Part shown: piece after piece, positions 1 through 64,000 of the stretch | Numbering within the stretch: position 1 is the stretch's first letter | Layout of the letters: every line of letters starts with the position of its first letter | Source of the DNA: Patescibacteria group bacterium | Lineage (GTDB): Bacteria; Patescibacteriota; Minisyncoccia; 2-02-FULL-40-12 | Direction of reading: 5' to 3' | Length of the DNA: 64,000 nucleotides | Assembly (NCBI GenBank): GCA_038063995.1 | Contig: JBBTUA010000007.1 | Coordinates: 5,219-69,218 of the forward strand | Position numbers and translations under genes: made by a program | The notes under the pieces: model-generated | Databases searched by the model: none | What the model saw: the letters and a program-made list of their open reading frames with translations, nothing else | What the model was told of the DNA's origin: nothing

Positions 1-35
1 GAAGGAAGTGTACGTTCAAGAGAGAGGAGGACGAG

Positions 36-671
36 ATGGCAGATAAATCGAAAGGGGCTGGTTTTCTGAATCTAAACACGCTTCTTAGCGTGTTGGATCC
101 GGAAAGTCGCAGGCTGGCGCAGACGTGGTGGGTATCTTTGCCCGACGACAGCCCGCTCAAGAGTGAACTCTTCGAAAGAGTTTTCGGAGTTTTCAAGGCT
201 TGGGCGGAAACAAGGGCCAAAGGCATGGGGCCTATCGGCGATGTCATCGAGAAGCTGACTGATATCGGTGACTTTGCAGTCAGGGGTGGATCAAAAAGCG
301 TCAAGGCCGCTCACGACTGGATAGACAGGTTCTACTCGGAAGCAGCTAAGCGAATTGAGAAGGCAGCTGATCCGAAAGCCGAGCTCGGGAAGATCAAACT
401 GGAATTCGAGCTTCGGCGGGATCTTCTCAAAAGTATTGAGGAGGCAAGGAAAGCGGCGGAGCCGGCAAAGCCGGAGAAGGTTTCGTTTGATTGGAGTAAA
501 ATCCAGGAACAATACGAATCTTTTCTCTTGGCTTCTGCTAGATTTACCGCGAAGGCAGTGAATCAAGTAGAAGATACGGCTAAAGACATCGACCAGTGGG
601 CTGGCAATGCGGCAACTCCGATGGTCCGTCGGTTCGGCCGGTTTCTTGAATCGAAGGGGGTGCGGCGATGA
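36..671 (+). CDS. hypothetical protein, GC-rich, first gene of a two-gene GC-rich island
   Basis: 211-aa ORF with much higher GC than the surrounding window; ATGA-overlapped with the next ORF; no motif recognised. Confidence 0.5.
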   Translation: MADKSKGAGFLNLNTLLSVLDPESRRLAQTWWVSLPDDSPLKSELFERVFGVFKAWAETRAKGMGPIGDVIEKLTDIGDFAVRGGSKSVKAAHDWIDRFYSEAAKRIEKAADPKAELGKIKLEFELRRDLLKSIEEARKAAEPAKPEKVSFDWSKIQEQYESFLLASARFTAKAVNQVEDTAKDIDQWAGNAATPMVRRFGRFLESKGVRR

Positions 672-1558
672 TTGAGCTTCTTCAAGCCATCTGGGATGAG
701 ATCATCGTTCGCCTCTGGAACTTCGGTACTCGCACGGCACGATTGGTTATTCGAGTGGCGATTCTCGTGATCGTCTTTGGGGTAGTAGTTCCGCTACTCG
801 TTTGGCCATTCGTACTTCTTGTCGTTTCCTACGCTGGTTGGTACTCCGGGATGAACTGGATTACTGCAGTGACAGCATTTTTGCCACTTGCGGTATTTGT
901 GGTTTTTGCTCTCGCTGCCGGAACTATTCTGATACTGGCTTATCCGCTGGTGTCAGGAGTTCTATTGGTGATTCCGCGGGTTCGATCTATCTTGAGTACT
1001 TTCTTAGTGGCGGTACTTGTTGCCGTCTTCGCTGAACTGGTACTTGGACTTTATCTGTCAGTTTTCCAGGTTTGGAACTGGCCGACACTGATTCCAGTAC
1101 TAGCTCTTATAGTTGCTGTTTTGGGGATGTTCTTGATTCTCAAGCGGCAACTTGGCTGGAGAGGCGGAGGGTGGTTTGTAACAATGCTAGTGGTCGGCAT
1201 CATCGGTATCACCGTTGCCTTTTTCTTCGTCGGAGACAAGTCAAAAGCCGAGGCGCGGGAAACTCGGATGGAGGCTATTCAGGAGCGAGTCGAGGAGTTC
1301 ACGCTCAACGCCGGTGAGGAGGTTTTTACAGCGCTTGTTGGTCCTGGAACTCAACATCGAGTCAGAGCTGATAAGCCTTGGGTTGCTCTTACTCGAGATG
1401 ATCAAAACGGCGCTGTTAAAAGGCCGGATGGAAACTACCGGCCCGAGAAGTACGGTGCCGGCCAGCAAATCGTCTGGCGAGGCGGAGAACCCGAAGGTCC
1501 CCTTTTGGTCAGGGGAGTGGAAAACGGGACCACTCTCCGCTTCGAGAGAGTCCGTTAG
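668..1558 (+). CDS. hypothetical polytopic membrane protein with GC-rich soluble C-terminal domain
   Basis: 296-aa ORF, N-terminal 180 aa strongly hydrophobic; 3'-terminal nucleotides resemble 3' end of the TR-like element at 38380-38410. Confidence 0.5.
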   Translation: MIELLQAIWDEIIVRLWNFGTRTARLVIRVAILVIVFGVVVPLLVWPFVLLVVSYAGWYSGMNWITAVTAFLPLAVFVVFALAAGTILILAYPLVSGVLLVIPRVRSILSTFLVAVLVAVFAELVLGLYLSVFQVWNWPTLIPVLALIVAVLGMFLILKRQLGWRGGGWFVTMLVVGIIGITVAFFFVGDKSKAEARETRMEAIQERVEEFTLNAGEEVFTALVGPGTQHRVRADKPWVALTRDDQNGAVKRPDGNYRPEKYGAGQQIVWRGGEPEGPLLVRGVENGTTLRFERVR

Positions 1559-1566
1559 TTCTTTCA

Positions 1567-1611
1567 GGGGCCGTTTTTGCAGAAATGCGAAAACGGCCCT
1601 TTAAAATTTTA
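1567..1611 (+). terminator. rho-independent terminator
   Basis: stem GGGCCGTTTT / AAAACGGCCC followed by TTTAAAATTTT. Confidence 0.6.
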
Positions 1612-2172
1612 TAAAAATCTTTTCAATTGCTTCGCGACTCCCAATTTCGCCGCTTGTTTTTTAAGGTAAGTCTTGTCTAATTTTTCGCTAGAAATTTTAA
1701 ATACTGATTCAACATCTTCTATATGTCTTGACGAGCCGCCGCTTTTTTCATACCAAATCAGTTTGTTTAAGATTAAATCTTCGGGAGAAATGAAATATAC
1801 TTTTTGATCACCTACTTTTTTAGCAACTCGTCTTCCAAATTCTGTTTTGGCTGTTTTGTTTCCTTTGGTTATCCAAAAATCAACTTTAAGCCCTGTCTCC
1901 GGGTCAATAAAATTAAATTCTCCTTTTCGTTTTAGAGCCTCTTTGGCCGACTCTTCGTCAATGTAGCCGTATTTAGAAATTTTTCTTAAGGCCTCTACTA
2001 ATGGCTTTACTTTTGGCTCTAAAAGATTGATTACAATATCTATATCAAAAGTTGCCCGAGGTCTGCCCCAAACAGAAACAGCAAAACCACCGGTGATATA
2101 ATAATCAATTTCAAACTCGTCTAAAATTGGCGCGACTTTTAAGAGAAGTTTTTCCGGGTTTATTATTTCCAT
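1609..2172 (-). CDS. nucleotidyltransferase-family protein (minimal NTase fold)
   Basis: 187 aa; GGFAVSVWGRPRATFDIDIV motif typical of minimal nucleotidyltransferases. Confidence 0.55.
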   Translation of the reverse strand: MEIINPEKLLLKVAPILDEFEIDYYITGGFAVSVWGRPRATFDIDIVINLLEPKVKPLVEALRKISKYGYIDEESAKEALKRKGEFNFIDPETGLKVDFWITKGNKTAKTEFGRRVAKKVGDQKVYFISPEDLILNKLIWYEKSGGSSRHIEDVESVFKISSEKLDKTYLKKQAAKLGVAKQLKRFL

Positions 2173-2365
2173 TGAGTTTGTTTAGTTTAAGACAGAACAT
2201 TGTCAGATAAGAAGTAAGTTTCAGTTTTTTACTGATTGGCATTTTTCTAAAGATTTCGTCTTGAATTTCTTGGGCGGCTTGCGAAGAGTTTATCGAAACC
2301 GATTTTTTTCTAAGATTTCCAGAGTTCATTAGTTTAATTCTATCAAATCAGTTTTTTGTGTTTTA

Positions 2366-2394
2366 TTGACATTTTTTATTAAGTTTGCTATAAT
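2366..2394 (+). promoter_or_regulatory. consensus sigma70-type promoter
   Basis: TTGACA (2366-2371), 17-nt spacer, TATAAT (2389-2394); GGAGG RBS before ATG at 2446. Confidence 0.6.
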
Positions 2395-2445
2395 ATAAGT
2401 ATTAGGACTTAGATAGAAAACAGGGCCTGGAATCAGGCCATTTCA

Positions 2446-2898
2446 GTGGAGGAAAAGATGGAGAAGTTCTTTGTCAGTTTTGCAGTGGTGGTTTTAGCCG
2501 TTATGAGCCAGGCCTGTGCCACGCTCGGCGCCGGTTCGCTGCCTTACGTGGTAGCGTCAAATGCCGCCCTGCCGTACCAGGTTCTGGCGGCCGGCCAAGC
2601 GGTTCAACCGTACGGCTACGGCTATGGCTACGGCAACGTGCCGGTCTGCCGTCTGCAGGACCTTCAGGGTTTGCCGTCAGTGAGCCAGCCGGTGATTGTC
2701 CGGGTGGACAAAACCCGAGGCCATCGGGTTGCTGATATCGTCAGTGCGGCCACGGTCGGCGCCGGTTTGGGCGGATTTTCCGGCGGCTGGCAGGGCGTAG
2801 CTTACGGTGCTGCTGCCGGTGCAGGCGGCGGTCTGCTCGTGAGCAATCACGAGTATGACTACTGCGTGTACCTTCCGGTGCCGGCGCCTAAACCTTAG
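2446..2898 (+). CDS. small secreted Gly/Ala-rich protein with YGYGYGYG repeat
   Basis: 150 aa, N-terminal signal-like hydrophobic segment, GC-rich; consensus promoter and RBS upstream. Confidence 0.5.
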   Translation: MEEKMEKFFVSFAVVVLAVMSQACATLGAGSLPYVVASNAALPYQVLAAGQAVQPYGYGYGYGNVPVCRLQDLQGLPSVSQPVIVRVDKTRGHRVADIVSAATVGAGLGGFSGGWQGVAYGAAAGAGGGLLVSNHEYDYCVYLPVPAPKP

Positions 2899-2917
2899 CG
2901 GCCCGGTACCGTGCATC

Positions 2918-2960
2918 TTCATGGGAGGACCTTTGATTCATCATCGGTCCTTCCTTTTTC
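2918..2960 (+). terminator. probable terminator hairpin
   Basis: GGGAGGACC..GGTCCTTCC stem followed by TTTTTCATT. Confidence 0.4.
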
Positions 2961-3017
2961 ATTGTGGAAAACTTATTAGTATCAGTTCTTTTTTACATAT
3001 ATAATTCTTAATAAATA

Positions 3018-3380
3018 ATGGATTTGTTTTTTATTATTGCTCAAACCGGATCTGACGATTTTCTCGGAGTAAAGGATTTTACGGTTCAGCGCATTGCGAA
3101 CATCATCACCGGTTTTGCCTGTTGGCTTATCGGCATAGTGCTTGTGATAATGGTCATATTTTTGATTTGGGCAGGGATGAGATATTTTTTGGCCATAGGC
3201 AATGAGACAAAGGTGGCCGAGGCCACAAAAAATTTGACTTGGACTTTGGTCGGGATTTTAGTGATTCTTGGGACTAATGTGATTATTGCTACAGTGGCCA
3301 ATGCCTTGGGCGGCAATTATTCTTATCTGCCTTTAAAATGTAATCCGGTAAAAGCCGCAGAATTAAGATGTCAAAATTAG
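3018..3380 (+). CDS. pilin-like small membrane protein, paralog 1 of 5 (TrbC/VirB2-like, CPR T4SS-pilin-type family)
   Basis: two TM segments; shared C-terminal motif ..G(I)MY..AG.N...KKA..W(F)KN.LIG.FIILAVG.II.TI.NIV. Confidence 0.45.
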   Translation: MDLFFIIAQTGSDDFLGVKDFTVQRIANIITGFACWLIGIVLVIMVIFLIWAGMRYFLAIGNETKVAEATKNLTWTLVGILVILGTNVIIATVANALGGNYSYLPLKCNPVKAAELRCQN

Positions 3381-3712
3381 AAATTTCTCAAATCATAATT
3401 CCCCCACCGCCGGTTCAAGGACGGGGTTTGACTTTATCTGAATTTGGACAACTTATAGCCATTGTCGGTTCATTTTTGCAAACTATTGCAGTTTTATTGG
3501 CCATCATCGCTATTATTGTTTCCGGAATTATGTATATGAAAGCCGGAGCAAATCCGGATTCAGCAAAAAAAGCTTTGGCCTGGTTCAAAAACGCTTTAAT
3601 CGGTGCTTTTATTATTCTGGCTGTTGGACTAATTATAAATACCATTGCCAATATAGTTACCAGACAATTTTTTTGCCGGTTCAGCGTTTTCGGCCAATGT
3701 ATAATTCAATGA
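3368..3712 (+). CDS. pilin-like small membrane protein, paralog 2
   Basis: SGIMYMKAGANPDSAKKALAWFKNALIGAFIILAVGLIINTIANIV. Confidence 0.5.
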   Translation: MSKLEISQIIIPPPPVQGRGLTLSEFGQLIAIVGSFLQTIAVLLAIIAIIVSGIMYMKAGANPDSAKKALAWFKNALIGAFIILAVGLIINTIANIVTRQFFCRFSVFGQCIIQ

Positions 3713-4005
3713 TTATTAGCCAGCAATTTCAATTGCCGCCTCCGGATCCGATAACATACGGCAGTGTTAATCTATTTCTTGAAAAAACCGCTTTTTTTCT
3801 TTTCACGGCCGGAATTACTTTGGGGGTGATTACTTTGGTAGTTTCCGGAATTATGTATTTTTGGGCCGGTTCTGACACCGAAGCCAAAAAAGCCAAAGGC
3901 TGGTTTAAAAACGGGATAATCGGAACTTTTGTTATTCTTGCTTTTGGAGTAATAATTAAGACAATTGATATAATTGTAAGGGGAGGATTTTTTACTATAC
4001 CTTGA
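3673..4005 (+). CDS. pilin-like small membrane protein, paralog 3
   Basis: SGIMYFWAGSDTEAKKAKGWFKNGIIGTFVILAFGVIIKTIDIIV. Confidence 0.5.
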   Translation: MPVQRFRPMYNSMIISQQFQLPPPDPITYGSVNLFLEKTAFFLFTAGITLGVITLVVSGIMYFWAGSDTEAKKAKGWFKNGIIGTFVILAFGVIIKTIDIIVRGGFFTIP

Positions 4006-4008
4006 TTT

Positions 4009-4335
4009 ATGTCTAATTTTTTAGCGCAAATCAGCCAGTGGCAGCTTCCGTCTTTGCCGGGCCAGCCTTTAACTTCAATAGGGATTTTAGGTATTTTAAC
4101 TTTTCTGGCTAATTTTTTGATTGCCGCCGGAATAATTTTGGCGATAATCGTGATTGTTTGGAGCGGAGTCATGTATTTGAAATCCGGTTCAAATGAAAAG
4201 GCAGTAGATAAAGCCAAAGGCTGGTTTAAAAACGGGATAATCGGTGCGTTCATAATTCTGGCTGTTGGCGTGATAATTCTGACGCTTTATAATATAATAG
4301 TAACCAGGACATTCTTTGGTCCATTTGGACCTTAG
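4009..4335 (+). CDS. pilin-like small membrane protein, paralog 4
   Basis: SGVMYLKSGSNEKAVDKAKGWFKNGIIGAFIILAVGVIILTLYNIIV. Confidence 0.5.
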   Translation: MSNFLAQISQWQLPSLPGQPLTSIGILGILTFLANFLIAAGIILAIIVIVWSGVMYLKSGSNEKAVDKAKGWFKNGIIGAFIILAVGVIILTLYNIIVTRTFFGPFGP

Positions 4336-4370
4336 TTTTAGGTCGATTATTAAATAAATTAAATAAAAAA

Positions 4371-4727
4371 ATGATTAAAAAATATTTAATAATTTCAGCG
4401 GCGGCAATGGTATTAGCTTTGCCATTACTAGCTTTAGCCCAATTGCCTGTCCCGACAATTCCGACTGTTCCGGGAACAAGTCTGTCTGAAATAGAAAGTA
4501 TAATCAGGAGAATTGCCCAGTTTTTTATGATCATTGGCGTTATTTTAGCCGTGATCTATATAATTTGGGGCGGAATAAAATGGATGAGTGCCGGAAGCGA
4601 TCCGAAAGCAGCAGATGAAGCTAAAATGAGAATGAGACAGGGTGCTTGGGGAGCATTGATCATTCTTGCCGTCGGACTTATTCTCCAAACTCTTGCCGGA
4701 ATTGTTACAAGAGTATTCTTCCAATAA
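4371..4727 (+). CDS. pilin-like small membrane protein, paralog 5 (with signal peptide)
   Basis: GGIKWMSAGSDPKAADEAKMRMRQGAWGALIILAVGLILQTLAGIV. Confidence 0.5.
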   Translation: MIKKYLIISAAAMVLALPLLALAQLPVPTIPTVPGTSLSEIESIIRRIAQFFMIIGVILAVIYIIWGGIKWMSAGSDPKAADEAKMRMRQGAWGALIILAVGLILQTLAGIVTRVFFQ

Positions 4728-5293
4728 TTATTGAGATTCTCCTTTTAGTTCTTTTGGTTTTGTTTGAAGCCGTATTTTTGTCTTTTGCGGTTTTTGTTTT
4801 GGTTTCCGGTTTTATTTCCCAAGCCAGAGGCGCTCCTTATGTTCCTCTGCCCAAAAAATCGATTAAGGGTATTTTAGCTTTCGCTGATTTAAAAGGGGAT
4901 GGCAGATTTTATGATTTGGGTTGCGGCGACGGCCGGGTTTTGATCGAGGCAGTCAAAGGATTCGGAATTAAAAAGGCAATCGGTTATGAAATTTCTCCCT
5001 GGCCGTATTTCAAAGGGAGATTTTTGGTCCGTTCAAACGGATTGAAAGAAAAAATCACTATTTTAAAGAAGGACTTTTTGGAAGCCGATTTTAAACAGGC
5101 TGATGTCGTGTTTATTTATTTGTACCCGAAAATTGTTCAAAAACTAGTTCCTAAATTCAAAGAAGAGTTGTATTACGGTTCGAAAATAATTTCAGTAAGT
5201 TTCCCGATACAGGAGCCTGAAAATTTCAATCTCCGGTTGATAAAAACCGGGAAAATTGATAAATTTAATACGTTTCTTTATCAGAAAGTATAG
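4646..5293 (+). CDS. class I SAM-dependent methyltransferase with N-terminal TM segment
   Basis: DLGCGDGR motif (SAM motif I); annotated start overlaps upstream gene; true start probably a TTG/ATT near 4730-4760. Confidence 0.6.
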   Translation: MGSIDHSCRRTYSPNSCRNCYKSILPIIIEILLLVLLVLFEAVFLSFAVFVLVSGFISQARGAPYVPLPKKSIKGILAFADLKGDGRFYDLGCGDGRVLIEAVKGFGIKKAIGYEISPWPYFKGRFLVRSNGLKEKITILKKDFLEADFKQADVVFIYLYPKIVQKLVPKFKEELYYGSKIISVSFPIQEPENFNLRLIKTGKIDKFNTFLYQKV

Positions 5294-5376
5294 GCTCCTG
5301 TGGCGGAATTGGCTATACGCGCGTGGCTTAGGACCACGTCCCGAAAGGGGTGCAGGTTCGAGTCCTGCCAGGAGCA
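5294..5376 (+). tRNA. tRNA-Leu (anticodon TAG)
   Basis: 7-bp acceptor GCTCCTG/CAGGAGC, 3-bp D stem, anticodon loop CTTAGGA, long variable arm, T loop TTCGAGT; 83 nt. Confidence 0.8.
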
Positions 5377-5385
5377 TTTAAACAA

Positions 5386-5412
5386 ATAAAAGCCCGCCTA
5401 ATAAGGCGGGCG
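5386..5412 (-). terminator. terminator hairpin serving hsp20 (minus strand)
   Basis: GCCCGCC TAATAA GGCGGGC; on the minus strand it is followed by TTTTATTTGTTT. Confidence 0.5.
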
Positions 5413-5502
5413 TTATATCCGGGCCCCAAGCAGCCCTTCACTACTCGCTTGGTCGTTGGGATGAAGAACATTATTATTTAATTTATTTCTTGATCCCGCG
5501 GA

Positions 5503-5535
5503 CGGCCCCAAGCGAGAAGTGAGGGGCCGATTTTA
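5503..5535 (+). terminator. terminator hairpin after tRNA-Leu
   Basis: GGCCCC..GGGGCC stem followed by GATTTTATTTTG. Confidence 0.4.
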
Positions 5536-5874
5536 TTTTGAAAATTTCGGCAGTGTTATCGTAAGTATTCCGTTTTTCAAAGTCGCTTTTGCTTCGTCTG
5601 GGTTTATTTCTTCGGGTAAAATCACTTTTCTTGAAAATGCTCCCCAGTTCAGTTCTTTATAAAAATAGTTTTTCCCTTTTTCCTCTTCTTCGTCTTGTCT
5701 TACTCCTTTTATTATTACTGAATCGTTTGTTATCGCTATATCGAGGTCTTTTCCTGTGACTCCGGCAATTGCCGATTTTATGACGATTTCATTGCTTCTT
5801 TGGAAAATATCGAGTGTCAGTATTCCAGTTTCTTTTTCTTCCTCCAATTCTTTATCGAGATCCTTCTTCATCAA
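5533..5874 (-). CDS. Hsp20/alpha-crystallin family small heat-shock protein
   Basis: 113 aa; ..GILTITLPK.. C-terminal alpha-crystallin domain pattern. Confidence 0.75.
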   Translation of the reverse strand: MMKKDLDKELEEEKETGILTLDIFQRSNEIVIKSAIAGVTGKDLDIAITNDSVIIKGVRQDEEEEKGKNYFYKELNWGAFSRKVILPEEINPDEAKATLKNGILTITLPKFSK

Positions 5875-5925
5875 TTTGATAGTATAATATCATTTTCCTC
5901 TAATCAATTGCCAAGTCAATACAAA

Positions 5926-6642
5926 TTATGTTGATACACTCTGGATAAGCTGTTTATGCCGCTGTTTTAGCCTGTCGAAAAGTATAAGCAAAGAGACCAT
6001 CATTCCCAAAAGAAGTACGGTATTTCCTGGCAAAGCCGCGCTCGGGTCTATAAAAATTAAATAATTAAAGATTAAATGGAGAAATGAGGCCAAAATTAGT
6101 CCAAAAGCAACAATTTGTTTTTTGAAATGGTAAAAAAACCAGGCAAGACCCAAGAAGTAGCCGACTATTCCCGAAGCAAGGGCATGAAGCAATGTTGCTC
6201 CGGTGAATCTAAGAGCGATGATTCCAAAAGTCGCGGCAAAGCCTTCGGGATAGATTTTGAAAGCGATAAGTATATTTTCCATAGCCGCAAAGCCTAAAGC
6301 CGCGGCAATCATATAGATTATCGAATCGTGGGGTTCGTCAAAATCCGGTTTTGCCACGACCGAATGCCGAACAACCCAGTACTTCATATATTCTTCGATA
6401 AAAGCAGCCAAAGTGAAAAATGCGACGGCGCTGGAAACCACTCCTCTGAAAATGCTCGAAGCCGCGGCTTCGAGCATTACCACGACCGGAGCAATAACTA
6501 TGCCGAATAGAAAAACCTTTACGATAAGATATTTTGGTTCCGGTCTCGAATCTTTTGTGAGAAAAATCAAAAGCCAGACTATGCTTGGCAAGAGGCCGAG
6601 AATAACAAGAAAAACATTTGTGGGTATGTTTATTTGGGCCAT
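5926..6642 (-). CDS. PrsW-family intramembrane metalloprotease (putative)
   Basis: polytopic; EEYMKYW and GFAAMEN motifs; start moved to internal Met (MAQINIPT) to avoid 120-nt overlap with valS. Confidence 0.5.
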   Translation of the reverse strand: MAQINIPTNVFLVILGLLPSIVWLLIFLTKDSRPEPKYLIVKVFLFGIVIAPVVVMLEAAASSIFRGVVSSAVAFFTLAAFIEEYMKYWVVRHSVVAKPDFDEPHDSIIYMIAAALGFAAMENILIAFKIYPEGFAATFGIIALRFTGATLLHALASGIVGYFLGLAWFFYHFKKQIVAFGLILASFLHLIFNYLIFIDPSAALPGNTVLLLGMMVSLLILFDRLKQRHKQLIQSVST

Positions 6643-8771
6643 TGTTCGACTAAAAGCATTTTTTTGTTTTTTATAGGCAGTTTTGACCAGATTTCTTCGG
6701 TTAAAAAAGGCATAAATGGATGGAGAAGTTTTAACTGATTCGCCAGAAGCCACAAAAGAACTTCAGTTTTTTGAATTTTGTCATTTGAATTTTGGATTTT
6801 TTGTTTCGCATCTTCTATATAAATGGAGGCAAAGCGATTCCAGAAAAAGCTGTAAATTTCGCTTACAGCCTGGCTGAACCTGAATTTATTTATATTTTCC
6901 TGTGCAAGCGGAATAAGTCTTTTGAGTTCTTCAATAAATTCTTTATCCATTGTATCAAGTTTTGAAGGCAGTTTTAACTCATAGCCGTCTTCTTTCGCTA
7001 AAGCTTTGGAGGACTCGCCGATTTGTATTAAAACAAATCGGCTCGCGTTCCAGATTTTATTGGCGAATTTTCTGCCGGCATCGATAACGTCTTCGTTGAA
7101 TCTTATATCTTGGATGCCGGTTGTTTGAAAAGCTAAACCAAAACGGAGAGCGTCAGCTCCATATTTTTCGATTAAGACGAGAGGATCAATGCCTGTTCCA
7201 AGACTTTTAGACATTCTTTGGCCTTCTTTGGTCAGAACCGTAGCGTGAATATATACATCTTTGAATGGTGGTTTTCCAGTGAATTCCAAACCTGAAAAAA
7301 TCATTCTTGCTTGCCATAAATAACGGATGCCTCGATCCGAAGTAATGAAATCAGTCGGATAATATTCAGTTAAGTCTTTTGTCTTTTCCGGCCAACCTAA
7401 AACCGCAAACGGCCAAAGGGCAGAAGAGAACCAGGTGTCTAAAACATCTTCTTCGCCTTCAATAGGAATTTTATGTCCCCACCAAATCTGCCTTGAAATA
7501 TTCCAATCATGCATATTATCAAGCCAAGTGATCATATCTTCTTTCCATTTTTCAGGATGAATACGGACAGAACCGGTTGTGATTGCTTTTTTTGCCAATT
7601 CAGCAAGTTCCCTCATTTTTAAAAACCATTGTTTTGAATAGAGAGGTTCAATTATTGTTCCGCATCTTTCACAGTGGCCGATGTTATGGACCAATTCCTC
7701 GATTTTTTCGATCAGCCCCAGCTCATTCAGCTTTTCAATGACTTTTTGGCGGCAATCTTTTGTTGAAAGCCCTTGGCAGAGCAGACCGGCCTTTTCGGTC
7801 ATCTTTCCGTTTTTATCGATTATCTCTAAAACTTCGAGATTGCGGCGCTGGGAAATTTCAAAATCTTCGACTGAATGGGCCGGAGTCACTTTTACCGCGC
7901 CGGTCCCGAAAGAGATATCAATTGATTCGTCGGCGATTATCGGGATTTCCCGATCTTGGATCGGCAGAATTACTTTTTTGCCGATTAGATTTTTATATCT
8001 TTCATCATTGGGATTTACGGCTACTGCAGTGTCGCCAAGCATTGTTTCGGGCCTTGTAGTCGCTACGACTACATATTCTGTTTGCCGGTCCTCCGAAGCT
8101 TTAGCGAAGGAGGACTCTCTCACCAATGGGTATCTTATGAAATATAACTTTCCTTCCGTTTCTTTGTATTCAACCTCTAAATCAGAAATGGCGCTTTGGC
8201 ATCTTGGACACCAATTTATTACTCGATAACCTTGGTATATCCAATCCTTCTTTTTATAATGGTTAAACGCTTCAGAGACCGCTTTCTGGTAGTTTTCGTC
8301 CATTGTAAATCTTAGGCGCGACCAATCAACCGAAAGGCCTAATTTTTTAAACTGTTCTAGAATTTTTCCTCCAGATTTTTCTTTCCACTGCCAGACCCTT
8401 TCCAGGAATTTTTCCCGGCCAAGGTTCTGACGGGTAAGCCCCTCCTTTTTTAATTCTTTTTCAACGACATTCTGGGTGGCAATCCCGGCATGGTCGATTC
8501 CCGGCACCCAAAGCGTTTGATAACCCTGCATCCTTTTCATCCTTATGATTATATCAGCCAAGGTGTTTTCAAGAGCGTGGCCGATATGAAGTTCGCCGGT
8601 AATGTTTGGAGGAGCAATGCAAGAAACAAATTTTCGTGATGTAAACCTATCCTCCTTCGCTGAAGCTACGGAGGACAGTCCTTCTGGACTGAAAAAGCCG
8701 CTTTCTTCCCAGAGCTTATAGATTCGGTCTTCAACTTCATTTGGATTATAAGCTTTTGACAGTTCAGTCAT
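6630..8771 (-). CDS. valS: valine--tRNA ligase
   Basis: PPNITGELHIGHA HIGH region, KMSKS motif; carries two in-frame copies of the cgaag/cttcg repeat (8089-8117, 8648-8674). Confidence 0.85.
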   Translation of the reverse strand: MTELSKAYNPNEVEDRIYKLWEESGFFSPEGLSSVASAKEDRFTSRKFVSCIAPPNITGELHIGHALENTLADIIIRMKRMQGYQTLWVPGIDHAGIATQNVVEKELKKEGLTRQNLGREKFLERVWQWKEKSGGKILEQFKKLGLSVDWSRLRFTMDENYQKAVSEAFNHYKKKDWIYQGYRVINWCPRCQSAISDLEVEYKETEGKLYFIRYPLVRESSFAKASEDRQTEYVVVATTRPETMLGDTAVAVNPNDERYKNLIGKKVILPIQDREIPIIADESIDISFGTGAVKVTPAHSVEDFEISQRRNLEVLEIIDKNGKMTEKAGLLCQGLSTKDCRQKVIEKLNELGLIEKIEELVHNIGHCERCGTIIEPLYSKQWFLKMRELAELAKKAITTGSVRIHPEKWKEDMITWLDNMHDWNISRQIWWGHKIPIEGEEDVLDTWFSSALWPFAVLGWPEKTKDLTEYYPTDFITSDRGIRYLWQARMIFSGLEFTGKPPFKDVYIHATVLTKEGQRMSKSLGTGIDPLVLIEKYGADALRFGLAFQTTGIQDIRFNEDVIDAGRKFANKIWNASRFVLIQIGESSKALAKEDGYELKLPSKLDTMDKEFIEELKRLIPLAQENINKFRFSQAVSEIYSFFWNRFASIYIEDAKQKIQNSNDKIQKTEVLLWLLANQLKLLHPFMPFLTEEIWSKLPIKNKKMLLVEQWPK

Positions 8772-8792
8772 AAATCCATTCTACCTTAAAAT

Positions 8793-9929
8793 TCACCAAC
8801 TTTTAATTTTCAGATTTGGCTCGGCTTTTATTTCTTTCAATTTTTTTGCTCCTTTATTTTTAAATTTGTAGAATCCGGCCAGAGCGATCATCGCTGCATT
8901 GTCGCCGGTATATTGAAAATCCGGCTGGGAGTAGGCGACCCCCATTTTTTTCGCTTCCTTTTCAAGGGTTTTTCTCAAAAGTTTGTTGGCCGAAACTCCT
9001 CCTGAAAGAAAAATTGATTTGGCTTTGAAATTTTTTGCCGCGCTGACCGTTTTTTTAACCAAAACATCTATTACCGCCTGCTGGAATTCGCGGCAGATCT
9101 GATTGATCAGATTTTCGTCCAATTTTATTTTCTTTTCTTCGAATTCTCTCAATTTATAAAGGACCGAGGTCTTAAGTCCGGAAAATGAAAAATTGTAATT
9201 GCCGGAATTGATCATTGGTCTTGGAAATTCAATTTTGATTTTTGATTTTTGATTTTTGATTTTTGCGGCGCGAAGCGACACGACAGGTCCTCCCGGGTAT
9301 CCAAGATTCATCATTTTCGCAACTTTATCAAATGCTTCGCCTGCCGCATCATCCATGGTTTCGCCGATAAGTTTGTATTTTCCGTGATTAGACATCAGTA
9401 CAAGTTGAGTATGTCCGCCTGAAACAATCAGATTTAGGGCCGGAAATATCTTTTTTGAAAATTGTAAATTGGAATTTGAAAATTCTCCAACTGGTTTTAA
9501 CCAGTTGGAGAATATGTGTCCTTCCAAATGATTTACTGGAATAAAAGGTTTATTCCAAAGTTTGGCAATATCTTCGGCAAAGTGTATTCCTTTCCATAAG
9601 GCGATTTCAAGGCCCGGGCCTTGGGTTACGGCAACCAAGTCTATATCTGCCATTTTTGTTTTCGCTTTGACTAGGGCTTTTTTGAAAACCGGCGCCAAAT
9701 TTTTTTCGTGTTCTCTCGCGGCTAAAGAAGGAACAACTCCGCCAAAAGGAGAATGGATTTTTATTTGGGATGAAACAATGTTGCTTAAAACTTTTATTGT
9801 TTCTTGCCCTTCCGAAGCTTTACTGTGTCCCTCCGTAGCCTTTGGCGAAGGAGGACGCGAAGGAGGGTTTTCTTTAAGCACTGCGACTGAAGTCTCGTCG
9901 CAAGATGTTTCGATTCCGAGGATAAACAT
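8793..9929 (-). CDS. tsaD: tRNA N6-adenosine threonylcarbamoyltransferase TsaD
   Basis: MFILGIETSCDETSVAVL N-terminus, Kae1/YgjD fold; low-complexity insert PPSRPPSPKATEGHSKASEGQ encoded by repeat copies (9808-9868). Confidence 0.85.
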   Translation of the reverse strand: MFILGIETSCDETSVAVLKENPPSRPPSPKATEGHSKASEGQETIKVLSNIVSSQIKIHSPFGGVVPSLAAREHEKNLAPVFKKALVKAKTKMADIDLVAVTQGPGLEIALWKGIHFAEDIAKLWNKPFIPVNHLEGHIFSNWLKPVGEFSNSNLQFSKKIFPALNLIVSGGHTQLVLMSNHGKYKLIGETMDDAAGEAFDKVAKMMNLGYPGGPVVSLRAAKIKNQKSKIKIEFPRPMINSGNYNFSFSGLKTSVLYKLREFEEKKIKLDENLINQICREFQQAVIDVLVKKTVSAAKNFKAKSIFLSGGVSANKLLRKTLEKEAKKMGVAYSQPDFQYTGDNAAMIALAGFYKFKNKGAKKLKEIKAEPNLKIKSW

Positions 9930-10024
9930 GGTTTAGATTCTATCATTTTATCTTTAATTATCAACTTTTTAGTATTGAACTCGCGATATTTATTTGTTAG
10001 CATATAATCATTAGTTTATATTAC

Positions 10025-10096
10025 GGCCCCATCGTCTAACAGTTAGGACAGCTTTCTTTCAAGAAGCAAATAGGGGTGCGACTCCCCTTGGGGCTG
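10025..10096 (+). tRNA. tRNA-Glu (anticodon TTC), atypical D and T loops
   Basis: acceptor GGCCCCA/TGGGGCT, anticodon loop CTTTCAA; D loop lacks GG and T loop reads TGCGACT (G at position 55). Confidence 0.55.
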
Positions 10097-10097
10097 C

Positions 10098-10784
10098 ATG
10101 AATCCTAGGAAAGATTATCAAACGGCTTTAGCACTTCGTTTAGAAGGGAAAACTTACGGAGAGATAAGGTCTATTTTTGGAATCCCAAAATCTACTCTTA
10201 GTGTTTGGTTTTCTAAATTAAAGGTTGGCAAAAAAGCTCAAAAGATTCTTGAGTCAAAAAGAAAGAATGGCTATTTCAAATTAGTCGAATTTAATAAAAT
10301 TAGGACACTAAATATTAAAGAAGAGAATGAGACAATTAGGAAAGATTATGAATCTAAAATTAGTAGATTAAGCAACCGAGAACTAATGATACTTGGAGCC
10401 GCTTTATACTGGGGAGAAGGTTATAAAAATTTCAAACTTAAAAAAGGGTACTACCCGTATGTTTGTTTTGGTAATTCTGATCCCTTAATGGTAAAAGTAT
10501 TTATAAGTTTTCTAGAAAGAATTCTAAAAATTGATAGAGACGAAATTAAATGCCAGATTATGATTTATCCAAGCATTAATCCTTCAGAAGCACTTAAATA
10601 TTGGCAGAATACTACAAAAATTCCAATTGAAAATTTTAGAACACAAATGACCGTTAGTCGTGCGAGTCAAGGGAAAAGGCCATGGAATCTGCTTCCATAC
10701 GGAACTCTACAAATGCGTCTTAATAAACGACAAAATTTTTTCAAAATTAAAGGTTTAATTGATGGTGTTATAAAAGGAGTTTAA
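10098..10784 (+). CDS. HTH-domain protein of unknown function immediately 3' of tRNA-Glu (possible homing-endonuclease/mobile-element relic)
   Basis: N-terminal resolvase-like HTH (KTYGEIRSIFGIPKSTLSVWF); LMILGAALYWGEGYK loosely LAGLIDADG-like; very AT-rich. Confidence 0.4.
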   Translation: MNPRKDYQTALALRLEGKTYGEIRSIFGIPKSTLSVWFSKLKVGKKAQKILESKRKNGYFKLVEFNKIRTLNIKEENETIRKDYESKISRLSNRELMILGAALYWGEGYKNFKLKKGYYPYVCFGNSDPLMVKVFISFLERILKIDRDEIKCQIMIYPSINPSEALKYWQNTTKIPIENFRTQMTVSRASQGKRPWNLLPYGTLQMRLNKRQNFFKIKGLIDGVIKGV

Positions 10785-10909
10785 TAAGTACTTTAAAATT
10801 CTATCTGTTGATAACTTACTCAATTTATTGCGATATAATAATTATAAGTGTCGCCCTCTTGGCGAATGGTCGAGAAATCTAATTAATTAAAATTTTTTAT
10901 ACAAATTTT

Positions 10910-11086
10910 ATGGCTAAACTTACTTATGCTCTGGTAATTATTGGAAGCCTTAACTGGGGGCTGGTAGGACTGGCTGGCTATGACGTGGTGGCTGCTATAT
11001 TTGGTGATGCAAGCGCAGTTTCAAGAGTTATTTATGTTTTGGTTGGATTGAGCGCCCTTTGGATGCTTTTCTCCGGCCGGAAATAG
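10910..11086 (+). CDS. DUF378-family small membrane protein
   Basis: 58 aa, not in ORF track (<60 aa): MAKLTYALVIIGSLNWGLVGLAGYDVVAAIFG matches the DUF378 signature. Confidence 0.6.
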   Translation: MAKLTYALVIIGSLNWGLVGLAGYDVVAAIFGDASAVSRVIYVLVGLSALWMLFSGRK

Positions 11087-11100
11087 TAAGAGCAGTTCTA

Positions 11101-11139
11101 AAATAAAACAGCCCATAAACTTAGGGCTGTTTTATTTTG
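11101..11139. terminator. bidirectional terminator hairpin
   Basis: AAAACAGCCC ataaactta GGGCTGTTTT with T-tracts on both sides; lies between convergent DUF378 gene and rplT. Confidence 0.55.
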
Positions 11140-11479
11140 CAGTTTCGACTACTTTTTTGAAAACTTCCGGATACCCTTCAGCGAGTTCGGCCAATACCTT
11201 TCTGTCTAATTGAATATTGGCCCTTTTTAAATTATTGATGAATTTGCTGTAATTGATATCGCCGTTCATTCTTGTCGCTGCGTTAATTTTGATCTGCCAC
11301 AGTCTTCGCATATTTCTTTTCTTTTGCTTGCGGCCGATAAAGGCGTTGCGCCAAGCATGATAAAGGGCTTCTTTGGCCGCCCGATACTTTGATTTTCTGG
11401 ACCATTTAAAACCCTTGGCTGCTTTAAGCAGTTTTTTCCTTCTTTTATTTGCAATTGTCCCCCGCTTGACTCTGGTCAT
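11132..11479 (-). CDS. rplT: 50S ribosomal protein L20
   Basis: MTRVKRGTIANKRRKKLLKAAKGF N-terminus. Confidence 0.9.
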   Translation of the reverse strand: MTRVKRGTIANKRRKKLLKAAKGFKWSRKSKYRAAKEALYHAWRNAFIGRKQKKRNMRRLWQIKINAATRMNGDINYSKFINNLKRANIQLDRKVLAELAEGYPEVFKKVVETAK

Positions 11480-11670
11480 GGCAGTAGCTGTTTCACCGCT
11501 TTTTCATCGGATTTGGCTATCAAAAATTCTTTGCGGTCCTTTCTGCTTTTTTTGCTAGATTCTTTGGCTTCAAAGTGATTCATTTTTGTGCTGCGTCTCA
11601 ATAACTTTCCCGTGCCAGTCACTTTAATGCGCTTAACCATCGCTTTTTTCGGTCTAAAGCCTTTTGACAT
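11476..11670 (-). CDS. rpmI: 50S ribosomal protein L35
   Basis: MSKGFRPKKAMVKRIKVTGTGKLLRR. Confidence 0.85.
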   Translation of the reverse strand: MSKGFRPKKAMVKRIKVTGTGKLLRRSTKMNHFEAKESSKKSRKDRKEFLIAKSDEKAVKQLLP

Positions 11671-12211
11671 TTCTTTTTACTATTATATTCAAACTTCGTC
11701 CCTGCGATTTTATCTGGCTTTCCGGTTCAAACGGCTCTTTTATGAATTCTAGAAATTTTTTTATCTTTTCTCTTCCTAGGTCTTTCATCACCATTTGCCG
11801 CCCTCTTAATTGAAGCTCGATCTGAACTTTATCCCCTTTCTTTAAAAACTCGTCTATCTTTTTTGATTTGATCTCCAGATCGTGTTCGCCCGTGGTCAAG
11901 CCTATTTTTATGGTCTTTACTTCGGTCTTTGCTCCTTTGGCTTTTTTTCTTTCGCTTTTTTCCCTTTCATAAAGCCATTTGCCGTAATCCATTATCTTGG
12001 CAATCGGCGGGTTTTGCTGGGGAGCGATCTCAACCAGGGTAAGATTTTTTTCTTGGGCCATTCTTATGGCTTCTGCCGTATTTAAAACGCCGAGCTTTTG
12101 ACCGTTCTCATCGATTACTAAAACTTGAGGCGCTTTAATTTGATAATTTGATCGGGGTCGCCTGAAGATAGCCAATGGATTCAGTTTAGCACCGGATCGT
12201 GGAATATTCAA
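11654..12211 (-). CDS. infC: translation initiation factor IF-3
   Basis: conserved IF3 N- and C-domains; canonical infC-rpmI-rplT order; true start may be a non-ATG (ATT) codon internal to the ORF. Confidence 0.8.
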   Translation of the reverse strand: MNIPRSGAKLNPLAIFRRPRSNYQIKAPQVLVIDENGQKLGVLNTAEAIRMAQEKNLTLVEIAPQQNPPIAKIMDYGKWLYEREKSERKKAKGAKTEVKTIKIGLTTGEHDLEIKSKKIDEFLKKGDKVQIELQLRGRQMVMKDLGREKIKKFLEFIKEPFEPESQIKSQGRSLNIIVKRNVKRL

Positions 12212-12217
12212 GCAACT

Positions 12218-12580
12218 TTGCCCATTCGCAATATTCGTGGTATAGTTAAATTAGCTATTTTGAAAGGGGGTGATTTGATGGCAACCGGATTTTACAAAGC
12301 ACAGTTTTTTGTTCCTGATCGCGTGCTTATTGAAGAAGTAGATTTGGTTGTCTGGGTCGTTGAGTACGAGATAGAATACTATTTCAAAAACGGTGCTCTG
12401 TTCGATATTCCTTCAAAAAAAGAGGCTCTCGAACAGAAATACGGATTGCCCGTTTATGTGAAATTGGTTGCGGTTCCAAAAGTCAGAATCGCTCCAGTTT
12501 CTCAAGTTCAGACCCAGGTTCGTCGCCGCCCCTGGCTTGGTTCGATGATCCATCGAATCAGCACTTTCTTTAATTTCTGA
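12218..12580 (+). CDS. hypothetical protein
   Basis: 120-aa ORF upstream of smpB; no motif recognised. Confidence 0.3.
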   Translation: MPIRNIRGIVKLAILKGGDLMATGFYKAQFFVPDRVLIEEVDLVVWVVEYEIEYYFKNGALFDIPSKKEALEQKYGLPVYVKLVAVPKVRIAPVSQVQTQVRRRPWLGSMIHRISTFFNF

Positions 12581-12650
12581 AGCCGCCGCGTTCTCCGTGA
12601 GAACTTGGCGGCTTTTGCGTTTTTATAGCTTAGCTGATTTAATTATTTTA

Positions 12651-13094
12651 ATGACATACGCCGAAAACAGAAAAGCTTGGCATGATTATGAGATCATTGA
12701 AACTTTTGAAGCCGGAATAGTTCTTGAAGGACACGAGGTAAAATCGGTGAAGACCGGAAAAATATCTATTGCAGGCTCGTATATTAAAATTTCAGACGGA
12801 GAGGTTTTTTTAGTTGGTTCAACTATTTCTCCCTACCAACCGAAAAACACGCCCAAAGATTATGATTCCCAGCGAAACAGAAAACTGCTTTTGAACAAAA
12901 AAGAAATAGATGGTTTGATTGGCAAGTCAAAAGAGAAAGGATTGACAGTCGTGCCTTTAAAGGCGTATAATAAGAAAGGTAGAATCAAGATTGAGATAGG
13001 GTTGGCTAAAGCAAGAAAGAAAAGAGATAAAAGAGACGTCATAAAGAAAAAGGAAGAGCAAAGAAAGATCGAAAGAACGCTTAAACAGTATTAA
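12651..13094 (+). CDS. smpB: SsrA-binding protein SmpB
   Basis: NRKAWHDYEIIETFEAGIVLEGHEVKSVK; start set at internal Met MTYAENRKA. Confidence 0.85.
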   Translation: MTYAENRKAWHDYEIIETFEAGIVLEGHEVKSVKTGKISIAGSYIKISDGEVFLVGSTISPYQPKNTPKDYDSQRNRKLLLNKKEIDGLIGKSKEKGLTVVPLKAYNKKGRIKIEIGLAKARKKRDKRDVIKKKEEQRKIERTLKQY

Positions 13095-13123
13095 CTCGAT
13101 ATTTCGATATATCATTAAATTGC

Positions 13124-13474
13124 GGGGGTGCAAGTTTCGACGGAACTTTCAAAAGAAAAATTGCTGGTTGTGCATGGCTGTAATCACATAAAAAGTTCAG
13201 CCAACAAATAGGTGCAAACTATAAACCTGCACTTGCTTACGCCTAAAAGCGCGTAGGCCGCTTTATCTGCAATGTTCTCGGTAGCAGAATAGAGCGTCAG
13301 ACACCGAGAGAACAAACAGGAGTTTATGCCTAATAAGCTCTTGAGCACCTTTTATTCAGTTAGGCGCTCGGAGATTTTGTCGGCTTTTGACTCCGGGCTT
13401 AAACAAACCGGCTACATCAGCTAAACATTTTTCTGGCGATTTTCCCGGACGGGGGTCCAATCTCCCCACCTCCA
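13124..13474 (+). ncRNA. ssrA: tmRNA (SsrA)
   Basis: immediately 3' of smpB; tRNA-like ends GGGGGTG/CACCTCC with G3-U70 pair; T arm GGGGGTCCAATCTCCCC; internal tag-peptide frame ending ..ANYKPALAYA-TAA (stop at 13243-13245). Confidence 0.8.
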
Positions 13475-13952
13475 CTTCTACGCTAAAGCTTCGAAGTGCA
13501 CGGCACTGAGAAGGTTTACAAAACTCCAAAATTATTTGGAGTTTTGTTTTTGCGTAGAAGTGCCCTGCGTAGCTTTATGCGAAGCAGGGCTTACCTTATA
13601 ATTCAGTTGTGTATTACATCTATATCCTCCAAAGTAAAAAAGACAAAAGTTTCTATACTGGTTTTACAGAGGACCTAAATAAAAGAATCAAAGACCATAA
13701 CTGGTATACTGCTTCGCTAAAGCTACGCAGTACAAGTGAAGTCAGATACACCAGAAGCAAAGCACCATTTGAGTTAGTCTGGTATTGTGCTTTCAAGAGC
13801 AAAAAGAAAGCTCTTGATTTTGAAAAATACTTGAAACAAGGTTCGGGCTTTGCTTTTGCAAGAAAAAGATTAACCTAAAGCGGCGAGGCGCTCGTGCTGC
13901 GTAGCGAAGCCACTTCGCAGAGCAGCGAGAGGCAAAGCCAATCTCCCCACCT
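13475..13952 (+). mobile_element. small islet integrated at the tmRNA 3' end, bounded by a 15-nt direct repeat
   Basis: CCAATCTCCCCACCT occurs at 13457-13471 (inside tmRNA) and again at 13938-13952; islet carries a GIY-YIG gene and four copies of the cgaag/cttcg hairpin repeat. Confidence 0.5.
13609..13878 (+). CDS. GIY-YIG domain protein (COG2827/YhbQ-like small endonuclease), with an in-frame repeat insertion
   Basis: MYYIYILQSKKDKSFYTGFTEDLNKRIKDHN is a GIY-YIG signature; segment WYTASLKLRSTSE is encoded by a repeat copy at 13708-13729. Confidence 0.65.
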   Translation: MYYIYILQSKKDKSFYTGFTEDLNKRIKDHNWYTASLKLRSTSEVRYTRSKAPFELVWYCAFKSKKKALDFEKYLKQGSGFAFARKRLT

Positions 13953-14020
13953 GATTTCTTACCAAATAAGCGTATAATTCTGCCACCAGAGTTTTCCTCT
14001 CCTACGATGCTTACTCCGTT

Positions 14021-14788
14021 TTAAAAAAATCTGTTAATAAACTCCTCGTAGAACTGAAGTCTGCTAAAATAGCCTATTAAGAAACTAAATACAGAAGAAA
14101 ATTGATTACTGACCAGCAAAAATCCAAGAGCAATTAAGAAAACGCCCGCGATTTTATTTACAGTGTTTATTATTCCACTCCAACGGCTAAAAGCAGTAAA
14201 GGCCTTGCCTATAAGAAGAGCAGTTAATAGAAATGGGATAGCCAAGCCTATAGAAAAAACAATCAGTAAGAAAGTGCCTTGGACTATGGTGGCCGAATTT
14301 GCAGCAAGAAGCAGGATCGAACCCAATAATGGCCCGACGCAAGGCGACCAGCCAAGAGCAAAAAGAGCTCCGATTCCAAATGAATTAACTCTGCTTGCCG
14401 ATTCTAAAAGTTTGGGGACTCTGATTTGCTTTTCGGTATTTAAAAAACCTATTTTAAGCCAGCCCAATAAGAATAATCCGAATAATATAATTAAAACGCC
14501 GCCAATTCTCTGAATTAAAAGGCGGATTACCGCAATTTTCCCTAAAAATGAAAAAGATATTCCAAATAGAACGAAAATCAAGGAGAACCCCAAGACATAA
14601 AAAAGGGCATTAGAAAATATCCGCCACCGATAATTTTTAAGCTTTTCTATATTGTTTAAATCCGCACCTCTGACTCCGGAAATCACTCCTAAAAAAGCCG
14701 GGACGAGCGGCAAGGTGCAGGGCGCAAAAAAGGTGAGTACACCGGCGATAAAGGATGAAATAATTAAGGCTAAACCAAATTCAATCAT
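14021..14788 (-). CDS. ccdA: cytochrome c biogenesis / thiol-disulfide transporter CcdA (DsbD transmembrane-domain family)
   Basis: polytopic; paired Cys in TM (APCTLPLVPAFLG). Confidence 0.7.
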   Translation of the reverse strand: MIEFGLALIISSFIAGVLTFFAPCTLPLVPAFLGVISGVRGADLNNIEKLKNYRWRIFSNALFYVLGFSLIFVLFGISFSFLGKIAVIRLLIQRIGGVLIILFGLFLLGWLKIGFLNTEKQIRVPKLLESASRVNSFGIGALFALGWSPCVGPLLGSILLLAANSATIVQGTFLLIVFSIGLAIPFLLTALLIGKAFTAFSRWSGIINTVNKIAGVFLIALGFLLVSNQFSSVFSFLIGYFSRLQFYEEFINRFF

Positions 14789-14789
14789 A

Positions 14790-15335
14790 TTAGAGGATTT
14801 TTTGAACTTTTCCTTCTAGTTCTTGTTCAGTCAACGGACCCAATTTAATATCTCTGATTACTCCGTTTTTATCTATAAATAAGCTGTAAGGCATCGCAAA
14901 GCCGCCGTACTCCTTATATATAGAATCCTTTTTATCTAAAAGAAGAATCATTTTATTGGTAACGCCAACTTTGTCAGAAAATTCATTAGCCGTTTCAAGA
15001 CTTTCACCCCTATTAACAGCTATGGTTTCGTATTGCGCTGCATATTTTTCTTGTACTCTCGCCATTAACGGCATTTCGTCAACGCAGAATGGACACCAGG
15101 AAGCCCAGAAATTCACAAAAACTCCTTTTTGTCCTTTGAAGTCTGAAAGCGATACGGTTTTACCGGTATAGTCAGTTAACTGAAAATTCGGAGCAATGTT
15201 GCCTATCTTAGTTCCTATTTTTAGCTGTGAATCACTGGTTTGGTCTAAATCCGCAGATTCTTTACTGTTCAAACCAAAAATCAAAATCAAAACTCCAGCC
15301 GTGATTAAAAATAGTATAATAAGCAGCTTTTTCAT
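14790..15335 (-). CDS. TlpA/ResA-like membrane-anchored thioredoxin-fold thiol-disulfide oxidoreductase
   Basis: WCPFC active site (VFVNFWASWCPFCVDEMP); N-terminal TM anchor; adjacent to ccdA. Confidence 0.75.
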   Translation of the reverse strand: MKKLLIILFLITAGVLILIFGLNSKESADLDQTSDSQLKIGTKIGNIAPNFQLTDYTGKTVSLSDFKGQKGVFVNFWASWCPFCVDEMPLMARVQEKYAAQYETIAVNRGESLETANEFSDKVGVTNKMILLLDKKDSIYKEYGGFAMPYSLFIDKNGVIRDIKLGPLTEQELEGKVQKIL

Positions 15336-15347
15336 ATTTTTCTTATT

Positions 15348-15731
15348 CTAAAAAAGCTGATAACTTCCTCCGCCGGTAAAAAATATTGCCGCATTCGCCG
15401 CTAATAAAATCAGATCAAATTCCCAACCGGTTTTATCTGTAGCTGAAAACCCGGTTTGCCATTTAGCCGTTTTGAAATAAATTGCTCCAAGCATAACAAT
15501 ACCCAGCAATATAGAAGCTGATTGCATATTGAAACCTAAAATCAAGGCAAGGCTTGAAAGTGTTTCAACTATACCCAGGACGAAGATCGCACCCCCGGGC
15601 ATACCCATCATTTGACCCATCATTTTGGCTTTCATCAGTTTAGGCAGGCCGTGATACAAAAAAACAACAGCCACGACCAAACGCAAGATGAATAGGCCGA
15701 GATCGGCATTTATCAAAGCTGATAGACCCAT
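15348..15731 (-). CDS. DoxX-family membrane protein
   Basis: 127 aa, four TM; LRLVVAVVFLYHGLPKL DoxX-like motif. Confidence 0.6.
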   Translation of the reverse strand: MGLSALINADLGLFILRLVVAVVFLYHGLPKLMKAKMMGQMMGMPGGAIFVLGIVETLSSLALILGFNMQSASILLGIVMLGAIYFKTAKWQTGFSATDKTGWEFDLILLAANAAIFFTGGGSYQLF

Positions 15732-15809
15732 TTTTATTTAATTAAGAAAGAGATTTTCTGTTTTGGTTTTTCAACCCAGAAATTACCCCGTTCTTAATTC
15801 GTTAACGAC

Positions 15810-16790
15810 TTACTTGAAAAGTTCGGTTTCAGGATGAACCGCCAGCCAGCTAAACCAAAATCCTCCGATATACGGCAGGGGTTCGCGTTTAGCGCCGATA
15901 AACATCCGCACCTCGCCTTCTATTTTCTTTTGAATAAAAATTTGTTCGCCATTAAATATATCTTTTGTCTCGCCAATAGTTATGGCGCTTGAGTGATATG
16001 CTTTATATTTCCCTTTTACCTGAATGCCCAAGATAAATTCTTTCGGGTGTAGTCGATTATCGTTAAAAGAAGCGCCAAAAGAGACATTATTCGAAGTGTA
16101 GTAGTCTCCATATGGGTCATAACCGTAATTTCTGATAATTCCGGTATCTTTGGAAAGAACTTTGGTATTAGGATGGAGTTTTTTCCAGTCTTTATATCTA
16201 ATTATATCTGATGGCAGGATTCTTAATTTAGTTCCGGTAAATTCACCAACAATAGCTTCGCCTAATACTTGGGACCAAAGTGATTCATTTTTGGGATCAT
16301 CTGTCCGGTTATACATAACCAGATTTGATTTCCAGAGTTTGCCGGAAGTGCCAAACTCTACCGTTTGTCCTTCTAATTTTCTTTCAAAAACGATACCGGT
16401 TAAACAAAGAGGGCAATGAGTAATTAATACTGGCTGGCTACCTACTGTATCATTAACTATTTCATGCCAGACTAATATCTGGTAAGGATAAAATCGACAG
16501 TCTTGCCCCGAGCCTGTCGAGGGGTCGTTTCCTACGCACAATCCCGTGCCCGTTTCTTCGTTATTTAAAAATCCATCCGCTTCCTCAATGGATAAAAATT
16601 TGGGATTATCAATGGAGGGGATCCCGTCTTTAGGCGGACCGCCGGATATAATTTCATCCAAAGGAACCGAATGCTTTACTCCGTCAGTTATAAAAGTTTT
16701 TTTATCGGATAAAATTGAATTGGAATCAACAGACATAAAGTAAATTCCAACTGCTACTGCGATAAGAGTTATTGGAATAATCCATTTCAT
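15810..16790 (-). CDS. membrane-anchored hypothetical protein with CPLC motif (DUF3179-like?)
   Basis: start moved to Met-27 (MKWIIPITLIAV) to remove overlap; N-terminal TM then soluble domain with THCPLCLTG. Confidence 0.5.
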   Translation of the reverse strand: MKWIIPITLIAVAVGIYFMSVDSNSILSDKKTFITDGVKHSVPLDEIISGGPPKDGIPSIDNPKFLSIEEADGFLNNEETGTGLCVGNDPSTGSGQDCRFYPYQILVWHEIVNDTVGSQPVLITHCPLCLTGIVFERKLEGQTVEFGTSGKLWKSNLVMYNRTDDPKNESLWSQVLGEAIVGEFTGTKLRILPSDIIRYKDWKKLHPNTKVLSKDTGIIRNYGYDPYGDYYTSNNVSFGASFNDNRLHPKEFILGIQVKGKYKAYHSSAITIGETKDIFNGEQIFIQKKIEGEVRMFIGAKREPLPYIGGFWFSWLAVHPETELFK

Positions 16791-16809
16791 TAAATTAGGG
16801 TACGGAATT

Positions 16810-17160
16810 TTACTTTCTATACAAATAATACAGCGCAAGCGGAGCGCCCCAGTTAGTCCAGCGTTCAAAGAAATCCCAGACAGGGTCAGGGCCGAGGGGC
16901 CAACGGATTAAAGCCGTCCACAGCCCCCAAAAAGCCATCCAAAGGATCAATGGCCTGATTGGTTTTACTAAAACCGTTATTGCGAGAGCAATGTCTATTA
17001 TTCCTACTATGAGCAGTAATGTTGCTATCGTTTCCGGATTCGTGATGCCGAACGGCTCAAAATATTTAAACCATCCTTCTTTTCCCTGAAGCGCAAAAAT
17101 GCCATGCCCCAAGAACTCGCCAAAGACCGCAACGCGCAAAATCCATATTATTTTATTCAT
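16810..17160 (-). CDS. small integral membrane protein
   Basis: 116 aa, four predicted TM helices. Confidence 0.5.
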   Translation of the reverse strand: MNKIIWILRVAVFGEFLGHGIFALQGKEGWFKYFEPFGITNPETIATLLLIVGIIDIALAITVLVKPIRPLILWMAFWGLWTALIRWPLGPDPVWDFFERWTNWGAPLALYYLYRK

Positions 17161-17164
17161 AGTT

Positions 17165-18229
17165 TTATTTCATCTCTTCGAGCTTAACTTTTGTTTTTAG
17201 AGTTTCGCTGCCGTTTCTCAAGAGAGTGATTTCGATTTCTTCGCCGATTTTGCACTCCTGCACTAAATCGGCCAGTTCTGATTTTTCATCAAGTTTTTTG
17301 CCGTTTATTTCGAAAATTAAATCATTTTCCTTTATTCCCGCTTTGTCCGCCGGACTGCCCGGGATTACTGCTTTGGAATCCGGAAAATGGTCGCTTAAAA
17401 CCAATGCTCCGGAGTCTGCTCCAAGTTCGTATTGCTCTTTCAATTTTTTATTAAGCATTACATAGCGAAGTCCCAAATATGGTCTTTCTATCCGCCCGTA
17501 TTTTAAAATGTCGTCTAAATCTTTTTTTGCCCAGTTAATCGGCAGAGCAAAACCGATATTCTGGGCGCCGAAGATTATGGCCGTGTTTATTCCGACCACC
17601 TCGCCTTCGGTATTGATCAAAGGCCCTCCGGAATTTCCCTGATTTATGGCTACGTCAGTTTGCATTACTCCTCTTAGCACTTCTGTTTCCTGGCCGTCTC
17701 CCAAAGATGCCGCGATCCGGCGCGACAAGCCGGAAATTATTCCTTTGGAAACGCTATTGGTGAACATTCCCAAGGCTGTGCCGATGGCCACGGCCGTTTG
17801 CCCGATTTGGACTTTAGAAGAGTCTCCAAGCATCGCTTCAGGCAGGCCTCTTACTTTTATTTTTAAAATGGCGATGTCGTTGAGCGGATCGTTTGATAAA
17901 ACCTGGGCCGGGTATTCGTTGTCTCCGGCTAAAACCGTATATTCGGCTTCTTTATCATGGACAACATGCTTATTGGTGAGGATGAGGCTGTGTTCATTGT
18001 TTGAATGGACCACGAATCCGGAACCGCCGCCGATTTGGACTGATTGTTCTTTTAGTTTGTTTTGATCTTTTTCATCTGCTTTTTCTTCGGGGATGATAAA
18101 TTCAAAAGGTCCGAAAGGAGAAGCCATTATTCTTTTGGTTTTGGGGAGATGCTTTGAAATGATAACGCTCACCACCGAAGGAGAAACTTTTTTAACTGCT
18201 TCAATGATTGTTTTTTCTTCGCTTAGCAT
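17165..18229 (-). CDS. HtrA/DegP-family serine protease with PDZ domain
   Basis: catalytic triad context TNKHVV .. D .. GNSGGPLIN; C-terminal PDZ. Confidence 0.85.
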   Translation of the reverse strand: MLSEEKTIIEAVKKVSPSVVSVIISKHLPKTKRIMASPFGPFEFIIPEEKADEKDQNKLKEQSVQIGGGSGFVVHSNNEHSLILTNKHVVHDKEAEYTVLAGDNEYPAQVLSNDPLNDIAILKIKVRGLPEAMLGDSSKVQIGQTAVAIGTALGMFTNSVSKGIISGLSRRIAASLGDGQETEVLRGVMQTDVAINQGNSGGPLINTEGEVVGINTAIIFGAQNIGFALPINWAKKDLDDILKYGRIERPYLGLRYVMLNKKLKEQYELGADSGALVLSDHFPDSKAVIPGSPADKAGIKENDLIFEINGKKLDEKSELADLVQECKIGEEIEITLLRNGSETLKTKVKLEEMK

Positions 18230-18232
18230 ATT

Positions 18233-19894
18233 GTGATATATTTTAAACTAATGAAGAAGCAAATTCAAGAATTTCTTAGAAAAGAGCACCCGGATATTGA
18301 TTTTGCCGTTTCCTACCCGCCTGAAGGCCTTGGCGACTACTCAACCAACATCGCCTTTCTACTTGCCCGCCAAAGCCTTGGCGAAGGCGGGTTGGCTAAA
18401 AAAACCGGCGGAAATCCGCAAAAACTTGCCTTGAGCATAGTCGAAGGGTTAAGAAACGAATTCAAAAATCAATTTGAAAAAATCGAAATCGCAAAAAACG
18501 GGTTTATAAATTTTTATCTATCTAAAAAGTATTTATTGGATAATCTTTCCGAGGTTCTGAAATTTCCGGATATTGGAAAGAGCAAGACGGTTATAGTTGA
18601 ATATTCCCAGCCCAATATTGCCAAAGTGATGCATGTCGGGCATCTCCGTTCAACGGTTCTGGGCGACGCCCTGGCCAATATCTATGAAGCTTTAGGTTAT
18701 AAAGTTATTCGCTGGAATTATTTGGGCGATTGGGGAACTCAATTCGGGAAATTGATTTCGGCTTATAAGATGTGGGGCAAAGAAGAAGAAGTTAAGACAA
18801 ATCCAATTGAAACTTTAAATGATCTCTATGTAAGATTCCACGACGAATTGAAAAACCGTCCGGAACTGGAAGAAAAAGGGAGAGAAGAATTTAAGAAGCT
18901 CGAAGAAGGAGATGAAGAAAACAGAAAATTATGGAAGTGGTTTAAAAATGAGTCTTTGAAAGAATTTGAAAAGATTTACAGGATTTTAGGAGTTAAATTC
19001 GATACTTATACAGGTGAGAGTTCTTTTGAGAAGGATTTAAAACCTTTAGTCGAAGAATTGCGAAATAAAGGAATAGCCAAAGAGAGCCAAGGCGCTGTTA
19101 TTATTTCTTTGGATCAATTCAATTTGCTTCCAGCCTTGATTCAAAGATCTGACGGAGCAAGCTTGTATCTGACTCGCGATATTGCCGCCTTGAAATACCG
19201 AATCAAAGAATACAAGCCGGAAAAAATTCTTTATGTCGTCGGAAACGAGCAGTCGCTTCATTTTGATCAGCTTAAGGCGATTGCTAAAATCTCGGGCTTA
19301 GATGAAACAGAAATCAGTCATATTAAATTTGGGCTTATTCTCGGAAAAGATAAAAAGAAATTGTCGAGCAGAGAGGGCGGAGCCGTGCCAATAAAAGAAT
19401 TGATAGATAAAGCGGTCGAACTTTCCGGAAAAGCTGTCGGGATCAGCGCGTTAAAATATTTTATTTTAAAAGAGCACCGCTTGAGCGATATAGTTTTTGA
19501 CTGGGATAGAATCCTTAATTTGAAAGGAGACAGCGGTCCTTATCTTCAATATACTTACGCCCGTTTGGCCAGCATTAAGAGTAAAGCCGGGACCATCTCG
19601 AAATCTAAAAATTTAGAATCACTGAATAAAGAAATTGATGTTTCCCTAATGAAAAAAATGATTAAATTTCCCGAGATTCTTACCCTGACCGTCGAGAATA
19701 ACCTTACGAATATCTTAACTCTGTACCTTTATGAGCTTTGCAATTTGATCAATAGATTTTATGAATCGGTTCCAGTCTTAAAGGAAGATGATGAGAAAAT
19801 TAGAAATGCCCGGCTGGGGCTGGTCAGTTTAATGATTCAAATTTTAGAAAAAGGTTTTAATCTTTTAGGAATCGAGGCCCCGGAGAGGATTTAA
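18233..19894 (+). CDS. argS: arginine--tRNA ligase
   Basis: HVGHLRS HIGH region; ArgRS add-1 N-domain and DALR anticodon-binding domain. Confidence 0.9.
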   Translation: MIYFKLMKKQIQEFLRKEHPDIDFAVSYPPEGLGDYSTNIAFLLARQSLGEGGLAKKTGGNPQKLALSIVEGLRNEFKNQFEKIEIAKNGFINFYLSKKYLLDNLSEVLKFPDIGKSKTVIVEYSQPNIAKVMHVGHLRSTVLGDALANIYEALGYKVIRWNYLGDWGTQFGKLISAYKMWGKEEEVKTNPIETLNDLYVRFHDELKNRPELEEKGREEFKKLEEGDEENRKLWKWFKNESLKEFEKIYRILGVKFDTYTGESSFEKDLKPLVEELRNKGIAKESQGAVIISLDQFNLLPALIQRSDGASLYLTRDIAALKYRIKEYKPEKILYVVGNEQSLHFDQLKAIAKISGLDETEISHIKFGLILGKDKKKLSSREGGAVPIKELIDKAVELSGKAVGISALKYFILKEHRLSDIVFDWDRILNLKGDSGPYLQYTYARLASIKSKAGTISKSKNLESLNKEIDVSLMKKMIKFPEILTLTVENNLTNILTLYLYELCNLINRFYESVPVLKEDDEKIRNARLGLVSLMIQILEKGFNLLGIEAPERI

Positions 19895-20287
19895 AAATAC
19901 AAAAACAAATAAAGCTGCTCCGAGAATATCCATCAGCAGATCATTTATTGTATCGTCCAGATTGCCCATACAGCAGATTACTCTGTATTTATTGTAAAAA
20001 TAATCTCCAAATAATTTAGTGCCTAAATATTCCGAGAATTCCCAAATTACTCCGATAAAAACCGTTATGCTCACTAAAATGAGAACCTTTTTAAGTCTTG
20101 GACTGCCGGGATTGCCGATTTTCAAATGTTTGAGGTAGCCCGCAAAAAACATAGCTACAAAAAAACCGCCGGAGAAATGAAGAATCGGGTCAACATTAAA
20201 AGCCTTGAAGATATAATCAACATCCGCAACCATAAAAAGGATATTGATCAAGAAAATCAGAGCCAAAAATAAAATTGCTGTTTTCAT
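19865..20287 (-). CDS. small membrane protein (VanZ-like?)
   Basis: 140 aa, four TM; weak VanZ-like pattern. Confidence 0.4.
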   Translation of the reverse strand: MKTAILFLALIFLINILFMVADVDYIFKAFNVDPILHFSGGFFVAMFFAGYLKHLKIGNPGSPRLKKVLILVSITVFIGVIWEFSEYLGTKLFGDYFYNKYRVICCMGNLDDTINDLLMDILGAALFVFVFLNPLRGLDS

Positions 20288-20313
20288 AGAAATATACTAA
20301 TAATTATAATATT

Positions 20314-23300
20314 GTGTCTGAATCTAATCTAGCTAAAATCGAAGAAAAAATCCAGAAATTCTGGGAAGCTAACAATATCCCAGAAAAAATCTTCGGCCAC
20401 AGAAAAGGAGGGAAGAAATTCGTTTTTTACGAAGGGCCGCCGACGGCAAACGGAATGCCCCATCTAGGGCATTTTGAAACCCGGGCCTTCAAAGATCTTT
20501 TCATCCGTTTTAAAACTATGGCTGGTTTTTTTGTCTCGCGAAAAGCCGGGTGGGACACCCATGGTTTGCCGGTTGAAATAGAAGTTGAAAAAGAACTTGG
20601 TTTGAAATCAAAAAAAGAAATCGAAGAATACGGGATTTCTAAATTCAACAAAAAAGCAAAAGAATCGGTCTGGCGCTACAAGGCCGAGTGGGAAAAATTT
20701 TCAAAGCGGATGGGTTTTTGGCTTGATTTTGAAAATCCTTACATTACTTATGACAATGATTATATCGAAACTCTCTGGCATATCATACAAAAGTTCGACA
20801 AAAAAAAGTTTTTGTATAAAGGCCATAAAGTTTTGCCTTGGTGTCCGCGCTGCGGCACGGCTTTGTCGAGTCATGAGGTGGCGTTAGGTTATGAAAATAT
20901 CACTGAAGATTCGGTTTATGTCAAGTTTAGATTAAAACCGGACCCAAAAATCGGTGGTTTTGAAACAGATGATAAAACTTATATTTTAGCCTGGACTACA
21001 ACTCCCTGGACTCTTCCCGGAAATGTCGCTTTGGCTGTCGGTGAAAAAATCGATTATGCAGTGGTTCGTAAAGACAATGAAAACTTTATTTTGGCGAAGG
21101 ATTTGGCAGGTAAAGTTCTAAATAAACCGTATCAGATTGAAAAAGAAATAACAGGTAAAGACTTGGTTGGTTTGGAATACGAGCCGTTATTTAAAATCAA
21201 AGAACTTCAGTCGGAGAAATCATACAAAATCTATCCGGCTGATTTTGTTTCGACCGAAGAAGGAACAGGCGTAGTTCATACCGCAGTGATGTATGGAGAA
21301 GACGATTATCAGTTGGGCGAAAAGATCGGCCTGCCAAAATATCATACCGTTGATAAGGAAGGGAAATTTACCAACGATGTTCCGGAACTTGCGGAAAAGT
21401 TTGTAAAAGACGCTGATAAAGATATTATTTATTATCTCAAAGATAAAAATCTTTTACTCAAAGTTGAATCCTATTCTCACGATTATCCTTTTTGCTGGCG
21501 GTGTAAGACCCCGCTTCTTTATTACGCGACTGATTCCTGGTTTGTTAAGACCACAGCCGTTAAAAAAAATCTTATTGCCAACAACAAAAAAATAAACTGG
21601 GTTCCCTCTTATATTAAAGAGGGCCGTTTCGGACAATGGCTTAATGAAGTGAAAGACTGGGCGTTTTCGCGGGACCGCTATTGGGGGACACCCTTGCCGG
21701 TTTGGGAATGCAAGGAATGCCGCAATTATTCGGTTATAGGCTCATTGGAAGAACTTGAAAAATATCGTTATCGGAAGCCAAACAAGTATTTTATTCTGCG
21801 TCACGGTGAAAGCCAGAAAAATAATTTTGGAGGCAAAGAAATAAACAGCACTAAATTAGAAACCGATAAATACGATTTGACCGAAAGAGGAACTGATCAG
21901 GCGGGAAAAGTCGTCGGGAAATTAAAAAAAGAAAAGATCGATTTAATTTTTGCTTCTCCTTTTTTGAGGACAAAAAGAACAGCCCAGATAATCGGAGAAG
22001 AATTGGGGATCGAGATGAAAATAGATTATCGTTTGAAGGAAATGGACCATGGCAGTGTATGCGAAGGCAGAGATTATTATGCTTGTATTCCCAGGGAAGA
22101 ATATCCGAATACAGATTTTAACACCAAATTCGGAATGGATGGTGAGAGCCGGAATGAAGTCAGAAAGAGAGTTTTATCTTTCATCAGAGAAACAGGCGAT
22201 CAATACGAAGGCAAGAATATTTTGATTGTAAGTCATGGTGATCCTTTGTGGCTGATGGAAGGTATGTCAAAAAATTTCAGCGAACAGGAGCTCTTCTTGG
22301 CAAAAAAGAATCAGATTCTGGATATAAAAGATGGGGCAATGATTCTGCTTAAGCCCGGAGAAATGAGAATATTGGAGTTTGATAACTTCCCGCGCGACGA
22401 ATTCGGGAATCTGGATCTGCATCGGCCTTACATAGATGAGGTTTTATTGAAATGTCCAAAGTGCGGCGGCGAGATGAAAAGAATTCCGGAGGTGACGGAT
22501 GTCTGGTTTGATTCCGGAGCAATGCCTTTTGCGCAACTGCACTATCCTTTTGAAAATAAAAAAGAATTCAAAGAAAATTTCCCGGCTGATTTTATTACCG
22601 AAGGAGTGGATCAAACTCGCGGCTGGTTTTATACATTATTGGCTGTTTCCACGCTTTTAGATTTTGGCCCGCCTTACAAAAATGTCATTTCTTTGGGTTT
22701 TGCTTTGGATAAAAACGGCAGAAAGATGTCCAAATCGATCGGTAACGTGATCACCCCTAATTACGTAATTGATAAATTCGGTTCTGATGTCGGGCGGTGG
22801 TGGTTTTATAAAGTTAATCAAGCCGGGGAGTCTAAAAGTTTTAAAGAAGAAGAGCTTAAACAAACAGAAAACGGGTTTGTCCGGGTTTTGATGAATTCTT
22901 TAAGGTTTTGGGAACTGTATAAAAATGATGAGCAGTCAGGGGTTAACTTTCACAAATTAGATAAAAAAAATAATCTGTCGGTACTCGATAGCTGGCTTTT
23001 ATCAAAATTCAACAATTTGATTAAGTCGGTTACAGATTCTCTAGATAATTATGATTCAACGTCTTCCAGCCGGGAGATTGAAAAGTTTGTTATCGAAGAT
23101 TTATCAAATTGGTGGATCAGAAGAAGCCGTGAAAAGTTCCAGTCAGAGGGAAATTCAGCTCAAAAAGATTTGTTAAGATTCATTCTTTTAGAGGCGGCAA
23201 AACTTATTGCGCCATTTGTTCCGTTTTTGGCTGAATATCTGTATCAAGAGATAAGCATTCACCCCGTTAGAAGTCGCGCTCGCGCTGAAGGCGCGAGTCC

Positions 23301-23895
23301 TGAAGGGACCGCTGGCGCGGCTATTTCTAACGGGGTTCATTTTCACAATTGGCCGAAAGAAAACAAAAAACTGACTGATAAAAAGCTCGAGGAAGAAATG
23401 GAGCTAGTCAGAAAGATTGCGAGTCTTGGATTGGCGGCCAGGAAAGAAGCAGGAGTCAAAGTGAGGCAGCCCCTGGCTAAATTAGAATTTAGAACACAGA
23501 ATATAGAATTTAGTAAAGAATTGCTTGATTTAATCAAAGAAGAAGTGAATGTAAAAGAAGTAAAGTTTGAAAAAGGCGGAAAAGAAGAAGTTATTTTGGA
23601 TACTAAAATTACGCCGGCTTTGCGGCAGGAGGGCTGGGTGAGAGAATTTATAAGGATGATACAAGACGCAAGAAAAGATGCCGGCTATGAATACGATCAA
23701 AAAGTCAGAACTTTTTGGTTTTCTGAAGATAGAGAATTAAAGGAGGCGATTTTGCGGGAAAACGATTTCATAAAACAAAAAACAGTTTTAAAAGAGTTGA
23801 ATGAATCAAGGCATAACTCCAAATTTGCTTATGATGTTGAAAAAGAAGAAGAGATCGAATCAGGTAGAAAAATTTGGCTCGGATTAATCAAATGA
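20314..23895 (+). CDS. ileS: isoleucine--tRNA ligase carrying an embedded histidine-phosphatase (PGAM-superfamily) domain
   Basis: HIGH-type region (PPTANGMPHLGH), KMSKS, zinc knuckles (WCPRCGT; CPKCGG); about 190 aa inserted between ..SLEELEKYR and DLHRPYIDE containing RHGES .. SHGD (about 21780-22360). Confidence 0.9.
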   Translation: MSESNLAKIEEKIQKFWEANNIPEKIFGHRKGGKKFVFYEGPPTANGMPHLGHFETRAFKDLFIRFKTMAGFFVSRKAGWDTHGLPVEIEVEKELGLKSKKEIEEYGISKFNKKAKESVWRYKAEWEKFSKRMGFWLDFENPYITYDNDYIETLWHIIQKFDKKKFLYKGHKVLPWCPRCGTALSSHEVALGYENITEDSVYVKFRLKPDPKIGGFETDDKTYILAWTTTPWTLPGNVALAVGEKIDYAVVRKDNENFILAKDLAGKVLNKPYQIEKEITGKDLVGLEYEPLFKIKELQSEKSYKIYPADFVSTEEGTGVVHTAVMYGEDDYQLGEKIGLPKYHTVDKEGKFTNDVPELAEKFVKDADKDIIYYLKDKNLLLKVESYSHDYPFCWRCKTPLLYYATDSWFVKTTAVKKNLIANNKKINWVPSYIKEGRFGQWLNEVKDWAFSRDRYWGTPLPVWECKECRNYSVIGSLEELEKYRYRKPNKYFILRHGESQKNNFGGKEINSTKLETDKYDLTERGTDQAGKVVGKLKKEKIDLIFASPFLRTKRTAQIIGEELGIEMKIDYRLKEMDHGSVCEGRDYYACIPREEYPNTDFNTKFGMDGESRNEVRKRVLSFIRETGDQYEGKNILIVSHGDPLWLMEGMSKNFSEQELFLAKKNQILDIKDGAMILLKPGEMRILEFDNFPRDEFGNLDLHRPYIDEVLLKCPKCGGEMKRIPEVTDVWFDSGAMPFAQLHYPFENKKEFKENFPADFITEGVDQTRGWFYTLLAVSTLLDFGPPYKNVISLGFALDKNGRKMSKSIGNVITPNYVIDKFGSDVGRWWFYKVNQAGESKSFKEEELKQTENGFVRVLMNSLRFWELYKNDEQSGVNFHKLDKKNNLSVLDSWLLSKFNNLIKSVTDSLDNYDSTSSSREIEKFVIEDLSNWWIRRSREKFQSEGNSAQKDLLRFILLEAAKLIAPFVPFLAEYLYQEISIHPVRSRARAEGASPEGTAGAAISNGVHFHNWPKENKKLTDKKLEEEMELVRKIASLGLAARKEAGVKVRQPLAKLEFRTQNIEFSKELLDLIKEEVNVKEVKFEKGGKEEVILDTKITPALRQEGWVREFIRMIQDARKDAGYEYDQKVRTFWFSEDRELKEAILRENDFIKQKTVLKELNESRHNSKFAYDVEKEEEIESGRKIWLGLIK

Positions 23896-23909
23896 TATAT
23901 TTAACCTAA

Positions 23910-25607
23910 ATGGAAAGAAGGCTAATCATTAGTTTGTTTATTTTATTGATTCTGGGAACAGTGATTTTTTTGCTTTATCAGGCCAGATTCAAGGAAGGCC
24001 AGGTTTTTTTGAAAATAGAAGTACAGGAAGAAGCGGCAAGCGGCGAAGAAATAGAATACAAAGTTATCGTTGAAAACAGAAATAATTTTAATTTAACCGA
24101 CTCGAAATTATCATTCTTTTATCCTGAAGATTCCACTCCTTTAAGGGACGGCGAGCCCTTAGATTCTTTACTGGCCAATCTTGATTTGGGGACTTTTGAA
24201 CAAAGAAGCGAAAAAGAGTTTTTATTTAAAGCGATAATCACGGGAGAGAAAGGCGAGAATAAAAAAGCAAAAGCTGTCTTAACCTACTCCCCTTCAAACT
24301 TTCGTTCAGTTTTTCAAAAAACTGAAGAAGCGATAACAACTATTTCCAGAGTTTCTGTTTCTGTCAGTCTAAGCGCGCCGCCCAATATTTTATCCGGCCA
24401 AACGGTCACCGTGTTTGTCGATTTAAGGAATGAGACAGAAAAAGATTTACAGGATCTGCAGCTTGCACTTTCGTATCCTGAAGGCTTCATTTTTAAAAAA
24501 GCGATGCCTTCACCGAATGAAAGAAATGGTATCTTTAACATTGCTTCAATTAAGGCTGGCGAGGGCGTCAGAGTAAGTGTTGAAGGCGAAATTTCAGGAT
24601 TTGAAAAAGAAGGCAAAACATTTTCTGCCGTATTAAGAAAGAAAACAGGCGATCAATTCTTTGATCTGCAAAAATCAGAGGTGCTGCTCACTATTTCTTC
24701 TCCGCTTATTAGAAGCGAAGTTTTAATAAATGATTCAAAAAGTTTTGCAGCTAAGGCGGGAGATCGGTTAAAATATACAATAAAATTTTCCAACGATTCC
24801 AACTATAATTTTTCAGCCCTTGAATTAAGAGCGGCTTTGGACGGCCAAATGTTTGACTTCGCCACATTAAAAACCAATGACGGGTTTTTTGACCAGAATT
24901 CCCGGACTATTTTGTGGAATGCCGCCGCTTCAGATGATTTAGGAAATTTGCCGCCTCGAGGCAGTGGAGAAGTTTCTTTTGAGGTAAATGTAAAGCAGGA
25001 TTTCCCAAAAACTTTCGGCAAAAGCTATTCGTTAAAAGTCACCTCTTTAATTCAGATTTCTTCTGTCCCGCCGGATTTTGATTTAGATAAGGTTACTTCG
25101 TCTGCCGAGATGATGGTAAAAGTTGGATCAAAGGTCAGTTTTACAGCAAAGGCTTTTTACAATGATCAGGCGGTTCAAAATTCCGGGCCGGTTCCTCCCC
25201 GGGTTGGCCAAAAAACGACATATACGATACATTGGAAGATAGTTAATGAAGGGAATGATTTGACGAATGCAAGAGTAGAAAGTTTTTTGCCGCCGGGAGT
25301 CAGCTGGGAAAATGAATTCAAGCTTACGCCGTCTCAGTCTCAAATAAGATATGATCCGAGCTTAGGCAGAGTAAGCTGGTTGATTACCACGGTTCCGGCC
25401 GGGACAGGCGCAGTTTCCAATGTTTTTGAAGCTATTTTCCAAATAGGAATTACGCCAAGCATAAATCAAGTCGGCCAGGCTCCGGAAATAACTAAAGAAT
25501 CCAGTTTCGAGGCAACAGATAATTTTACCAAAGAAAAAATTAATTTAAGCCAGCCCGCGATCAATACGCAGACAGTAAGCGATTCGCCGGGAACAGTGGC
25601 AAACTAG
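23910..25607 (+). CDS. hypothetical membrane-anchored large extracytoplasmic protein
   Basis: 565 aa; N-terminal TM then beta-rich repetitive domains; no catalytic motif recognised. Confidence 0.55.
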   Translation: MERRLIISLFILLILGTVIFLLYQARFKEGQVFLKIEVQEEAASGEEIEYKVIVENRNNFNLTDSKLSFFYPEDSTPLRDGEPLDSLLANLDLGTFEQRSEKEFLFKAIITGEKGENKKAKAVLTYSPSNFRSVFQKTEEAITTISRVSVSVSLSAPPNILSGQTVTVFVDLRNETEKDLQDLQLALSYPEGFIFKKAMPSPNERNGIFNIASIKAGEGVRVSVEGEISGFEKEGKTFSAVLRKKTGDQFFDLQKSEVLLTISSPLIRSEVLINDSKSFAAKAGDRLKYTIKFSNDSNYNFSALELRAALDGQMFDFATLKTNDGFFDQNSRTILWNAAASDDLGNLPPRGSGEVSFEVNVKQDFPKTFGKSYSLKVTSLIQISSVPPDFDLDKVTSSAEMMVKVGSKVSFTAKAFYNDQAVQNSGPVPPRVGQKTTYTIHWKIVNEGNDLTNARVESFLPPGVSWENEFKLTPSQSQIRYDPSLGRVSWLITTVPAGTGAVSNVFEAIFQIGITPSINQVGQAPEITKESSFEATDNFTKEKINLSQPAINTQTVSDSPGTVAN

Positions 25608-25633
25608 AATACAGAATTTAGAATTTAGAGTAG
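25605..25633. repeat. AGAATATAGAA-family repeat
   Basis: TAGAATACAGAATTTAGAATTTAGAG between hypothetical gene and glyQS. Confidence 0.6.
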
Positions 25634-25635
25634 TT

Positions 25636-26919
25636 ATGGAAGATAAGCTGAATAAAATAGTTTCGCTTGCCAAAAGGCGCGGTTTTATTTTTCCGGGTTC
25701 GGAAATTTACGGGGGGTTAAGCGGTTTTTATGATTTTGGCCCGCTTGGGGCGGAACTGAAATTTAATATCAAGCAGGAATGGTGGATTTCGGTTGTAAGG
25801 GCCCGGGATGATGTAGTCGGTTTAAGCGCCGCTATAATAATGAATCCAAAAGTCTGGCAGGCCTCCGGCCATCTTGATGGCGGCTTTACTGATGTTTTGG
25901 TTGAATGCAAGAAATGCCACCAGAGATTTAAGGCAGATGACTTCGTTCCGGTCTGCGAGAATTGCGGAAGCAAAGAATTTACTGAGCCGCGTCGTTTTAA
26001 CATTATGTTTAAAACTTTTGTCGGACCCGCTGAAGATTCTGCGGCCGTTGTTTATTTGAGACCCGAAACTACTGCCGGGATTATGGTGAATTTTAAAAAT
26101 ATCATTGATACAATGCGGGTTAAAATTCCTTTTGGAATCGCCCAAATCGGAAAAGCTTTTAGAAACGAGATTAATCCAAAAGATTACATTTTTAGAACCC
26201 GGGAGTTCGAACAGATGGAGCTCGAATATTTTGTTAAACCCGGTGAAGACGGGAACGCTTTTACTGAATGGGTAAATAGGAGACTTAGCTGGTATGATGA
26301 TTTAGGATTGAAAAATGTTCGCAAAAGAGAACAGTCGAAAGAAGAAAGAGCTCACTATTCGAGCGCGACAGTTGATATAGAGTATGAATTTCCTTTCGGC
26401 TGGAAGGAAATTGAGGGCATTGCCAATCGGACCGATTTTGATTTGAAAACCCACTCTAAACATTCAGGAAAAGATCTTTCCTACACCGACGATTCCGGCG
26501 AAAACTTTATTCCTTATGTTATTGAGCCTTCAGCCGGCGTTGATCGGCTGGCCTTGGCTTTTCTATGTGATGCTTATTACGAAGATAAGGATCGCATTGT
26601 TTTAAAACTCCATCCGAAATTAGCGCCGTATAAAGTTGCTGTGTTTCCTCTTTTGGCCAACAAGCCGGAATTGGTTAAAAAAGCCAGACAAGTTTATAAA
26701 GATTTAAAAACGACAGGGTTAAATGTTGCCTGGGATGATCGGGGAAATATCGGCAAAAGATATTATTCGCAGGATGAGATTGGCACGCCTTGGTGTGTAA
26801 CAATCGATCATCAAACTTTGGAAGATGATACAGTTACAGTTAGAGATCGGGACACGACTAAACAGGAGAGAGTATTAATTAGCGACTTGAAGAAATATTT
26901 CGAAGAAAAATTAAGATGA
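25636..26919 (+). CDS. glyQS: glycine--tRNA ligase (dimeric type)
   Basis: class II motifs (GxAxRNEI; anticodon-binding C-domain); N-terminus RGFIFPGSEIYGGLSGFYDFGPLG. Confidence 0.85.
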   Translation: MEDKLNKIVSLAKRRGFIFPGSEIYGGLSGFYDFGPLGAELKFNIKQEWWISVVRARDDVVGLSAAIIMNPKVWQASGHLDGGFTDVLVECKKCHQRFKADDFVPVCENCGSKEFTEPRRFNIMFKTFVGPAEDSAAVVYLRPETTAGIMVNFKNIIDTMRVKIPFGIAQIGKAFRNEINPKDYIFRTREFEQMELEYFVKPGEDGNAFTEWVNRRLSWYDDLGLKNVRKREQSKEERAHYSSATVDIEYEFPFGWKEIEGIANRTDFDLKTHSKHSGKDLSYTDDSGENFIPYVIEPSAGVDRLALAFLCDAYYEDKDRIVLKLHPKLAPYKVAVFPLLANKPELVKKARQVYKDLKTTGLNVAWDDRGNIGKRYYSQDEIGTPWCVTIDHQTLEDDTVTVRDRDTTKQERVLISDLKKYFEEKLR

Positions 26920-28193
26920 ACCAAGATTTTCTTCTTCATCAATACGAGAACGGTTTGCGATTAGTAGTTGTGCCGATGAAAAGCACCAAAACGGTAACGG
27001 TTTTGGTTTTGGTCGGCACCGGCTCACGCTACGAAACCAAGGAAATAAACGGCATCTCCCATTTTTTGGAGCATATGATGTTTAAAGGCACGCAAAAGAG
27101 GCCGCAGTCCCTGGACATCAGCCAGGAGCTTGATGCAATCGGCGCTGAATACAATGCCTTTACCTCAAAAGAATACACGGGTTATTATGCTAAGGCTTCA
27201 AGCGATAATTTAAATCTAGTCACCGACGTCATTTCTGATATTTTTTTGAACTCAAAGCTTGACGGGGCCGAAATCGAAAAGGAGCGCGGCGTGATAATTG
27301 AAGAAATAAATATGTATTTAGATGATCCGCCCCGCCATGTCGGCGATTTGTTTGAAAAGCTTCTCTACGGGGACCAGCCAGTCGGATGGAACGTGGCCGG
27401 AGAAAAAGAAATCATAAAGAAATTGGCCCGCGATAATTTTGTCGATTATTTTAATTCGCATTACGTGGCTAAAGACACTATTATTGCTGTGGCCGGGAAT
27501 GTTGATAAGGAGCAAGTCAGAAACGAGCTAGTTCCGAAATTTTTCAAGGATTCAAGAGTGGGCCAAAAGCTGGATCGGCTGGCAGTTTTGGAATCGCAAG
27601 ATAAGCCCGAAGTTTTACTTGAGCATAAGAAGACTGACCAGACCCATTTTATATTAGGCGTTCGGGCTTTTGATATGTTTTCGCCTAAAAGCGAAGCGGC
27701 GCAAGTTTTATCAGTGATTCTTGGCGGCGGGATGAGCTCACGTTTATTTATCGAAATCAGGGAAAAGCACGGCCTCTCTTATTATGTAAGGTCTGGTTTT
27801 GACGCCTATACTGACCATGGCTATTTTGCCAGTTCATCGGGGGTAGATAATAACAGGGTGGAAAAAGCGGTATCCGTAATTTTGAATGAATACAGGAAAC
27901 TTAAAGATGAATCAGTATCTGAAAAAGAATTGAAAAAAGCCAAGGAATTCATAAGAGGCCGGTTGGCCATTGCCCTTGAACAATCTGACGATTTGGCCGG
28001 TTTTTACGCTAATCAGTGGCTTTTAAAAAACCAGACTTTGACACCTGAAGAGAAATTAGATAAAATAATGAAAGTCAGGGCTGAAGATATCCAAGAAGTT
28101 GCAAGCGAAATCTTCCGTCCGGAAAAACTTAACCTTGCCTTGATCGGGCCGTTTGAAGATAAAGATAAATTCGAGAAACTTTTAGAAGTTTAA
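26916..28193 (+). CDS. M16-family zinc peptidase (insulinase-like)
   Basis: inverted zinc motif HFLEHMMFKGT. Confidence 0.8.
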   Translation: MNQDFLLHQYENGLRLVVVPMKSTKTVTVLVLVGTGSRYETKEINGISHFLEHMMFKGTQKRPQSLDISQELDAIGAEYNAFTSKEYTGYYAKASSDNLNLVTDVISDIFLNSKLDGAEIEKERGVIIEEINMYLDDPPRHVGDLFEKLLYGDQPVGWNVAGEKEIIKKLARDNFVDYFNSHYVAKDTIIAVAGNVDKEQVRNELVPKFFKDSRVGQKLDRLAVLESQDKPEVLLEHKKTDQTHFILGVRAFDMFSPKSEAAQVLSVILGGGMSSRLFIEIREKHGLSYYVRSGFDAYTDHGYFASSSGVDNNRVEKAVSVILNEYRKLKDESVSEKELKKAKEFIRGRLAIALEQSDDLAGFYANQWLLKNQTLTPEEKLDKIMKVRAEDIQEVASEIFRPEKLNLALIGPFEDKDKFEKLLEV

Positions 28194-28203
28194 ATATTTA
28201 AAT

Positions 28204-29256
28204 ATGCCTAGCGACGAGCGCCAAATGTTTGATATTTCAACCGCCACTATTTTTAGATTCGTTTTAATCGTCTTGTTTTTTATTTTGCTTTATCAAGTGA
28301 GGCAGGTCATTTTTATTCTGCTTTTTGCCATTGTTGTCGCCTCGGCAGTCAATCCTTTTGCAAAGTGGCTTGACCGCAAAAGAATTCCCCGGATTCTCGG
28401 AATTTTAGTTTTATACCTTACGATATTTCTTCTGGCTGTTTTCATACTGACTCTGGCCATTCCATTTTTTTCGCAGGAGGTCGGAGAACTTACCGAAGAT
28501 CTTCCTAAATTTATCGCTCAAATAACCGCTTCGTTGGAAGCGATTAAAAGCGAGACCGGAAGTTTTGATATAATCAGCCAGCTTCAGGGAATTTTGGATA
28601 GTTTGTCCCAGTTTTTGCAGGAGTCAAGCCAATCCGCAGTCGGGCTGATCATAAATATTTTCGGAGGAATAATTTCTTTCGCCGGAGTCATAGTGATATC
28701 TTTTTATCTTTCGGTGATGAGAGGAGGGATTGATCATTTTCTTAAATCAGTTGTTCCGGACAAGTACGAAAAATACACTTTGGATTTGTGGCATCGTTCT
28801 GAAAGAAATCTTGGCCGTTGGTTCCAGGCCCAATTGCTTTTGTCTTTGATCGTCGGCTTGATGACTTTTGTCGCTCTGTCGATATTAGGCGTCAAGTTTG
28901 CTCTTGTTTTAGCTGGTTTGATTATGGTTTTGGAACTTGTGCCAAATGTCGGTCCGGTTTTGGCGGCTATTCCGGCTGTTGGTTTGGCTTTTTTTCAGTC
29001 TCCTTCTTTGGGTTTTTGGACGCTTGGAGTTTATATCCTTATTCAACAGGTTGAGAATCATGTTTTGACCCCTTTGATTATGGGAAAAAGTCTTGGAATA
29101 AATCCTGTAGCTGTCATAATCGCTTTGCTTGTCGGTTTCAATCTCGCCGGAATCATAGGAATGATTTTGGCCGTGCCTGTGGCCACGGTAGTTGTTGAGT
29201 GGTTTAACGATATTGCCGAGAAGAAAGAAAAAGCCAGAGCGGTCGGCGCCACTTAG
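28204..29256 (+). CDS. AI-2E family transporter (PerM/UPF0118)
   Basis: 8 TM; family-typical soluble insert between TM helices. Confidence 0.7.
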   Translation: MPSDERQMFDISTATIFRFVLIVLFFILLYQVRQVIFILLFAIVVASAVNPFAKWLDRKRIPRILGILVLYLTIFLLAVFILTLAIPFFSQEVGELTEDLPKFIAQITASLEAIKSETGSFDIISQLQGILDSLSQFLQESSQSAVGLIINIFGGIISFAGVIVISFYLSVMRGGIDHFLKSVVPDKYEKYTLDLWHRSERNLGRWFQAQLLLSLIVGLMTFVALSILGVKFALVLAGLIMVLELVPNVGPVLAAIPAVGLAFFQSPSLGFWTLGVYILIQQVENHVLTPLIMGKSLGINPVAVIIALLVGFNLAGIIGMILAVPVATVVVEWFNDIAEKKEKARAVGAT

Positions 29257-29275
29257 AACTTAAAGCAAAAATATT

Positions 29276-29947
29276 TTGGCTATTTTATATATAGTTGCCA
29301 CTCCGATCGGCAACTTAAAAGATGCAACTTTTCGCGCAATCGAAACCTTGAAAGAGGTTGATTTTATTTTGGCTGAAGACACGCGTGAAACTTTTAAACT
29401 TTTAAATTTTTATAGCATAAAGAAACCGCTTGTTTCTTATTTTCAGCATTCAAAAATAAGCAAAGTCGAATATATCTTGAATTTATTGAAGCAAGGCAAG
29501 AACTTGGCTTTAGTTTCAGATGCCGGAACGCCCGGGATAAATGATCCGGGAGGAAAGTTAATCAGCGAGGTTATTAAACGTTTTGGAGATTCGGTTCAGA
29601 TTGTTCCTGTGCCTGGGCCAAATGCCGCCATAACAGCTTTAAGCATATCCGGTTTTAATGTCGATAAATTTTTATTTCTGGGTTATCCGCCTCATAAAAA
29701 AGGCAGAAAAAAGTTTTTTGTGGAAATTGCAGAATCAAAATACCCGGTCGTATTTTACGAGTCGGTCCATCGGATCCTAAAGACTTTGAAAGAATTATCG
29801 AATTTTGAAAATCTCAAAAACAGAGATATTATCGTCTGCCGCGAATTGACCAAAAAATTCGAAACTATATACCGCGGAAAAATTTCTGAAATTCTACCTC
29901 AAATTGAGAAAGAAAATCTCGGGGAGTTTGTAGTTATTATCAGCTAG
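29276..29947 (+). CDS. rsmI: 16S rRNA (cytidine1402-2'-O)-methyltransferase RsmI
   Basis: ILYIVATPIGNLKDATFRAIETLKEVDFILAEDTRET tetrapyrrole-methylase fold. Confidence 0.85.
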   Translation: MAILYIVATPIGNLKDATFRAIETLKEVDFILAEDTRETFKLLNFYSIKKPLVSYFQHSKISKVEYILNLLKQGKNLALVSDAGTPGINDPGGKLISEVIKRFGDSVQIVPVPGPNAAITALSISGFNVDKFLFLGYPPHKKGRKKFFVEIAESKYPVVFYESVHRILKTLKELSNFENLKNRDIIVCRELTKKFETIYRGKISEILPQIEKENLGEFVVIIS

Positions 29948-29978
29948 ATTTTTTGACATAAATTGATATTATTGGTTA

Positions 29979-31463
29979 ATGAGCAAGTTTTACATTACGA
30001 CAGCCATAGATTATACCAATGATCGGCCTCATTTAGGCCATGCTTTGGAAAAAGTTCAGGCTGATGTCTTGGCTCGGTATCATCGTTTGAGGGGCGATGA
30101 TGTTTTTTTCTTGACTGGGACAGATGAGCACGGCGCCAAGATTGTTAAAGCGGCTAAGTTAGCCGGCAAAGAACCAAAAGAGTTTGTTGATGAAATTTCA
30201 GAGTATTTCAAAAATTTATTGAAAGAGTTGAATATCTCAAATGACGATTTTATTAGAACAACAGATCAGAAAAGGCACTGGCCGGCAGTCCAGAAATTTT
30301 GGAAAAAACTAAAAGACAACGGTGATTTATATAAGGCAAAATACGAAGGCCTTTACTGTATCGGGCACGAGGCTTTTATAAAAAAAAGCGAATTAAAGAA
30401 CGGTCTTTGCCCAGACCATCAAATTGAGCCGGAAAAAATCAAAGAGGAGAACTATTTTTTTAAGCTTTCTAAATATAAAGATAAAATTAGAGATTTGATT
30501 TCGGAAGATAAAATAAAAATCCAGCCGCAATTTAGAAAAGACGAAGTTTTAAATCTGCTTAAAGAGTCGGAAGACGTTAGTTTTTCTAGGCCGAGAAAAG
30601 ACTTGGAATGGGGCATTCCTGTTCCGGATGATTCGGAACACACCATTTATGTCTGGACAGAAGCTCTCCAAAATTATATCTCCGCCATAAATTACGGCGA
30701 GGAATCGTTTCAGTTAAAAGATCTATGGCCGGCCGATATTCATTTGATTGGAAAAGATATTTTGCGTTTTCACGCCATTATCTGGCCGGCGATGCTGCTA
30801 GCAGCCGGACTAGAAACACCGAAGTCAATTTATGTACACGGGTTCATTACTATTGATGGTCAGAAAATGTCAAAAACAATCGGTAATGTGATTGACCCGT
30901 TTCAATTGGTTAAAAGATACGGAGTTGATCCAGTTCGATATTATTTATTGCGGGAGATTCCATCTTATGAAGACGGCGATTTTTCAATTCAAAAATTTGA
31001 GGCACGCTATAATGCCGATTTGGCAAATAATTTAGGCAATCTGGTGTCGCGGGTGGTCGCATTGATCGAAAAATCTTTTAACAGCAGTTTTGCTTATCAC
31101 CGGAAATTCGTGTCCAAAGAGATCGATGATAAAGTTATCGAAACATGGAAAAAATATAATCAGAACATAAGCGAATTCAAGCTTCATATCGCTCTGGAAA
31201 GTATTTTTTCTCTGATTGATTTTGCAAATTCGTATGTTGACGAACATAAGCCTTGGTCTTTGGCTGATAATCCGGAACATCTAAATGAAGTAATAACTAA
31301 TTTAATTGTGATACTATTGAATATCGCTTGGCTTTTGAAGCCGTTTCTACCGCAGACAAGCGACAGGATTTTTGAAATTATCGGAGCAGATAAAGAAGGC
31401 AAATCTTGGGAAGAGAAGCCGTTTGTGGTGAAGCCCAAGATTTTATTTCCGAAAATCCAATGA
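29979..31463 (+). CDS. metG: methionine--tRNA ligase
   Basis: DRPHLGHALEKVQADV HIGH region; KMSKTIGNVIDP. Confidence 0.9.
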   Translation: MSKFYITTAIDYTNDRPHLGHALEKVQADVLARYHRLRGDDVFFLTGTDEHGAKIVKAAKLAGKEPKEFVDEISEYFKNLLKELNISNDDFIRTTDQKRHWPAVQKFWKKLKDNGDLYKAKYEGLYCIGHEAFIKKSELKNGLCPDHQIEPEKIKEENYFFKLSKYKDKIRDLISEDKIKIQPQFRKDEVLNLLKESEDVSFSRPRKDLEWGIPVPDDSEHTIYVWTEALQNYISAINYGEESFQLKDLWPADIHLIGKDILRFHAIIWPAMLLAAGLETPKSIYVHGFITIDGQKMSKTIGNVIDPFQLVKRYGVDPVRYYLLREIPSYEDGDFSIQKFEARYNADLANNLGNLVSRVVALIEKSFNSSFAYHRKFVSKEIDDKVIETWKKYNQNISEFKLHIALESIFSLIDFANSYVDEHKPWSLADNPEHLNEVITNLIVILLNIAWLLKPFLPQTSDRIFEIIGADKEGKSWEEKPFVVKPKILFPKIQ

Positions 31464-33772
31464 TTAAATACAATCCGCAAAAAATCGAAAAAAAGTGGCA
31501 GAAGGAGTGGGAAAAGAAGAAGCTTTATCAAGCAAAAGATAAAGTTAAAGGCAAAAAGAACTTTTATCATTTAACAATGTTTCCTTATCCTTCCGGTGAT
31601 CTTCATATGGGCCATTGGTACAATTATGCGCCTTCAGATGTATATGCTCGCTTCAAACGGATGCAAGGTCTGAATGTGATGTCGCCTATCGGCTTTGACG
31701 CATTTGGTCTACCCGCCGAAAACGCAGCCATAAACAGGAATCTTGATCCGAAAATTTGGACTTACAGCAATATAAAGTCAATGAAGAAACAGCTTGATTC
31801 AATCGGCGTTTCTTTTGATTGGTCTCGAGAGGTGATTACCGCCGAGCCCGATTATTACAAATGGACCCAATGGATTTTTTTGAAACTATACGAAGTCGGT
31901 TTGGCGAAAAAAGAAAAAGTTTTAGCTAATTGGTGCCCGCACTGCAAGACTATTTTGGCTAACGAGCAGGTTCAGGACGGCCGCTGCGAAAGATGCGATA
32001 CTGTTGTGGAACAAAAACTGCTTGAGCAGTGGTTTTTTAAAATTACTGATTATGCTCAAAAACTTTTGGACGGCCTTGAAAAAATCGATTGGCCGGAAAC
32101 TACTAAAATTTTGCAAAGAAATTGGATTGGCCGGTCTGAAGGGGCGCAGATAGAATTTAGAATTGAGAATTCAGAATATAGAATTAAGGTTTTTACTACA
32201 AGGCCTGACACGATATTCGGGGCAACTTTTATGGTTTTGGCGCCTGAACACGAGTTGGTTAAAAAAATTACCAAAGATGCCCAATTGGGTCAGGTGAATA
32301 ATTACTTAGAGAAAACGAAAAAGAAAACAGAATTGGAGCGGATAGCTGAAGTCAAAGAAAAGACCGGAGTTTTTACCGGCGCCTACGCTTTTAATCCCGC
32401 AACCAAAGAAAAGATACCGATTTGGATTTCTGATTTTGTTTTGCCTCATTACGGAACAGGCGCGATTATGGCGGTTCCAGCTTACGATGAGAGAGATTTG
32501 GAATTTGCCGAAAAATTCGGCCTGCCAGTAAGAAAAATTGATCTGGACGATAAAATTCTAAGCGAACTTGAAAAAAGGGGATTAGCTGAAAGAAAGACAA
32601 GTTATCGGCTTCATGATTGGATAATCAGTCGCCAGCGCTACTGGGGAGCGCCGATTCCGATGATTTATTGCCAGAAGTGCGGAATTATACCTGTCCGGGA
32701 AAAGGATTTGCCGGTTTTGTTGCCCAAAATTAAGGATTATAAGCCGTCCGGCACCGGCGAGTCGCCATTAGCCGAAGTAAAGGACTGGGTCAATGTAAAA
32801 TGCTGGAAATGCTCCGGGCCGGCCCGCCGCGAAACCGATACGATGGATACATTTGTTGATTCGGCCTGGTATTTTTTGCGCTACGCCGACCCCAAAAATA
32901 AAAAAGAGTTTGTTTCAAAAGAAAAATTAAAGGACTGGCTTCCGGTAGATATTTATATTGGCGGTCAGGAACATGCGACCAAACATTTGCTTTACGCCAG
33001 ATTCATAACCAAAGTTTTGTACAACTATGGTTATTTAAATTTTAACGAGCCATTCGTAAAAATGAGGCACCAAGGATTAATTTTGGGTCCTGATGGCAAT
33101 AAAATGTCCAAATCAAGAGGCAATGTGATTGACCCAGACGAAATAGTTAAGAAATTCGGCTCTGATTCGGTGCGTATGTATCTTTGTTTTATGGGCCCTT
33201 ATGAAAACGGCGGGCTTTGGGATCCGAAAGCTATTGTCGGGGTATTCAGATTTCTAAATAGAGTTTGGAATCTGATAAATTCCAAATTTCAAAATTTCAA
33301 AACCCAAAATAAAGAATTGGATAAAATTTTCAATAAAGCGATGAAAAAAATCGGGGAAGATATTGAAAATTTAAGATTCAATACGGCGGTCAGCGAATTG
33401 ATGAAGCTATTAAATGAAATAGAAAACAAAGAGCTGGCCAAAGATCAAATTAAAATATTTTTGAAATTGCTGGCGCCGTTCGCACCTCATCTGACCGAAG
33501 AGCTTTGGCGGGAAGTTCTGAAAAACAAAAAATCAATCCATCTGGAAAAATGGCCTGAATACGATTCGAAATTGATTGAAGAAGAAACGATTTATTTGAT
33601 CGTTCAGATCAACGGCCGGACTCGCGATATTATAAAAGTTCCCCGAGATTTGAATGAATCTCGCGTCCGCGAGCTTGCTCTTTCTTCGGAAAAAATAAAA
33701 AAATATACAGCCGGAAAAGAAATCATCAAATTCATCTATATTTCCAATAAATTGGCTAATATAGTCCTTTAG
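31460..33772 (+). CDS. leuS: leucine--tRNA ligase
   Basis: PYPSGDLHMGHWYNY; KMSKSRGNVIDP; start set at Met-19 (MIKYNPQKIEKKWQ), ATGA-overlapped with metG. Confidence 0.9.
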   Translation: MIKYNPQKIEKKWQKEWEKKKLYQAKDKVKGKKNFYHLTMFPYPSGDLHMGHWYNYAPSDVYARFKRMQGLNVMSPIGFDAFGLPAENAAINRNLDPKIWTYSNIKSMKKQLDSIGVSFDWSREVITAEPDYYKWTQWIFLKLYEVGLAKKEKVLANWCPHCKTILANEQVQDGRCERCDTVVEQKLLEQWFFKITDYAQKLLDGLEKIDWPETTKILQRNWIGRSEGAQIEFRIENSEYRIKVFTTRPDTIFGATFMVLAPEHELVKKITKDAQLGQVNNYLEKTKKKTELERIAEVKEKTGVFTGAYAFNPATKEKIPIWISDFVLPHYGTGAIMAVPAYDERDLEFAEKFGLPVRKIDLDDKILSELEKRGLAERKTSYRLHDWIISRQRYWGAPIPMIYCQKCGIIPVREKDLPVLLPKIKDYKPSGTGESPLAEVKDWVNVKCWKCSGPARRETDTMDTFVDSAWYFLRYADPKNKKEFVSKEKLKDWLPVDIYIGGQEHATKHLLYARFITKVLYNYGYLNFNEPFVKMRHQGLILGPDGNKMSKSRGNVIDPDEIVKKFGSDSVRMYLCFMGPYENGGLWDPKAIVGVFRFLNRVWNLINSKFQNFKTQNKELDKIFNKAMKKIGEDIENLRFNTAVSELMKLLNEIENKELAKDQIKIFLKLLAPFAPHLTEELWREVLKNKKSIHLEKWPEYDSKLIEEETIYLIVQINGRTRDIIKVPRDLNESRVRELALSSEKIKKYTAGKEIIKFIYISNKLANIVL

Positions 33773-33787
33773 TTATTCTCGTAAGGG

Positions 33788-34426
33788 ATGAAAGTAATAG
33801 AAGTTGATCTAAAAAATGATTTCTCAAAAGCGCTGGATGAAACATTCGCTGTTTTGAAATTAGGCGGAGTGATTGTCTATCCGACCGATACTTTATATGG
33901 CCTTGGCACAAACGCGTTGGAGGCCGGGCCGGTTGAGCGGATTTTTAAGATAAAAGCCAGAGCCAAAGACAAGCCTTTGCCGATAATAGTTAAAAATCTT
34001 AACTGGGCCAAAGAGCTCGCCTATATTTATGAGAAGGAGGAAAAAATCTTGAAATCGGTCTGGCCCGGTCCCATTACAGTGATTCTTCCTAAAAAAAATA
34101 TAGTTCCAAGCGCAGTGACCGCCGGTAAAAGCGGAGTGGCTTTAAGAATTTCAAAAAATCATTTTGTAGATAAACTTTTGGGCCGTTTTGGATATCCGTT
34201 AACCGCGACTTCGGCCAATATTTCAGGCGAAGAGCCATCAATGAAAATTTCAGAAATAGTAGAAGTCTTTAAAAATGTTCATAATAAGCCTGACTTGATA
34301 ATTGATGCGGGCGATCTGCCTCAATCCGAGCCGTCGACCGTACTTGACCTTACCAGCGATAAGCCTAAGATATTGCGAGTCGGGCCGGTAAAGCCGGAAA
34401 CCCTAAGGAAGATTTTAGAAATATGA
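33788..34426 (+). CDS. tsaC: L-threonylcarbamoyladenylate synthase (TsaC/YrdC/Sua5 family)
   Basis: GGVIVYPTDTLYGLGTNA YrdC signature. Confidence 0.85.
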   Translation: MKVIEVDLKNDFSKALDETFAVLKLGGVIVYPTDTLYGLGTNALEAGPVERIFKIKARAKDKPLPIIVKNLNWAKELAYIYEKEEKILKSVWPGPITVILPKKNIVPSAVTAGKSGVALRISKNHFVDKLLGRFGYPLTATSANISGEEPSMKISEIVEVFKNVHNKPDLIIDAGDLPQSEPSTVLDLTSDKPKILRVGPVKPETLRKILEI

Positions 34427-35559
34427 TAAAAGATTTGGTAAAAAAAGAGCTTAGCCGCCAGAAAAAAGTAATCAACTTAATTCCTAGCGAAAACTATCCT
34501 TCTAATGATGTTTTGGCTGTTTTGGGTTCGCAATTGACATCAAAATACGCTGAAGGCTATCCGGGAAAAAGATATTATCCGGGGAACGAGATAAATGATC
34601 GGATTGAACTGGAAGTTCAAAGTCTGGCCAAAAAAGTTTTTGGTTTATCCAAAAGTTGGCAGGTGAATGTCCAGCCGTATTCAGGGACCCCGGCCAATAT
34701 CGCCGTTTATCTCGCTTTGCTGAACCCCGGAGATGTTTTAATGGGAATGCGTTTGAACGAAGGCGGGCATTTAAGCCACGGTCATAAAGTAAATTTTTCA
34801 GGGATGTTCTATAAAGTTATCCCATATGGGTTAGATAAAAATGGATTTATTGATTATGGCCAAGTCGAAGAATTGGCAAAAAAACATAGTCCCCAAATTA
34901 TTGTTTCCGGAACCACTGCCTACGCCAGAAAAATAGATTTTAAAAAATTCGGCCAGATTGCCAAATCAGTCGGCGCTTATCATCTGGCAGACATCTCGCA
35001 TATTGCCGGTCTGGTTGCGGCAAAAATTCATCAGCCGCCGTTCCCTTACGCCGATGTTATTACAACAACAACACATAAAACTTTGCGCGGCCCCCGGGGT
35101 GCGATGATTTTTTCAAAATCAAAAGAAGTCGCCGAAAAAATTGATAGAGCTATTTTCCCCGGCATCCAGGGCGGCCCTCATTTAAATACAATTGCGGCGA
35201 TTGGAGTTGCTTTTGAGGAAGCTTTAAAACCAGATTACAAAAATTACATCAAACAAGTCGTTAAAAACGCGCAAGTTCTGGCTGAAGAACTAAAAAAACA
35301 GGGTTTTAATCTTGTTTCCGGCGGAACCGATAATCATCTTATTCTGATTGATTTGAAAAACAAGGGAATTTCCGGAATGGAGGCTCAAGATCGACTTGAG
35401 AAAGCTGGGATAATTGCCAATAGAAACACGGTGCCTGGCGATCAGTCTGCTTTTAATCCAAGCGGTCTGCGTCTTGGCACTCCGGCTGAGACCACCCGCG
35501 GCGCCAAAGAAAAAGATATGATGAAAATAGCCCAAAAAATAGCAGATGTTTTAAAATAA
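34423..35559 (+). CDS. glyA: serine hydroxymethyltransferase
   Basis: THKTLRGPRGAMIF PLP-lysine signature. Confidence 0.85.
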   Translation: MIKDLVKKELSRQKKVINLIPSENYPSNDVLAVLGSQLTSKYAEGYPGKRYYPGNEINDRIELEVQSLAKKVFGLSKSWQVNVQPYSGTPANIAVYLALLNPGDVLMGMRLNEGGHLSHGHKVNFSGMFYKVIPYGLDKNGFIDYGQVEELAKKHSPQIIVSGTTAYARKIDFKKFGQIAKSVGAYHLADISHIAGLVAAKIHQPPFPYADVITTTTHKTLRGPRGAMIFSKSKEVAEKIDRAIFPGIQGGPHLNTIAAIGVAFEEALKPDYKNYIKQVVKNAQVLAEELKKQGFNLVSGGTDNHLILIDLKNKGISGMEAQDRLEKAGIIANRNTVPGDQSAFNPSGLRLGTPAETTRGAKEKDMMKIAQKIADVLK

Positions 35560-35632
35560 AAAACTTCTCATCAAATAGTCTTTATGCTATAAGACTTTCA
35601 GCAACTTATTTTTTTTTCAAAGGAGACGGAGA

Positions 35633-37105
35633 ATGAAAACAGAGTCGGTTCTCGTTAACAACAGAATTCATTTAAAACGGCTTGAGCTGCTTGATCTTCG
35701 ACGGACCGGATCCATCGGCGACATCGTAAGTGCCTTCGAAAAATGCGCGTTCACCGCCGCGATGGTTGGTGAAACAGCAAAGACTTGGTCTTCTTGGTTG
35801 AAGGCAAGAGCTCTCCCAGTGGCAGTTTATGACGGCAAGACCGACAATCGCATCTTCTCTCTTCTAAAGACAATGAAGAATGAAGGTTTGATTGAGGAAG
35901 TCGTGTCGCCGGCGTACTTTGTGGGCTGGAAGAAAAAGACCAAGACCGCGGTTGTGATCGGCACTTTTTCCGAACGCCACGCCGACGCTTTGTACGCTAA
36001 CCTTGAGCGGGCAATCTACATAAATCCTTATGGAATTGCGCCGCCGGGGCTGGTTCGCGACGGATATTACCCCGATGTAATTTTCGCCGATCCCTATTTT
36101 TCTCTTTCGCTTCTTGCCGCGGCCTTAGGGGAATGGCAGGGCGGAAAGGCTGTCGGGGGATGGGAATTTCTTGAGACACTTGATGATCACGAGGGTCTTG
36201 CCGGAGAAGTGAAAGAGGCGGCCAAGATCCTGGAACTGATGGTCAAGGATCCTGACTGCACTGTCCTTCTCACCGTATCCGGGGCAATGACTCCTGCCCA
36301 GATGTCACTTGTTATTTGCGATATGATTGATTTGGGAATGGTTGACGCGGTGCTTACAACGGGCGCGGCTATGGCTCACGGCCTTGTGCCGAGCATTGGC
36401 CTTTGCCATTACAAGTATGATCCAAGAATGGACGATGTCATCTTGAGCAAGCATCGTTTGAATCGGATCACCACTCTTATTGAGCCCGAGACAAACTTTG
36501 ACGCAGTGGAAGAAGTCGTGGATACGGTTTTTCAGACGATGTCCGGAGACGGGCCGAAGAGCTCGATTGAAGTTCACCGTCGAATCGGTGAATACCTTTC
36601 GCGTCAGCATCCAGATGAACGGGGCATTCTCAAATCAGCGTTTGAGAAGGGGATTCCTGTTTGTTCTCCGGCCTTTCAGGATTCAGAGGTCGGGAATGAC
36701 AAGCTGATCCACAACCTCAAACGGAAAGGCGTTTCTCGGGAGCGGATTTTGGTGGATCAGGAGCTTGACACTCTTGAGTTGATTGAGCTGATTCAGCGAA
36801 AACCCCGTATGGCGATTTTTCACGTTGGAGGCGGGACTCCGGGCAATCATGCCCGCAATCTGGCGCCGTTGATTGAAATTGTCATTGAACGTTTGGGGGC
36901 TGATTGTCCGTGGGAAATTCGGAAGATCCGATACGGGGTGAAAATCGCGCCGGACCAAAACTGGCTCGGCAGTTACGGCGGCTGCACTTGGAATGAAGCA
37001 AAATCATGGCGCAAAGCCGAACTGAACGGCCGTTTCGCAGATGTTCACGCTGACGCCACTCTTGTCTGGCCGATTATCGTAAAAGCGGTAATGGAAAAAC
37101 TCTGA
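35633..37105 (+). CDS. deoxyhypusine synthase-like protein (GC-rich)
   Basis: C-terminal HVGGGTPGNHARN .. GSYGGCTWNEAKSWRKA resembles DHS GGGxxKHH .. DSGA..EAxSWGKI region; much higher GC than flanks. Confidence 0.55.
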   Translation: MKTESVLVNNRIHLKRLELLDLRRTGSIGDIVSAFEKCAFTAAMVGETAKTWSSWLKARALPVAVYDGKTDNRIFSLLKTMKNEGLIEEVVSPAYFVGWKKKTKTAVVIGTFSERHADALYANLERAIYINPYGIAPPGLVRDGYYPDVIFADPYFSLSLLAAALGEWQGGKAVGGWEFLETLDDHEGLAGEVKEAAKILELMVKDPDCTVLLTVSGAMTPAQMSLVICDMIDLGMVDAVLTTGAAMAHGLVPSIGLCHYKYDPRMDDVILSKHRLNRITTLIEPETNFDAVEEVVDTVFQTMSGDGPKSSIEVHRRIGEYLSRQHPDERGILKSAFEKGIPVCSPAFQDSEVGNDKLIHNLKRKGVSRERILVDQELDTLELIELIQRKPRMAIFHVGGGTPGNHARNLAPLIEIVIERLGADCPWEIRKIRYGVKIAPDQNWLGSYGGCTWNEAKSWRKAELNGRFADVHADATLVWPIIVKAVMEKL

Positions 37106-37133
37106 TTAAGGAGGTGAATGAAAAGTTGTTGTC

Positions 37134-37163
37134 TTGACAAAAGGCACAACTTTGATATATAAT
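37134..37163 (+). promoter_or_regulatory. sigma70-type promoter for GC-rich ORF A
   Basis: TTGACA at 37134-37139, about 18-nt spacer, TATAAT at 37158-37163; GGAGA RBS before ATG 37241. Confidence 0.5.
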
Positions 37164-37240
37164 ATAAATATACTCAAAAGCCCTGAAATACGGGCTTTCA
37201 GAAAGCAATTCCGCTCTTTGAAAAAAATGGAGAACTGACC

Positions 37241-37990
37241 ATGACTGAACAATTGATCGGTGTGTTGCCGGGCGAGGTGCTTGGCACGCTGGCGGACATC
37301 ATGCTGAAGCTCAAAAACGGCGGCATCACGCCGGACGAGCTCAAGCGGTTCGCTAAACGGGAGAATCCGTTCGACGGAATGCCGTCGGCGACGAAAGTCC
37401 AAGTCGGTTCGGTCGCCCGTTCCGTCGATGAATTCGTGGCCGAGTGGGGCAATTTTTACCGTGAAATCGGCATCGAAGTTGATCTCACAGGCCTTCGAGT
37501 CCCCGAGCGGCGCGAAGGTTTTGACCGGCTCATTGTGGTGGCCAAAGGAATGAGTCCAGAGCGAGCTTATCAGAAATGCCTCGAGCACTTCCGATGCTGG
37601 AAGTATGTCGGAGACCGGAATCTCGACGAGAGCGTATTCGACATCGATTGCCTGGAACGCAAGTACCGCCGATCCGACAACGAAACCTACGCCGTGTGGG
37701 TGCGCGACCGCGAGGAAGCTGACCAGGAATTGAAGAATCGTTCGGCCAACGATCTGGCGGTGGCCAAGATTTCCGGCATCACCCTCGAAGCCCGTGAGCT
37801 TTACGAGCTCAAGTACTTCAAGGAGACCGGAAAGCACCTTGACCGCTACAACTGGACGCTTTGCGCGGGTTCGCGGAGCGTCGATGGCCGTGTGCTGAGG
37901 TCCGGCTGGAACGACGGCAGGTTCTTTCTGGGCTGGTACGATCCCGTCGGCGCCCACGGCGTTCTTCGCTCCCGTGAAGCAGTTTCGTAA
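37241..37990 (+). CDS. GC-rich hypothetical protein; candidate DGR target (VR-like 3' end)
   Basis: 249 aa; last 45 nt upstream of stop (37934-37978) align to TR-like 38358-38402 with 11 mismatches, 9 at template adenines; Trp/Gly/Asn-rich C-terminus. Confidence 0.6.
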   Translation: MTEQLIGVLPGEVLGTLADIMLKLKNGGITPDELKRFAKRENPFDGMPSATKVQVGSVARSVDEFVAEWGNFYREIGIEVDLTGLRVPERREGFDRLIVVAKGMSPERAYQKCLEHFRCWKYVGDRNLDESVFDIDCLERKYRRSDNETYAVWVRDREEADQELKNRSANDLAVAKISGITLEARELYELKYFKETGKHLDRYNWTLCAGSRSVDGRVLRSGWNDGRFFLGWYDPVGAHGVLRSREAVS

Positions 37991-38023
37991 CCTTGTACCT
38001 TTTTTCTTGTAACCTTTCTTCTG

Positions 38024-38072
38024 CAGCCACACTCTAAGGAGGTGATTTCATAGAGTGTGGCTGTTTTGTTTT
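38024..38072 (+). terminator. strong hairpin / terminator downstream of ORF A
   Basis: CAGCCACACTCT .. AGAGTGTGGCTG (12-bp perfect stem) followed by TTTTGTTTT. Confidence 0.7.
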
Positions 38073-38262
38073 CCGAGAATTTATAATAATATAAATGGCT
38101 AATATAACCGGCCCCTAGCGGTATCGGTTTGCCTATCAAAAACGAAACTGCTTGCCTGGTTTTTGTGAAGATTTCCATTTTAAGATGGGATGCTTCTTGA
38201 AAAATTCCGATTGAGATAATCGGCTAACCCAGATAATCTTGAAAAAGATTATCGGTGATTTG

Positions 38263-38440
38263 GATGAAATCAGGCAAAGAAACGGGTTCGCGGAATTTCG
38301 ATGGCAACGTGCCGGGCGTGAACTGGAACGGCAACAACGACGAGATGAAGGTGAATTGGTACAATCCTGACAACGCCAACGACAATCTCCGCTCCCGCGA
38401 GAAGTCTCGAAGAAGAAATCCCGCCTAGTCGCGGGATTTC
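38263..38440 (+). other. DGR template-repeat (TR)-like adenine-rich element with 3' hairpin
   Basis: AAC-rich segment (aactggaacggcaacaacgacgag..gacaacgccaacgacaat) read through by a 54-codon ORF; GC-rich hairpin GAAATCCCGC ctagt GCGGGATTTC at 38415-38440; sits about 100 nt upstream of the RT fragment. Confidence 0.55.
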
Positions 38441-38543
38441 TATTTTTGATTCAAATACTTTATCCAGCCGTTGGTCATTCTGGAGATTTCCTGCAAGTCA
38501 GAATCGAATTCAAGATATTTGTTTTTAATTAAACCAATGCAAC

Positions 38544-38948
38544 GTGACAAGCCAGTTGTTCGCCAATATCTATCTGAACGAACTTGATCAATTTGTAAAG
38601 CATAAATTTAAAATAAAATATTACATCCGTTATTGCGACGATTTCGTAATTCTTGGCGAAAATAGAAACGATTTATTTTTGATGGCTGAGAGAATCAATG
38701 GGTTTTTCAAAGAAAGTTTGAATTTATCTCTTCATTCTGACAAGATAATCATCAAGAAGTATAAACAAGGCATCGATTTTCTCGGATATGTAGTTTTGCC
38801 TTATCACCGCGTTTTAAGGACGAGAACAGAAAGAAGAATATTCAGAAAAATAAACAAAAATAATAATCAGTCCGTTCAATCTTACTTAGGCGTTTTGAAA
38901 CACTGCAATAGTTATGAAGTCAAAAAGAAACTGTTAAAAATATTATGA
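38544..38948 (+). pseudogene. reverse transcriptase C-terminal fragment (motifs 4-7), DGR-type
   Basis: N..TSQLFANIYLNELD (motif 4 with the SQ typical of DGR RTs), YIRYCDDFVIL (YxDD), GIDFLGY; frame opens at a GTG after a stop at 38526, so motifs 0-3 are missing. Confidence 0.75.
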
Positions 38949-39709
38949 TCATCGACGGCAGAAAAATCGCTCAAAAAGTCTTTCAACAAGTTCAGGAGAA
39001 GTTTTTAGAGATTAAAAAGCCGTTGCGGTTAGCCGCAGTTTTGGTGGGTGGCGATCCGGAGCTGAAAAAGTTTTTGGAACTCAAAAAGAAAAGGGCCGAA
39101 GAAATCGGCATTGGATTCAGGATATACGAATTTTCAGAAGACATTGATAACAGCCGGCTGGAAAAAGAATTAAATGATATAGCGATGAACCCGGACATCC
39201 ACGGAATCATTATTGAATTGCCTTTGCCTAAACATTTAGATACTCAAAATATTTTAAATATCATTCCAGAAGAAAAAGATGTTGATGCATTGTCGGGTAA
39301 AAACAAAGTTTTGCCTCCGGCCGTTGAAGCGGTAAGTCAGATTTTTAAAGAATACAAAATTGATCCAAAAGGCAAAAAAGCGGTAGTTTTCGGTCAGGGT
39401 CTTTTAGTCGGAAAACCGGTCAGTCATTGGCTTGCTATTCAAGGAGCGCAAGTTTTAATAATTGATGAATTTACGGAAAATCCGGGGGAATTTTCCAGAG
39501 AGGCCGATATAATAGTTTCCGGAGTCGGACATCCCAATCTTATAACCGGCGATATGGTAAAAGACGGTGCAGTAGTGATTGATTTCGGCAAAGATGTTGA
39601 TTTTGAAAATGTTTCGAAAAAGGCTGGTTTGATTACTCCGCCAACAGGCGGAGTCGGGCCGATAGTCGTAGCCGCGGTTTTAAAGAATCTAGTCGAACTA
39701 TGGAGCTAA
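38945..39709 (+). CDS. folD: bifunctional methylenetetrahydrofolate dehydrogenase/cyclohydrolase
   Basis: MIIDGRKIAQKV ... TPPTGGVGPIVVAAVL; ATGA-overlapped with the RT fragment. Confidence 0.75.
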   Translation: MIIDGRKIAQKVFQQVQEKFLEIKKPLRLAAVLVGGDPELKKFLELKKKRAEEIGIGFRIYEFSEDIDNSRLEKELNDIAMNPDIHGIIIELPLPKHLDTQNILNIIPEEKDVDALSGKNKVLPPAVEAVSQIFKEYKIDPKGKKAVVFGQGLLVGKPVSHWLAIQGAQVLIIDEFTENPGEFSREADIIVSGVGHPNLITGDMVKDGAVVIDFGKDVDFENVSKKAGLITPPTGGVGPIVVAAVLKNLVELWS

Positions 39710-40170
39710 TAATTATTTTTTTAGCTAAATATTTGCCCTATATTCTGTTGGCTGTTTTTTTTGTTTTATTTTTGAAGAAAATAAATTGGAGCTTTCTGTT
39801 TGTTCCTTTGATTTCCGCTTTGATTTCAAGATTTGTTTTTACCGAACTCATCAGATTTTTTTACTTCCGGCCGCGGCCGTTTGTAGAACAGGGGTTTGTT
39901 CCTTTATTTGAGCACGATCCGACTGCTTCTTTTCCTTCGGGACACGCCGCGTTTTTTTTCGCCTTATCGGCCGGAGTTTATTCGTTTAATAAAAAAGCCG
40001 GACTTTGGTTTTTCGCGGCTAGTTTTTTAGTAGGTTTTGCCAGGTTTTTAGCGGGAGTGCATTATTTTTCTGATATTTTAGGAGGGGCAGCCCTTGGAAT
40101 TTTTTCTTTTTGGCTCGTAGAATTTTTAATCGTTCGTTTCTTTAAAAAGACGGTTGATATAGAAAATTAG
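39700..40170 (+). CDS. PAP2-family membrane phosphatase
   Basis: PSGHAAFFFA and SRFVFTELIRFFYFRPRP PAP2 motifs. Confidence 0.7.
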   Translation: MELIIIFLAKYLPYILLAVFFVLFLKKINWSFLFVPLISALISRFVFTELIRFFYFRPRPFVEQGFVPLFEHDPTASFPSGHAAFFFALSAGVYSFNKKAGLWFFAASFLVGFARFLAGVHYFSDILGGAALGIFSFWLVEFLIVRFFKKTVDIEN

Positions 40171-40224
40171 AACAACTTTTATCTTCTTCATAAAATGCAG
40201 TATTCTTGAATTAGTCCGAACGCA

Positions 40225-40312
40225 TTTCGCCGCCTGCGGCGGCGAGAAAGTCCCCCCGCCTGCGTGGCCGAAGCCACTTCGGCGAGGCGAAGGCCCGCGA
40301 AAATTCGGAAAG
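40225..40312. repeat. GC-rich hairpin repeat cluster (cgaagccacttcg family)
   Basis: CGCCGCC tgc GGCGGCG; CCGAAGCCACTTCGG; the same GCGAAGCCACTTCGC core recurs at 13897-13925. Confidence 0.55.
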
Positions 40313-40362
40313 GTGGCGGAGCCGCACGAATGACAATTTCAAGTTTTTCTTTGGCGGCATAC

Positions 40363-41124
40363 TTACTTAATCAAGCCGGAAACCTTGTAAAATATTTTTC
40401 CCTGAATACTTGATTTAGTGATAGGTCCAAAACTGCGAGAATCAAAACTCTTTGTGCGATTATCGCCCAGAACAAAGTATTGATCTTGGTTGAGGGTTAC
40501 GGAACTATCCGGTAATGTTTCGCCATTATAATAACTTTCATTTAACACCTGCCCATTTATGAGAACTTTACCACCTTTTATATCAACTTTTTCTGAAGGC
40601 AATCCGATTATTCTTTTGATTAGAAAAGAGCTTGGTTGCTTTTCGGTACGAAATATAACCACATCACCGCGAGCGAAATTTTTATCAAATTTATTTATCA
40701 AAAGATAATCGCCATTGTTGTATGTTGGGCTCATCGCTTCTCCACTTACAGCAAAAGGTTCAAATACATAGAGCCGAGTAGGAATTACAACAACTAAAGA
40801 AACGATGATGCCAACTATTCCAAACACAACGTAAATTCCTAAAGATTTTTTCCAAGAGCTAAGATAATACTTTTTGAGAAAATAATGAAAAGCAAAAAAT
40901 GAAGCAACTGTAACAATAATATTAGATAGCAAACCTAAATTTATGATACTAAAAATTATTCCAACAATACCACCGGCGATACCAGAAAATATTAAAGTTT
41001 TAACAGAATTTTTATATGTTGGATTTTCTATCTTGAATAATTTTTCTACCCACACCAAAATACCAGCTTCCGCTAGGAATGTTATTATTGCTAGAATTAT
41101 AACCCCTAAAATGAGTAGTGCCAT
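40363..41124 (-). CDS. lepB: signal peptidase I with extended N-terminal membrane domain
   Basis: IKRIIGLPSEKVDIKGGKVLINGQ and GDNRTKSFDSRSFGPI S26 motifs. Confidence 0.8.
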   Translation of the reverse strand: MALLILGVIILAIITFLAEAGILVWVEKLFKIENPTYKNSVKTLIFSGIAGGIVGIIFSIINLGLLSNIIVTVASFFAFHYFLKKYYLSSWKKSLGIYVVFGIVGIIVSLVVVIPTRLYVFEPFAVSGEAMSPTYNNGDYLLINKFDKNFARGDVVIFRTEKQPSSFLIKRIIGLPSEKVDIKGGKVLINGQVLNESYYNGETLPDSSVTLNQDQYFVLGDNRTKSFDSRSFGPITKSSIQGKIFYKVSGLIK

Positions 41125-41183
41125 AAATTATTTATTCGACTTAATGATTAAAAAATTTTCTTTTCTTCTTTCTCCTAAAACAT

Positions 41184-41226
41184 GGTTCGAGCCTTCGCTA
41201 AAGCTATGGATGGGCACAGCGAACCG
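41184..41226. repeat. cgaag/cttcg-family repeat copy in the lepB-toxin intergenic region
   Basis: GGTTCGAG CCTTCGCTAAAGCTATGGA .. CGAACC. Confidence 0.6.
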
Positions 41227-41273
41227 ATATTTTTAACGGGTTCTTTTACAGTTTTGATGTCCATAAACCTTAT

Positions 41274-41531
41274 TTAGTAGGTGCTACTCGTGCGTCGTTT
41301 AATTTCAGAAACGTAAATAATCTTTTTATCTCCGTAGACCTCATAGAGAATTCGATATGAGCCAATGCGTCGTCGCCAGGCGTCTTTTTGCCCTTCAACT
41401 TTTTCAATATCTCCGGCATAAGGGTTATACTGTAATTCTTTTAATGTTTCTCTGATGCGGTCAGCGTCTTTTCTCGAGATGCGTTTAAGGTATTTTTTGG
41501 CATACCCATCAATGAGTACCGTCCAATTCAT
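41274..41531 (-). CDS. RelE/ParE-family type II toxin
   Basis: 85 aa; overlaps the upstream small antitoxin-like gene. Confidence 0.55.
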   Translation of the reverse strand: MNWTVLIDGYAKKYLKRISRKDADRIRETLKELQYNPYAGDIEKVEGQKDAWRRRIGSYRILYEVYGDKKIIYVSEIKRRTSSTY

Positions 41532-41739
41532 TTTCTAATTCTTCAAGAGTTATGTAGTTGCCTTTAGCCAAATTTTTTCGTCCTTTTGCCAGCGTTTTTA
41601 GTTCTGTTTTGGTTGGTTTAAAAGCTTTGGTTGATTTGACTCTTTTTAGCCAAGTCAAAAACTCTTTGTAGGTACTACGCGGGACTGCTACTAAGTCCCC
41701 GTTTTTTTGCAGTTTATTTGGAATAGTTATAGTTGGCAT
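41509..41739 (-). CDS. putative antitoxin partner of the RelE/ParE toxin
   Basis: 76 aa; promoter-proximal, 23-nt overlap with toxin gene. Confidence 0.45.
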   Translation of the reverse strand: MPTITIPNKLQKNGDLVAVPRSTYKEFLTWLKRVKSTKAFKPTKTELKTLAKGRKNLAKGNYITLEELENELDGTH

Positions 41740-41790
41740 GACTTTATAATAACTTTTTCTTTAAAATAAGGCAAGATAATTTAAAACAAA

Positions 41791-41874
41791 TGCCGAGAGA
41801 GGGAGTCGAACCCTCAAGTCCTTGCGGACGACTGATTTTGAATCAGTTGCGGTTGCCAATTTCGCCATCTCGGC
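41791..41874 (-). tRNA. tRNA-Leu (anticodon CAA)
   Basis: reverse complement: acceptor GCCGAGA/TCTCGGC, anticodon loop TTCAAAA, long variable arm, T loop TTCGACT; 84 nt. Confidence 0.8.
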
Positions 41875-41935
41875 TTATGATTGTCAAATTTCAAATCCAT
41901 TGTATCAAAATTTTCAAAGATTTACAATTAAATTA

Positions 41936-42712
41936 ATGGCACGAGTTATAACAACTTGGAATCAAAAAGGAGGGGTTGGAAAATCTACTACTTGTGTGAA
42001 TCTTGGGGCATATTTTGCTGCCCTTGGCAAGCATGTTCTTCTTGTTGATTTGGACTCTCAAGCGAATCTAAGCGCCGGTCTCGGAATAAAAATAGCAAAA
42101 GACCAGTACAGCATTTATCACGCTCTTGTCGCCGACGTTGAGCCGGGCGCTCTTGTCAAAAAAACATCTATTTTCAATCTTGATATTTTACCATCTTCTG
42201 AAAGTTTAGCCGGAGCCAATGTTGAGCTGGTCGGATTTAAAAACCGCGAGCTCCAGCTTAAAAAAGTTTTAAGCAAGATAAAAGACGACTATGATTTCGT
42301 TTTGATCGATTGCCTTCCCTCGGTCGGGGTATTGAGCATTAATGCCTTGGCCGCCTCGGATCATATTTTAATTCCTGTCCAAACCGAATTTTTCGCCTTA
42401 TCCGGTTTGGAAGAACTTCTTACAGTGGTAGATTTGGTTAAAAAATATTTGAACCCCGAACTTAAAATTCTGGGAATCGTTATGACGATGTTTGATAAGA
42501 GAAGCCAGTTGAACAGAGATATTTTAAACCAGGTCCATAAAAGTTTTCCCGGCTATGTTTTCAGTTCTGTAATACCCCGCCAGATCTCTTTTGCCGAAGC
42601 GCCGTCTTACGGGAAAAGCATTCTTCAGCACGATCCATATTCAAAAGGAGCCCGGGCTTACCGCAATCTGGCTCTGGAAGTTTTATCTAAAATTTTTCCG
42701 AGTCCAGTTTAA
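41936..42712 (+). CDS. parA: ParA/Soj-family partition ATPase
   Basis: Walker A WNQKGGVGKSTT; start set at internal Met because the annotated 5' end overlaps the tRNA. Confidence 0.85.
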   Translation: MARVITTWNQKGGVGKSTTCVNLGAYFAALGKHVLLVDLDSQANLSAGLGIKIAKDQYSIYHALVADVEPGALVKKTSIFNLDILPSSESLAGANVELVGFKNRELQLKKVLSKIKDDYDFVLIDCLPSVGVLSINALAASDHILIPVQTEFFALSGLEELLTVVDLVKKYLNPELKILGIVMTMFDKRSQLNRDILNQVHKSFPGYVFSSVIPRQISFAEAPSYGKSILQHDPYSKGARAYRNLALEVLSKIFPSPV

Positions 42713-42717
42713 ATAAA

Positions 42718-43077
42718 ATGAAAGCTAGGGGATTAAAAGCTTTGATTCCGACAAAACCCAGAGTTAAACCTAAAAGAAAAAAGGAGAGCGTTTATTATGT
42801 AGAAATAAAAAAGATCAAGGAAAAGCCTGAAGATATGAAAAGAATTCTAGACCAGAAGATTTTGGAAGAAATGGCTGATTCAATCAGAAAGTACGGAGTA
42901 GTCCAGCCGCTTATTCTGGCTAGGGTTGAAAAGAAAAAGAGAAGAGGTATAAATGTGTATTACGAGCTTGTTTCCGGAAAAAAGCGGCTCATCGCTGCAA
43001 AAGAAGCGGGATTAAAAGTGGTTCCCGCAGTAATCAAAGCCTTACCGAAACAGAATGATAAAAATCTCAAAATCTAG
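42718..43077 (+). CDS. ParB N-terminal-domain-only protein
   Basis: 119 aa; VVQPLILARV and LVSGKKRLIAAKEAGLKVVPAVI ParB/Srx motifs; no DNA-binding or dimerisation domains. Confidence 0.6.
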   Translation: MKARGLKALIPTKPRVKPKRKKESVYYVEIKKIKEKPEDMKRILDQKILEEMADSIRKYGVVQPLILARVEKKKRRGINVYYELVSGKKRLIAAKEAGLKVVPAVIKALPKQNDKNLKI

Positions 43078-44488
43078 GATATTTTTGATTCTGATGTTTG
43101 GATTTATCTTGGGAGTCGGCGCTGGCTCCTTTTTTGATATATCTCAAAGAGCAATTTTGATTTTGGCTATTATAGCGACTTTGTTTTTAACGGTATTTTA
43201 CCGGCGAGGCTCAAGGATTCTGAATTCAAAAATAGCTTTCGCCGCAGTTGTTGCTTTGTTTTTCCTGGCCGGTCTTTTGCGGTTTGAAGTTTTGGAATCG
43301 CAGTCTAAAATCCTGACCAATTTCAATGATATAAACGCGGATATCAAAATACTGGGTTATGTAAATGATGAGCCGCAAAGATTAATTGATAAGCAAAGAT
43401 TGGTTGTTCAAGTTAAAGAAGCAAGAGTGCCGGGCTACGCGGTTTTTATGGATGAAAAAGTTTTAATAACGGCTAATTTGTATCCGGAGTTTGAATACGG
43501 CGATTTTATCTTGGTTGAAGGGAAAATTCAGAGCCCCAAAAAATTTGATAATGATTTTGATTACGCCGCATATCTGGCCAAAGATTCTATTTTTTCATTG
43601 TCGTATTATCCGAGAATCGTGGAAATCTCAAAAGCCGAATTTTTAAGAGAGCCGATGTCCAAGGCAGAAAGTCTGAAGATTTCGTTATTCAGAAAAATAT
43701 TCGCGTTCAAAAAAGATTTTGAGGAATCAATTGAGAAAGCTGTTGCTGAACCTAATGCCTCTCTGATCAATGGCCTTCTTCTCGGTTCGCGGGAAAGCAT
43801 TCCCCAAGATTTGAAAGATGCCTTTAACAAAACCGGGACTACTCATATTTTGGCTATCTCCGGCTACAATATAACGATTATCGCGCTTTATATTTCAGCT
43901 TTGCTTTTATTTTTCATACGCCGGCAGAAGGCTTTTTGGTTTGCGATACTGGCCATAGCTTTATTTGTTATTCTTACCGGTTCTTCTCCTTCGGTTGTGA
44001 GAGCGGCGATTATGGGAAGTCTGGTTTTGCTGGCTTATCGGGAAGGCAGATTTTACAGCGCGTCTAATGCCGTTATTTTTGCCGGGGCAGTGATGATTTT
44101 TTTAAACCCAAGAATTTTGCGTTTTGATTTGGGGTTTCAGCTTTCCTTTCTCGCCACCCTCGGCCTGATTTACATAGCTCCTAAAGTGAAAGAAAAACTG
44201 GAAAAAGTTCCGGAGTTTTGGACTTTCAAGGAGAATTTTATTTCAACGGTTTCCGCCCAGGCCGCGGTTCTGCCCCTGATTCTTTATCAGTTCAAAAGTT
44301 TTTCTTTTGTTTCTTTGCCGGCTAACTTTTTAATTCTGCCGGCTGTGCCTTTAACAATGCTTGCCGGATTTTTAACCGGAGTTGCGGGATTGATTTTCCC
44401 ATGGCTTGGCCAGATTTTCGGCGCGGCGGCCTGGCTTCTTTCGTCTTACGAGATTCTTGTAATAAAGTTTTTCAATTTGTTCGCCTGA
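43055..44488 (+). CDS. comEC: ComEC/Rec2 competence channel (membrane domains only)
   Basis: DUF4131-like N-terminus plus competence domain (HILAISGYNITII). Confidence 0.8.
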   Translation: MIKISKSRIFLILMFGFILGVGAGSFFDISQRAILILAIIATLFLTVFYRRGSRILNSKIAFAAVVALFFLAGLLRFEVLESQSKILTNFNDINADIKILGYVNDEPQRLIDKQRLVVQVKEARVPGYAVFMDEKVLITANLYPEFEYGDFILVEGKIQSPKKFDNDFDYAAYLAKDSIFSLSYYPRIVEISKAEFLREPMSKAESLKISLFRKIFAFKKDFEESIEKAVAEPNASLINGLLLGSRESIPQDLKDAFNKTGTTHILAISGYNITIIALYISALLLFFIRRQKAFWFAILAIALFVILTGSSPSVVRAAIMGSLVLLAYREGRFYSASNAVIFAGAVMIFLNPRILRFDLGFQLSFLATLGLIYIAPKVKEKLEKVPEFWTFKENFISTVSAQAAVLPLILYQFKSFSFVSLPANFLILPAVPLTMLAGFLTGVAGLIFPWLGQIFGAAAWLLSSYEILVIKFFNLFA

Positions 44489-44495
44489 CTTTTTT

Positions 44496-45362
44496 ATGCC
44501 GTTTCGTCAAAAATTAATCCTTGGCTTCGCTTTCTTTTTGATTTTTTCGGTGACTTTAGGTCTTCTTTTATGGCTCGCTAAAGACCAGGAATTAAAAATC
44601 TATTTTTTCGATGTCGGCCAGGGGGATTCGATACTCATTGAGACGGAAAATAAAAAGCAGATTTTGATTGACGGAGGTCCGGATAATTCAATTGTGAAAA
44701 AACTCCCCAAAGCAATGTCTTTTTGGGACAGGACCATTGATTTAGTCATCCTTACTCATCCGGATAAAGATCACATCGCCGGCCTTTTGGAAGTTTTGAA
44801 AAGGTATCAGGTCAAAGGAATAGTTGAAACCGGAGTTAAGTGCGAAAAGCCCGAATGCCTGGTTTGGGAGAATTTAAAAAATAGAGAAGAAGCAGTTATT
44901 GTCTCGCCAAAGCTTGGGGATTCAATAACCTTGGATGAAAATACAAAAATTTTGATCCTCCATCCCTTTGAAAAAGTTTCCGGAGAATATTTTTCAAAAG
45001 CAAATAATACTTCTATCGTGGCCAAACTTACTTACGGAGAACACAAATTTTTATTCACCGGTGATATTGAAAAACAGGTTGAAGAAAAACTGGTCTTGGC
45101 CGGAGTAGATATTGATTCAGACTATTTAAAGACGCCGCATCACGGAAGCAAGACCTCGAGCACGGAAATTTTTCTTGATGCGGTTTCGCCTTTGGCCGCT
45201 TTTATTTCTTTAGGTTTGGATAATTCTTACGGGCATCCTCATAGGGAAGTCACGGAACGGCTTGAAAACAAAGACATAAAATATTATCGTACTGATGCCA
45301 GCGGAACTATTTTATTAAGGTGTAAATTAAACTCGCTATGCCAAGTAGAAACACAAAATTAA
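44496..45362 (+). CDS. MBL-fold metallo-hydrolase (ComEC C-terminal domain as a separate gene)
   Basis: LTHPDKDHIAGL, TPHHGSKTS metallo-beta-lactamase motifs. Confidence 0.8.
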   Translation: MPFRQKLILGFAFFLIFSVTLGLLLWLAKDQELKIYFFDVGQGDSILIETENKKQILIDGGPDNSIVKKLPKAMSFWDRTIDLVILTHPDKDHIAGLLEVLKRYQVKGIVETGVKCEKPECLVWENLKNREEAVIVSPKLGDSITLDENTKILILHPFEKVSGEYFSKANNTSIVAKLTYGEHKFLFTGDIEKQVEEKLVLAGVDIDSDYLKTPHHGSKTSSTEIFLDAVSPLAAFISLGLDNSYGHPHREVTERLENKDIKYYRTDASGTILLRCKLNSLCQVETQN

Positions 45363-45973
45363 AAAAGATGGCTGAACTTTTGGCCGACCCCAAACATCCT
45401 AGAGAGGAAAAAACTTTGGTTTTGATAAAACCGGATGCCGTGAAAAGGGGGTTGATCGGTGAAATAATAAAACGTTTTGAAACGCGGGGGCTTAAAATTA
45501 TAGGCCTGAAGATGATTCATGGAACTAAAAAAGATTTTGACAGGCATTATCCCAGAGGCAAAGAATGGATAACAAATTTAGGGAACAGAACCGTAGAAAC
45601 TTATAAAAAATACAATTATAACTTGAAGAGTGATTTCGGAAGCGAAGATCCTTTTAAAATCGGCCAGATTTTCCGCAACTGGCTGACTGATTTTATGTCT
45701 TCCGGCCCGGTGGTCAAGATTTTAATAGAAGGCGTGCATTCTATTGATGTTGTCAGAAAAATCGTCGGCGACACCCAGCCGCATTTTGCCTTGACCGGGA
45801 CAATCAGAGGAGATTTCAGCGTTGATGCCGCTGCTGCGGCAAATAAGTCTGGCCGGGCAGTCCATAATTTGATTCATGCTTCCGGCAATAAGGAAGAGGC
45901 CAGAAACGAGATAATGCTTTGGTTTAACCCTGACGAGGTCTGCGATTACAAAAGAGTTGAAGAGTTGATTTGA
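45338..45973 (+). CDS. ndk: nucleoside diphosphate kinase (long form with insertion)
   Basis: TLVLIKPDAVKRGLIGEIIKRFE .. NLIHASG active-site region. Confidence 0.7.
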   Translation: MPSRNTKLKKMAELLADPKHPREEKTLVLIKPDAVKRGLIGEIIKRFETRGLKIIGLKMIHGTKKDFDRHYPRGKEWITNLGNRTVETYKKYNYNLKSDFGSEDPFKIGQIFRNWLTDFMSSGPVVKILIEGVHSIDVVRKIVGDTQPHFALTGTIRGDFSVDAAAAANKSGRAVHNLIHASGNKEEARNEIMLWFNPDEVCDYKRVEELI

Positions 45974-46031
45974 ATTCAACGGCTAAACGGGTTTAGCCGT
46001 TTAAAAACAAATACGCCATCCGGATGGCGTA

Positions 46032-46103
46032 TTTGTTTTTTATCGGGCTGTCCGGAATTGAACCGGAATACCTGGACCCCCAGCCCAGTGTAATAACCTT
46101 TAT
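46032..46103 (-). tRNA. tRNA-Pro (anticodon GGG)
   Basis: reverse complement: acceptor CGGGCTG/CAGCCCG, anticodon loop CTGGGGG, T loop TTCAATT; 72 nt. Confidence 0.7.
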
Positions 46104-46321
46104 ACGACAGCCCGGAGCGGAACCTCCTTTATTTTTTTGATTTTTGATTCTTTATGTAAAGTCTTAATGCAATCAGTGCAGATTTTCATTCTCTTTCCGT
46201 TGACTAAAGCCCACTGAAGATTCGGCTTCTGGCGGTAAATTTTTGTCGGATTATAATGGCCGCGAAGAAGTTTTCGCTTTATCGCTTTCATTGGTTTTTT
46301 CCCACAGCGCGGACAACGCAT
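46100..46321 (-). CDS. rpmB: 50S ribosomal protein L28
   Basis: CPRCGKK .. NPTK .. PNLQ .. NGKRMKICTDCIK matches the bL28 pattern. Confidence 0.65.
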   Translation of the reverse strand: MRCPRCGKKPMKAIKRKLLRGHYNPTKIYRQKPNLQWALVNGKRMKICTDCIKTLHKESKIKKIKEVPLRAVV

Positions 46322-46325
46322 AAAA

Positions 46326-46362
46326 TTAGAATATAGAATTTAGAATAGAGAATATAGAATAT
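46326..46362. repeat. AGAATATAGAA-family repeat
   Basis: TTAGAATATAGAATTTAGAATAGAGAATATAGAATAT between rpmB and M50 protease. Confidence 0.65.
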
Positions 46363-46416
46363 TAAAGATTTAAAGGCCATTTTACAGAATACATTAAAAA
46401 TGATATTTTTTCAATA

Positions 46417-47028
46417 ATGGAAGGATTTGTTTTGATTATTTTTCAAATTCTCGTGGTTCTATTTTCAATCGTCATTCACGAGGTAAGCCATGGACTGATG
46501 GCTCATAGCTTGGGTGATCCGACGGCTAAAAACGCGGGCCGCTTAACTTTGAATCCTCTACCTCACTTGGATATTTTCGGTTCGATCCTTCTCCCTTTTC
46601 TTACTTTTACTTTGGGCGGATTTGTTTTCGGCTACGCCAAGCCCGTGCCTTATAATCCCGTATATCTTTCGGACAGAAAATACGGACCGGCCAAAGTGGG
46701 TGTTAGCGGGCCCGCCTCTAATATAATCATTGCTTTGGTTTTCGGTTTGATTTTGAGATTTATGCCAGTTTTTTTGCAATCAACTATTCTGCCCGAACTT
46801 TTTTCTTTCATTGTTTTGATCAACTTGGTCCTGGCGGTTTTTAATCTTTTGCCGGTGCCGCCGCTTGACGGCCATTGGCTGTTGCTTACTTTTATTCCTG
46901 ACCGTTTTTATAATTTTAAAAGATTTTACCTTCAATACGGTTTAGTTCTTTTTATTTTAGTCTTGCTCTTTGTCTTGCCTTTGATTTTCCCTCTGGTTTT
47001 CAAACTGTTTAGGTCGATAGTGGGGTAG
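46417..47028 (+). CDS. site-2 protease-family (M50) intramembrane zinc metalloprotease
   Basis: HEVSHGLMAH HExxH in a TM helix; polytopic. Confidence 0.7.
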   Translation: MEGFVLIIFQILVVLFSIVIHEVSHGLMAHSLGDPTAKNAGRLTLNPLPHLDIFGSILLPFLTFTLGGFVFGYAKPVPYNPVYLSDRKYGPAKVGVSGPASNIIIALVFGLILRFMPVFLQSTILPELFSFIVLINLVLAVFNLLPVPPLDGHWLLLTFIPDRFYNFKRFYLQYGLVLFILVLLFVLPLIFPLVFKLFRSIVG

Positions 47029-47040
47029 GCTTCTTAACCT

Positions 47041-47068
47041 TGACAAAACCTGTGGATTTGCTATAATA
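47041..47068 (+). promoter_or_regulatory. near-consensus sigma70 promoter at the start of a GC-rich island
   Basis: TTGACA 47041-47046, 16-nt spacer, TATAAT 47063-47068. Confidence 0.55.
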
Positions 47069-47232
47069 CAAATATCAAGCTGAAAAAGCTTAAAACAGCA
47101 CTTTTATATAAGAATTACTTACGAGACTCGCCATAGCCTTGTGGCATTAAGGAAAGCTTTAATACTGAAAGGCTATGGCGGCATTCCGTTGCCTAGTTCA
47201 TCCAAAAGGAGGATGACGCCTTGACTTAGATC

Positions 47233-47391
47233 ATGACCGCATCCGGAATGAGTGACGGACAGATCGAGACCGTGGTTGAACAGCTTCGCGCCGCGATGCG
47301 AAAGCATCGGGAGGAGGTCCAGAAAGACGCCGCCCAGCAAGCGCTCGGCGTGGACAATCTCGGTATGAGGATGTTTGTTGTTTTTCGCTAA
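47233..47391 (+). CDS. small GC-rich ORF (52 aa) upstream of target-like ORF B
   Basis: AAGGAGG RBS about 20 nt upstream; not in ORF track (<60 aa). Confidence 0.3.
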   Translation: MTASGMSDGQIETVVEQLRAAMRKHREEVQKDAAQQALGVDNLGMRMFVVFR

Positions 47392-47403
47392 CTCGCGGAA
47401 ACA

Positions 47404-47841
47404 ATGAACAATCTCATCGTCCGGTACGTGAAGGTGGACCGCACCAAGACCCCGGAGCAGATGCTTGAGGCCACGGGCCGGCGACAGTACACCGACGCAG
47501 ACGTGGTCAAGGCCATGCCGAGGGGCGACGGCGACGAAGGAGAGGTCTTTTTCTTCAAGCTCGACCTCTCAAGCCGCGGCGGCCACATCAGCAATGACGA
47601 CATGGAGAAGGAATACGAACTGCGCGGCCTCAAGCCCGCAGACCCGTACAAGCTCTCTCAGGTCAATGTCGACGACCCGGCCTTTGCCGATGAGCACCCC
47701 AACAGCACCCACTGGAAGGATACCAATGGCAGATGGTGTTTTGCCTTGTTCCACCAGTGGGACGGCAGGCGCCGCGTGCGCGTCTACCGCGGCGCCTATG
47801 GCTGGAACGCCTACTGGTGGTTTGCCGGCCTTCGCAAGTAG
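47404..47841 (+). CDS. GC-rich hypothetical protein B; candidate DGR target paralog
   Basis: 145 aa; Trp-rich C-terminus (WDGRRRVRVYRGAYGWNAYWW) weakly similar to the ORF A C-terminus; shares ggctggaacg with ORF A and aactggaacgg with the TR-like element; 270 nt upstream of the RT N-terminal fragment. Confidence 0.5.
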   Translation: MNNLIVRYVKVDRTKTPEQMLEATGRRQYTDADVVKAMPRGDGDEGEVFFFKLDLSSRGGHISNDDMEKEYELRGLKPADPYKLSQVNVDDPAFADEHPNSTHWKDTNGRWCFALFHQWDGRRRVRVYRGAYGWNAYWWFAGLRK

Positions 47842-48114
47842 TCCTTTGACCTTTGTTCCTTTGGTCTCGTTGGCCTTTGGAATTTGGTCCTTGGAACTCT
47901 TGGCCCGCATCTGCTTACAAGCAGATGCAGGCCTTTTTCTTTAAATATGTTAAAATTTTAAACGGCAATAGGTGAATATGCGGAAGATCACGGTTTTTCG
48001 CTACCGAACCCAGTATCCATAAAACCGAGAGTATCTCCGACTAAGGTTTATGAGATAGAGTAGTTTATGAGAACTTAAAAAATGAAGATACTTGGTGTGG
48101 TAAGCTAGGGTATT

Positions 48115-48465
48115 TTGATACTGAATTCGATACAATCCGGAGAGTATTCAACGGATAGTGGCATGGACGGCTTGCCATACGATTCGCCACGTTCAACCAG
48201 TGGTCTGATAGATAATATTATTTGGCTTCACAATGATTTAAAGAACTTTAAATATAATCACGGCGGCTATAAGGCATTCAAAATCAACGACCCGAAACCG
48301 AGAAATATCCATAAGGCAACAGTCAGAGACAGATTATTGTACCATGCTATTTACCGGGTTCTTTATCCTTTTTTTGATAAGACTTTCATTTTTGATTCTT
48401 TTTCTTGCCGAAACAAAAAAGGAACTCACAGAGCTTTAAATAGATTCAGATTTTTTGCATATTAA
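48115..48465 (+). pseudogene. reverse transcriptase N-terminal fragment (motifs 0-2), DGR-type
   Basis: GGYKAFKINDPKPRNIHKATVRDRLLYHAIYRVL .. FDSFSCRNKKGTHRALNR matches GxYxxxxFxIxDPKxRxI, DR..hhA and SYGFRxGRsxHxAl; ORF stops before motif 3. Confidence 0.7.
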
Positions 48466-48553
48466 GTTAAAATTAAAAATAAAATCCTTCAAAGAATAAT
48501 TATTGCCTAATAAAAATCTTTGTGTTAGTATTTTTCTGCTAAATCGAAAACAT

Positions 48554-48964
48554 ATGCCGACTTTCAGGCAGTTATTGAAAAACCCGAGAAAGATTATAAA
48601 GGCGAAGACAAAATCGCCGGCTTTAGCTTTCGGTTTCAACACAAACAAAAATAAGCCGGTTGATTATTTTTCTCCTTTCAAAAGAGGAGTTTGCGTAAAG
48701 GTAACAACCGTGACTCCCAAAAAGCCGAACTCGGCTTTGCGGAAAATCGCCAGAGTCCGTTTGACCAACGGCCAGGAAGTGACCGCATATATTCCCGGAA
48801 TCGGCCATAATCTTCAGGAGCACTCGGTGGTGATGATAAGAGGCGGTCGGGTCAAGGATCTGCCTGGAGTCAGATACCATATTGTAAGGGGGATGCTGGA
48901 CTCGGCTGGAGTGGAAGGCCGGAAACAGCAAAGAAGCAAATACGGAGCAAAGCGCCCGAAATAA
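48554..48964 (+). CDS. rpsL: 30S ribosomal protein S12
   Basis: MPTFRQLLK .. [10 protein letters not shown]; start set at internal Met. Confidence 0.9.
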
Positions 48965-48988
48965 ATTATCAATTCTATATTCTAATCT

Positions 48989-49456
48989 ATGAGACGAGGA
49001 AACGTTCCGAAAAGAAAAATTGAACCAGACATCAAATACGAAAGCGGTTTAGCCGCCAAATTTGTTAATTATGTAATGAAAGACGGGAATAAAACCATTG
49101 CCCGAAAAATTGTTTACGGGGCTTTGGAAAATTCTGAAAAAAAACTCGGCAAAGGAGCTCTCGAAATTCTCGAACAGGCTATAAGAAATGCCGGGCCGGA
49201 AATGGAACTGCGGTCCCGCCGTATCGGAGGCGCCAATTACCAGATTCCTTATCCGGTCAAGCCGGAAAGAAGAATTACTTTGGCCTTGCGCTGGATAATT
49301 GAAGCGGCCAGAGCGAAAAGCGGGCAGTCAATGATAGAAAAATTAACCCAGGAGTTAGCCGATGCTTATTCTAACACCGGAGCGGCGGTTAAGAAAAAGA
49401 TGGATACTCACAGAATGGCTGAAGCAAATAAGGCATTCGCCCATTTTGCCTGGTAG
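48989..49456 (+). CDS. rpsG: 30S ribosomal protein S7
   Basis: MRRGNVPKRKIEPD... Confidence 0.9.
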   Translation: MRRGNVPKRKIEPDIKYESGLAAKFVNYVMKDGNKTIARKIVYGALENSEKKLGKGALEILEQAIRNAGPEMELRSRRIGGANYQIPYPVKPERRITLALRWIIEAARAKSGQSMIEKLTQELADAYSNTGAAVKKKMDTHRMAEANKAFAHFAW

Positions 49457-49460
49457 CAGA

Positions 49461-49497
49461 AAGAATATAGAACAAAGAATATAGAACATAGAACGAG
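49461..49497. repeat. AGAATATAGAA-family repeat, left arm flanking the four-helix-bundle gene
   Basis: AAGAATATAGAACAAAGAATATAGAACATAGAAC. Confidence 0.65.
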
Positions 49498-49498
49498 A

Positions 49499-49846
49499 AT
49501 GACCAACACTTTTAAAGATTTGATAGTTTGGCAAAAGTCTAAACAACTAGCCGTAGAAATCTATAAACTAACAGAAAAGTTCCCCAAGTCAGAATTGTAT
49601 GGTTTAGTAAGTCAGATGCGCCGAGCGGCAATTTCAATTTCATCAAATATAGCCGAAGGCTATAAAAGGTTTCATAGTAAAGAGAAAAAGCAATTGTTTT
49701 CAGTTGCTTCTGGCTCCGGGACTGAATTAGAAAGTCAAATAGAGATAACTAAGGAATTATTCCCAGAAATAGATTTTTCAAAATCTATTTTACTTTTAGA
49801 AGAAATAATGAAAATATTAAACAACTTTGTTAAAAAGTTGTCTTAG
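49499..49846 (+). CDS. four-helix-bundle protein of the 23S rRNA intervening-sequence / Avd family
   Basis: DLIVWQKSKQLAVEIYKLTEKFPKSELYGLVSQMRRAAISISSNIAEG family signature (the family that includes DGR Avd); flanked by inverted AGAATATAGAA repeats; inserted between rpsG and fusA. Confidence 0.75.
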   Translation: MTNTFKDLIVWQKSKQLAVEIYKLTEKFPKSELYGLVSQMRRAAISISSNIAEGYKRFHSKEKKQLFSVASGSGTELESQIEITKELFPEIDFSKSILLLEEIMKILNNFVKKLS

Positions 49847-49850
49847 TTTT

Positions 49851-49886
49851 GAATTCTATATTCTAAGTTCTATATTCTAAATTCTA
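49851..49886. repeat. AGAATATAGAA-family repeat, right arm in inverted orientation
   Basis: GAATTCTATATTCTAAGTTCTATATTCTAAATTCTAT; reverse complement matches the left arm. Confidence 0.65.
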
Positions 49887-52003
49887 TGCCGCGTGATTAT
49901 CCCATTGAGAAAACAAGAAACATTGGCATCATTGCTCATATAGACGCCGGCAAAACAACCGTAAGCGAGCGCATTTTATTTTACACCGGCGTTTCCCACA
50001 AAATCGGAGAAGTTCACGAAGGGGAAGCGATAATGGACTGGATGGAGCAGGAACGGGAGAGAGGCATCACTATCACCGCCGCCGCGACAACGGTTTTTTG
50101 GATTCCCACATATTTAAGAGAAATCCAAAACAGAAAAGAATTTGAATACAAGATAAACATAATTGATACTCCGGGGCACGTTGATTTTACCGTTGAAGTC
50201 GAACGTTCCCTTAGAGTTTTAGACGGAGCAGTAGTTGTTTTTGACGGAGTCGCCGGAGTCGAACCCCAGTCAGAAACCGTTTGGCGTCAGGCTGATAAAT
50301 ATAAAGTTCCCAGAATTTGTTTCGTAAATAAGCTAGATAGGCTTGGCGCTTCGTTTGAACGTTCTTTTCAGTCAATTTTGGCAAGGCTTACCCCAAATGC
50401 GGTAAGGGTGCAGATTCCTGATGGTGAGGAAGACAAATTCACCGGCGTAGCCGATCTTTTGAAAATGAAATTTTACCGTTTTGAGGGCAAGTTCGGCGAG
50501 TCAACCGTTGAAAGTGAAATTCCAGATAATCTGAAAGAAGCAGCCCAGAAATACCATCACGAACTGATTGAAAAAATAGCCGAAAACGACGACGAGCTCA
50601 CGGAACTGTTTTTGGAAGGCAAAGAAATTCCTTTGGAAAGATTAATTGCCTCTTTAAGAAAGTCAGTTTTAAATTATAAATTGGTTCCGGTTTACTGCGG
50701 TTCGGCTTTAAAAAACAAAGGGGTCCAACTGGTTTTGGACGCCGTGATTGATTATCTGCCATCTCCGATCGAGGTTCCGCCGGTCAAAGGGGTTAACCCG
50801 AAAACCGGAGAGGCCGAAGAAAGGCATCCAAAAGACGAGGAGCCCTTTACTGCCTTGGCTTTTAAAGTAGCTACTGATCCTTATGTCGGTCAGCTTACCT
50901 TTTTCCGCGTTTATTCAGGAATTTTAAAAGCCGGTTCTTATGTTTTGAATGTAACCAAAAACGAAAAAGAAAGAATCGGCCGGATTTTGCGGATGCATGC
51001 CAATGAAAGACAGGAATTGTCCGAAGTTTATGCCGGCAACATCGCGGCCACGGTCGGTTTGAAATCCACCCGGACCGGCGATACGCTTGCCGATCCCGGT
51101 TGGCCGGTTATTTTGGAGGAAATAGTTTTTCCGGAGCCGGTCATATCTTTAAGAATCGAACCCAAGACAAAAGCTGACCAGGAAAAAATGTCTCTGGCTT
51201 TAAAACGTTTGTCTGATGAAGATCCGACTTTCAGAATCAGGAGCGACAGCGAAACAGGCGATACAGTCATTTCAGGAATGGGCGAATTGCATCTTGAAAT
51301 CATTGTTGACCGGATGAAAAGGGAATTTGGAGTCGTGGCTAATATCGGCCGGCCTCAAGTTGCTTACAAAGAAACAATCCAAGGTTCAACAGAAGTTGAG
51401 GGAAAATATATACGCCAGTCGGGTGGAAGAGGTCAATACGGCCATGTTTGGCTGCGCCTTGAACCACTTGAGCAAGGTAAGGGTTTTGAGTTTGTGGATG
51501 CTATAAAAGGAGGGACGATTCCGGATGAATTTATTCCAGCCATTGAAAAAGGAATTATGGAGGCTAAGGAGAAAGGAGTTTTAGCCGGTTATCCGATGAC
51601 TGATTTTAAAGCGACAGTGTATGACGGTTCTTTTCATGAGGTTGATTCTTCGGAGATTGCTTTTAAAATCGCTGCTTCTTCGGCTTTTCAAGATGGGGCC
51701 AAGCGCTCGAAACCAGTTATCCTCGAACCGATTATGAAATTGGAAGTCATAGTTCCGGAAAAGTTTATGGGCGAAACAACCGGAGATCTTTCAAGCCGCC
51801 GGGGCCAGATTCTGAATATTTCAGATCGCGAGAACTTGAATCTTAAAGTAATTGATGCTAAAGTTCCTCTTGGCGAAATGTTCGGTTATGCCACAGTTTT
51901 GCGTTCGCTTACCGAAGGCAGAGGCACATTTACTATGGAATTTTCAAACTATGAAGTGGTGCCGCAAAACGTGGCTGATCAAATTGCCGCCGGCAAAAAA
52001 TGA
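49886..52003 (+). CDS. fusA: elongation factor G
   Basis: [10 protein letters not shown]1 motif; EF-G domains II-V. Confidence 0.9.
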
Positions 52004-52248
52004 ATGACGAAATAAAAAATTTGGTTTCCAAACTTGGAGCCTTAGCCATATTAGAAGAAGGCGAGCCGAAGTTTGTGATTCTGTCTTACGAAAAGGCCAA
52101 AAGCCTAATTATCCACAAAAACATTGACAATTCCGTATATTCTGATAAAGATAGTAGTGAAGAGATAGATAGATTGAATAGGGAGATTCTTATCTTGAAA
52201 GAAGAAGTGGCCCAAAAGGAAAGGGAATTATCAGTAGGTAATTTATAG
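52000..52248 (+). CDS. hypothetical small protein between fusA and tuf (weak Phd/YefM-like N-terminus)
   Basis: 82 aa; [18 protein letters not shown] then coiled-coil; ATGA-overlapped with fusA. Confidence 0.35.
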
Positions 52249-52328
52249 GCAAAATATGATAACTTCGGAAAAGCTATTTTTTTTCGCTCATCAGAAGTTA
52301 TAAAATTTTCCTAAAATTTTTAAAGAAT

Positions 52329-53534
52329 ATGGCCGAAAAATTTGAAAGAGGCAAGATTCACGTCAACATCGGAACAATAGGTCACGTTGACCATGGCAAG
52401 ACCACATTAACTGCGGCAATGCTTCATGTTGCCGGAGAATTGCTTAATGATGAAGGCTATAAAGCCAGGGTTGAGAAAGTTGATCAAATCGACAAGGCTC
52501 CCGAGGAAAAAGCTAGAGGAATTACCATTGCTTTGCACCATTCGGAATTAGAAACTCCTAAAAGGCATTATGCTCATGTCGATGCTCCCGGACACGCCGA
52601 CTACATTAAGAATATGATCACCGGCGCGGCCCAGATGGACGGAGCCGTTTTGGTTGTTTCGGCGCCCGACGGTGCCATGCCTCAAACTAGAGAGCATATA
52701 TTGCTGGCCCGTCAGGTTGGGGTGCCTTCAATAATCGTCTTTTTGAATAAAATAGACCAGGTTCAGGATCCTGAATTGATTGATCTGGTTGAAACCGAAA
52801 TCAGAGAGCTTTTGAACAAGTATCAATATCCCGGCGACACTACGCCGGTGATCCGCGGTTCAGGATTAAAGGCTTTGGAAGCCAAGTCAAAAGATGACCC
52901 GGCGGTAGCTCCGATTCGGGAACTTTTAAAAACCATAGACGAATACATTCCTGATCCGGTCAGAGATACCGAAAAGCCTTCTCTTATGCCCATTGAAGAC
53001 GTCTTTTCAATCGAAGGGCGAGGCACCGTGGTAACGGGAAAAGTAGAAAGAGGCAGAATAAAACTTAACGAAGAAATTGAAATTGTCGGAATAAGGCCTA
53101 CCCAAAAAACCATAGTCACTGGGGTAGAAATGTTTAACAAACAGTTGGATGAAACCATCGCCGGAGATAATGTCGGTTTGCTTTTGAGGGGAGTAAAGAA
53201 AGAAGATGTTTCGCGCGGGCAGGTAATTGCCAAGCCCGGCTCAATTACTCCTCATACCGAATTCGAGGCTGAAATTTATATTTTGACGAAAGAAGAGGGC
53301 GGACGCCATACCCCGTTCTTTGCCGGTTATAAGCCGCAATTTTATGTCAGAACAACTGATGTCACCGGCGAAGTAATTCTTCCTGAAGGAACCGAAATGG
53401 TAATGCCCGGCGACACCGTGAATTTGAAAATTAAATTAATTGCTCCAATCGCCTTGGAAGAAAAGATGAGATTTGCCATCAGAGAAGGAGGCAAGACAGT
53501 CGGTGCAGGAGTGGTGACAAAAATAAGTAAATGA
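52329..53534 (+). CDS. tuf: elongation factor Tu
   Basis: [13 protein letters not shown]; full-length EF-Tu. Confidence 0.95.
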
Positions 53535-53578
53535 TAGGACTTACTCTCTAGCGGGTAAGTCCTTTTGGTTCCTTAACT

Positions 53579-53923
53579 ATGACTTCGAGTCCGGCAAAGA
53601 AGAAAGAAGAAGGAAAAAATGAACAGCGGATAAGGATTCGTTTGAAAGCTTTTGATAGCCGCATTATTGACCGGTCAGTCAAGCAGATCATGGAGACTTT
53701 GGAAAAAATGGATGTTCAGGTCATCGGGCCGGTGCCGTTGCCCACCGAAATATCAAAATTCACGGTTAATCGATCAACCTTTGTCCATAAAGACAGCCGT
53801 GAGCAGTTTGAAATGAGGATTCACAAAAGGCTGATTGAGATTCAAAACCCCACGCCGAAAATAATCGATGCTTTGATAAATTTAAGTCTGCCAGCGGGAG
53901 TAGATATTGAAATCAAGATGTAA
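53579..53923 (+). CDS. rpsJ: 30S ribosomal protein S10
   Basis: [11 protein letters not shown] core, with a short Lys-rich N-terminal extension. Confidence 0.9.
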
Positions 53924-53951
53924 ATTGATTTCAATATCTGTTCCTGAAATA

Positions 53952-54091
53952 TATATGGATAGGAATCCATATATTTACGGCATTCGATTGTAATAAGTAA
54001 TTACTTATTACAATCTCTTTTGTAAATATGAACAGATTTTATAAAATTTAATTTTTTTTAGCGATTTTAGCGAGCCCCGCTAAGCGGGGCT
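53952..54091 (+). promoter_or_regulatory. structured rpsJ-rplC intergenic region with three hairpins/palindromes
   Basis: TATATGGAT agga ATCCATATA (53952-53973); perfect 28-bp palindrome ATTGTAATAAGTAA/TTACTTATTACAAT (53987-54014); GCCCCGC taa GCGGGGC then TTTAATTT (54069-54098). Confidence 0.5.
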
Positions 54092-54100
54092 TTAATTTAT

Positions 54101-54538
54101 ATGGCAACAGTTCAAGGCAAGAAAATAGGAATGACCCAATTTTTTAGAGAGGATGAAGCAGTCCCGGTCACTTTAATAGAAGCTGATTTTGGAGAAGAGC
54201 TTGAAATAAAAGAGGGCGACAAAGTTAAGGTGAGGGGAATTTCAAAAGGAAAGGGTTTTCAGGGAGTGGTAAAGAGGCACGGTTTTTCGGGTTTGCCGGG
54301 AAGCCACGGCCATAAAGGAATGGAAAGAGCGCCCGGTTCGATTGGCCAGAGATTCCCCCAGCATACTTTAAAAGGAATGAGAATGGCCGGCCATATGGGC
54401 GCGGCTAATATAACCGTCAGAAATCTTGAAGTGGTTAAGATAGATAAAGAAATCAAAGTCATAGCTTTAAAAGGAGCGGTGCCCGGAAGAAGAGGGACAA
54501 TGCTGGAAATTTCTAATTATGCAAATAAACTTATTTAA
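54101..54538 (+). CDS. rplC: 50S ribosomal protein L3 (short form)
   Basis: MATVQGKKIGMTQFF. Confidence 0.8.
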   Translation: MATVQGKKIGMTQFFREDEAVPVTLIEADFGEELEIKEGDKVKVRGISKGKGFQGVVKRHGFSGLPGSHGHKGMERAPGSIGQRFPQHTLKGMRMAGHMGAANITVRNLEVVKIDKEIKVIALKGAVPGRRGTMLEISNYANKLI

Positions 54539-55184
54539 TCAAAATGCAGAAATAATCGGAAAAGTGGAATTGAATGACTCGATTTTCGGCGTTGAAATGA
54601 ATCCTGATTTGATGCATCAGGTTATTGTCGCTCAGGCAGCCAATTCAAGGTCTATTTTAGCCCATGCAAAAGGAAGAAGCGAAGTAAGGGGCGGCGGCAA
54701 AAAACCTTGGCGCCAGAAAGGAACCGGCCGGGCAAGACACGGTTCGATCCGCTCTCCGATTTGGAAAGGAGGAGGCGTGACTCATGGGCCTTTGAAAGAA
54801 AAAGTTTATTCCCAAAAAATAAATAAAAAAGCAAAACAGAAAGCTTTGTTTATGGCTTTGAGCTCGAAAGTAAAAGACGGTCAAGTCGCTGTTATTGATT
54901 CGGTTTTGCTGGACGAAGCCAAGACTAAAAAAATGAAAGAGATTTTCGATAAAGTTTCCAATATTCTGGAGGGCTACAAGAAAAATAAAAAAAATCAGGA
55001 TTCGATTTTACTGGTTCAACCCTCTTCGGACAAAAAAATTTTCCGGGCCGTCAGGAATCTGGTTTTTGCCAAAGCGGTCCGGGCTGATAATTTGAATATT
55101 TCGGAAATTTTGGAAAAAAAATATTTAGTTTTGCTTAAAGATGCAATTCCGGTAATTGAAAAAACATATCTTAAAAATATTTAA
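54519..55184 (+). CDS. rplD: 50S ribosomal protein L4
   Basis: GGGKKPWRQKGTGRARHGS. Confidence 0.9.
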   Translation: MQINLFNQNAEIIGKVELNDSIFGVEMNPDLMHQVIVAQAANSRSILAHAKGRSEVRGGGKKPWRQKGTGRARHGSIRSPIWKGGGVTHGPLKEKVYSQKINKKAKQKALFMALSSKVKDGQVAVIDSVLLDEAKTKKMKEIFDKVSNILEGYKKNKKNQDSILLVQPSSDKKIFRAVRNLVFAKAVRADNLNISEILEKKYLVLLKDAIPVIEKTYLKNI

Positions 55185-55203
55185 ATTTTTAAATATATTC
55201 CAT

Positions 55204-55578
55204 ATGGCTTTATTTAAAAAAACAAAAAAAGATGAAAAAGTTGAATCAAAAGAAAAAACTACTGAAAAAAAAGTGGCGGATTTGCCTGAAGACAAAGACC
55301 CTAAGCTTTATGAGGTTATAAAAAAACCGATAGTGACCGAAAAGGCAGTCAATTCTTCGGGGAGCGGCAAGTATGTTTTTATGGTTTCTAAAAAAGCAAA
55401 TAAAACCGAAGTGGGTAAGGCCATTGAAAGGCTTTACGATGTCAAAGTAAGAGCTGTAAATATATCCAATGTCACCGGCAAAAAAAGACAGCTCGGCCGT
55501 TTTGAGGGATGGAAGCCTGGTTTTAAAAAAGCGGTCGTTGCTTTAGAAAAAGGATTTTCAATAGATATTCATACATAA
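55204..55578 (+). CDS. rplW: 50S ribosomal protein L23
   Basis: start at internal Met following the TTTAAATAT..CATATG motif; Lys-rich N-terminal extension. Confidence 0.8.
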   Translation: MALFKKTKKDEKVESKEKTTEKKVADLPEDKDPKLYEVIKKPIVTEKAVNSSGSGKYVFMVSKKANKTEVGKAIERLYDVKVRAVNISNVTGKKRQLGRFEGWKPGFKKAVVALEKGFSIDIHT

Positions 55579-55582
55579 TTCA

Positions 55583-56407
55583 ATGAAACACTATAAACCA
55601 ATAACTCCGGGGAGAAGACAGATGACCGGATACGATTTTAAAGGCTTATCAAAAGCCAGACCTTTGAGATCTTTGGTTATAGATTTGAAAAAGAATCCGG
55701 GGCGGGCTTCAAACGGAAGAATAACTTCAAGGCATAAGGGCGGCGGCCACAAAAAACTTTACAGGCTTATTGATTTCAAACAAAACAGATTTGATATTCC
55801 GGCTCGCGTTCAATCAATAGAATACGATCCTTACCGAAGCGCGAGAATCGCTTTAGTCAGCTATGTTGATGGAGAAAAAAGATATATTTTATCGCCTGAC
55901 GGCCTCAAGTCTGGAGATAAGATTCAATCATTTTCCGGCAAAGGAGGGATTGATATTGGAAACAGGATGAAATTAAAATTTATTTCCCAAGGGACTCTGG
56001 TTCATAATATCGAAATCAATCCGGGCCAAGGCGGCAAAATCGTCAGATCAGCCGGCACATCCTGTCAGGTTTTGGCCACAGAAGGCAGATATACTCAATT
56101 GAAAATGCCTTCCGGTGAAATAAGAATGTTTTTGTCGGAAAGCCGGGCTTCAATAGGCCAGGTTTCGAATCCGGAGCATATTCATATCAATTTTGGGAAA
56201 GCCGGCCGCTCAAGGTGGAAAGGCATTCGGCCGCGGGTCAGAGGTTCGGCTATGAATCCAGTTGATCATCCTCATGGCGGCGGCGAAGGAGCCCAGCCGA
56301 TAGGTTTATCCGGCCCTAAAACACCTTGGGGAAAGCCTGCCCGCGGAGTTAAAACCAGAAAGAGAAAAAAGAGATCAAGTAGATTAATTTTGAAGCGAAG
56401 AAAATGA
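55583..56407 (+). CDS. rplB: 50S ribosomal protein L2
   Basis: HPHGGGEG. Confidence 0.95.
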   Translation: MKHYKPITPGRRQMTGYDFKGLSKARPLRSLVIDLKKNPGRASNGRITSRHKGGGHKKLYRLIDFKQNRFDIPARVQSIEYDPYRSARIALVSYVDGEKRYILSPDGLKSGDKIQSFSGKGGIDIGNRMKLKFISQGTLVHNIEINPGQGGKIVRSAGTSCQVLATEGRYTQLKMPSGEIRMFLSESRASIGQVSNPEHIHINFGKAGRSRWKGIRPRVRGSAMNPVDHPHGGGEGAQPIGLSGPKTPWGKPARGVKTRKRKKRSSRLILKRRK

Positions 56408-56444
56408 AAATATTTAAATATTTAAATATTTAAACTTTTTATTT
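56408..56444 (+). promoter_or_regulatory. TTTAAATATTTAAAT intergenic motif upstream of rpsS
   Basis: aaaatatttaaatatttaaatatttaaac; same motif family at 55185-55203, 56787-56824, 58100-58151, 58790-58830, 59197-59212, 59519-59537, 60303-60342, 60745-60776. Confidence 0.6.
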
Positions 56445-56786
56445 ATGTCCAGATCACTCAAAAAAGGCCCATATGTTGATCCAAAACTGATGAAGAAAAT
56501 CAGCCGTCTTAAGCAAGGAGATAAAGCAGTTATTAAAACCTGGTCCAGAGATTCTACTATTGTTCCTGAAATGGTTGGTTTCACTTTCGGAGTGCATAAC
56601 GGCAAAATTCATATTCCTGTTTTCATTACCGAGGAGATGGTCGGGCATAAATTGGGAGAATTCAGTTTGACCAGAAAATTCGTGAGGCACGGAGGAAAGA
56701 TGCAGAGAGAGATTGAGGCCCAAGCCAAATTAAGGGAAATAGAGGCGGCTAAAGCTGCAAAGGCCACCGAAGAAATTAAAAAATGA
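56445..56786 (+). CDS. rpsS: 30S ribosomal protein S19
   Basis: [12 protein letters not shown]. Confidence 0.9.
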
Positions 56787-56824
56787 TGTTTAAATATTTA
56801 AATGTTTAAATATATAAATTATAT

Positions 56825-57376
56825 ATGCCGCAAATTACCGCAAAACTTAATTATTTGAGAATCGCTCCCCGAAAAGTAAGGGCTGTGGTTGATTTGATCA
56901 AGGGCTTGGATGTTGATTTGGCTGAAGCTCAGTTGAGGTATCTGACAAGACGGCCAGCCAAACCTTTGCTTAAACTTTTGAATTCTGCCGTGGCTAACGC
57001 CCGCCAGAACGCCGGGCTCAATAAGAATCATCTTTACATTAAAGAGATTACCGTAGATGAAGGGATGAAATTGAAAAGGTATAAACCAAAGGGTTTCAGT
57101 CTTATTATGCCGATTCAGAAAAAAACATCTCATATAAGAATAGTTTTGGACGAGCTTTCTGAAGAAACAAAGAAAAAGAAAGACGAGCTTATAGCCAAAA
57201 TGCCGAAATTAGAAGCAGTTAAAGAAAAACCAGCGGATTTGAAAGTTGAAAAAGAAGCAAAAGCCGAAAAACCGAGATTTGGAAAAGAAAAACAAATTCC
57301 AAGTACGCAAAAGAAAAGCAGGTTCGGCGAGATAAAGACTTTAGGTCGGAGGATTTTTAGAAGAAAAGCGGTATGA
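56825..57376 (+). CDS. rplV: 50S ribosomal protein L22 with Lys/Glu-rich C-terminal extension
   Basis: NYLRIAPRKVRAVVDLIKG. Confidence 0.85.
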   Translation: MPQITAKLNYLRIAPRKVRAVVDLIKGLDVDLAEAQLRYLTRRPAKPLLKLLNSAVANARQNAGLNKNHLYIKEITVDEGMKLKRYKPKGFSLIMPIQKKTSHIRIVLDELSEETKKKKDELIAKMPKLEAVKEKPADLKVEKEAKAEKPRFGKEKQIPSTQKKSRFGEIKTLGRRIFRRKAV

Positions 57377-57385
57377 AATAATGAA

Positions 57386-57466
57386 TAGCTCTCCTTCGCT
57401 AAAGCTTCGGAGGAGCACTTCTTCGCTAGAAGAAATGCTTGCACTTCGAAGCTCCGAAGGAGCGAA
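57386..57466. repeat. nested inverted-repeat element (cgaag/cttcg family) inserted between rplV and rpsC
   Basis: TCCTTCGCTAAAGCTTCGGAGGAG followed by CACTTCTTCGCT .. AGCGAAGAAGTG inverted repeats. Confidence 0.7.
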
Positions 57467-57469
57467 GAA

Positions 57470-58099
57470 GTGGGACAAAAAACTTCACCAATTTCAATGA
57501 GAATAGGTTTTACCCAGGATTGGCGCTCCCGGTATTTTTCCGAACGCGAAATGATCAAGTACCTTAAAGAGGATGTAAAGATCCGCCAGTTTTTGGAGAA
57601 GAAATTAAGATTTATGAATGTAGATCGGATTGAGATCGAGAGAACCGCCGGCCAGCTGAAAGTCATTATTTTCACCTCGCGGCCCGGTTTGATTATCGGC
57701 CGGGCAGGAAGCGGAAGCGAAGAGCTTAAAAAAGAAATTGACAAGCTTATCAAAAGCTCTGTTCCTGTAAGGATTGAAATTCAGGAATATAGAAATTCTG
57801 AAAGTTCTGCGGCTATTATGGCTGAACAGATTATTGAGAGAATCGAAAAAAGAGTGCCTTTCCGCAGGGTAATAAAACAGGCATTGTCGAAAATAATCTC
57901 TAACCGGGAGGTAAAAGGGGCAAAGATCGAAATTAAAGGCCGTTTGGACGGAGCCGAGATAGCCAGAACCGAGCATTTAGAGCAGGGTTTGATGCCTCTT
58001 CAGAAATTGACCGCTGATATCGATTTTGCTAAAAATACTGCTTACACCACCTATGGAACAGTAGGGGTGAAGGTATGGATATACAAAAGGAATATTTAA
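57470..58099 (+). CDS. rpsC: 30S ribosomal protein S3
   Basis: (GTG start) GQKTSPISMRIGF; KH domain. Confidence 0.9.
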   Translation: MGQKTSPISMRIGFTQDWRSRYFSEREMIKYLKEDVKIRQFLEKKLRFMNVDRIEIERTAGQLKVIIFTSRPGLIIGRAGSGSEELKKEIDKLIKSSVPVRIEIQEYRNSESSAAIMAEQIIERIEKRVPFRRVIKQALSKIISNREVKGAKIEIKGRLDGAEIARTEHLEQGLMPLQKLTADIDFAKNTAYTTYGTVGVKVWIYKRNI

Positions 58100-58151
58100 A
58101 CAAAAATATATTTAAATGTTTAAATATTAAAAGTATTTAAATATATTCATT

Positions 58152-58559
58152 ATGGCTATTCAACCAAGAAGAATAAAACATCCAAAAGTTCATAAAGGCC
58201 GGCTTAAAAAATTTGCAAGCCGCGGTTTGAATCTGGCTTTCGGTTCTTTCGGTTTAAAGTCATTGGAATCAAGCTGGGTGAAAGTTAATCAGATTGAAGC
58301 GGCCCGCAGGACGCTTTTAAGATATCTTCAAAAGGGCGGAAAGATATGGATCAGAGTTTTTCCGGATAAACCGAGAACCGCAAGAAGTCCGGAGCTTGGA
58401 ATGGGAGGCGGAGCCGGCGCATTAAGCCATTTTGTCGCTCCAGTCGAAGCAGGCAGAATTTTGTTCGAGTTGGACGGCATTCCGGAAGAGACCGCCAAAG
58501 AAGCCCTGGAATTGGCCAGTCATAAATTGCCGGTTAAAACAAGATTTATTAAACGATGA
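58152..58559 (+). CDS. rplP: 50S ribosomal protein L16
   Basis: [14 protein letters not shown]. Confidence 0.9.
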
Positions 58560-58789
58560 TTAAGAGAAAATTAAAAGGATTAGTTGTTTCTGACAAAATG
58601 GATAAGACCATTGTTGTTTCAATTATCCGTTTGAAGAAGCACCCGAAATACAAAAAATATTTCAAGGTGACAAAAAGATTCAAGGCTCACGATCAAAATA
58701 ATGAGTATCACATCGGAGACAAAGTTTTAGTCGAAGAAACAAGGCCGATTTCAAAAGAGAAGAGATGGAAAGTAATAGGAAAAGTTTAA
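58556..58789 (+). CDS. rpsQ: 30S ribosomal protein S17 (no L29 gene between rplP and rpsQ)
   Basis: [16 protein letters not shown]. Confidence 0.85.
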
Positions 58790-58830
58790 ATGAGAATATT
58801 TAAATATTTAGACATTTAAATGTATTCGGC

Positions 58831-59196
58831 ATGATTCAATTGAGAAGCATCATATCAGTAGCAGATAATTCGGGCGCCAAAATAATAGGCGTGATTAGGG
58901 TTTTAAAAGGGCATAAAGGGAAATACGGGGAAATCGGAGACATTGTGGTCGGTTCAGTTAAAGAGGCTGAACCGAGAAAAGCAATTAAGAAAAAAGATAT
59001 AGTTCACGCTTTGATCGTAAGACAGAGAAAGCCGTTAAGAAGAAAAGACGGCTCATATGTCAGATTTGACGATAACGCCGTAGTCATAATAGAAGGCAAA
59101 GAGCCGAAAGCAACGAGAATTTTCGGGCCTATCGCCAGAGAGGTTAAGGAAAGAGGTTTTAGTACGATTGCTTCAATGGCCGAGGAACTTGTTTGA
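58831..59196 (+). CDS. rplN: 50S ribosomal protein L14
   Basis: MIQLRSIISVADNSGAK. Confidence 0.95.
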   Translation: MIQLRSIISVADNSGAKIIGVIRVLKGHKGKYGEIGDIVVGSVKEAEPRKAIKKKDIVHALIVRQRKPLRRKDGSYVRFDDNAVVIIEGKEPKATRIFGPIAREVKERGFSTIASMAEELV

Positions 59197-59212
59197 GTTT
59201 AAATATTTAAAT

Positions 59213-59518
59213 ATGAAGATTAGAGCAGGCGACACAATAATAATGATTACTGGAAAAGACCGGGGCAAAACCGGCAAAATTTTACGTTCTTTTCCCCAAG
59301 AAAATAAAGTTGTTGTGGAAGGGTTGAATTTAGTTAAAAAACATCAAAGGCCGCGCCGCCAGGGGCAGAAAGGCGAAATTATATCATTGCCTAGTTCAGT
59401 TGGTATTTCAAAAGTTATGCTTGTCTGCCAGCATTGCAAAAAGCCTTCCCGTATGGGCTTAAAGCATCAAGATGGGAAAAAAATAAGAGTTTGCAAAAGA
59501 TGTAAAGGAGAAAACTGA
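59213..59518 (+). CDS. rplX: 50S ribosomal protein L24 with C-terminal zinc-ribbon-like CxxC..CxxC
   Basis: MKIRAGDTIIMITGKDRGKTGKI; start at internal Met after the TTTAAATAT motif. Confidence 0.85.
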   Translation: MKIRAGDTIIMITGKDRGKTGKILRSFPQENKVVVEGLNLVKKHQRPRRQGQKGEIISLPSSVGISKVMLVCQHCKKPSRMGLKHQDGKKIRVCKRCKGEN

Positions 59519-59537
59519 AAATATTAAACATTTAAAT

Positions 59538-60086
59538 ATGTCAAGATTACTTCAAAATTATAAAGAAAAAACAGCCCCTGCTATGCAGGCTAAATTTGGG
59601 TATAAAAATATAATGGCTGTGCCCAGAATTTCAAAAGTCGTAATCAACGTGGGTTCCGGCAAAGCAGATTCTGATCCAAAATTGAAGGATAGAATTCAGA
59701 AAGATTTAGCTGCCGTTACCGGCCAACGGCCGGCTATAAAAAAAGCGAGGAAGTCAATTTCCGGATTCAAGGTCCGAGAGGGAATGATTGTCGGTTTAAC
59801 TTCTACATTGAGAGGAAAAAGAATGTATGATTTTTTGGAGCGGTTGATATCTATCGCTTTACCAAGATCGCGCGATTTTCGTGGAATCAGCACCAAATCA
59901 TTTGACCATAAAGGAAGCTTGAACATCGGATTAAGGGAGCAGATAATTTTTCCCGAAGTGTCTTATGAATCATCAAAGGATATTTTTTCTTTTCAGATTA
60001 CCGTCGCCACTACAGCCAAAACCAAACAAGAAGGAATCGAGCTTTTAAAATTTATGGGATTTCCGCTTACAGAAGCAAAAATCTGA
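59538..60086 (+). CDS. rplE: 50S ribosomal protein L5
   Basis: RLLQNYKEK .. NIMAVPRISKVVIN. Confidence 0.9.
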   Translation: MSRLLQNYKEKTAPAMQAKFGYKNIMAVPRISKVVINVGSGKADSDPKLKDRIQKDLAAVTGQRPAIKKARKSISGFKVREGMIVGLTSTLRGKRMYDFLERLISIALPRSRDFRGISTKSFDHKGSLNIGLREQIIFPEVSYESSKDIFSFQITVATTAKTKQEGIELLKFMGFPLTEAKI

Positions 60087-60116
60087 TATTTCGAAATTCC
60101 GATATATCTAAATCGT

Positions 60117-60302
60117 ATGGTTAAAAAATCATTATTTGCCAGATTAGAAAAACCGAGAAAGTATAAAATCCGAACAAGGAATCATTGTTTTATTTGCGGA
60201 AGAACCAAAGGCTATATGAGAAAGTTCGGATTATGCAGAATACATTTTCGGGAATTGGCGTCAAGAGGTGAAATTCCGGGAGTAAAAAAATCATCATGGT
60301 AA
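60117..60302 (+). CDS. rpsN: 30S ribosomal protein S14 type Z (zinc-binding)
   Basis: 61 aa; [18 protein letters not shown]. Confidence 0.9.
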
Positions 60303-60342
60303 TAATGACGTTTAAATATTTAAATATTTAAATATATTCGAT

Positions 60343-60744
60343 ATGGATACAATTTCAGACTTTTTCATCAGAATAAAAAATGCTTACCTGGCTAAAAAAG
60401 ACCGGGTGGTTATTCCTTTTTCAAGAATGAAATATCAGTTAGCCGAGATTTTAGAAAAAAAAGGTTTTATTTCCGCTGTAAGGAAAAAGAAAAGAATAAA
60501 GAAAAACGGATATGGCGAGATTCTGCTTGATTTGAAGTTGAAATATGACCATAATGAATCGCCCCTTAATGATATAAAGCTTGTTTCCAGGCCCAGCCGA
60601 AGGATTTATTTGAAAAAAGATGAAATTAAACCAGTGAGAGACGGGTATGGAATATTAATAATTTCAACCTCTCGGGGTATTATGACCGGCGAAGAGGCTA
60701 AAGAACTGGGCCTTGGCGGCCAGGCCATCGCCGAGGTATGGTAA
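60343..60744 (+). CDS. rpsH: 30S ribosomal protein S8
   Basis: DTISDFFIRIKNA. Confidence 0.9.
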   Translation: MDTISDFFIRIKNAYLAKKDRVVIPFSRMKYQLAEILEKKGFISAVRKKKRIKKNGYGEILLDLKLKYDHNESPLNDIKLVSRPSRRIYLKKDEIKPVRDGYGILIISTSRGIMTGEEAKELGLGGQAIAEVW

Positions 60745-60776
60745 TTACAACATTTAAACATTTAAATATATTAAGT

Positions 60777-61340
60777 ATGTCACGGATCGGAAAACAGCCA
60801 ATTAAAATTCTGCCAGACACTCAAGTTAAAATTGAAGGCGGTTTTATCTATGTAAAAGGGCCTAAGGGTGAGATGGTCAAGCCGATAAATAAATCGGTTA
60901 ATGTCGAGATCGCGGAAGGAGAAATACGGGTTAGTCCGAAAAGCACTTCTAAAGAAGCAAGGGCTCTTTGGGGCACTTATCGCGCTTTGATAAATAATAT
61001 GATAAAGGGAGCAAAGGATGGTTTCGAAAAGGTTTTAGTTTATGAAGGAATCGGATTCAAATCAGAAGTAAAGCAGGATTCATCGGCTGAATCGGGAAAA
61101 GTTATTCAGCTTAACGTCGGTTTTACTCATCCGGTAATAGTTCCGGCGCCTAAAGGCATTGATTTTAAAACAGAGAAAAACCAGATAACGGTTTCTGGCG
61201 CGGATAAAGAACTGGTTGGCCAGACAGCCGCGAATATTAGAAAAGTTAAGCCGCCAGAGCCTTATAAGGGCAAGGGAATCAGGTATAAAGATGAAGTGAT
61301 ATTAAGAAAAGCCGGTAAAAAAGCAGTGACCACTGGATAG
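60777..61340 (+). CDS. rplF: 50S ribosomal protein L6
   Basis: MSRIGKQPIKI; start at internal Met. Confidence 0.9.
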   Translation: MSRIGKQPIKILPDTQVKIEGGFIYVKGPKGEMVKPINKSVNVEIAEGEIRVSPKSTSKEARALWGTYRALINNMIKGAKDGFEKVLVYEGIGFKSEVKQDSSAESGKVIQLNVGFTHPVIVPAPKGIDFKTEKNQITVSGADKELVGQTAANIRKVKPPEPYKGKGIRYKDEVILRKAGKKAVTTG

Positions 61341-61394
61341 AATATAGAACACAGAATATAGAATCTGATTCTATATTCTAAATTCTACATTCCA
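61339..61394. repeat. AGAATATAGAA-family palindromic repeat between rplF and rplR
   Basis: GAATATAGAACACAGAATATAGAAT ctga TTCTATATTCTAAATTCTA; a 20-mer is shared with the ileS coding copy at 23481-23515. Confidence 0.7.
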
Positions 61395-61395
61395 A

Positions 61396-61722
61396 ATGGA
61401 TAGCAAAACAAAACGGGAAAAAAGAATAATAAGACATAAACGCGTAAGAGCTGTTATTAAAGGAACGGCAGCGCGGCCGAGGCTTTCTGTTTTCCGTTCA
61501 AACAAACACATTTATGCCCAGTTGATTGATGATACAAAAGGAATAACTTTGCTTAGCTCTAGCGATAAAAAATCGACTGCTTTAAAAATAGGAGAAGATT
61601 TGGCAAAGAAAGCGGTTGAAAAAGGAATAAAAGAGGTCGTTTTTGACCGAGGCGGCTATAAATATCATGGCCGAGTCAAGGATATTGCTGAAGGAGCAAG
61701 AAGCGGCGGTCTAAAATTATGA
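61396..61722 (+). CDS. rplR: 50S ribosomal protein L18
   Basis: [18 protein letters not shown]. Confidence 0.9.
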
Positions 61723-62255
61723 ATAAAGAAAATCCTATTGTAAATACTTCCAGCCCGGTTTTAGAAGGAGCCAAATCGGAAAAAGAAATTATTGCCCGGT
61801 TGGATAATAGAGAGGTTCAAGAGTATGAGCAGAAAGTTTTAGATATTGCCAGAGTGACCAGAGTCACGAAAGGAGGAAAGAGATTTACTTTCCGGGCGGC
61901 CATTATTATTGGCAATAAGGCCGGAAAAGTCGGATTTGGAATCGGAAAAGGCGCTGATGTGGCTCAATCAGTTGAAAAAGCCTTTAAGCAGGCAAAAAAG
62001 CATTTGATCAATGTGATCTTTAAAGATACAAGCATTCCTCATAGAATCGAAGCAAAAATGAATAGCGCCGTGGTATTTTTAAAGCCCGCGCCTCGCGGAA
62101 GCGGAGTAAGGGCCGGCGGGCCGATGAGAGTTATTGCGAAACTGGCCGGCATAGAAGATATCAGCGGAAAAATAATTTCCAAAACAAACAACAAAATAAA
62201 TATCGCTAAAGCGACAATAGAAGCGTTGAAGAAGTTAAGAGTTAAAAGTTCATAA
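61719..62255 (+). CDS. rpsE: 30S ribosomal protein S5 (no L30 gene follows)
   Basis: [16 protein letters not shown]. Confidence 0.9.
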
Positions 62256-62303
62256 AGTTTGTAAAGTTATAAAGTTTTTACTTTATGAACTTGTAACTAA
62301 ATT

Positions 62304-62753
62304 ATGCAATTACACGAAATAAAACCTTCAATCAAAAGAAAAAATAAAAAGCGCGTCGGCCGGGGAGGAAAGCGCGGAACTTATTCGGGCAAGGGTTTGA
62401 AAGGCCAGAAATCCCGCGCCGGAGCCGGAATAAAGCCGGGTTTTCGGGGAGGAGACACGCCGCTTTGGAAAAAATTCCACAAATCCCGAGGCGCCACGAA
62501 AAAGCTTGAAATAAAAAAGCTCGGTTTTCAGCTTAGAAATCCGAAACCCGCGATAGTGAATCTCAAAGATTTAAATAAAAGATTTGCCGACGGCGAAGTG
62601 GTTTCGCCAAAAACCTTGTTTGAGAAAAAACTGGTGAAAAGCACAAGAAGGGGAGTTAAGATATTGGGGAAAGGAGAACTTCGCAAAAAGCTGGTTTTTA
62701 AAAATGTTCTAATGTCCCAATCAGCTAAAGAAAGATTAAAGAATGACAGATAA
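62304..62753 (+). CDS. rplO: 50S ribosomal protein L15
   Basis: GRGGKRGTYSGKG. Confidence 0.9.
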   Translation: MQLHEIKPSIKRKNKKRVGRGGKRGTYSGKGLKGQKSRAGAGIKPGFRGGDTPLWKKFHKSRGATKKLEIKKLGFQLRNPKPAIVNLKDLNKRFADGEVVSPKTLFEKKLVKSTRRGVKILGKGELRKKLVFKNVLMSQSAKERLKNDR

Positions 62754-64000
62754 ATTTTTAAAGTTATTCAAAATTCCTGATTTGAGAAAAAGATTAATTT
62801 TTATAGTTGCCCTTCTTGTTGTTTTTCGAATAGCCGCCGCAATTCCTATTCCCGGAATCGATACTTCAAGGCTTGCCCAGTTTTTTAGCCAGAACCAGCT
62901 TTTCGGCTTGATCAGCCTTTTTACCGGAGGAGGGCTTGAAACTCTTTCGATCGTTATGCTTGGAGTCGGCCCTTACATTACCGCTTCGATCATTATGCAG
63001 CTTTTAACAATGATTTTCCCCCAGCTTGAGCAAATGTATAAATACGAAGGCGAAGCCGGAAGGCAGAAATTTAACCAGTATTCCAGGCTTTTAACTTTTC
63101 CTTTGGCTTTTTTGCAGGGGTTCGGTTTTTTGACATTGCTTTCGCGGCAAGGCGTCATCGGCGTTTTGTCTTTAAACCAGTGGTTTATCTCTTTGCTGGT
63201 GGTTACTAGCGGAACTATATTTGTAATGTGGCTTGGCGAGTTGATTTCGGAAAAAAATCTTGGCAATGGAATCTCCCTTCTTATTTTTGCCGGCATTGTC
63301 GCTCAAGGGCCCCAGGCAATCAGACAGCTTTATTTCGGCTATGACCCAAGCCAGCTTTTTACTTACATCGGTTATTTCATTTTAGCCCTTGTGATCATAG
63401 GCGGAGTGGTTTATATCACCGAGGCCCAGCGCCAGATTCCGATAAATTACGCTAAAAGAGTCAGAGGTTTTAAAATGTACGGCGGAGTCTCGACTTACCT
63501 GCCGCTTCGGGTGAATCAAGCCGGCGTCATACCAATTATTTTTGCTTTATCGATTCTTCTTTTCCCCGGCATGGTGGCTAATTTCTTTGTCGGCTCGAAT
63601 ATTGCTTTCCTTTCCAATCTGGCCAGAAGCTTTAATATTTTTTTGAATAATCAGTTGATCTACGGATTATTGTATTTTGTTTTGGTTGTCGGATTCACTT
63701 ATTTTTACACGGCGGTTACTTTTGATCCGAAATCAATTTCGGAGAATATTCAGAAACAGGGCGGTTATATTCCCGGCATCAGGCCTGGACCTTCCACTGC
63801 CCAATTTTTAACCCATCTGCTTAACCGGATTACTCTTGTGGGAGCGGTATTTCTCGGTTTGATAGCGGTTTTGCCTTCTCTTGTTCAGGTTTTCACGGGC
63901 ATCACCGCTTTTACTCTCGGCGGCACTTCGCTTTTGATTTTGGTTTCCGTGGCCCTGGAAATGATGAAGCAGATCGAAGGCCAGCTCTCGATGTATGAAT
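62742..64000 (+). CDS. secY: preprotein translocase SecY (3'-partial, runs off window)
   Basis: MTDKFLKLFKIPDLRKRLIFIVALLVVFRIAAAIPIPGID; frame stays open to the window end. Confidence 0.85.

Follow-up and report, generated by a model that had tools for sequence, protein, structure and literature searches.

The DNA analysed here is a 64-kb stretch (hereafter the window) of a small, CPR-type genome. It contains valS, tsaD and argS, a tmRNA gene (13124-13477) followed by a GIY-YIG nuclease gene, and the rplV-rpsC spacer. A preliminary description had reported a palindromic repeat recurring in the window, in frame within valS, tsaD and the GIY-YIG gene. The repeat is real: with at most three mismatches, its 20-nt consensus is matched seven times in the window (0.01 expected), and a covariance model (CM) search returns ten significant matches (all E ≤ 2.4e-4). 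The model was trained on 41 family members, including five of these ten matches; the other five are independent. Significant copies are hosted by valS (three), tsaD (a nested pair), argS and the rplV-rpsC spacer (two), and the remaining ones (13471-13504, 13557-13591 and 13705-13738) lie around and inside the GIY-YIG gene. The features outside the latter region are as follows.

6986-7019, + strand: degenerate copy in valS (site 3); CM 27.6 bits, E = 3e-5; encodes ESSKALAKEDG
8083-8116, - strand: intact hairpin in valS (site 2); CM 46 bits; encodes SSFAKASEDR
8648-8681, + strand: intact hairpin in valS (site 1); CM 43.3 bits; encodes SSVASAKEDR
9808-9868, - strand: nested pair in tsaD; inner copy 9822-9857, CM 24.5 bits, E = 2.4e-4
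18360-18393, - strand: hairpin in argS; CM 35.4 bits, outside the training set; encodes ARQSLGEGGLA
41184-41226, + strand: degenerate intergenic remnant; partial CM match, E = 0.18
57387-57474, + strand: two inverted copies in the rplV-rpsC spacer (57387-57420 and 57436-57474); CM 36 and 34.4 bits

The hairpin measures about 30 bases (26-34 nt). Its outer stem of 5-7 bp is variable and its 3x3 internal loop (TWC/TWC) is conserved; a GC inner stem and a CAAG tail complete the structure. On one strand it reads as a variable arm of 5-7 nt, TWC-GC(Y)-AA/GA loop-(R)GC-TWC, the complementary arm and (A)CAAG. All intact copies adopt this common stem, 3x3 loop, GC and tetraloop fold, as had been anticipated. 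Covariation supports the stems: over 41 distinct copies, 91% of cells are paired versus 68% in shuffles, with CG/UA/AU swaps at pairs 3-28 and 4-27 and at the inner pair 14-17, positions outside the selection rule, and orthologous copies differ from each other by compensatory changes. Among the dispersed copies within genes, CCTCC or CCGCC stems prevail; the three copies in the GIY-YIG region have ACTTC, CCTGC and ACTGC.

The region described earlier at 57386-57466 corresponds to the two CM matches of the rplV-rpsC spacer, whose sequence is also found in two related Patescibacteria MAGs. Two other regions had been included in the family. The sequence at 41184-41226 does show two mismatches to the core; it is a degenerate remnant rather than an intact copy, and folding found no stable structure for it. 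The GC-richer variant proposed at 40225-40312 is a GC-rich hairpin cluster having only the apical GAAGCCACTTC in common with the family (CM E = 2.3; fold z = -0.66), and its membership is doubtful.

Copies within protein-coding genes

The coding copies keep the frame and are stop-free in the valS, tsaD, argS and GIY-YIG ORFs, in line with the preliminary description. Of the valS copies, it had listed sites 1 and 2 and missed site 3. The site 2 hairpin (GTCCTCC-TTC-GC-TAAA-GC-TTC-GGAGGAC) encodes a peptide that five close homologues share and about 13 others lack; the orthologous copy of one relative (L121) shows a compensatory stem change. Site 1 is in the opposite orientation. Its segment is found in none of the 74%-identical relatives, yet a Yanofskybacteria protein of 62% identity has it unchanged. 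At the nucleotide level, site 1 shares 93-96% identity with a distant lineage (L122), versus a gene-wide mean of 64%; with the closer relatives L121 and L123, the value is only 8-43%. This pattern looks like homing-type co-conversion. At site 3, the mRNA bears the G-strand and the ability to fold has been lost; the segment is missing from most orthologues, one of which (P0010) has a larger insert at that place, and it falls at a helix end or loop in the structure model. A fourth site is occupied by FAKATEG in other orthologues and by nothing in this genome. Wherever the DNA was examined, the peptides of ValS orthologues are coded by the same hairpin. The proposed location in surface loops agrees with the AlphaFold model of ValS, in which the only segments with pLDDT < 50 are aa 37-44 (site 1) and aa 222-229 (site 2).

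In tsaD, the repeat previously listed as one interval is a nested pair, the outer copy being broken after TTCGC by the inner one, as seen in the aligned junction. The pair encodes PSRPPSPKATEGHSKASEGQET, and TsaD of L121 and L123 lacks this 22-aa segment. The argS copy (stem CCCGCC/GGCGGG, CTTG tag) had been overlooked. Its 10-aa insert is missing from three orthologues, and L122 carries PSFAKASEGK at another ArgRS site. It may be added that tsaD also holds an unrelated 30-nt perfect palindrome derived from a local inverted duplication.

Orthologues thus either lack these segments or carry the same peptide elsewhere, which indicates insertions and not ancestral linkers. That the peptides would be ancestral low-complexity linkers, palindromic in their coding sequence by chance, could be envisaged from their Ser/Ala/Lys/Glu-rich composition and from their location in variable loops whose length also varies in other lineages. 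This has virtually no probability, given the presence or absence of the segments among close orthologues, the same peptide at differing sites, the use of both orientations, and the recurrence of the same nucleotide sequence between genes and within unrelated genes across many phyla. Comparisons of ValS, TsaD, ArgRS and GIY-YIG orthologues refute it; none was found to carry the same peptide encoded by non-repeat sequence.

The GIY-YIG cassette behind the tmRNA gene

At the exact 3' end of the tmRNA gene lies a cassette of about 480 bp having the GIY-YIG nuclease gene as its sole gene.

13457-13471, + strand: 15-nt direct repeat CCAATCTCCCCACCT, left-hand copy, from the T-arm/acceptor portion at the 3' end of the tmRNA
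13470-13592, + strand: structured cassette leader; fold -40.5 kcal/mol, z = -10
13471-13504, + strand: hairpin 1, from the last tmRNA bases; CM 44.8 bits; stem CACTTC/GAAGTG
13557-13591, - strand: hairpin 2, in the opposite orientation to hairpin 1; CM 33.3 bits; stem CCCTGC/GCAGGG
13609-13878, + strand: single-domain GIY-YIG nuclease gene, 89 aa; Pfam PF01541, E = 6e-17
13705-13738, + strand: hairpin inside the GIY-YIG ORF, TACTGC-TTCGCTAAAGCTAC-GCAGTA-CAAG; encodes SLKLRSTSEV
13889-13931, + strand: variant hairpin downstream of the gene, CTGC-GTA-GCGAAG-CCA-CTTCGC-AGA-GCAG
13938-13952, + strand: 15-nt direct repeat, right-hand copy, bounding the cassette

The 15-nt repeat occurs exactly twice in the window, where no copy is expected. 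An analogous arrangement is found at another locus (L102), where a GIY-YIG gene is bracketed by a duplication of about 90 nt of the 3' half of tRNA-Pro. Orthologues of hairpin 1 (L124, L125 and L128-L157) have the stem CACTGC/GCAGTG and start 2-3 nt before the annotated tRNA or tmRNA end at 9 of 9 loci inspected. Hairpin 2 (DNA fold -10.5 kcal/mol, z = -4) precedes the GIY-YIG start by about 18 nt, with a position and orientation repeated at many homologous loci. Within the leader, a long-range stem (13474-13483 with 13553-13562) surrounds a hairpin that resembles a terminator (13518-13547 and a T-run, from a terminator scan) and is followed by hairpin 2. The long-range arms covary with those of L124 (CACTGCTTCGC/GCGAAGCAGTG).

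The GIY-YIG homologues are mostly 79 aa long. The model of the 89-aa protein shows an intact GIY-YIG fold, the nearest solved folds being UPF0213 BH0048 and Slx1, and its only segment with pLDDT < 50 (aa 36-45) is the insert encoded by the hairpin at 13705-13738, which belongs to an exact 30-nt insertion according to the alignment and to filled versus empty DNA sites. Downstream, the copy reported at 13897-13925 is indeed a hairpin (fold -14.1 kcal/mol, z = -2.4). Its inner stem is extended (GCGAAG-CCA-CTTCGC), which makes it a variant and not a regular copy; it matches the CM weakly (E = 1.7), and its sequence is nested within the upstream hairpin of L125.

These data raise the question of whether the hairpin acts mainly as RNA, that is, as a tRNA/tmRNA 3' trailer, processing or stability signal and GIY-YIG 5'-UTR, of which the in-gene copies would be by-products. 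The start of hairpin 1 at tRNA/tmRNA 3' ends, the strongly structured and covarying leader and the occasional G-T pairs within stems point in this direction, as does the proximity of about 18% of the exact copies listed (see below) to a tRNA gene (< 200 nt). A scan found no sigma-70-like promoter upstream of the GIY-YIG gene, so that co-transcription with the tmRNA is possible. Nevertheless, both orientations relative to transcription occur in one gene (valS sites 1 and 3 versus site 2), and the two leader hairpins are mutually inverted; since the hairpin loop is asymmetric, the two strands would give different RNAs. Moreover, the hairpins are not followed by a T-run, no Rfam family matches them, and dispersal into ORFs of many phyla would be left unexplained. 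A mainly RNA-level role is therefore quite unlikely.

Spread across bacteria and linkage to GIY-YIG genes

An exact 21-mer of the hairpin has at least 120 matches in GTDB species representatives from at least ten phyla, where about 0.5 is expected. Among the matches listed, 22 of 123 exact copies (about 18%) lie in long ORFs; Pfam-confirmed hosts elsewhere include TopA, DnaG, DNA ligase, MutL, GluRS and IleRS-like genes. The family is pan-bacterial and not, as first assumed, particular to the source genome, even though the claim of a mobile in-frame repeat in valS and tsaD is supported. Most of the matches listed come from metagenome-assembled genomes, and different phyla have an identical 21-mer, as could be expected of an assembly, adapter or contamination artefact. 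We give this explanation next to no credence: the matches listed include closed chromosomes and isolates (Mesorhizobium sp. SOD10, Taklimakanibacter lacteus), the copies keep the reading frame, show varying degrees of degeneration and include nested ones, their flanks are typical of the lineage (e.g., tRNA-Ser, high-GC alphaproteobacterial DNA), and independent assemblies share orthologous copies with compensatory changes.

The family is linked to the cassette of the 79-aa single-domain GIY-YIG protein. A hairpin lies within 125 nt at 6 of 6 genome loci having a GIY-YIG ORF, and a strictly defined one is found at most 300 nt upstream of the gene at 34 of 74 metagenomic homologue loci. With a far-flank background of 0.009 per 300 nt, the upstream enrichment is about 50-fold. 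The two upstream hairpins are located at about -130 and about -25 relative to the gene; downstream hairpins occur at 3 of 75 loci. The gene follows a same-strand tRNA or tmRNA gene at 44 of 67 loci.

Conversely, among the matches listed, few of the exact-21-mer loci (about 5%) have a GIY-YIG gene in the 8 kb of DNA examined. The hairpins might therefore move independently of the GIY-YIG protein, by means of a RAYT-like transposase encoded elsewhere or by enzyme-independent template switching mediated by the hairpin, both partners sharing a preference for tRNA 3' ends. Indeed, the bulged stem and small GC-flanked loop resemble those of GTAG-3 REPs, thought to be mobilised by RAYTs (PMC3733652). 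Microhomology is seen at junctions (4 sites only), and the unrelated tsaD palindrome means that palindrome-generating replication errors do occur here. We consider this possibility rather unlikely in view of the position-specific enrichment directly upstream of GIY-YIG genes, the GIY-YIG gene being the only one to travel with the hairpins in the cassette. In addition, the terminal GTAG tag is missing (GTAG is internal, and in some copies only), and an invariant core in at least ten phyla favours a specific protein reader over generic replication error.

Known systems and a candidate mechanism

The Ssn nucleases form the clade cd10448. These single-domain GIY-YIG enzymes cut ssDNA beside hairpin repeats (NTS), which are found both on either side of the nuclease gene and scattered over the genome, 2% of NTS copies being within ORFs (Chenal et al., 2025; PMC11893778). 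With REPs and Rickettsia RPEs, this Ssn/NTS-SRM system is the closest known. Common traits are a GIY-YIG protein that is small (79-94 aa) and has a single domain, a gene physically tied to 20-50-nt hairpin repeats that are also genome-dispersed, an unpaired tag beside the stem that orients the repeat, and a wide distribution across phyla. However, the published SRM consensus, searched as a regular expression, matches no copy here and is present in the vicinity of just 1 of 83 homologue loci. The tag is CAAG/CTTG instead of CGTC, and the 3x3 TWC/TWC internal loop is conserved. The gene has its two hairpins on the upstream side, whereas NTS lie on both sides, and ORF copies are far from rare, representing most copies in the window. 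UPF0213 and Slx1 are the closest relatives of the present protein with a solved structure. The cassette has a fixed place behind tRNA/tmRNA genes; PMC11893778 does not contain the word tRNA.

By analogy with Ssn/NTS, we infer that these are probably REP/SRM-like hairpins with reference copies in the cassette leader, copied under the action of the nuclease. The predicted nuclease would recognise the hairpin extruded in single-stranded DNA through the conserved internal loop, apical loop and tail, whatever the stem sequence, and would nick beside it; its specificity and strandedness, like the mode of copying, are putative. Repair could then copy the hairpin to new sites by microhomology template switching and/or gene conversion with flank co-conversion. 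ORF copies would persist only if they have a length divisible by three, lie in one of the four frames that are stop-free and hit a surface loop, hence presumably the short Ser/Ala/Lys/Glu peptides in ValRS, TsaD, ArgRS and the nuclease itself. Against this nuclease-driven reading, we count the mismatch with the SRM consensus, the affinity of the protein to UPF0213 and Slx1, the scarcity of GIY-YIG genes near exact-21-mer loci, the differing stem types of in-gene and cassette copies, and hairpins upstream of the gene only, unlike NTS-ssnA-NTS. Moreover, GIY-YIG nucleases form no covalent intermediate, so that the step from nick to new copy is unexplained.

The preliminary description, unaware of the pan-bacterial spread, of the GIY-YIG cassette and of the likeness to REPs and SRMs, had compared the repeat with RPEs. 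Classical RPEs are about 100-150 bp long and Rickettsia-specific, the short RPE-4 and RPE-6 being CGTC REPs. The analogy holds for selfish palindromic DNA inserted in frame in essential protein genes and tolerated as an extra peptide; with their 26-34 nt, other consensus and pan-bacterial distribution, the hairpins resemble REP/SRM hairpins more. Like the GTAG/CGTC-tagged REP families associated with RAYT transposases (Di Nocera et al., 2013; PMC3733652), they are 20-40-nt imperfect palindromes with stem covariation, forming inverted dimers and occasional in-frame intragenic copies, in particular in replication and repair genes. Unlike REPs, whose families are species- or genus-specific, they have the same sequence in many phyla, lack a terminal GTAG/CGTC tag and neighbour a GIY-YIG nuclease gene, not a Y1 transposase gene.

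Finally, the nuclease of the cassette shares its GIY-YIG catalytic fold, including the conserved residues Y, Y, R, H, N and E, with I-TevI-type homing endonucleases and with Slx1/UPF0213. Slx1 acts on branched and stem-loop DNA; we know of no Slx4-type partner for the cassette protein. In contrast to homing endonucleases, the latter has no DNA-binding domain and is not intron- or intein-borne, and bracketing by a tRNA/tmRNA 3'-end duplication sets the cassette apart from all these proteins. The high local identity that valS site 1 shares with L122 resembles the co-conversion that accompanies homing.

Hairpin copies in the window and their architecture

The window has a G+C content of 41% and carries a gene set of the CPR/Patescibacteria type. 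The following features are relevant here:

6630-8771 (-): valS (ORF and Pfam)
8793-9929 (-): tsaD (ORF and Pfam)
10025-10097: tRNA-Glu
13124-13477: tmRNA, following smpB
13609-13878: GIY-YIG ORF of 89 amino acids, with PF01541 as its sole domain

The preliminary description proposed that a short palindromic repeat recurs in this region and is inserted in frame into valS, tsaD and the GIY-YIG gene. Its recurring consensus holds, with 7 matches in the window at no more than 3 mismatches versus 0.01 expected. Searching the window with a covariance model derived from 41 distinct family members yields 10 copies (E<=2.4e-4). The core copies first listed are confirmed, but two copies found by the model had been overlooked, a degenerate one in valS (6986-7019) and one in argS (18360-18393). 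The tsaD copy is present but corresponds to a nested pair, and the copy at 41184-41226 is related to the family but only as a remnant. The GC-richer variant reported at 40225-40312 is a doubtful member, which we do not accept. This hairpin cluster (about 70% G+C versus 41% for the genome) lies between convergent genes, has an apex, GAAGCCACTTC, identical to that of the hairpin 3' of the GIY-YIG gene (13905-13921), and may represent a second repeat type. Two marginal matches of the model (5387-5412 and 54069-54091) were rejected as ordinary terminator hairpins.

On the C strand, the hairpin consists of a TAAA-type loop flanked on each side by GC, then by TWC and then by an arm of the outer stem (5-7 bp), often with an (A)CAAG tail after the complementary arm; the opposite strand reads GWA-GC-TTTA-GC-GAA. 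Single-strand folding gives one shape for all intact copies, which the degenerate copy does not adopt. In the 41 copies, whose selection rule imposed the four stem pairs adjoining the core, 91% of the pair cells are paired, versus 68% in column shuffles and 27-46% with slid partners. Covariation is also seen at pairs that were not imposed, namely 3-28 (CG 21, UA 12, AU 2), 4-27 (CG 16, AU 12, UA 8) and the inner pair 14-17 (UA 27, CG 10). Moreover, stem variants in valS of the window and of three orthologous loci (L121-L123) are compensatory (GTCCTCC/GGAGGAC versus GCCCTCC/GGAGGGC). The hairpin family is structurally constrained. The letters of the internal and apical loops are almost invariant in the 41 copies. 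Such a combination of free stem sequence and fixed unpaired letters is the pattern to be expected of a hairpin read by a protein. An Rfam search, at gathering and E-value thresholds, returned only tRNA and tmRNA and no family for the hairpin. In full-text searches of the literature, no description was found of the hairpin sequence, of the peptides it encodes, of a tRNA/tmRNA-GIY-YIG cassette or of CPR palindromes of this family.

In-frame insertions in protein-coding genes

The proposal that the copies are in-frame insertions is supported by orthologues of ValS, TsaD, ArgRS and the GIY-YIG protein, which either do not have the segments or are filled elsewhere. The nearest homologues of the window's ValS share only about 74% identity with it. 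In the alignment, the peptide of valS site 2 (8083-8116), SSFAKASEDR, is present in five homologues (P0001-P0004 and P0006) and missing in about 13 others. That of site 1 (8648-8681), SSVASAKEDR, is missing in all close relatives and identical in P0022 and P0023 (60-62% identity), and that of the degenerate site 3 is missing in most homologues. Conversely, FAKATEG or SAKASEG occupies a fourth site in P0002, P0010, P0012, P0015 and P0017, where the ValS of the window has nothing. At the DNA level, the ValS insert peptides of L121-L123 are encoded by the same hairpin; older valS copies are degenerate. TsaD of L121 and L123 is devoid of the 22-residue segment PSRPPSPKATEGHSKASEGQET. A 10-residue ArgRS insert is missing in relatives, and the ArgRS of L122 has PSFAKASEGK at a different site. 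Finally, the GIY-YIG protein is 79 amino acids long in the family and 89 in the window and in two relatives, the extra length of these three being due to an exact 30-nt insert made up of hairpin and tail.

Inserts measure 27-36 nt, or 66 nt when nested. Of the hairpin's six reading frames, four are open, and the copies use no others. In the AlphaFold model of ValS (mean pLDDT 88), pLDDT falls below 50 only at residues 37-44 and 222-229, which are hairpin peptides, and site 3 lies at a helix end or loop. In that of the GIY-YIG protein, the sole segment below 50 (residues 36-45) is again the hairpin peptide. The peptide segments are therefore polymorphic insertions in surface loops of essential proteins, and not ancestral linkers.

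Other small in-frame elements occur in the same genes. In tsaD, a perfect 30-nt palindrome (9481-9510, TTCTCCAACTGGTT|AACCAGTTGGAGAA) encodes SNWLKPVGEF and is missing in relatives; the ancestral SNWL codons recur in its second half as their reverse complement. This palindrome is a local inverted duplication whose sequence is unrelated to the hairpin family. At 9232-9265, a hexanucleotide microsatellite that reads (GATTTT)n on the + strand and, in gene sense, (AAAATC)n encodes KIKNQKSKIKIE in frame, in place of the ENGNPKAF-type segment of relatives. Around valS codons 28-40, L121 and L123 have other small palindromes in the same variable loops, AAAAATCAGGGCCGGCCGGATTTTT (encoding SGPAG) and AGAGGCCTCT, and the ArgRS N-terminus of L121 has the additional insert PRSAGQLGRLASR. 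It seems that palindromic indels generally characterise these genes.

Spread across bacteria and association with GIY-YIG genes

When one genome per GTDB species was scanned for the exact 21-mer CCTTCGCTAAAGCTWCGGAGG, at least 120 matches were obtained, versus about 0.5 expected by chance (2 x 596e9 x 2/4^21). The matches listed cover at least 10 phyla (Patescibacteria, Bacteroidota, Alpha-/Gammaproteobacteria, Verrucomicrobiota, Planctomycetota, Nitrospirota, Omnitrophota, Elusimicrobiota, Dependentiae and others) and include isolates and closed chromosomes. The hairpin family is pan-bacterial. Among the same matches listed, flanking nucleotides lengthen the consensus to (G/T)CC(C/T)T...GGAGG(G/A)CA(A/G)G, 22 of 123 copies lie inside long open frames, and a tRNA gene lies less than 200 nt from the hairpin in about 18% of the loci. 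Pfam identified real genes for eight of the ten copy-bearing frames tested (IleRS-like, TopA, DnaG, histidine kinase, ATP-dependent DNA ligase, another class-I aminoacyl-tRNA synthetase, MutL and GluRS). The recurrent peptides SFAKA(S/T)EG, SSEALAKE, LRSFSEGG and SLKLRR in aminoacyl-tRNA synthetases, TopA, DnaG, MutL and other proteins are insertion scars rather than functional motifs, and should be masked when sequences are aligned, trees built or domains annotated. In a Saccharibacteria MAG (L029, 2099-5680), the hairpin-bearing frame encodes a class-I synthetase resembling IleRS, whose catalytic halves are separated by a histidine-phosphatase domain (PF00300), an arrangement that reflects either a domain insertion or read-through of two genes.

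The sole gene consistently adjacent to the hairpins is that of the GIY-YIG protein. The window contains one such gene, with hairpins upstream of it, inside it and downstream of it. Among the 21-mer matches listed, all six genome loci with a GIY-YIG ORF have a hairpin at most 125 nt away. Four alphaproteobacterial loci display the order tRNA, long hairpin, CCTCC hairpin, GIY-YIG start, and one decayed and two empty versions of this arrangement were also found. Eighty metagenomic loci with GIY-YIG homologues were then scanned under a strict hairpin definition. A hairpin lies within 300 nt upstream of the homologue in 34 of 74 loci, and downstream of it in 3 of 75, so that the flanking is one-sided; the background in far flanks is 7 hairpins in 225 kb, or 0.009 per 300 nt. 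Usually, there is one hairpin between about -110 and -150, its C strand being the sense strand, and a second, inverted one at about -20 to -30.

A tRNA or tmRNA gene on the same strand ends 29-354 nt upstream of the GIY-YIG gene in 44 of 67 loci (20 called tmRNA), and in the nine loci checked the first hairpin begins 2-3 nt ahead of the annotated RNA end. On either side of the window's cassette (about 480 bp) lies one copy of a 15-nt sequence from the 3' part of tmRNA, in direct repeat (13457-13471 and 13938-13952). At another locus, L102, a duplication of about 90 nt of the 3' half of tRNA-Pro plays the same bracketing role. The leader (13470-13592) folds at -40.5 kcal/mol (z=-10), with a long-range stem enclosing a terminator-like hairpin, and its local and long-range pairings covary between the window and locus L124. 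The hairpin family is thus physically tied to a tRNA/tmRNA-linked GIY-YIG cassette. The fixed position behind tRNA and tmRNA genes suggests a minimal mobile cassette with the most conserved sequences of bacteria as landing pad. In the window, a 228-aa ORF (10098-10784, +) starts at the base directly after tRNA-Glu; it has weak N-terminal helix-turn-helix matches only and no Pfam family, and could be one more gene cassette placed against the 3' end of a tRNA.

Relation to known repeats and possible mode of spread

Single-domain GIY-YIG proteins named Ssn (cd10448) are site-specific ssDNA nucleases, whose genes are flanked by CGTC-tagged NTS/SRM hairpin repeats that are also dispersed in hundreds of copies; an analogy with REP/RAYT was pointed out (Chenal et al., 2025; PMC11893778). 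A cassette bracketed behind tRNA or tmRNA is not mentioned in that study. The present system resembles Ssn, with its proteins of about 80-95 aa, by a single-domain GIY-YIG protein (89 aa here, 79 aa in most homologues) and by hairpin repeats beside the nuclease gene. Unlike in Ssn, however, these occupy mainly the upstream side, carry no CGTC tag and fall outside the SRM consensus (tested as HGTCWYN(0-2)YYVSBRHN(0-5)WNVSBRGN(0-2)RNCYNB). None of the hairpin copies in the window fits this consensus, and only 1 of 83 loci has an SRM match within 500 nt of the GIY-YIG homologue. The protein, whose fold is intact in the model, has UPF0213 BH0048 (E=1e-9) and Slx1 as nearest solved relatives (the PDB contains no structure of SsnA), and NCBIfam gives no informative family for it. 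A tblastn search of plasmids with the alphaproteobacterial homologue from locus L036 gave no match. The window's sole SRM match (2828-2860, -, AGTCATACTCGTGATTGCTCACGAGCAGACCGC) lies in a Gly-rich coding region, is unrelated to the hairpins and is probably due to chance, since 0.17 is expected per shuffle. The other SRM hit comes from locus L177 (3536-3614), where a ComF-like phosphoribosyltransferase gene contains two canonical NTS-like CGTC hairpins in frame, TGTCATTCCCGCGAAGGCGGGAATCCAT and an inverted partner (peptide HSREGGNP...). They lie 300 nt downstream of a GIY-YIG gene with TWCGC hairpins in its own leader, so that one contig carries hairpins of both classes.

GTAG and CGTC REPs, including short Rickettsia RPE-4 and RPE-6, have been catalogued with in-frame intragenic copies; CGTC REPs had no dedicated enzyme, and the mobilising enzyme was explicitly left open (Di Nocera et al., 2013; PMC3733652). 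Like REPs, the present hairpin is an imperfect palindrome of 20-40 nt, with many copies and stem covariation. Unlike in REP/RAYT, there is no terminal GTAG or CGTC, the tag being (A)CAAG, 3' of the C strand; GTAG occurs internally only, in copies where W=T/A gives GTA. Rickettsia palindromic elements, of about 100-150 bp and restricted to Rickettsia, share in-frame insertion in protein genes and lineage-specific presence, but length (27-36-nt inserts here) and host range (at least 10 phyla) set them apart. MITEs have terminal inverted repeats and a fixed-length target-site duplication. Here, the whole element is one hairpin, and no fixed duplication is seen at four filled/empty junctions, a sample of only four sites. 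GIY-YIG homing endonucleases combine the nuclease with a DNA-binding domain, in an intron, intein or free-standing phage setting, whereas the present protein is a single domain of 79-89 residues behind tRNA/tmRNA genes; it scores 16 bits with the TIGR01453 group I intron endonuclease model, below the cut-off of 56. The hairpin is a REP/SRM-type repeat with a new sequence and a presumably new specificity. Unusual for this kind are the identical core across phyla, the frequency of in-frame copies within essential genes, a nuclease gene struck by its own hairpin and a fixed home behind tRNA/tmRNA genes.

By analogy with Ssn, we infer that the GIY-YIG nuclease may bind the hairpin extruded in ssDNA and nick beside it, after which repair would copy the element. 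Taken together, the data could tentatively be read as an undescribed, phylum-spanning nuclease-hairpin pair, a reading to which we give somewhat less than even credence. A promoter-less cassette of about 480 bp encoding a 79-aa SLX1/UPF0213-like nuclease would integrate at the exact 3' end of tRNA/tmRNA genes, duplicating their 3' part. Its cognate TWCGC hairpin, with a specificity unlike the published Ssn/SRM pairs, would colonise essential genes in frame and spread by homing-like co-conversion or microhomology-mediated template switching. Base pairing within coding sequence would be actively maintained by selection or concerted conversion. If the protein does read the hairpin, the pair would constitute a second, sequence-distinct class of nuclease/hairpin specificity beside Ssn/NTS, and biotechnology would gain a further ssDNA nuclease with site specificity. 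This would likewise supply a concrete candidate for the agent that spreads short palindromes into essential genes in many phyla, reduced CPR genomes among them.

Concerning the copying step, at the four filled/empty junctions between 2 and 6 nt of the 5' arm coincide with nucleotides that the target already had, for instance CAT ACN GC (GIY-YIG gene), AAT CCT CTT (tsaD) and, at valS site 4, CC from a Pro codon. With four sites, this overlap is a lead that would fit microhomology-mediated template switching. The segment around valS site 1 shows 93-96% nucleotide identity to a Yanofskybacteria gene, versus a gene-wide mean of 64%, and is the part least similar to closer relatives (8-43%); its inner pair differs by a compensatory change (T-A to C-G). 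It looks as though the site-1 hairpin was converted or transferred along with its flanks. The idea that the target always provides the template for the outer stem was rejected as a general rule, the GCCCTCC and GTCCTCC stem alleles recurring across phyla; it is also contradicted by the copy inside the GIY-YIG gene, which shares its ACTGC stem with the leader hairpins of relatives.

Follow-up and report, generated by a model that had tools for sequence, protein, structure and literature searches.

Mobile DNA classically lands in tRNA and tmRNA genes, with tyrosine integrases and, in casposons, Cas1 as the known agents. In the 64-kb stretch of Patescibacteria DNA analysed here (the window), the tmRNA gene (ssrA) is directly followed by an islet of about 0.45 kb, made up of hairpins and a tiny GIY-YIG nuclease gene, beyond which 15 nt from the end of the tmRNA gene recur. 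Does this arrangement record an insertion and, if so, of what and by what agent? The features that bear on the answer are as follows.

12651..13094, plus strand: smpB, the partner gene of the tmRNA, for context (Pfam PF01668, 9e-53).
13124..13475, plus strand: tmRNA gene (ssrA), tag ANYKPALAYA* (ARAGORN; Rfam RF00023).
13457..13471, plus strand: first copy of CCAATCTCCCCACCT, inside the working tmRNA gene.
13473..13498, plus strand: hairpin 1, a palindromic repeat copy (CACTTC TACGCTAAAGCTTC GAAGTG; repeat scan and leader comparison).
13518..13551, plus strand: intrinsic-terminator-like hairpin (13 bp; the hairpin itself 13518-13547) and T run, presumed to be the tmRNA terminator (terminator call, fold).
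13552..13562, plus strand: GCGTAGAAGTG, complementary to 13473-13483 (inverted repeat, fold, co-variation).
13562..13590, plus strand: hairpin 2, GCCCTGCGTAGCTTTATGCGAAGCAGGGC, the same repeat motif inverted (repeat scan, fold).
13597..13602, plus strand: TATAAT box, 6 nt before a GTG start (read from the sequence).
13609..13878, plus strand: GIY-YIG nuclease gene, 89 aa, minimal Slx1/UPF0213-type domain (Pfam PF01541, 6e-17).
13703..13735, plus strand: in-frame 30-nt insert (..YTASLKLRSTS..), a palindromic repeat copy with its core at 13709-13730.
13880..13937, plus strand: 'arm A' (GCGGCGAGGCG ... AGAGGCAAAG), joined to the left of the second 15-mer copy (comparison with relatives).
13891..13927, plus strand: 37-nt nested palindromic element CTCGTGCTGCGTAGCGAAGCCACTTCGCAGAGCAGCG, which the orthologous arm A lacks in L069, L008 and L074.
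13938..13952, plus strand: second copy of CCAATCTCCCCACCT, the putative proximal part of a displaced tmRNA 3′ end (exact match; homologous copies in relatives).
13953..13997, plus strand: spacer 'S' (GATTTCTTACCAA...TATAATTCTGCCACCAGAGTTTTCC), kept in L008 and L069 (alignments).
13998..14020, plus strand: possible degenerate leftover of an older hairpin 1 (TCTCCTACGATGCTTACTCCG; a weak call, from homology of position).
14021..14788, minus strand: DsbD/CcdA-type membrane protein gene, the chromosomal flank (Pfam PF02683, 3.5e-18).

The islet thus has smpB on one side, ending 30 nt before the tmRNA gene starts, and the convergent DsbD/CcdA-type gene on the other. ARAGORN calls the tmRNA at 13124-13475 with the tag ANYKPALAYA*, and the Rfam covariance model RF00023 confirms it at 13124-13477 with 94.4 bits against a gathering score of 47. 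The initial annotation had the gene, its place 3′ of smpB and its PALAYA tag right; the 3′ end that it put at 13474 moves to 13475-13477. The 3′ strand of the acceptor is 13467-13473 and the discriminator A is 13474, CCA is not encoded, and the T-loop reads TCCAAT in the window and TTCAAT in relatives. This upstream tmRNA is full length, with its own tail and terminator, before the islet starts.

The first copy of CCAATCTCCCCACCT spans the T-loop, the 3′ strand of the T-stem and five of the seven acceptor bases, stopping 3 nt short of the discriminator. Even with up to two mismatches allowed, the 15-mer has only two matches in the 64-kb window, both exact, where 0.04 would be expected by chance and none of 100 shuffles gave two. 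Its recurrence is therefore real and unlikely to be accidental, as first proposed, and its membership in a dispersed repeat, which would have spoken against that proposal, is ruled out by the same count. The '480 bp' originally placed between the copies has the contents described, and its length is 466 nt (481 nt from start to start). Homologous second copies are present in L008, L010/L068, L070 and L074/L077, and the start of one in L069. We conclude that the repeat is a genuine duplication of the ssrA segment from T-loop to acceptor. It does not appear to be the true outer boundary of the islet, because the conserved spacer and the candidate older hairpin 1 lie beyond the second copy.

The leader between the tmRNA and the GIY-YIG gene is highly structured. 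Hairpin 1 overlaps the tmRNA, in that its 5′ arm starts with the final C of the acceptor followed by the discriminator A, and the same element occupies the same place in L043, L053, L034, L078, L080, L081, L087, L092, L095, L100, L106 and L069; the other tRNA genes in the window have no such hairpins. GCGTAGAAGTG closes a long-range helix that encloses hairpin 1 and the terminator, and the minimum free energy fold of the leader uses this helix (-73 kcal/mol, z = -8.15). The three-way pairing co-varies, as CACTTC/GAAGTG in the window, L043 and L095, CACTGC/GCAGTG in most loci, CATTGC/GCAATG in L100 and CACTGCTCC/GGAGCAGTG in L087, and hairpin 2 is kept in all type-1 cassettes. The islet does hold several hairpin repeats, as first noted: the palindromic repeat CTGCTTCGCTAAAGCTACGCAG lies at 13709-13730, with more copies at 13475-13496 and 13565-13587, alongside the 37-nt palindrome and the terminator.

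Between the 15-mer copies, 13609-13878 is the single real ORF and the single one with a domain match. The conserved GIY-YIG residues Y5, Y16, G18, R26, H30, N31 and E72 are all present and invariant in the alignment. Among PDB entries, 1zg2 (UPF0213) matches best (1e-9), 1ywl is weak (0.03) and SLX1 reaches 0.03-0.9, so the protein is a stand-alone domain of the ~80-100-aa kind, nearest to UPF0213/Slx1 sequences. The NCBIfam model grpIintron_endo stays at 16 bits, below its cut-off of 56, and PADLOC anti-phage defence families give noise matches only. No separate DNA-binding domain is recognisable in this protein or its homologues, which consist of the domain only (79-89 aa). This minimal Slx1/UPF0213 domain lacks the DNA-binding domain of classical homing endonucleases, so the homing-type insertion initially suggested finds no support here, and sequence-specific homing is not expected from the nuclease alone. 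The gene is indeed broken in frame by a repeat copy: its 10-aa insert, common to homologues P0002 and P0003 and missing from the 79-aa homologues, coincides with CTGCTTCGCTAAAGCTACGCAG at 13709-13730. Its GTG start has no Shine-Dalgarno sequence. Boxes like the TATAAT upstream of it also occur in L043, L053 and L034, and a promoter scan of the islet called no full -35/-10 promoter; the box could possibly serve as the promoter of a leaderless GIY-YIG mRNA. In L008 the slot is held by a different GIY-YIG subfamily (35% identity). We considered whether 13866-13880 is a remnant of the end of a type-2 GIY-YIG gene, given the AAAAAGATT..CTAAA shared with L008, and rejected this as too weak.

Downstream of the gene, arm A is split in the window by the 37-nt element and unbroken in L008, L074/L077 and L069. 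Judging from these alignments, the element is a recent insertion into arm A; it is also found within hairpin 2 of L078. There are two different left arms, A and B, and their junction with the T-loop falls at exactly the same position. The idea that arm B (ACTTGTAG) is a piece of the conserved tmRNA motif CTAAnCTTGTAG was discarded, the tmRNAs of L080 and L010 being without that motif. On the right, the displaced fragment ends 3 nt before the discriminator, and the remainder may lie past the 45-nt spacer, which would then be an insertion that divided the displaced 3′ end. Positions 13998..14020 align with the (C)CAC and hairpin 1 of L008 and L069 and abut the end of the convergent gene; their reading as an older hairpin 1 is weak. 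Both L008 and L069 have a further hairpin 1 immediately after the displaced tail or its CCAC end; together with the degenerate copy in the window, this gives the signature of a tandem array.

If the islet is an insertion, related cassettes should be informative. We looked up eight homologues of the GIY-YIG protein, picked solely by how long their contigs were, and 8/8 lie downstream, and on the same strand, of a tmRNA gene (P0003, P0031, P0104, P0006, P0030), a tRNA-Ala gene (P0117, P0101) or a tRNA-Leu gene (P0112). The distance from gene to homologue is 123-182 nt, or 354 nt in L092, which has a tandem duplication. All eight share the leader, namely hairpin 1 abutting the tRNA-like 3′ end, terminator, inverted hairpin 2 and start codon. 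Among loci seeded with SmpB, 10 of the 12 GIY-YIG matches are within about 500 nt of the tmRNA. A reading of the gene as cargo bounded by the repeat fails in both directions, with cassettes at a tmRNA or tRNA 3′ end that have no second copy (L043, L078, L081, L087, L092, L095, L100, L106) and second copies with no GIY-YIG gene between them (L011, L022, L055, L070, L074).

The islet is missing from L009, L071, L072 and L075, relatives with an identical or similar tmRNA tail. Within 700 nt past the tmRNA, these have no GIY-YIG gene and no second copy; the tmRNA is followed by unrelated sequence, with a terminator in L009, L072 and L075. The empty-site comparison suggested at the outset thus finds unoccupied sites, in deep relatives only. 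Truncated or dead cassettes occur in L010/L068 (fused at the repeat), L034, L053 and L074. Between genomes, the GIY ORF is 87-90% identical in nucleotides where smpB is 74% and the tmRNA 81% identical; between the window and L069, cassette, arm A and second copy together are 85% identical, against 81% for the tmRNA. With its patchy presence, dead copies, replacement of one subfamily by another and GIY ORF identity above that of smpB, the cassette resembles a selfish element in its distribution, and the higher conservation of the ORF could also be constraint, not transfer. Logan contigs obtained by exact-protein look-up of strain variants end within the tmRNA or at the repeat inside the gene and give no empty site.

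Tail duplication extends beyond this cassette. We scanned for the last 24 nt of 68 distinct scorable tRNA and tmRNA genes (84 calls) in the compared loci, taking a score of at least 11 as strong. Strong second copies were found only downstream and only on the same strand: L011 scored 18, L080 16, the window 15, the tRNA-Ile of L055 15, L074 12, and L022 and L034 11 each, against mostly 7-10 (12 at most) in shuffles and 11 at most in the upstream control. Except for the weak L034, all matches begin in the T-loop and match their own host gene, which points to at least five independent events or targets. The L080 copy repeats its own, different tmRNA tail at 16/16 nt. The second copies of L080 and L010/L070 do not reach the discriminator, falling 3 nt short of it; they lie between similar flanks (ACTTGTAGS ... 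TCT), and their core matches each host despite those flanks. The copies in L011, L022 and L074 run to CCAC and then their own terminator, and L011, L022, L055, L070 and L074 have an inverted tail copy just across the terminator hairpin. All intervals between copies are 140-480 nt, with a recurring non-coding design of terminator, inverted copy split by a hairpin, 100-190 nt and direct copy. In the window (37-nt insert removed), L008, L010 and L080, the second copy starts within about 25 nt of the GIY-YIG stop. The genuine duplication, the absence in relatives and the host-matching copy in L080 are what an insertion scar predicts.

The palindromic repeat has at least nine copies in the window, against 0-1 in shuffles: two inverted upstream of the GIY-YIG gene, one inside it and six more elsewhere. 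Copies lie in frame in genes that stay open, namely the GIY-YIG gene, a 716-aa aminoacyl-tRNA synthetase ORF (twice) and a 379-aa ORF. Hairpin 1 of type-1 cassettes and two L008 sites are the only places where the motif occurs in the SmpB-seeded loci, and the flanks of the other cassette-bearing genomes have no dispersed copies. A REP/RAYT-like tie of the nuclease to dispersed palindromes, which we considered, is only partly borne out, the motif being dispersed only in this genome.

No integrase lies between the copies, where the only domain-bearing ORF is the GIY-YIG gene, and tblastn with a Patescibacteria tyrosine recombinase found no homologue in the 64-kb window. The initial annotation was thus correct that the islet has no integrase; the integrase-bearing element with the same att core that it envisaged was not found, and no compared relative has one between the copies. 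Nor does any of the roughly ten second-copy loci have an integrase between its copies or close to them. The sole recombinase seen adjoining a cassette is in L106, where an Xer-like tyrosine recombinase and an EcoRV-like restriction-modification pair lie beside it; that 13.6-kb contig has no duplicated tmRNA tail anywhere.

The reading that we favour, and to which we give an even chance, is that the ssrA 3′ end has been invaded repeatedly, that the present small cassette is probably mobile and that the second 15-mer is the front of a displaced tail. The ssrA 3′ end of this Patescibacteria (Parcubacteria-type) lineage would be an insertion site used again and again. Its current occupant, from 13473 to about 13937, would be a compact cassette consisting, in order, of a palindromic hairpin, the tmRNA terminator, an inverted hairpin and the minimal Slx1/UPF0213-type GIY-YIG gene without a ribosome-binding site. 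On entering at the T-loop, the cassette would bring a replacement tail and push the former tmRNA tail downstream. The front part of that tail, from T-loop to acceptor, would be 13938-13952, later split by the ~45-nt spacer; after it would come what is left of an earlier occupant's hairpin 1, making the locus a decayed tandem array. As catalyst, we prefer the structure-specific GIY-YIG nuclease, which would break or nick the T-arm or hairpin palindromes, with a copy that bears the cassette as the template for repair; the alternative is a recombinase that acts in trans. An excised circle would join ...GAGAGGCAAAGC to CAATCTCCCCACCTCCAC and then TTCTACGC, and a deletion would leave tmRNA...CCAATCTCCCCACCT followed by GATTTCTTACC.

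The mobility of the cassette is suggested by deep comparisons, among which no strain-level pair of empty and filled sites and no excised form was seen. Several observations count against our favoured reading. Insertion need not duplicate the tail, given that a second copy is missing from most cassettes (8 lineages). L080 and L010/L070 have framed short copies, which are not expected of a simple displaced original tail. A cassette-borne tail must also fit the T-stem and acceptor of each host, which makes jumps among tmRNA, tRNA-Ala and tRNA-Leu genes hard to explain. As for the two options originally offered, the remnant of an integrated element or a homing-type insertion, the duplication, the empty relatives and the L080 match uphold an insertion, and neither an integrase element nor a homing-type protein was found.

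A bolder version of the favoured reading, which we hold only tentatively and think rather less probable, is that these loci represent an undescribed class of integrase-less, nuclease-driven mini-elements of ~0.4 kb in Patescibacteria, each a nested-hairpin leader with a minimal Slx1-like GIY-YIG nuclease gene, that insert precisely at the tmRNA or tRNA 3′ end or T-loop. The tail would be re-supplied or duplicated, tandem scars would be left, and the nuclease would cut T-arm and hairpin palindromes for its own copying. It might also mobilise the related short palindromes found in frame in essential genes, as a GIY-YIG counterpart of REP/RAYT with tDNA targeting.

Could the duplication instead be a classical genomic-island scar, left by a tyrosine-integrase element that entered at the ssrA T-loop, supplied a new tail, displaced the old one and later lost its integrase and cargo, with the GIY-YIG cassette an unrelated resident of tRNA-type 3′ ends? 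We regard this as unlikely. A regenerated tDNA with a directly oriented displaced fragment is the defining signature of such islands, which favour tmRNA genes as targets and are known to form tandem arrays (PMC4383910; PMC11915505). Here, the intact tDNA is regenerated at one end (full-length tmRNA, 94.4 bits) and the fragment at 13938-13952 has the same orientation (15/15 nt). The duplications all begin in the T-loop, those of L011, L022 and L074 reaching CCAC and their own terminator; duplication and cassette occur independently; and a Xer-like recombinase adjoins the L106 cassette. However, that recombinase comes without a duplicated tail, and no tyrosine integrase lies inside the element, elsewhere in the window or in the roughly ten second-copy loci. 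Random decay of large islands to 140-480-nt intervals of shared design, five times over, is improbable, and in four lineages the second copy starts within about 25 nt of the GIY-YIG stop.

Lower still we place the view that no mobile element is involved. The copies would have arisen locally, through faulty replication or recombination at the palindromes of the T-arm and terminator (by template switching, by unequal crossing-over, or by tandem duplication and decay, as in the E. coli tyrT repeats), and a vertically inherited nuclease gene would stay by tRNA-type genes for co-expression or a role in RNA or DNA processing. The inverted tail copies across the terminator in L011, L022, L055, L070 and L074 are what template switching produces, palindrome extension would explain why every copy matches its host, and vertical descent would agree with the 85% identity between the window and L069 (81% in the tmRNA). 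An RNA-related role has also been suggested from the fusion of a prokaryotic Slx1-like domain to a TrmH tRNA methyltransferase (PMC1564403). Against this, cassette and non-coding leader stand behind three kinds of tRNA-type gene, so the cassette has moved; its presence is patchy, with pseudogenes and with subfamilies replacing each other at one site; left arms unrelated to each other, two in number, meet the T-loop at one and the same nucleotide; and the GIY ORF is far more similar between genomes than smpB.

It is very improbable that the islet is the relic of an intervening sequence, that is, a group I intron or other insert with a GIY-YIG gene in the T-loop, with the second copy as old 3′ exon. 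CPR rRNA genes do hold non-intron insertions encoding GIY-YIG proteins (PMC11270868), but the islet comes after a tmRNA that is complete and high-scoring, tail and terminator included, which largely refutes the idea. No Rfam intron or ribozyme family matched the window islet or the L011 insert, even at E<=5, and matches of either to other known RNA families did not rise above noise. The endonuclease genes that tmRNA introns are reported to carry are of the LAGLIDADG kind, not GIY-YIG (PMC11915505). Least credible of all, chance recurrence or dispersed-repeat membership of the 15-mer, for which a repeat-rich region and a short sequence might speak, is refuted by the match counts, the homologous copies in relatives and the host-matching copies in other lineages.

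The data point to a compact, widespread cassette of only a minimal GIY-YIG nuclease and structured DNA at these tDNA 3′ ends, and to host-matching tail duplications that recur with no recombinase nearby. Such scars will escape island finders that require an integrase, and they cause breaks in assemblies. Should the cassette be mobile, it would provide a function for the large, uncharacterised bacterial Slx1/UPF0213 family, a new mode of tDNA targeting and a clue to the in-frame spread of short palindromes in the streamlined genomes of ultra-small bacteria.

The closest known systems each share part of this picture. As in tDNA islands (Williams; Islander, PMC4383910), an intact ssrA is accompanied by a direct displaced fragment from the T-loop, the site shows signs of serial use and relatives are unoccupied. 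Unlike such islands, the window has no integrase, only 0.47 kb with one 89-aa gene, and a fragment that is split and incomplete, and mini-inserts of 140-480 nt recur without any recombinase. Casposons, with Cas1 as integrase, integrate by a T-psi-C palindrome at the tRNA 3′ end and leave a direct target duplication of ~15 bp, which matches the host because it is copied from it (PMC5137440); the location, length and host match are alike. However, the casposon duplication overlaps the tRNA by 5 bp only, and our 466-nt interval with its single 89-aa GIY-YIG ORF has no Cas1, family B polymerase or casposon-type terminal inverted repeats. Group I introns in the tmRNA T-loop (PMC11915505) and GIY-YIG insertions in CPR rRNA genes (PMC11270868) likewise show the T-loop as an invasion point and CPR GIY-YIG genes beside structural RNA genes. 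Unlike with the introns, the tmRNA here is uninterrupted and no intron fold was detected. In the literature on GIY-YIG proteins with tmRNA, tRNA or CPR, we found no report of an association with tRNA or tmRNA genes.

The Seg family of phage T4 consists of free-standing GIY-YIG homing endonuclease genes, with SegB in a tRNA gene cluster. Here, too, a small, selfish-looking GIY-YIG gene lies by a conserved RNA gene and is patchy, pseudogenised and subject to subfamily turnover at one site. The catalytic domain and its residues are shared; unlike Seg, the ~80-aa Slx1/UPF0213 domain stands alone, with no NUMOD or helix-turn-helix, in a cellular host and with a hairpin leader that travels with it. 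Egan and Landy (1978) reportedly found that the repeats downstream of E. coli tyrT carry the last bases of tRNA-Tyr and a tiny ORF, and these repeats are tandem 178-bp units from unequal recombination. They resemble our loci in having tRNA 3′-end copies downstream with a tiny ORF, and differ in lacking a nuclease gene, a hairpin leader and recurrence across lineages. Rickettsia palindromic elements are short palindromes inserted in frame into protein-coding genes. The window's palindromes similarly lie in frame in genes that stay open, but belong to another sequence family and phylum and have a candidate associated nuclease gene. In REP sequences, a nuclease-type RAYT transposase gene (HUH Y1) is found with inverted copies of a dispersed palindrome. 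Our nuclease gene is also near inverted copies of a short palindrome dispersed in the genome, although the enzyme is GIY-YIG rather than an HUH Y1 transposase and the dispersal is seen in this genome only. Finally, eukaryotic Slx1 cuts branched and hairpin DNA, and we know of no function, genomic tropism or mobility assigned to the bacterial Slx1/UPF0213 family. The protein described here has the stand-alone minimal domain and the Tyr/Tyr-Gly/Arg/His-Asn/Glu pattern of that family (1zg2, 1ywl; PMC1564403), but, unlike the family as known so far, its gene is tied to tRNA-type 3′ ends and nested palindromes.

The tmRNA gene (ssrA) of the window spans 13124-13475 by ARAGORN, with the tag ANYKPALAYA*, and lies, as the initial annotation had it, downstream of smpB; the covariance-model check that the annotation proposed (Rfam RF00023, 94.4 bits) places the gene at 13124-13477. 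Read against the sequence, the Rfam alignment puts the acceptor 3′ strand at 13467-13473 and the discriminator A at 13474, with CCA unencoded. A window scan found exact copies of CCAATCTCCCCACCT at 13457-13471, spanning the T-loop into the acceptor strand, and at 13938-13952. There is no further site with ≤2 mismatches in the 64 kb, where 0.04 would be expected by chance; we therefore rule out both chance, which had already been judged unlikely, and membership of a dispersed repeat, an objection foreseen to the original reading. In the window the T-loop sequence (13456-13462) is TCCAAT(C), in which a C takes the place of the nearly universal psi55 U; in all close relatives it is TTCAAT(C). Owing to this extra C, the match to the second copy (GCCAATC) reaches 15 nt. 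The islet between the two copies, and its surroundings, are made up as follows.

12651-13094, smpB, ending 30 nt before the tmRNA gene
13473-13498, hairpin 1, a palindromic-repeat copy; its 5′ arm opens on the final C of the acceptor strand and the discriminator
13518-13551, terminator hairpin of 13 bp with a T run
13552-13562, 11-nt stretch complementary to the start of hairpin 1
13562-13590, hairpin 2, the motif of hairpin 1 inverted
13597-13602, TATAAT box, 6 nt upstream of the GTG start
13609-13878, GIY-YIG ORF, GTG start, 89 aa, domain match 6e-17
13880-13937, arm A, after the stop codon, interrupted by a 37-nt palindrome
13891-13927, the 37-nt palindrome within arm A
13938-13952, second 15-mer, directly after arm A

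Folded as a single strand, 13440-13612 gives -73 kcal/mol (z = -8.15), and the gene beyond the islet is a convergent DsbD/CcdA-type gene. Within the islet, the GIY-YIG gene is the one ORF with a domain match, and a Patescibacteria tyrosine recombinase query had no match in the 64-kb window, in agreement with the earlier statement that no integrase is present. The 37-nt palindrome, CTCGTGCTGCGTAGCGAAGCCACTTCGCAGAGCAGCG, is missing from the orthologous arm A of three comparison loci (L069, minus strand, about 1-30; L008; L074), an empty site; it also occurs inside hairpin 2 of L078 (about 2935-2975), and looks like a recently mobile nested palindrome. Directly upstream of smpB is an ORF of 100-120 aa (12218-12580) without a Pfam match; L001-L003 each have a predicted gene of equal size at this position. 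Short-read assemblies from the same organism (Logan contigs of ERR3858113-5; L001, L002, L004, L005, L007) break in the tmRNA, at about window position 13241, and at the in-gene palindrome, at about 13710; repeats fragment assemblies at this locus.

The GIY-YIG gene had been described as interrupted in-frame by a repeat copy, and it is: most homologues are 79 aa long, but in the window protein, as in two close relatives, 10 aa (..YTASLKLRSTS..) are inserted, precisely at the position of a 22-nt palindrome. In the alignment, the window protein keeps all the conserved GIY-YIG positions (Y5, Y16, G18, R26, H30, N31, E72). The nearest solved structure is UPF0213 protein BH0048 (1e-9), followed by weak matches to SLX1. 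This eukaryotic relative cuts branched and hairpin DNA. Bacterial Slx1-like proteins have been described as minimal stand-alone domains whose role is unknown (Dunin-Horkawicz et al., PMC1564403). A group I intron endonuclease model scored far below threshold against the window protein, and since the latter is a minimal domain with no DNA-binding domain, a classical homing endonuclease is ruled out.

A palindromic repeat family (ctccTTCGCTAAAGCTTCggag type) has nine copies in the window, against 0-1 in shuffles; besides those of hairpins 1 and 2 and the in-gene copy, they lie at 8091-8112, 8652-8673, 9831-9853, 40266-40295, 57391-57412 and 57444-57470. Two of them, encoding the peptides SSFAKASE and SSVASAKE, are in-frame within a 716-aa aminoacyl-tRNA synthetase ORF (6633-8780, minus strand), and a third (PPSPKATEG) is inside a 379-aa ORF (8796-9932, minus strand). 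Another two are located immediately 5′ of an rpsC-like ORF near 57470 or at its start. The in-frame copies resemble Rickettsia palindromic elements.

We compared the region downstream of ssrA with SmpB-seeded loci from Parcubacteria-type Patescibacteria MAGs, the nearest clade being those with SmpB 74-77% identical and a tmRNA tail identical or nearly so. L003 (GCA_964361065.1) has the same arrangement as the window. The comparison, which the initial annotation had suggested, gave a mixed answer: in L009, L071, L072 and L075 the tmRNA is followed by unrelated sequence (with a terminator in L009, L072 and L075), and the other nearest-clade loci carry varied inserts. In L008, other hairpins and a terminator are followed by a GIY-YIG gene of a different subfamily (35% identical), then by arm A and a second copy in degenerate form, GCCAATCTCCATACC. 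L010 and L068 have lost the 5′ half of the window-type gene through a fusion of hairpin 1 with the in-gene repeat; next come an arm B, which differs from arm A, and the second copy CAATCCCCCCCACCTC. In L070 the terminator precedes an inverted tail copy, and some 110 nt further on arm B leads into a second copy that is exact over 15 nt. In L074 and L077 the terminator and the inverted copy are followed by arm A, a second copy reaching CCAC, a second terminator and a truncated GIY-YIG gene. In L069, a 1-kb insertion right behind CCAC precedes a window-type cassette (ORF 87.5% identical to that of the window at the nucleotide level), an unbroken arm A and the start of a second copy. Arm A and arm B each join at one and the same T-loop nucleotide. 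The cassette is patchily distributed, with pseudogenes and subfamily replacement, and its ORF is 87-90% identical in nucleotides between genomes whose smpB is 74% and tmRNA 81% identical. A motif, TGATATAAAGTGATATAATCTGGCATAG, occurs at junctions in L069 (minus strand, 1504-1478), L073, L074/L077 and L009 (about 4885-4912). It directly follows the tmRNA CCAC in L069 and L073, heading the ~1-kb insertion in L069, cuts off the GIY-YIG gene in L074/L077 and, in L009, sits past the terminator. A strong promoter, or one end of a further element, might account for this motif.

Second copies were sought ≤1 kb downstream of 68 distinct scorable tRNA/tmRNA genes (84 calls), using their last 24 nt. Scores of ≥11 were obtained for L011 (18), L080 (16), the window (15), L055 tRNA-Ile (15), L074 (12), L022 (11) and L034 (11). 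Upstream controls reached 11 at most, and shuffles mostly 7-10 and 12 at most, so that the two scores of 11 are marginal. All these copies begin within the T-loop and agree with the gene of their own host, except the weak one of L034, which starts in the T-stem 5′ strand; the copy in L080, CAATTCCCGCCATCTC, reproduces the tmRNA tail of its own lineage, a different sequence from the window tail. Those in L080, L010 and L070 end 3 nt short of the discriminator, within similar flanks. L011, L022, L055, L070 and L074 have one common non-coding design: gene, terminator, inverted tail copy (split by a small hairpin in all but L011), 100-190 nt, direct copy and often a second terminator. This module lies behind tmRNA or tRNA-Ile (L011 4813-5006; L022 5372-5668; L055 1630-1800, minus strand; L074/L077; L070), and its direct copy runs from T-loop to CCAC, matching each host. 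No Rfam family, ORF or recombinase was found in it at these five loci. We take the second copies to be a recurrent phenomenon separate from the cassette.

The more interesting result than the scar is the systematic association of the cassette with tRNA-type 3′ ends across Patescibacteria. Eight GIY-YIG homologues, picked only for lying on long contigs, were looked up, and all eight are downstream of, and on the same strand as, a tRNA-type gene: tmRNA (P0003, P0031, P0104, P0006, P0030), tRNA-Ala(TGC) (P0117), tRNA-Ala(GGC) (P0101) or tRNA-Leu(CAA) (P0112). In P0104 (locus L087) smpB is on the opposite strand, indicating that the GIY-YIG gene follows tmRNA rather than smpB. In the unbiased SmpB-seeded set, 10 of 12 GIY-YIG matches are within about 500 nt of tmRNA; the window's other tRNAs have plain trailers. 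The tRNA end is 123-182 nt from the start codon, except in L092 (354 nt), where the leader is tandemly duplicated. In every looked-up case the final acceptor base and the discriminator form the start of hairpin 1 (at tRNA-Leu it lies 2 nt further on), the spacer is followed by a segment that can pair with the 5′ arm of this hairpin, and hairpin 2 (GTCCTkCGwAGC...GCGAAGmAGGAC) ends 5-30 nt upstream of the start codon. Across loci, the leader's three mutually complementary segments co-vary: CACTTC/GAAGTG in the window, L043 and L095, CACTGC/GCAGTG in most loci, CATTGC/GCAATG in L100 and CACTGCTCC/GGAGCAGTG in L087. Eight cassette-bearing lineages have no second tail copy (L043, L078, L081, L087, L092, L095, L100, L106). 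Judged from these sequences, the cassette goes with tRNA-type 3′ ends rather than with the tail repeat.

Leaders can be tandemly amplified, in units of about 40 nt in L017 (2163-2386; GGTTCAAGCTCCGCTCAGCGGAGCACC...) and roughly 86 nt, including hairpin 2, in L092 (2147-2500), both partly masked by N runs. In L106 (4315-6979), the tmRNA-GIY-YIG cassette adjoins three opposite-strand genes, for a tyrosine recombinase (Xer-like), a methyltransferase (D12 class) and an endonuclease (EcoRV-like), beyond which lies rpsO; its 13.6-kb contig has no duplicated tmRNA tail. Other-subfamily GIY-YIG genes lie between smpB and tmRNA, or just upstream of smpB (L025 4438-4698; L042 4447-4698; L043 2633-2710; L034 3662-3892, minus strand), indicating that several GIY-YIG lineages cluster around the locus, not downstream only.

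The initial annotation read the islet as the remnant of an integrated element or a homing-type GIY-YIG insertion. What stands is that the 15-mer is best read as an insertion scar at ssrA; the GIY-YIG unit does not end at it, and no decayed integrase island could be documented of which it would be the edge. Insertion would occur within the T-loop, with the incoming unit bringing a new tail; a regenerated gene and a displaced fragment are the logic of genomic islands (PMC4383910). The ssrA site may have been used more than once. Beyond the second copy, a spacer (13953-13997; TATAATTC...ACCAGAGTTTTCC) can be aligned with L008 and L069, where (C)CAC comes next, with a clear hairpin 1 behind it; the window has at this point a degenerate hairpin 1, TCTCCTACGATGCTTACTCCG (13998-14020). 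One displaced tail (CCAATCTCCCCACCT^CCAC) would later have been split by a ~45-nt insertion and would still be joined to the eroded leader of an earlier cassette, in which case, as this short alignment suggests, the window locus may be a decayed tandem array. As catalyst we favour a structure-specific GIY-YIG enzyme, which would cut T-arm/hairpin palindromes and start nuclease-initiated copying; alternatively, a recombinase might act in trans.

Patescibacteria are predicted to have passed genes on to other bacteria, GIY-YIG genes among them. GIY-YIG genes also occur in non-intron insertions of CPR rRNA genes (PMC11270868), and tmRNA genes are island targets and group I intron hosts (PMC11915505). 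We found no description in the literature of a GIY-YIG/hairpin cassette at tRNA or tmRNA 3′ ends. It is possible, if rather doubtful, that the cassette represents a distinct class of integrase-less tDNA-targeting element. In casposons, a ~15-bp host-derived duplication beside a T-psi-C palindrome can arise without a tyrosine integrase (PMC5137440); no Cas1 is present at the islet. In its behaviour the locus resembles a tDNA insertion site, but differs in having no integrase. The GIY-YIG gene behaves like selfish free-standing nuclease genes, but differs in having no DNA-binding domain, and the repeats are similar to those of REP/RAYT and RPE systems, although the enzyme here is a different one.

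Follow-up and report, generated by a model that had tools for sequence, protein, structure and literature searches.

The isoleucyl-tRNA synthetase gene

The window analyzed here, meaning the whole 64-kb stretch of patescibacterial DNA, contains on its forward strand an argS gene followed by an ileS gene, the latter encoding an isoleucyl-tRNA synthetase (IleRS) with an embedded histidine phosphatase (HP) domain. The initial annotation had described an uninterrupted ileS of 1193 residues with HIGH and KMSKS motifs and both zinc knuckles. This reading is confirmed by the open reading frame, which stays open throughout, by the positions of the motifs, and by the match to the TIGR00392 (ileS) equivalog model with 881.9 bits at a cutoff of 621.4. 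The coordinates of all features are collected in Table 1.

The Rossmann fold starts in the N-terminal part of the protein, where its first half bears the HIGH motif; this part also contains the CP1 editing domain and, of the second zinc knuckle, the first CxxC. The C-terminal part comprises the second CxxC of this knuckle, the KMSKS motif, the anticodon-binding domain (Anticodon_1, residues 892–1055), and DUF5915 (residues 1056–1177). Herein, one zinc knuckle is built from C177/C180 and C394/C397, and the other from C466/C469 and C714/C717. H53 of the HIGH motif as well as K804, S806, and K807 of the KMSKS motif are invariant in 116 homologs. The CP1 editing domain (residues 191–392) matches the isolated editing domain of Thermus thermophilus (1wk8; E = 4.9e-37). 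Its editing motif WTTTPWTLPGN is likewise preserved in the 116 homologs: W227–T230, W232–L234, G236, and N237 are invariant, and P231 and P235 are conserved in at least 90%. The architecture is that of type-2 enzymes, with matches to the solved structures of IleRS2 (8c8u, ~1e-249) and 1ile (~1e-243), whereas the type-1 structures 8c9e (~1e-112) and 1ffy (~1e-108) match more weakly. Judged by its motifs and domains, the gene encodes a complete, presumably editing-competent type-2 IleRS. In the NCBI records, many of the proteins bearing the insert are named merely "class I tRNA ligase family protein."

Table 1. Features of the ileS locus (positions in the window; residue numbers refer to IleRS)
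Feature	Position	Strand	Description
argS	18233..19894	+	553 residues; conserved upstream neighbor of ileS; in the copy on the identical contig, Arg_tRNA_synt_N, tRNA-synt_1d, and DALR_1
ileS open reading frame	20314..23895	+	GTG start, 1193 residues, uninterrupted; type-2 IleRS with embedded phosphatase
IleRS N-terminal part, residues 1–485	20314..21768	+	residues 8–485 align to 8c8u residues 12–478
HIGH motif (HLGH, residues 50–53)	20461-20472	+	motif position
CKEC (C466, C469)	21709..21720	+	first half of the zinc knuckle hosting the insert; C466 in 120/120, C469 in 111/120 homologs
Inserted histidine phosphatase, residues 486–698	21769..22407	+	~213 residues; gap in the alignment with 8c8u
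Pfam His_Phos_1 (PF00300), residues 493–647	21790..22254	+	E = 1.6e-29; 103.4 bits, gathering cutoff 21.7
R496–H497 of the RHG motif	21799..21804	+	H497 predicted phospho-accepting; 120/120 homologs, invariant in three alignments
R552 (SPFLR motif)	21967..21969	+	second phosphate-binding arginine; 120/120 homologs, invariant in free-standing relatives too
E576	22039..22041	+	predicted general acid; invariant in 116 homologs; aligned with the EIDHG glutamate of PspA (4ij5)
H641 of SHGDP	22234..22236	+	second catalytic histidine; 120/120 homologs
IleRS C-terminal part, residues 699–1193	22408..23892	+	residues 699–1089 align to 8c8u residues 485–853
Second CxxC (CPKC, residues 714–717)	22453-22464	+	motif position
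KMSKS (residues 804–808)	22723-22737	+	motif position

Position, borders, and fold of the insert

Few enzymes are as conserved as the aminoacyl-tRNA synthetases, which rarely acquire a new internal catalytic module. Compared with IleRS2 of Priestia megaterium (8c8u), the insert stands in place of a linker of about six residues, located within the second zinc knuckle between its CxxC halves, and ends about 100 residues ahead of the KMSKS motif. The initial annotation had assigned a stretch of about 190 residues (nucleotides 21780–22360) to this short linker; the site is correct, and the extent turns out to be slightly wider (Table 1). Among 120 homologs, the length of the insert varies between 198 and 219 residues. 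The profile search and the structure prediction that had been proposed as checks both support the inserted domain. The insert matches His_Phos_1 strongly, far above the gathering cutoff (Table 1), and it is well folded within a confident AlphaFold2 model of full-length IleRS (mean pLDDT 90.8, pTM 0.85), in which the blocks of the insert reach 83–97. Modeled alone, the insert has a pLDDT of 85.9. In Foldseek searches, the full model superimposes on 8c8v with a TM-score of 0.84, and the insert alone matches many solved histidine phosphatases with a probability of 1.00, the nearest being PspA (4ij5/4ij6), 9mmh, PhoE (1h2e), 4qih, and CobC (6nru). True mutases rank below these phosphatases. According to both methods, the insert is predicted to adopt the α/β phosphoglycerate-mutase-like fold.

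An artefact or a selfish insertion, be it a chimeric assembly, a pseudogene, a mobile element, or an element resembling an intein, has nothing more in its favor than the unusual architecture, and its probability is negligible. The frame is open, the GC content continues unbroken over both borders (0.36–0.43), the catalytic residues are conserved, and the fold is confidently predicted. Several contigs assembled independently of one another encode the identical protein, and an insert at the same site recurs across many studies, in hundreds of separately assembled genomes and metagenomes. A Pfam scan gave neither endonuclease nor intein motifs. An assembly chimera or an intein is rejected on these grounds, and the refutation by assembly artefact that the initial annotation had considered is not borne out, since orthologs carry the insert as well.

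Within the 64-kb window, no second histidine phosphatase gene was found. A soluble pyrophosphatase motif is likewise absent from the window, a result that concerns the window and says nothing about the genome; the presence of pyrophosphatase varies among bacteria of the Candidate Phyla Radiation (CPR), as reported in two papers. In a search for defense systems, PADLOC gave no match, and PHROGs returned just one generic family of unknown function.

Catalytic residues and family assignment

The motifs RHGE(S/T) and SHGD, from which membership in the histidine phosphatase superfamily had been proposed, lie where they were described: RHGES starts at residue 496 (nucleotide 21799) and SHGD at residue 640 (nucleotide 22231), with SPFLRT at residue 548 in between. 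Together with the His_Phos_1 match, the second Arg/His/acid set, and the fold, the RHG motif places the insert in branch 1 of this superfamily. Conservation was assessed in 116–120 homologs with identities of 50–100%. Herein, R496, H497, R552, E576, and H641 show no exchange (Table 1), whereas in a minority of the 120 homologs an A or S takes the place of G498 in the RHG motif. R552, H641, and E576 line up with the corresponding residues of PspA, and the catalytic residues are invariant in the free-standing relatives also. SPFLRT and SHGDP form the signature of the family. Specific to the embedded form are a loop LExDKYxLT and the conserved residues N490, D518, Y520 (27/27 sampled embedded inserts), L522, and P693. 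Because the full catalytic set is intact, the insert is most likely an active phosphomonoesterase, predicted to act via a phospho-histidine intermediate.

The residues specific to the embedded form could also mark an interface, and the insert is located in the catalytic domain near the KMSKS motif. Both features would suit a noncatalytic ligand sensor or structural module that binds a phosphorylated metabolite or braces the catalytic domain and thereby tunes IleRS. Such a module is improbable: the nucleophile, the acid, and all other catalytic residues are invariant over hundreds of sequences, which is unusual for pseudo-enzymes, and a degenerate case, P0157, in which RHG is changed to RAG, is exceptional.

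The earlier assignment to the phosphoglycerate mutase (PGAM) superfamily stands, but it did not recognize that, among the members of this superfamily, the short phosphatases are the ones that the insert resembles, and not a true phosphoglycerate mutase. A fusion of IleRS with the organism's glycolytic cofactor-dependent phosphoglycerate mutase (dPGM) could be read from the dPGM-like RHGES..N motif and from the best NCBIfam match of phosphatase type, which is the archaeal short dPGM model NF038349. The scores, however, remain far below the equivalog cutoffs for this model (81.6 versus 225 bits) and for GpmB (NF002901; 49.2 versus 261). Moreover, phosphatases are nearest by fold, and genomes with the phosphatase embedded in valyl-tRNA synthetase (ValRS) have enolase and two cofactor-independent PGM genes adjoining. 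A glycolytic dPGM is therefore rejected as very unlikely. The equivalog cutoffs for PspA (68.7 versus 350 bits), CobC (68.1 versus 162.9), and SixA (28.5 versus 74.5) are not reached by the insert either. For the annotation of metabolism, this means that predictions based on Pfam could wrongly count the insert as a glycolytic phosphoglycerate mutase.

Distribution of the embedded form and of the free-standing gene

Across a large part of the Patescibacteria, IleRS carries this intact second enzyme within its catalytic domain. The comparison with orthologs from related genomes, also proposed in the initial annotation, showed that the 120 closest IleRS homologs all have an insert at this site and that it matches PF00300. 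Furthermore, species-representative genomes contain about 520 loci with a relative of the phosphatase, and the insert occupies the same IleRS site in 78 of the 80 best of them. In close relatives, the insert is conserved to an extent comparable to its flanks: the identities of the N-terminal part, the insert, and the C-terminal part are 76/69/65% to locus L001 and 74/70/66% to locus L002.

The initial annotation did not recognize that the insert corresponds to a whole enzyme, which sister lineages encode as a gene of its own adjacent to ileS. This gene codes for 190–200 residues and lies directly upstream of an insert-less ileS (L055, L071, and L081–L084). In L055, L081–L083, and most of L086–L165, the free phosphatase gene is positioned between argS and ileS, creating the order argS–HP–ileS. 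A scan of metagenomes with 13 close phosphatase sequences as query found the free-standing gene directly upstream of ileS in 42 of 50 testable cases and within about 1.5 kb in four more; hence, 46/50 are linked to ileS. Neither of two trees gives the order in which the free gene and the insert arose. The neighbor-joining tree made from just the phosphatase domain (159 sequences, 180 columns) lacks resolution and implies 12 changes of state between the forms. For IleRS with the insert removed, the tree of 114 sequences and 868 columns shows large pure clades but still six changes of state, and its root is ambiguous.

Other fusion partners

Also absent from the initial annotation was the recurrence of the theme in ValRS, ArgRS, and TsaC. 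Among the 150 best cluster representatives (clusters at 50% identity), all fusion partners outside IleRS are one of these three, which are translation enzymes converting ATP to AMP and PPi. In ValRS, the phosphatase domain is present in 33 of 121 close relatives, mostly directly after the STLGWP motif, and this insertion is independent of the one in IleRS. The fusions with ArgRS and with TsaC are represented by one protein cluster each.

ValRS with the insert (1055 residues) and without it (867 residues) occurs at syntenic loci, with identities of about 81–84% to the common query P0271 in the best local alignment. Since insert-less ValRS is found at such loci, the module is not required for the synthetase. 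These natural pairs with and without the insert are available for comparison. The sites of insertion vary and comprise the zinc knuckle of IleRS, a loop of the IleRS anticodon domain (P0126), two or three loops of ValRS, and C-terminal fusions, with internal insertions into the catalytic domain far outnumbering end-to-end fusions. P0148 and P0126 contain two to four tandem phosphatase domains that are mutually divergent.

Taken as a series, the operon gene in the order argS–HP–ileS, the insert in IleRS, the independent insert in ValRS, and the fusions with ArgRS and TsaC resemble a Rosetta stone. This series is a strong, testable hint of a functional link between a phosphohydrolase and the adenylate-forming steps of translation in minimal genomes.

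Proposed function

From the separate gene between argS and ileS and the copies in ValRS, ArgRS, and TsaC, we infer that the insert is an accessory module, namely an active phosphohydrolase working alongside class Ia synthetases; we assign this reading a probability of about 0.5. Herein, a whole branch-1 phosphatase of about 200 residues, of the short PhoE/PspA/CobC-like kind, would have been grafted into the tip of the second zinc-knuckle loop. H497 would serve as the nucleophile and E576 as the acid, while R496, R552, and H641 would bind the phosphate. From a tethered or docked position next to the site where aminoacylation consumes ATP, the phosphatase would dephosphorylate a molecule that limits the formation of adenylate or the charging of tRNA. 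The first candidate for this substrate would be pyrophosphate or a phosphoester of nucleotide type set free at that site, followed by a phosphate blocking the 3′ end of the tRNA or the synthetase itself.

A more specific version, in which the module is a dedicated repair or clearance enzyme coupled to the synthetase, is put forward tentatively. It would either hydrolyze PPi at the adenylation site or remove a blocking phosphate from the ribose of tRNA A76 or from the KMSKS loop, e.g., after attack by a toxin. We know of no branch-1 histidine phosphatase that hydrolyzes PPi or acts on tRNA ends. If true, this version would amount to a previously unknown, phosphatase-assisted tRNA charging in Patescibacteria that exists in three interchangeable forms: as a partner from the same operon, as an insert in IleRS, and as an insert in ValRS.

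Several observations speak against an accessory role. The module is dispensable in ValRS, it lacks a fixed geometry with its varying sites, and the divergent arrays of two to four domains look more like a toolbox than like one dedicated function. The nearest characterized relatives are all small-molecule metabolic phosphatases, and the ArgRS and TsaC fusions are thinly supported. Dispensability in a closely related ValRS, varying sites, and tandem arrays would suit an independent housekeeping phosphatase for small molecules (e.g., phosphoserine, sugar phosphates, or nucleotides) that has no mechanistic link to aminoacylation. Such an enzyme would have joined synthetases first in the operon and later in the polypeptide, for no other reason than that these are constitutively expressed neighbors with permissive surface loops. 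The closest solved relatives by sequence and fold are in line with this, being PspA, the riboflavin-pathway phosphatase HFP, PhoE, GpgP, and CobC, and the ArgRS–HP fusion is the expected product of simple read-through between neighboring genes. In addition, the N- and C-terminal strands lie side by side in this fold and, judged by the strand positions in the model of the insert, probably do so here, which would ease insertion into a loop. Read-through, however, cannot carry an upstream gene into a loop of the downstream gene that lies 485 residues from its start, and terminal fusions are outweighed by internal insertions, which occur in two different synthetases. The restriction of the partners outside IleRS to adenylate-forming translation enzymes among the nearest relatives, and the linkage of 46/50 free-standing genes to ileS, would likewise be unexpected for a housekeeping enzyme, which we regard as the main rival, though a less probable one. 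The accessory phosphohydrolase is the reading preferred here.

Comparison with known systems

As a precedent, the bifunctional RNase H/acid phosphatase (NF005567, Rv2228c type) combines a CobC-like phosphatase with a nucleic acid enzyme in one polypeptide. It is, however, an end-to-end fusion with RNase H and not an insertion into a synthetase, and the insert reaches 66.7 bits against its cutoff of 326. Synthetases in general are known to accrete domains, and IleRS with an N-acetyltransferase (NF040702, ileS_w_GNAT), an exception recognized by curators, documents an additional catalytic domain in this very enzyme; its acetyltransferase differs from the phosphatase, and the IleRS described here reaches 356 bits (cutoff 1999). 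The NCBIfam scan gave no model for IleRS with a phosphatase domain, and no published description of a phosphatase within IleRS was found in full-text literature searches; the partnership of synthetase and phosphatase suggested by the recurrence of the theme is apparently undescribed.

The synthetase body follows the type-2 IleRS enzymes, i.e., the eukaryote-like, mupirocin-insensitive class with 8c8u/8c8v and 1ile (Thermus thermophilus). It shares with them the HIGH and KMSKS motifs, CP1, both zinc knuckles, the anticodon domain, and DUF5915 (E = 4.7e-249, Foldseek TM-score 0.84). The exception models for MupA and MupB are missed with 831 and 799 bits versus 1900, and no mupirocin resistance is claimed. 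The difference lies in the second zinc knuckle, where known type-2 IleRS has about six residues and the patescibacterial IleRS a phosphatase of 213 residues.

This phosphatase, in turn, has the fold, the length of about 200 residues, and the RHG/Arg/Glu/His set of the short phosphatases, which comprise PspA from Hydrogenobacter (4ij5), PhoE from Bacillus (1h2e), the α-ribazole phosphatase CobC (6nru/6e4b), mycobacterial GpgP (4qih), and HFP (9mmh). Foldseek gives E-values of 1e-10 to 1e-12 and TM-scores of 0.65–0.72 to these enzymes, but the identity is just 20–27% and no curated equivalog cutoff is reached. The known short phosphatases are free-standing and unlinked to synthetases, whereas the insert is embedded in one.

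Architecture of the IleRS and its insert

The isoleucyl-tRNA synthetase (IleRS) of the window scores above the TIGR00392 IleRS equivalog cutoff (881.9 bits versus 621.4) and, besides the features tabulated below, contains both zinc knuckles, an anticodon-binding domain, and a C-terminal DUF5915. The HIGH and KMSKS motifs, both zinc knuckles, and the uninterrupted reading frame described in the initial annotation were all located. The nearest solved relatives are type-2 enzymes, namely IleRS2 of Priestia megaterium (8c8u, E=4.7e-249) and the IleRS of Thermus thermophilus (1ile). In the alignment to 8c8u, residues 8–485 of the query correspond to residues 12–478 and residues 699–1089 to residues 485–853; hence, the stretch in between replaces only about six residues. 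This insert is flanked by C466-x2-C469 and C714-x2-C717, so the second zinc knuckle carries it at its tip, approximately 100 residues before KMSKS. The alignment gap and a Pfam His_Phos_1 match (aa 493–647, E=1.6e-29) bear out the earlier claim of an embedded histidine phosphatase (HP) of about 190 aa at 21780–22360, with boundaries that are slightly wider than first drawn.

Within the helical domain of the IleRS lies a short Ala/Gly/Arg-rich stretch, HPVRSRARAEGASPEGTAGAAISNG (aa 983–1006, window 23260–23331), opposite a gap in 8c8u and with a local GC content of up to 0.45. The predicted model falls below a pLDDT of 50 only in this region (aa 986–988 and 992–1004), which looks like a lineage-specific disordered loop.

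The window is unusually rich in synthetase genes between 18233 and 33772, and among these only IleRS contains an HP. The last 58 nt of metG (31406–31463) are shared with the listed leuS frame, whose true start is probably located downstream of 31406. For the deoxyhypusine synthase–like protein, the N-terminal ~190 residues gave no match in the Pfam scan.

Features of the window and of related loci (HP, histidine phosphatase)
Feature	Position	Strand	Remarks
Window
ileS	20314-23895	+	1193 aa, uninterrupted
HIGH motif (HLGH)	aa 50-53
CP1 editing domain	aa 191-392		matches isolated T. thermophilus editing domain, E=4.9e-37
HP insert	21769-22407 (aa 486-698)		213 aa in place of ~6 residues of 8c8u
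KMSKS	aa 804-808
tRNA Leu-tag	5294-5376
tRNA Glu-ttc	10025-10097
tmRNA	13124-13475		tag ANYKPALAYA
argS	starts 18233
140-aa ORF	19865-20287	-	fills argS-ileS gap; overlaps argS 3' end by 30 nt
Class II synthetase	25636-26919		HGTP anticodon domain
metG	29979-31463		MetRS 494 aa, short
leuS	31406-33772		LeuRS 788 aa, short; listed TTG start at 31406
490-aa protein	35633-37105	+	deoxyhypusine synthase match (PF01916) at aa 190-485, E=4e-64
tRNA Leu-caa	41791-41874
tRNA Pro-ggg	46043-46114
Related loci
L055, argS	2313-3989
L055, free-standing HP	3986-4573
L055, ileS	4575-7610		1011 aa
L167/L168, ArgRS-HP	5001-7070		C-terminal fusion; recO after, ileS absent nearby
L166, TsaC-HP	977-2140		between P-type ATPase fragment and gene of unassigned function
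P0148, HP domains			one after QWF motif, three after RIPVWY

Fold and subfamily of the insert

No substitution occurs among 116–120 homologs at R496 and H497 (RHG), R552 (SPFLR), E576, R619, or H641 (SHGDP), and almost none at E611. The same positions other than E576 and E611 also stay constant when 48 free-standing relatives are aligned with the insert; in the free-standing set, the E576 position is occupied by Glu or Asp. The AlphaFold2 model of the full protein (116 homologs; mean pLDDT 90.8, pTM 0.85) superposes on IleRS2 with a TM of 0.84. The insert folds confidently both within the full protein (pLDDT 83–97) and alone (85.9), where it adopts the canonical branch-1 HP fold.

By sequence and by fold, all nearest solved relatives of the insert are short small-molecule phosphatases, and true mutases rank below them. 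It shares 20 to 27% identity and a TM of 0.65 to 0.72 with the phosphoserine phosphatase PspA, the riboflavin-pathway phosphatase HFP, PhoE, GpgP, and CobC. It stays under every curated equivalog cutoff (dPGM_arch, 81.6 versus 225; PspA, 68.7 versus 350; CobC, 68.1 versus 162.9; SixA, 28.5 versus 74.5). Thus, it is a member of the HP superfamily outside every characterized subfamily.

Conservation of the embedded form

The 120 closest database homologs (50–100% identity) belong to Parcubacteria, Yanofskybacteria, Paceibacterota, and other Patescibacteria, and PF00300 occurs together with the IleRS domains in all of them. A single conserved insert peptide, scanned against one genome for each species, retrieved 520 loci encoding a relative; 78 of the 80 best carry the N-terminal part of IleRS, the HP, and the C-terminal part in one frame and at the same site. 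The insert varies narrowly in length (198–219 aa). In the closest relatives, the insert roughly matches its flanks in conservation, with 69% and 70% identity against 76% and 74% for the N-terminal part and 65% and 66% for the C-terminal part, respectively. Taxon labels of some metagenome-assembled genomes (such as "uncultured Candidatus Saccharibacteria", "Acutalibacteraceae", or "Binatia") are used here unaltered and could be incorrect.

An artefact is practically excluded and was rejected: homologs and loci share the insertion site, an identical protein is recorded from several separately assembled contigs, GC content is continuous over both insert borders, and the frame is open.

The phosphatase as a neighbor of ileS

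When 1.84 billion cluster representatives were searched exhaustively, 540 clusters matched at E<=1e-10, the best 150 of which comprise 87 IleRS- or ValRS-linked, 59 free-standing, and four other architectures. Free-standing HPs measure ~190 to 200 aa and share as much as 41% identity with the insert. In the remaining two of the 80 best genome loci (L055 and L071), a free HP gene ends 1 to 6 nt before an insert-less ileS. Four more free-standing cluster representatives with downstream sequence (P0124, P0125, P0131, and P0136) all lie immediately upstream of ileS, in most cases preceded by argS. When free-standing sequences served as seeds for a metagenome scan, 80 loci were obtained, the automatic classes of which were corrected by hand: 27 are embedded in IleRS, 42 free immediately upstream of ileS, four free with one small gene between, three at contig ends, and four elsewhere. 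Hence, of the 50 free genes that could be tested, 46 show linkage to ileS. In the window, argS and ileS are neighbors in the same way, with the HP within ileS instead of before it. The arrangement is a classic Rosetta-stone pattern. Simple read-through cannot carry an upstream gene as far as a loop that lies 485 residues inside the gene behind it. Neighbor-joining trees did not settle the number and direction of insertion events.

The 140-aa ORF between argS and ileS occupies exactly the position of the free HP gene in sister lineages; precomputed annotation assigns it to DUF2238, and a Pfam scan at E<=1e-4 gave no match.

Recurrence in other enzymes

The HP is also fused C-terminally to ArgRS (P0134, on a 70-kb contig with recO next and no ileS) and to the threonylcarbamoyl-AMP synthase TsaC/Sua5 (P0160), each in one protein cluster. 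In ValRS (P0243 and P0271, a full-length relative of P0243 with 1140 aa), it lies internally, directly after DTWFSSGLWTFSTLGWP, with KMSKS intact. A search with this ValRS found the domain in 33 of 121 close relatives from Magasanikbacteria-like Patescibacteria, mostly at the STLGWP site and in a few cases elsewhere. Within the conserved order eno–iPGM–iPGM–x–valS–x–tyrS–argS, the insert is either present (1055 aa, L173/L174) or absent (867 aa, L171); hence, the HP module is accessory and rapidly gained or lost. That the domain is a glycolytic dPGM is very unlikely, since two cofactor-independent PGM genes stand next to enolase in the genomes with ValRS-HP. This tandem pair adjoins enolase in all Magasanikbacteria-like ValRS loci (L169, L171–L174); in L174, one copy is split over two ORFs.

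Multiple domains occur as well. P0148 (1161 aa) is a ValRS fragment with four tandem, mutually different HPs, and three IleRS proteins (P0126, P0147, and P0228) contain two. In P0126 (1419 aa), the second occupies a loop where the anticodon domain begins, and the zinc-knuckle cysteines are lost. A degenerate IleRS-like paralog (P0157/P0274, 1030 aa) has no recognizable HIGH, lacks the CP1 region, and has lost the HP nucleophile (RHG to RAG); an IleRS-HP fusion may have given rise to it as a pseudo-enzyme.

Proposed function

The insert is shown to be a complete HP whose active site is intact and which is under purifying selection; in several independent ways, it is physically or genetically tied to class Ia synthetases. 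A role as a non-catalytic sensor is improbable. In the reading that we prefer, with a probability of roughly one half, it is an active accessory phosphohydrolase serving aminoacylation, a chemistry that we infer. Tethered in the catalytic domain, it would act on behalf of the aminoacylation reaction. IleRS, ValRS, ArgRS, and TsaC all have roles in tRNA function and convert ATP to an acyl-AMP and PPi; IleRS and ValRS are the two synthetases that edit, at an extra cost in ATP. The first-ranked candidate substrate would be PPi or a nucleotide-type phosphoester made at the site; no other chemistry is shared by all the partners once TsaC is counted among them. Nucleotide-like 5'-phosphates are the substrates of CobC, HFP, and PhoE. 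Within the superfamily, phosphoanhydride hydrolysis is known only for branch 2. Ranked second, the substrate might be a phosphate that obstructs the 3' end of tRNA or that sits on the KMSKS loop. Toxins are known that add pyrophosphate to the CCA end or phosphate to serines in the KMSKS loop of class I synthetases.

The main rival, tentative yet ahead of the sensor, dPGM, and artefact readings, is an ordinary metabolic phosphatase hitch-hiking on constitutively expressed neighbors with permissive loops. The dispensability of the HP in ValRS, varied insertion sites, and divergent tandem arrays fit such a hitch-hiker and count against any tight coupling of HP and synthetase.

Relation to known systems

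Public databases name IleRS-HP proteins "isoleucine--tRNA ligase", "class I tRNA ligase family protein", or "hypothetical protein", and one ValRS-HP record reads "valyl-tRNA synthetase/broad specificity phosphatase PhoE". P0001, P0008, P0010, and others carry only the second name at NCBI, older records the third; the insert may block automatic naming as IleRS. A full-text literature search found no paper on the IleRS-HP architecture, its operon form, or the ValRS counterpart; the architecture is thus regarded as real, widespread, and apparently uncharacterized.

The acquisition of extra domains by synthetases is well known. An NCBIfam exception model describes an IleRS with a GNAT domain, which the window protein does not match (356 versus 1999). 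NF005567 describes a CobC-like phosphatase fused to RNase H, a precedent for the same fold joined to a nucleic-acid enzyme; the insert scores 66.7 bits with this model, under its cutoff.
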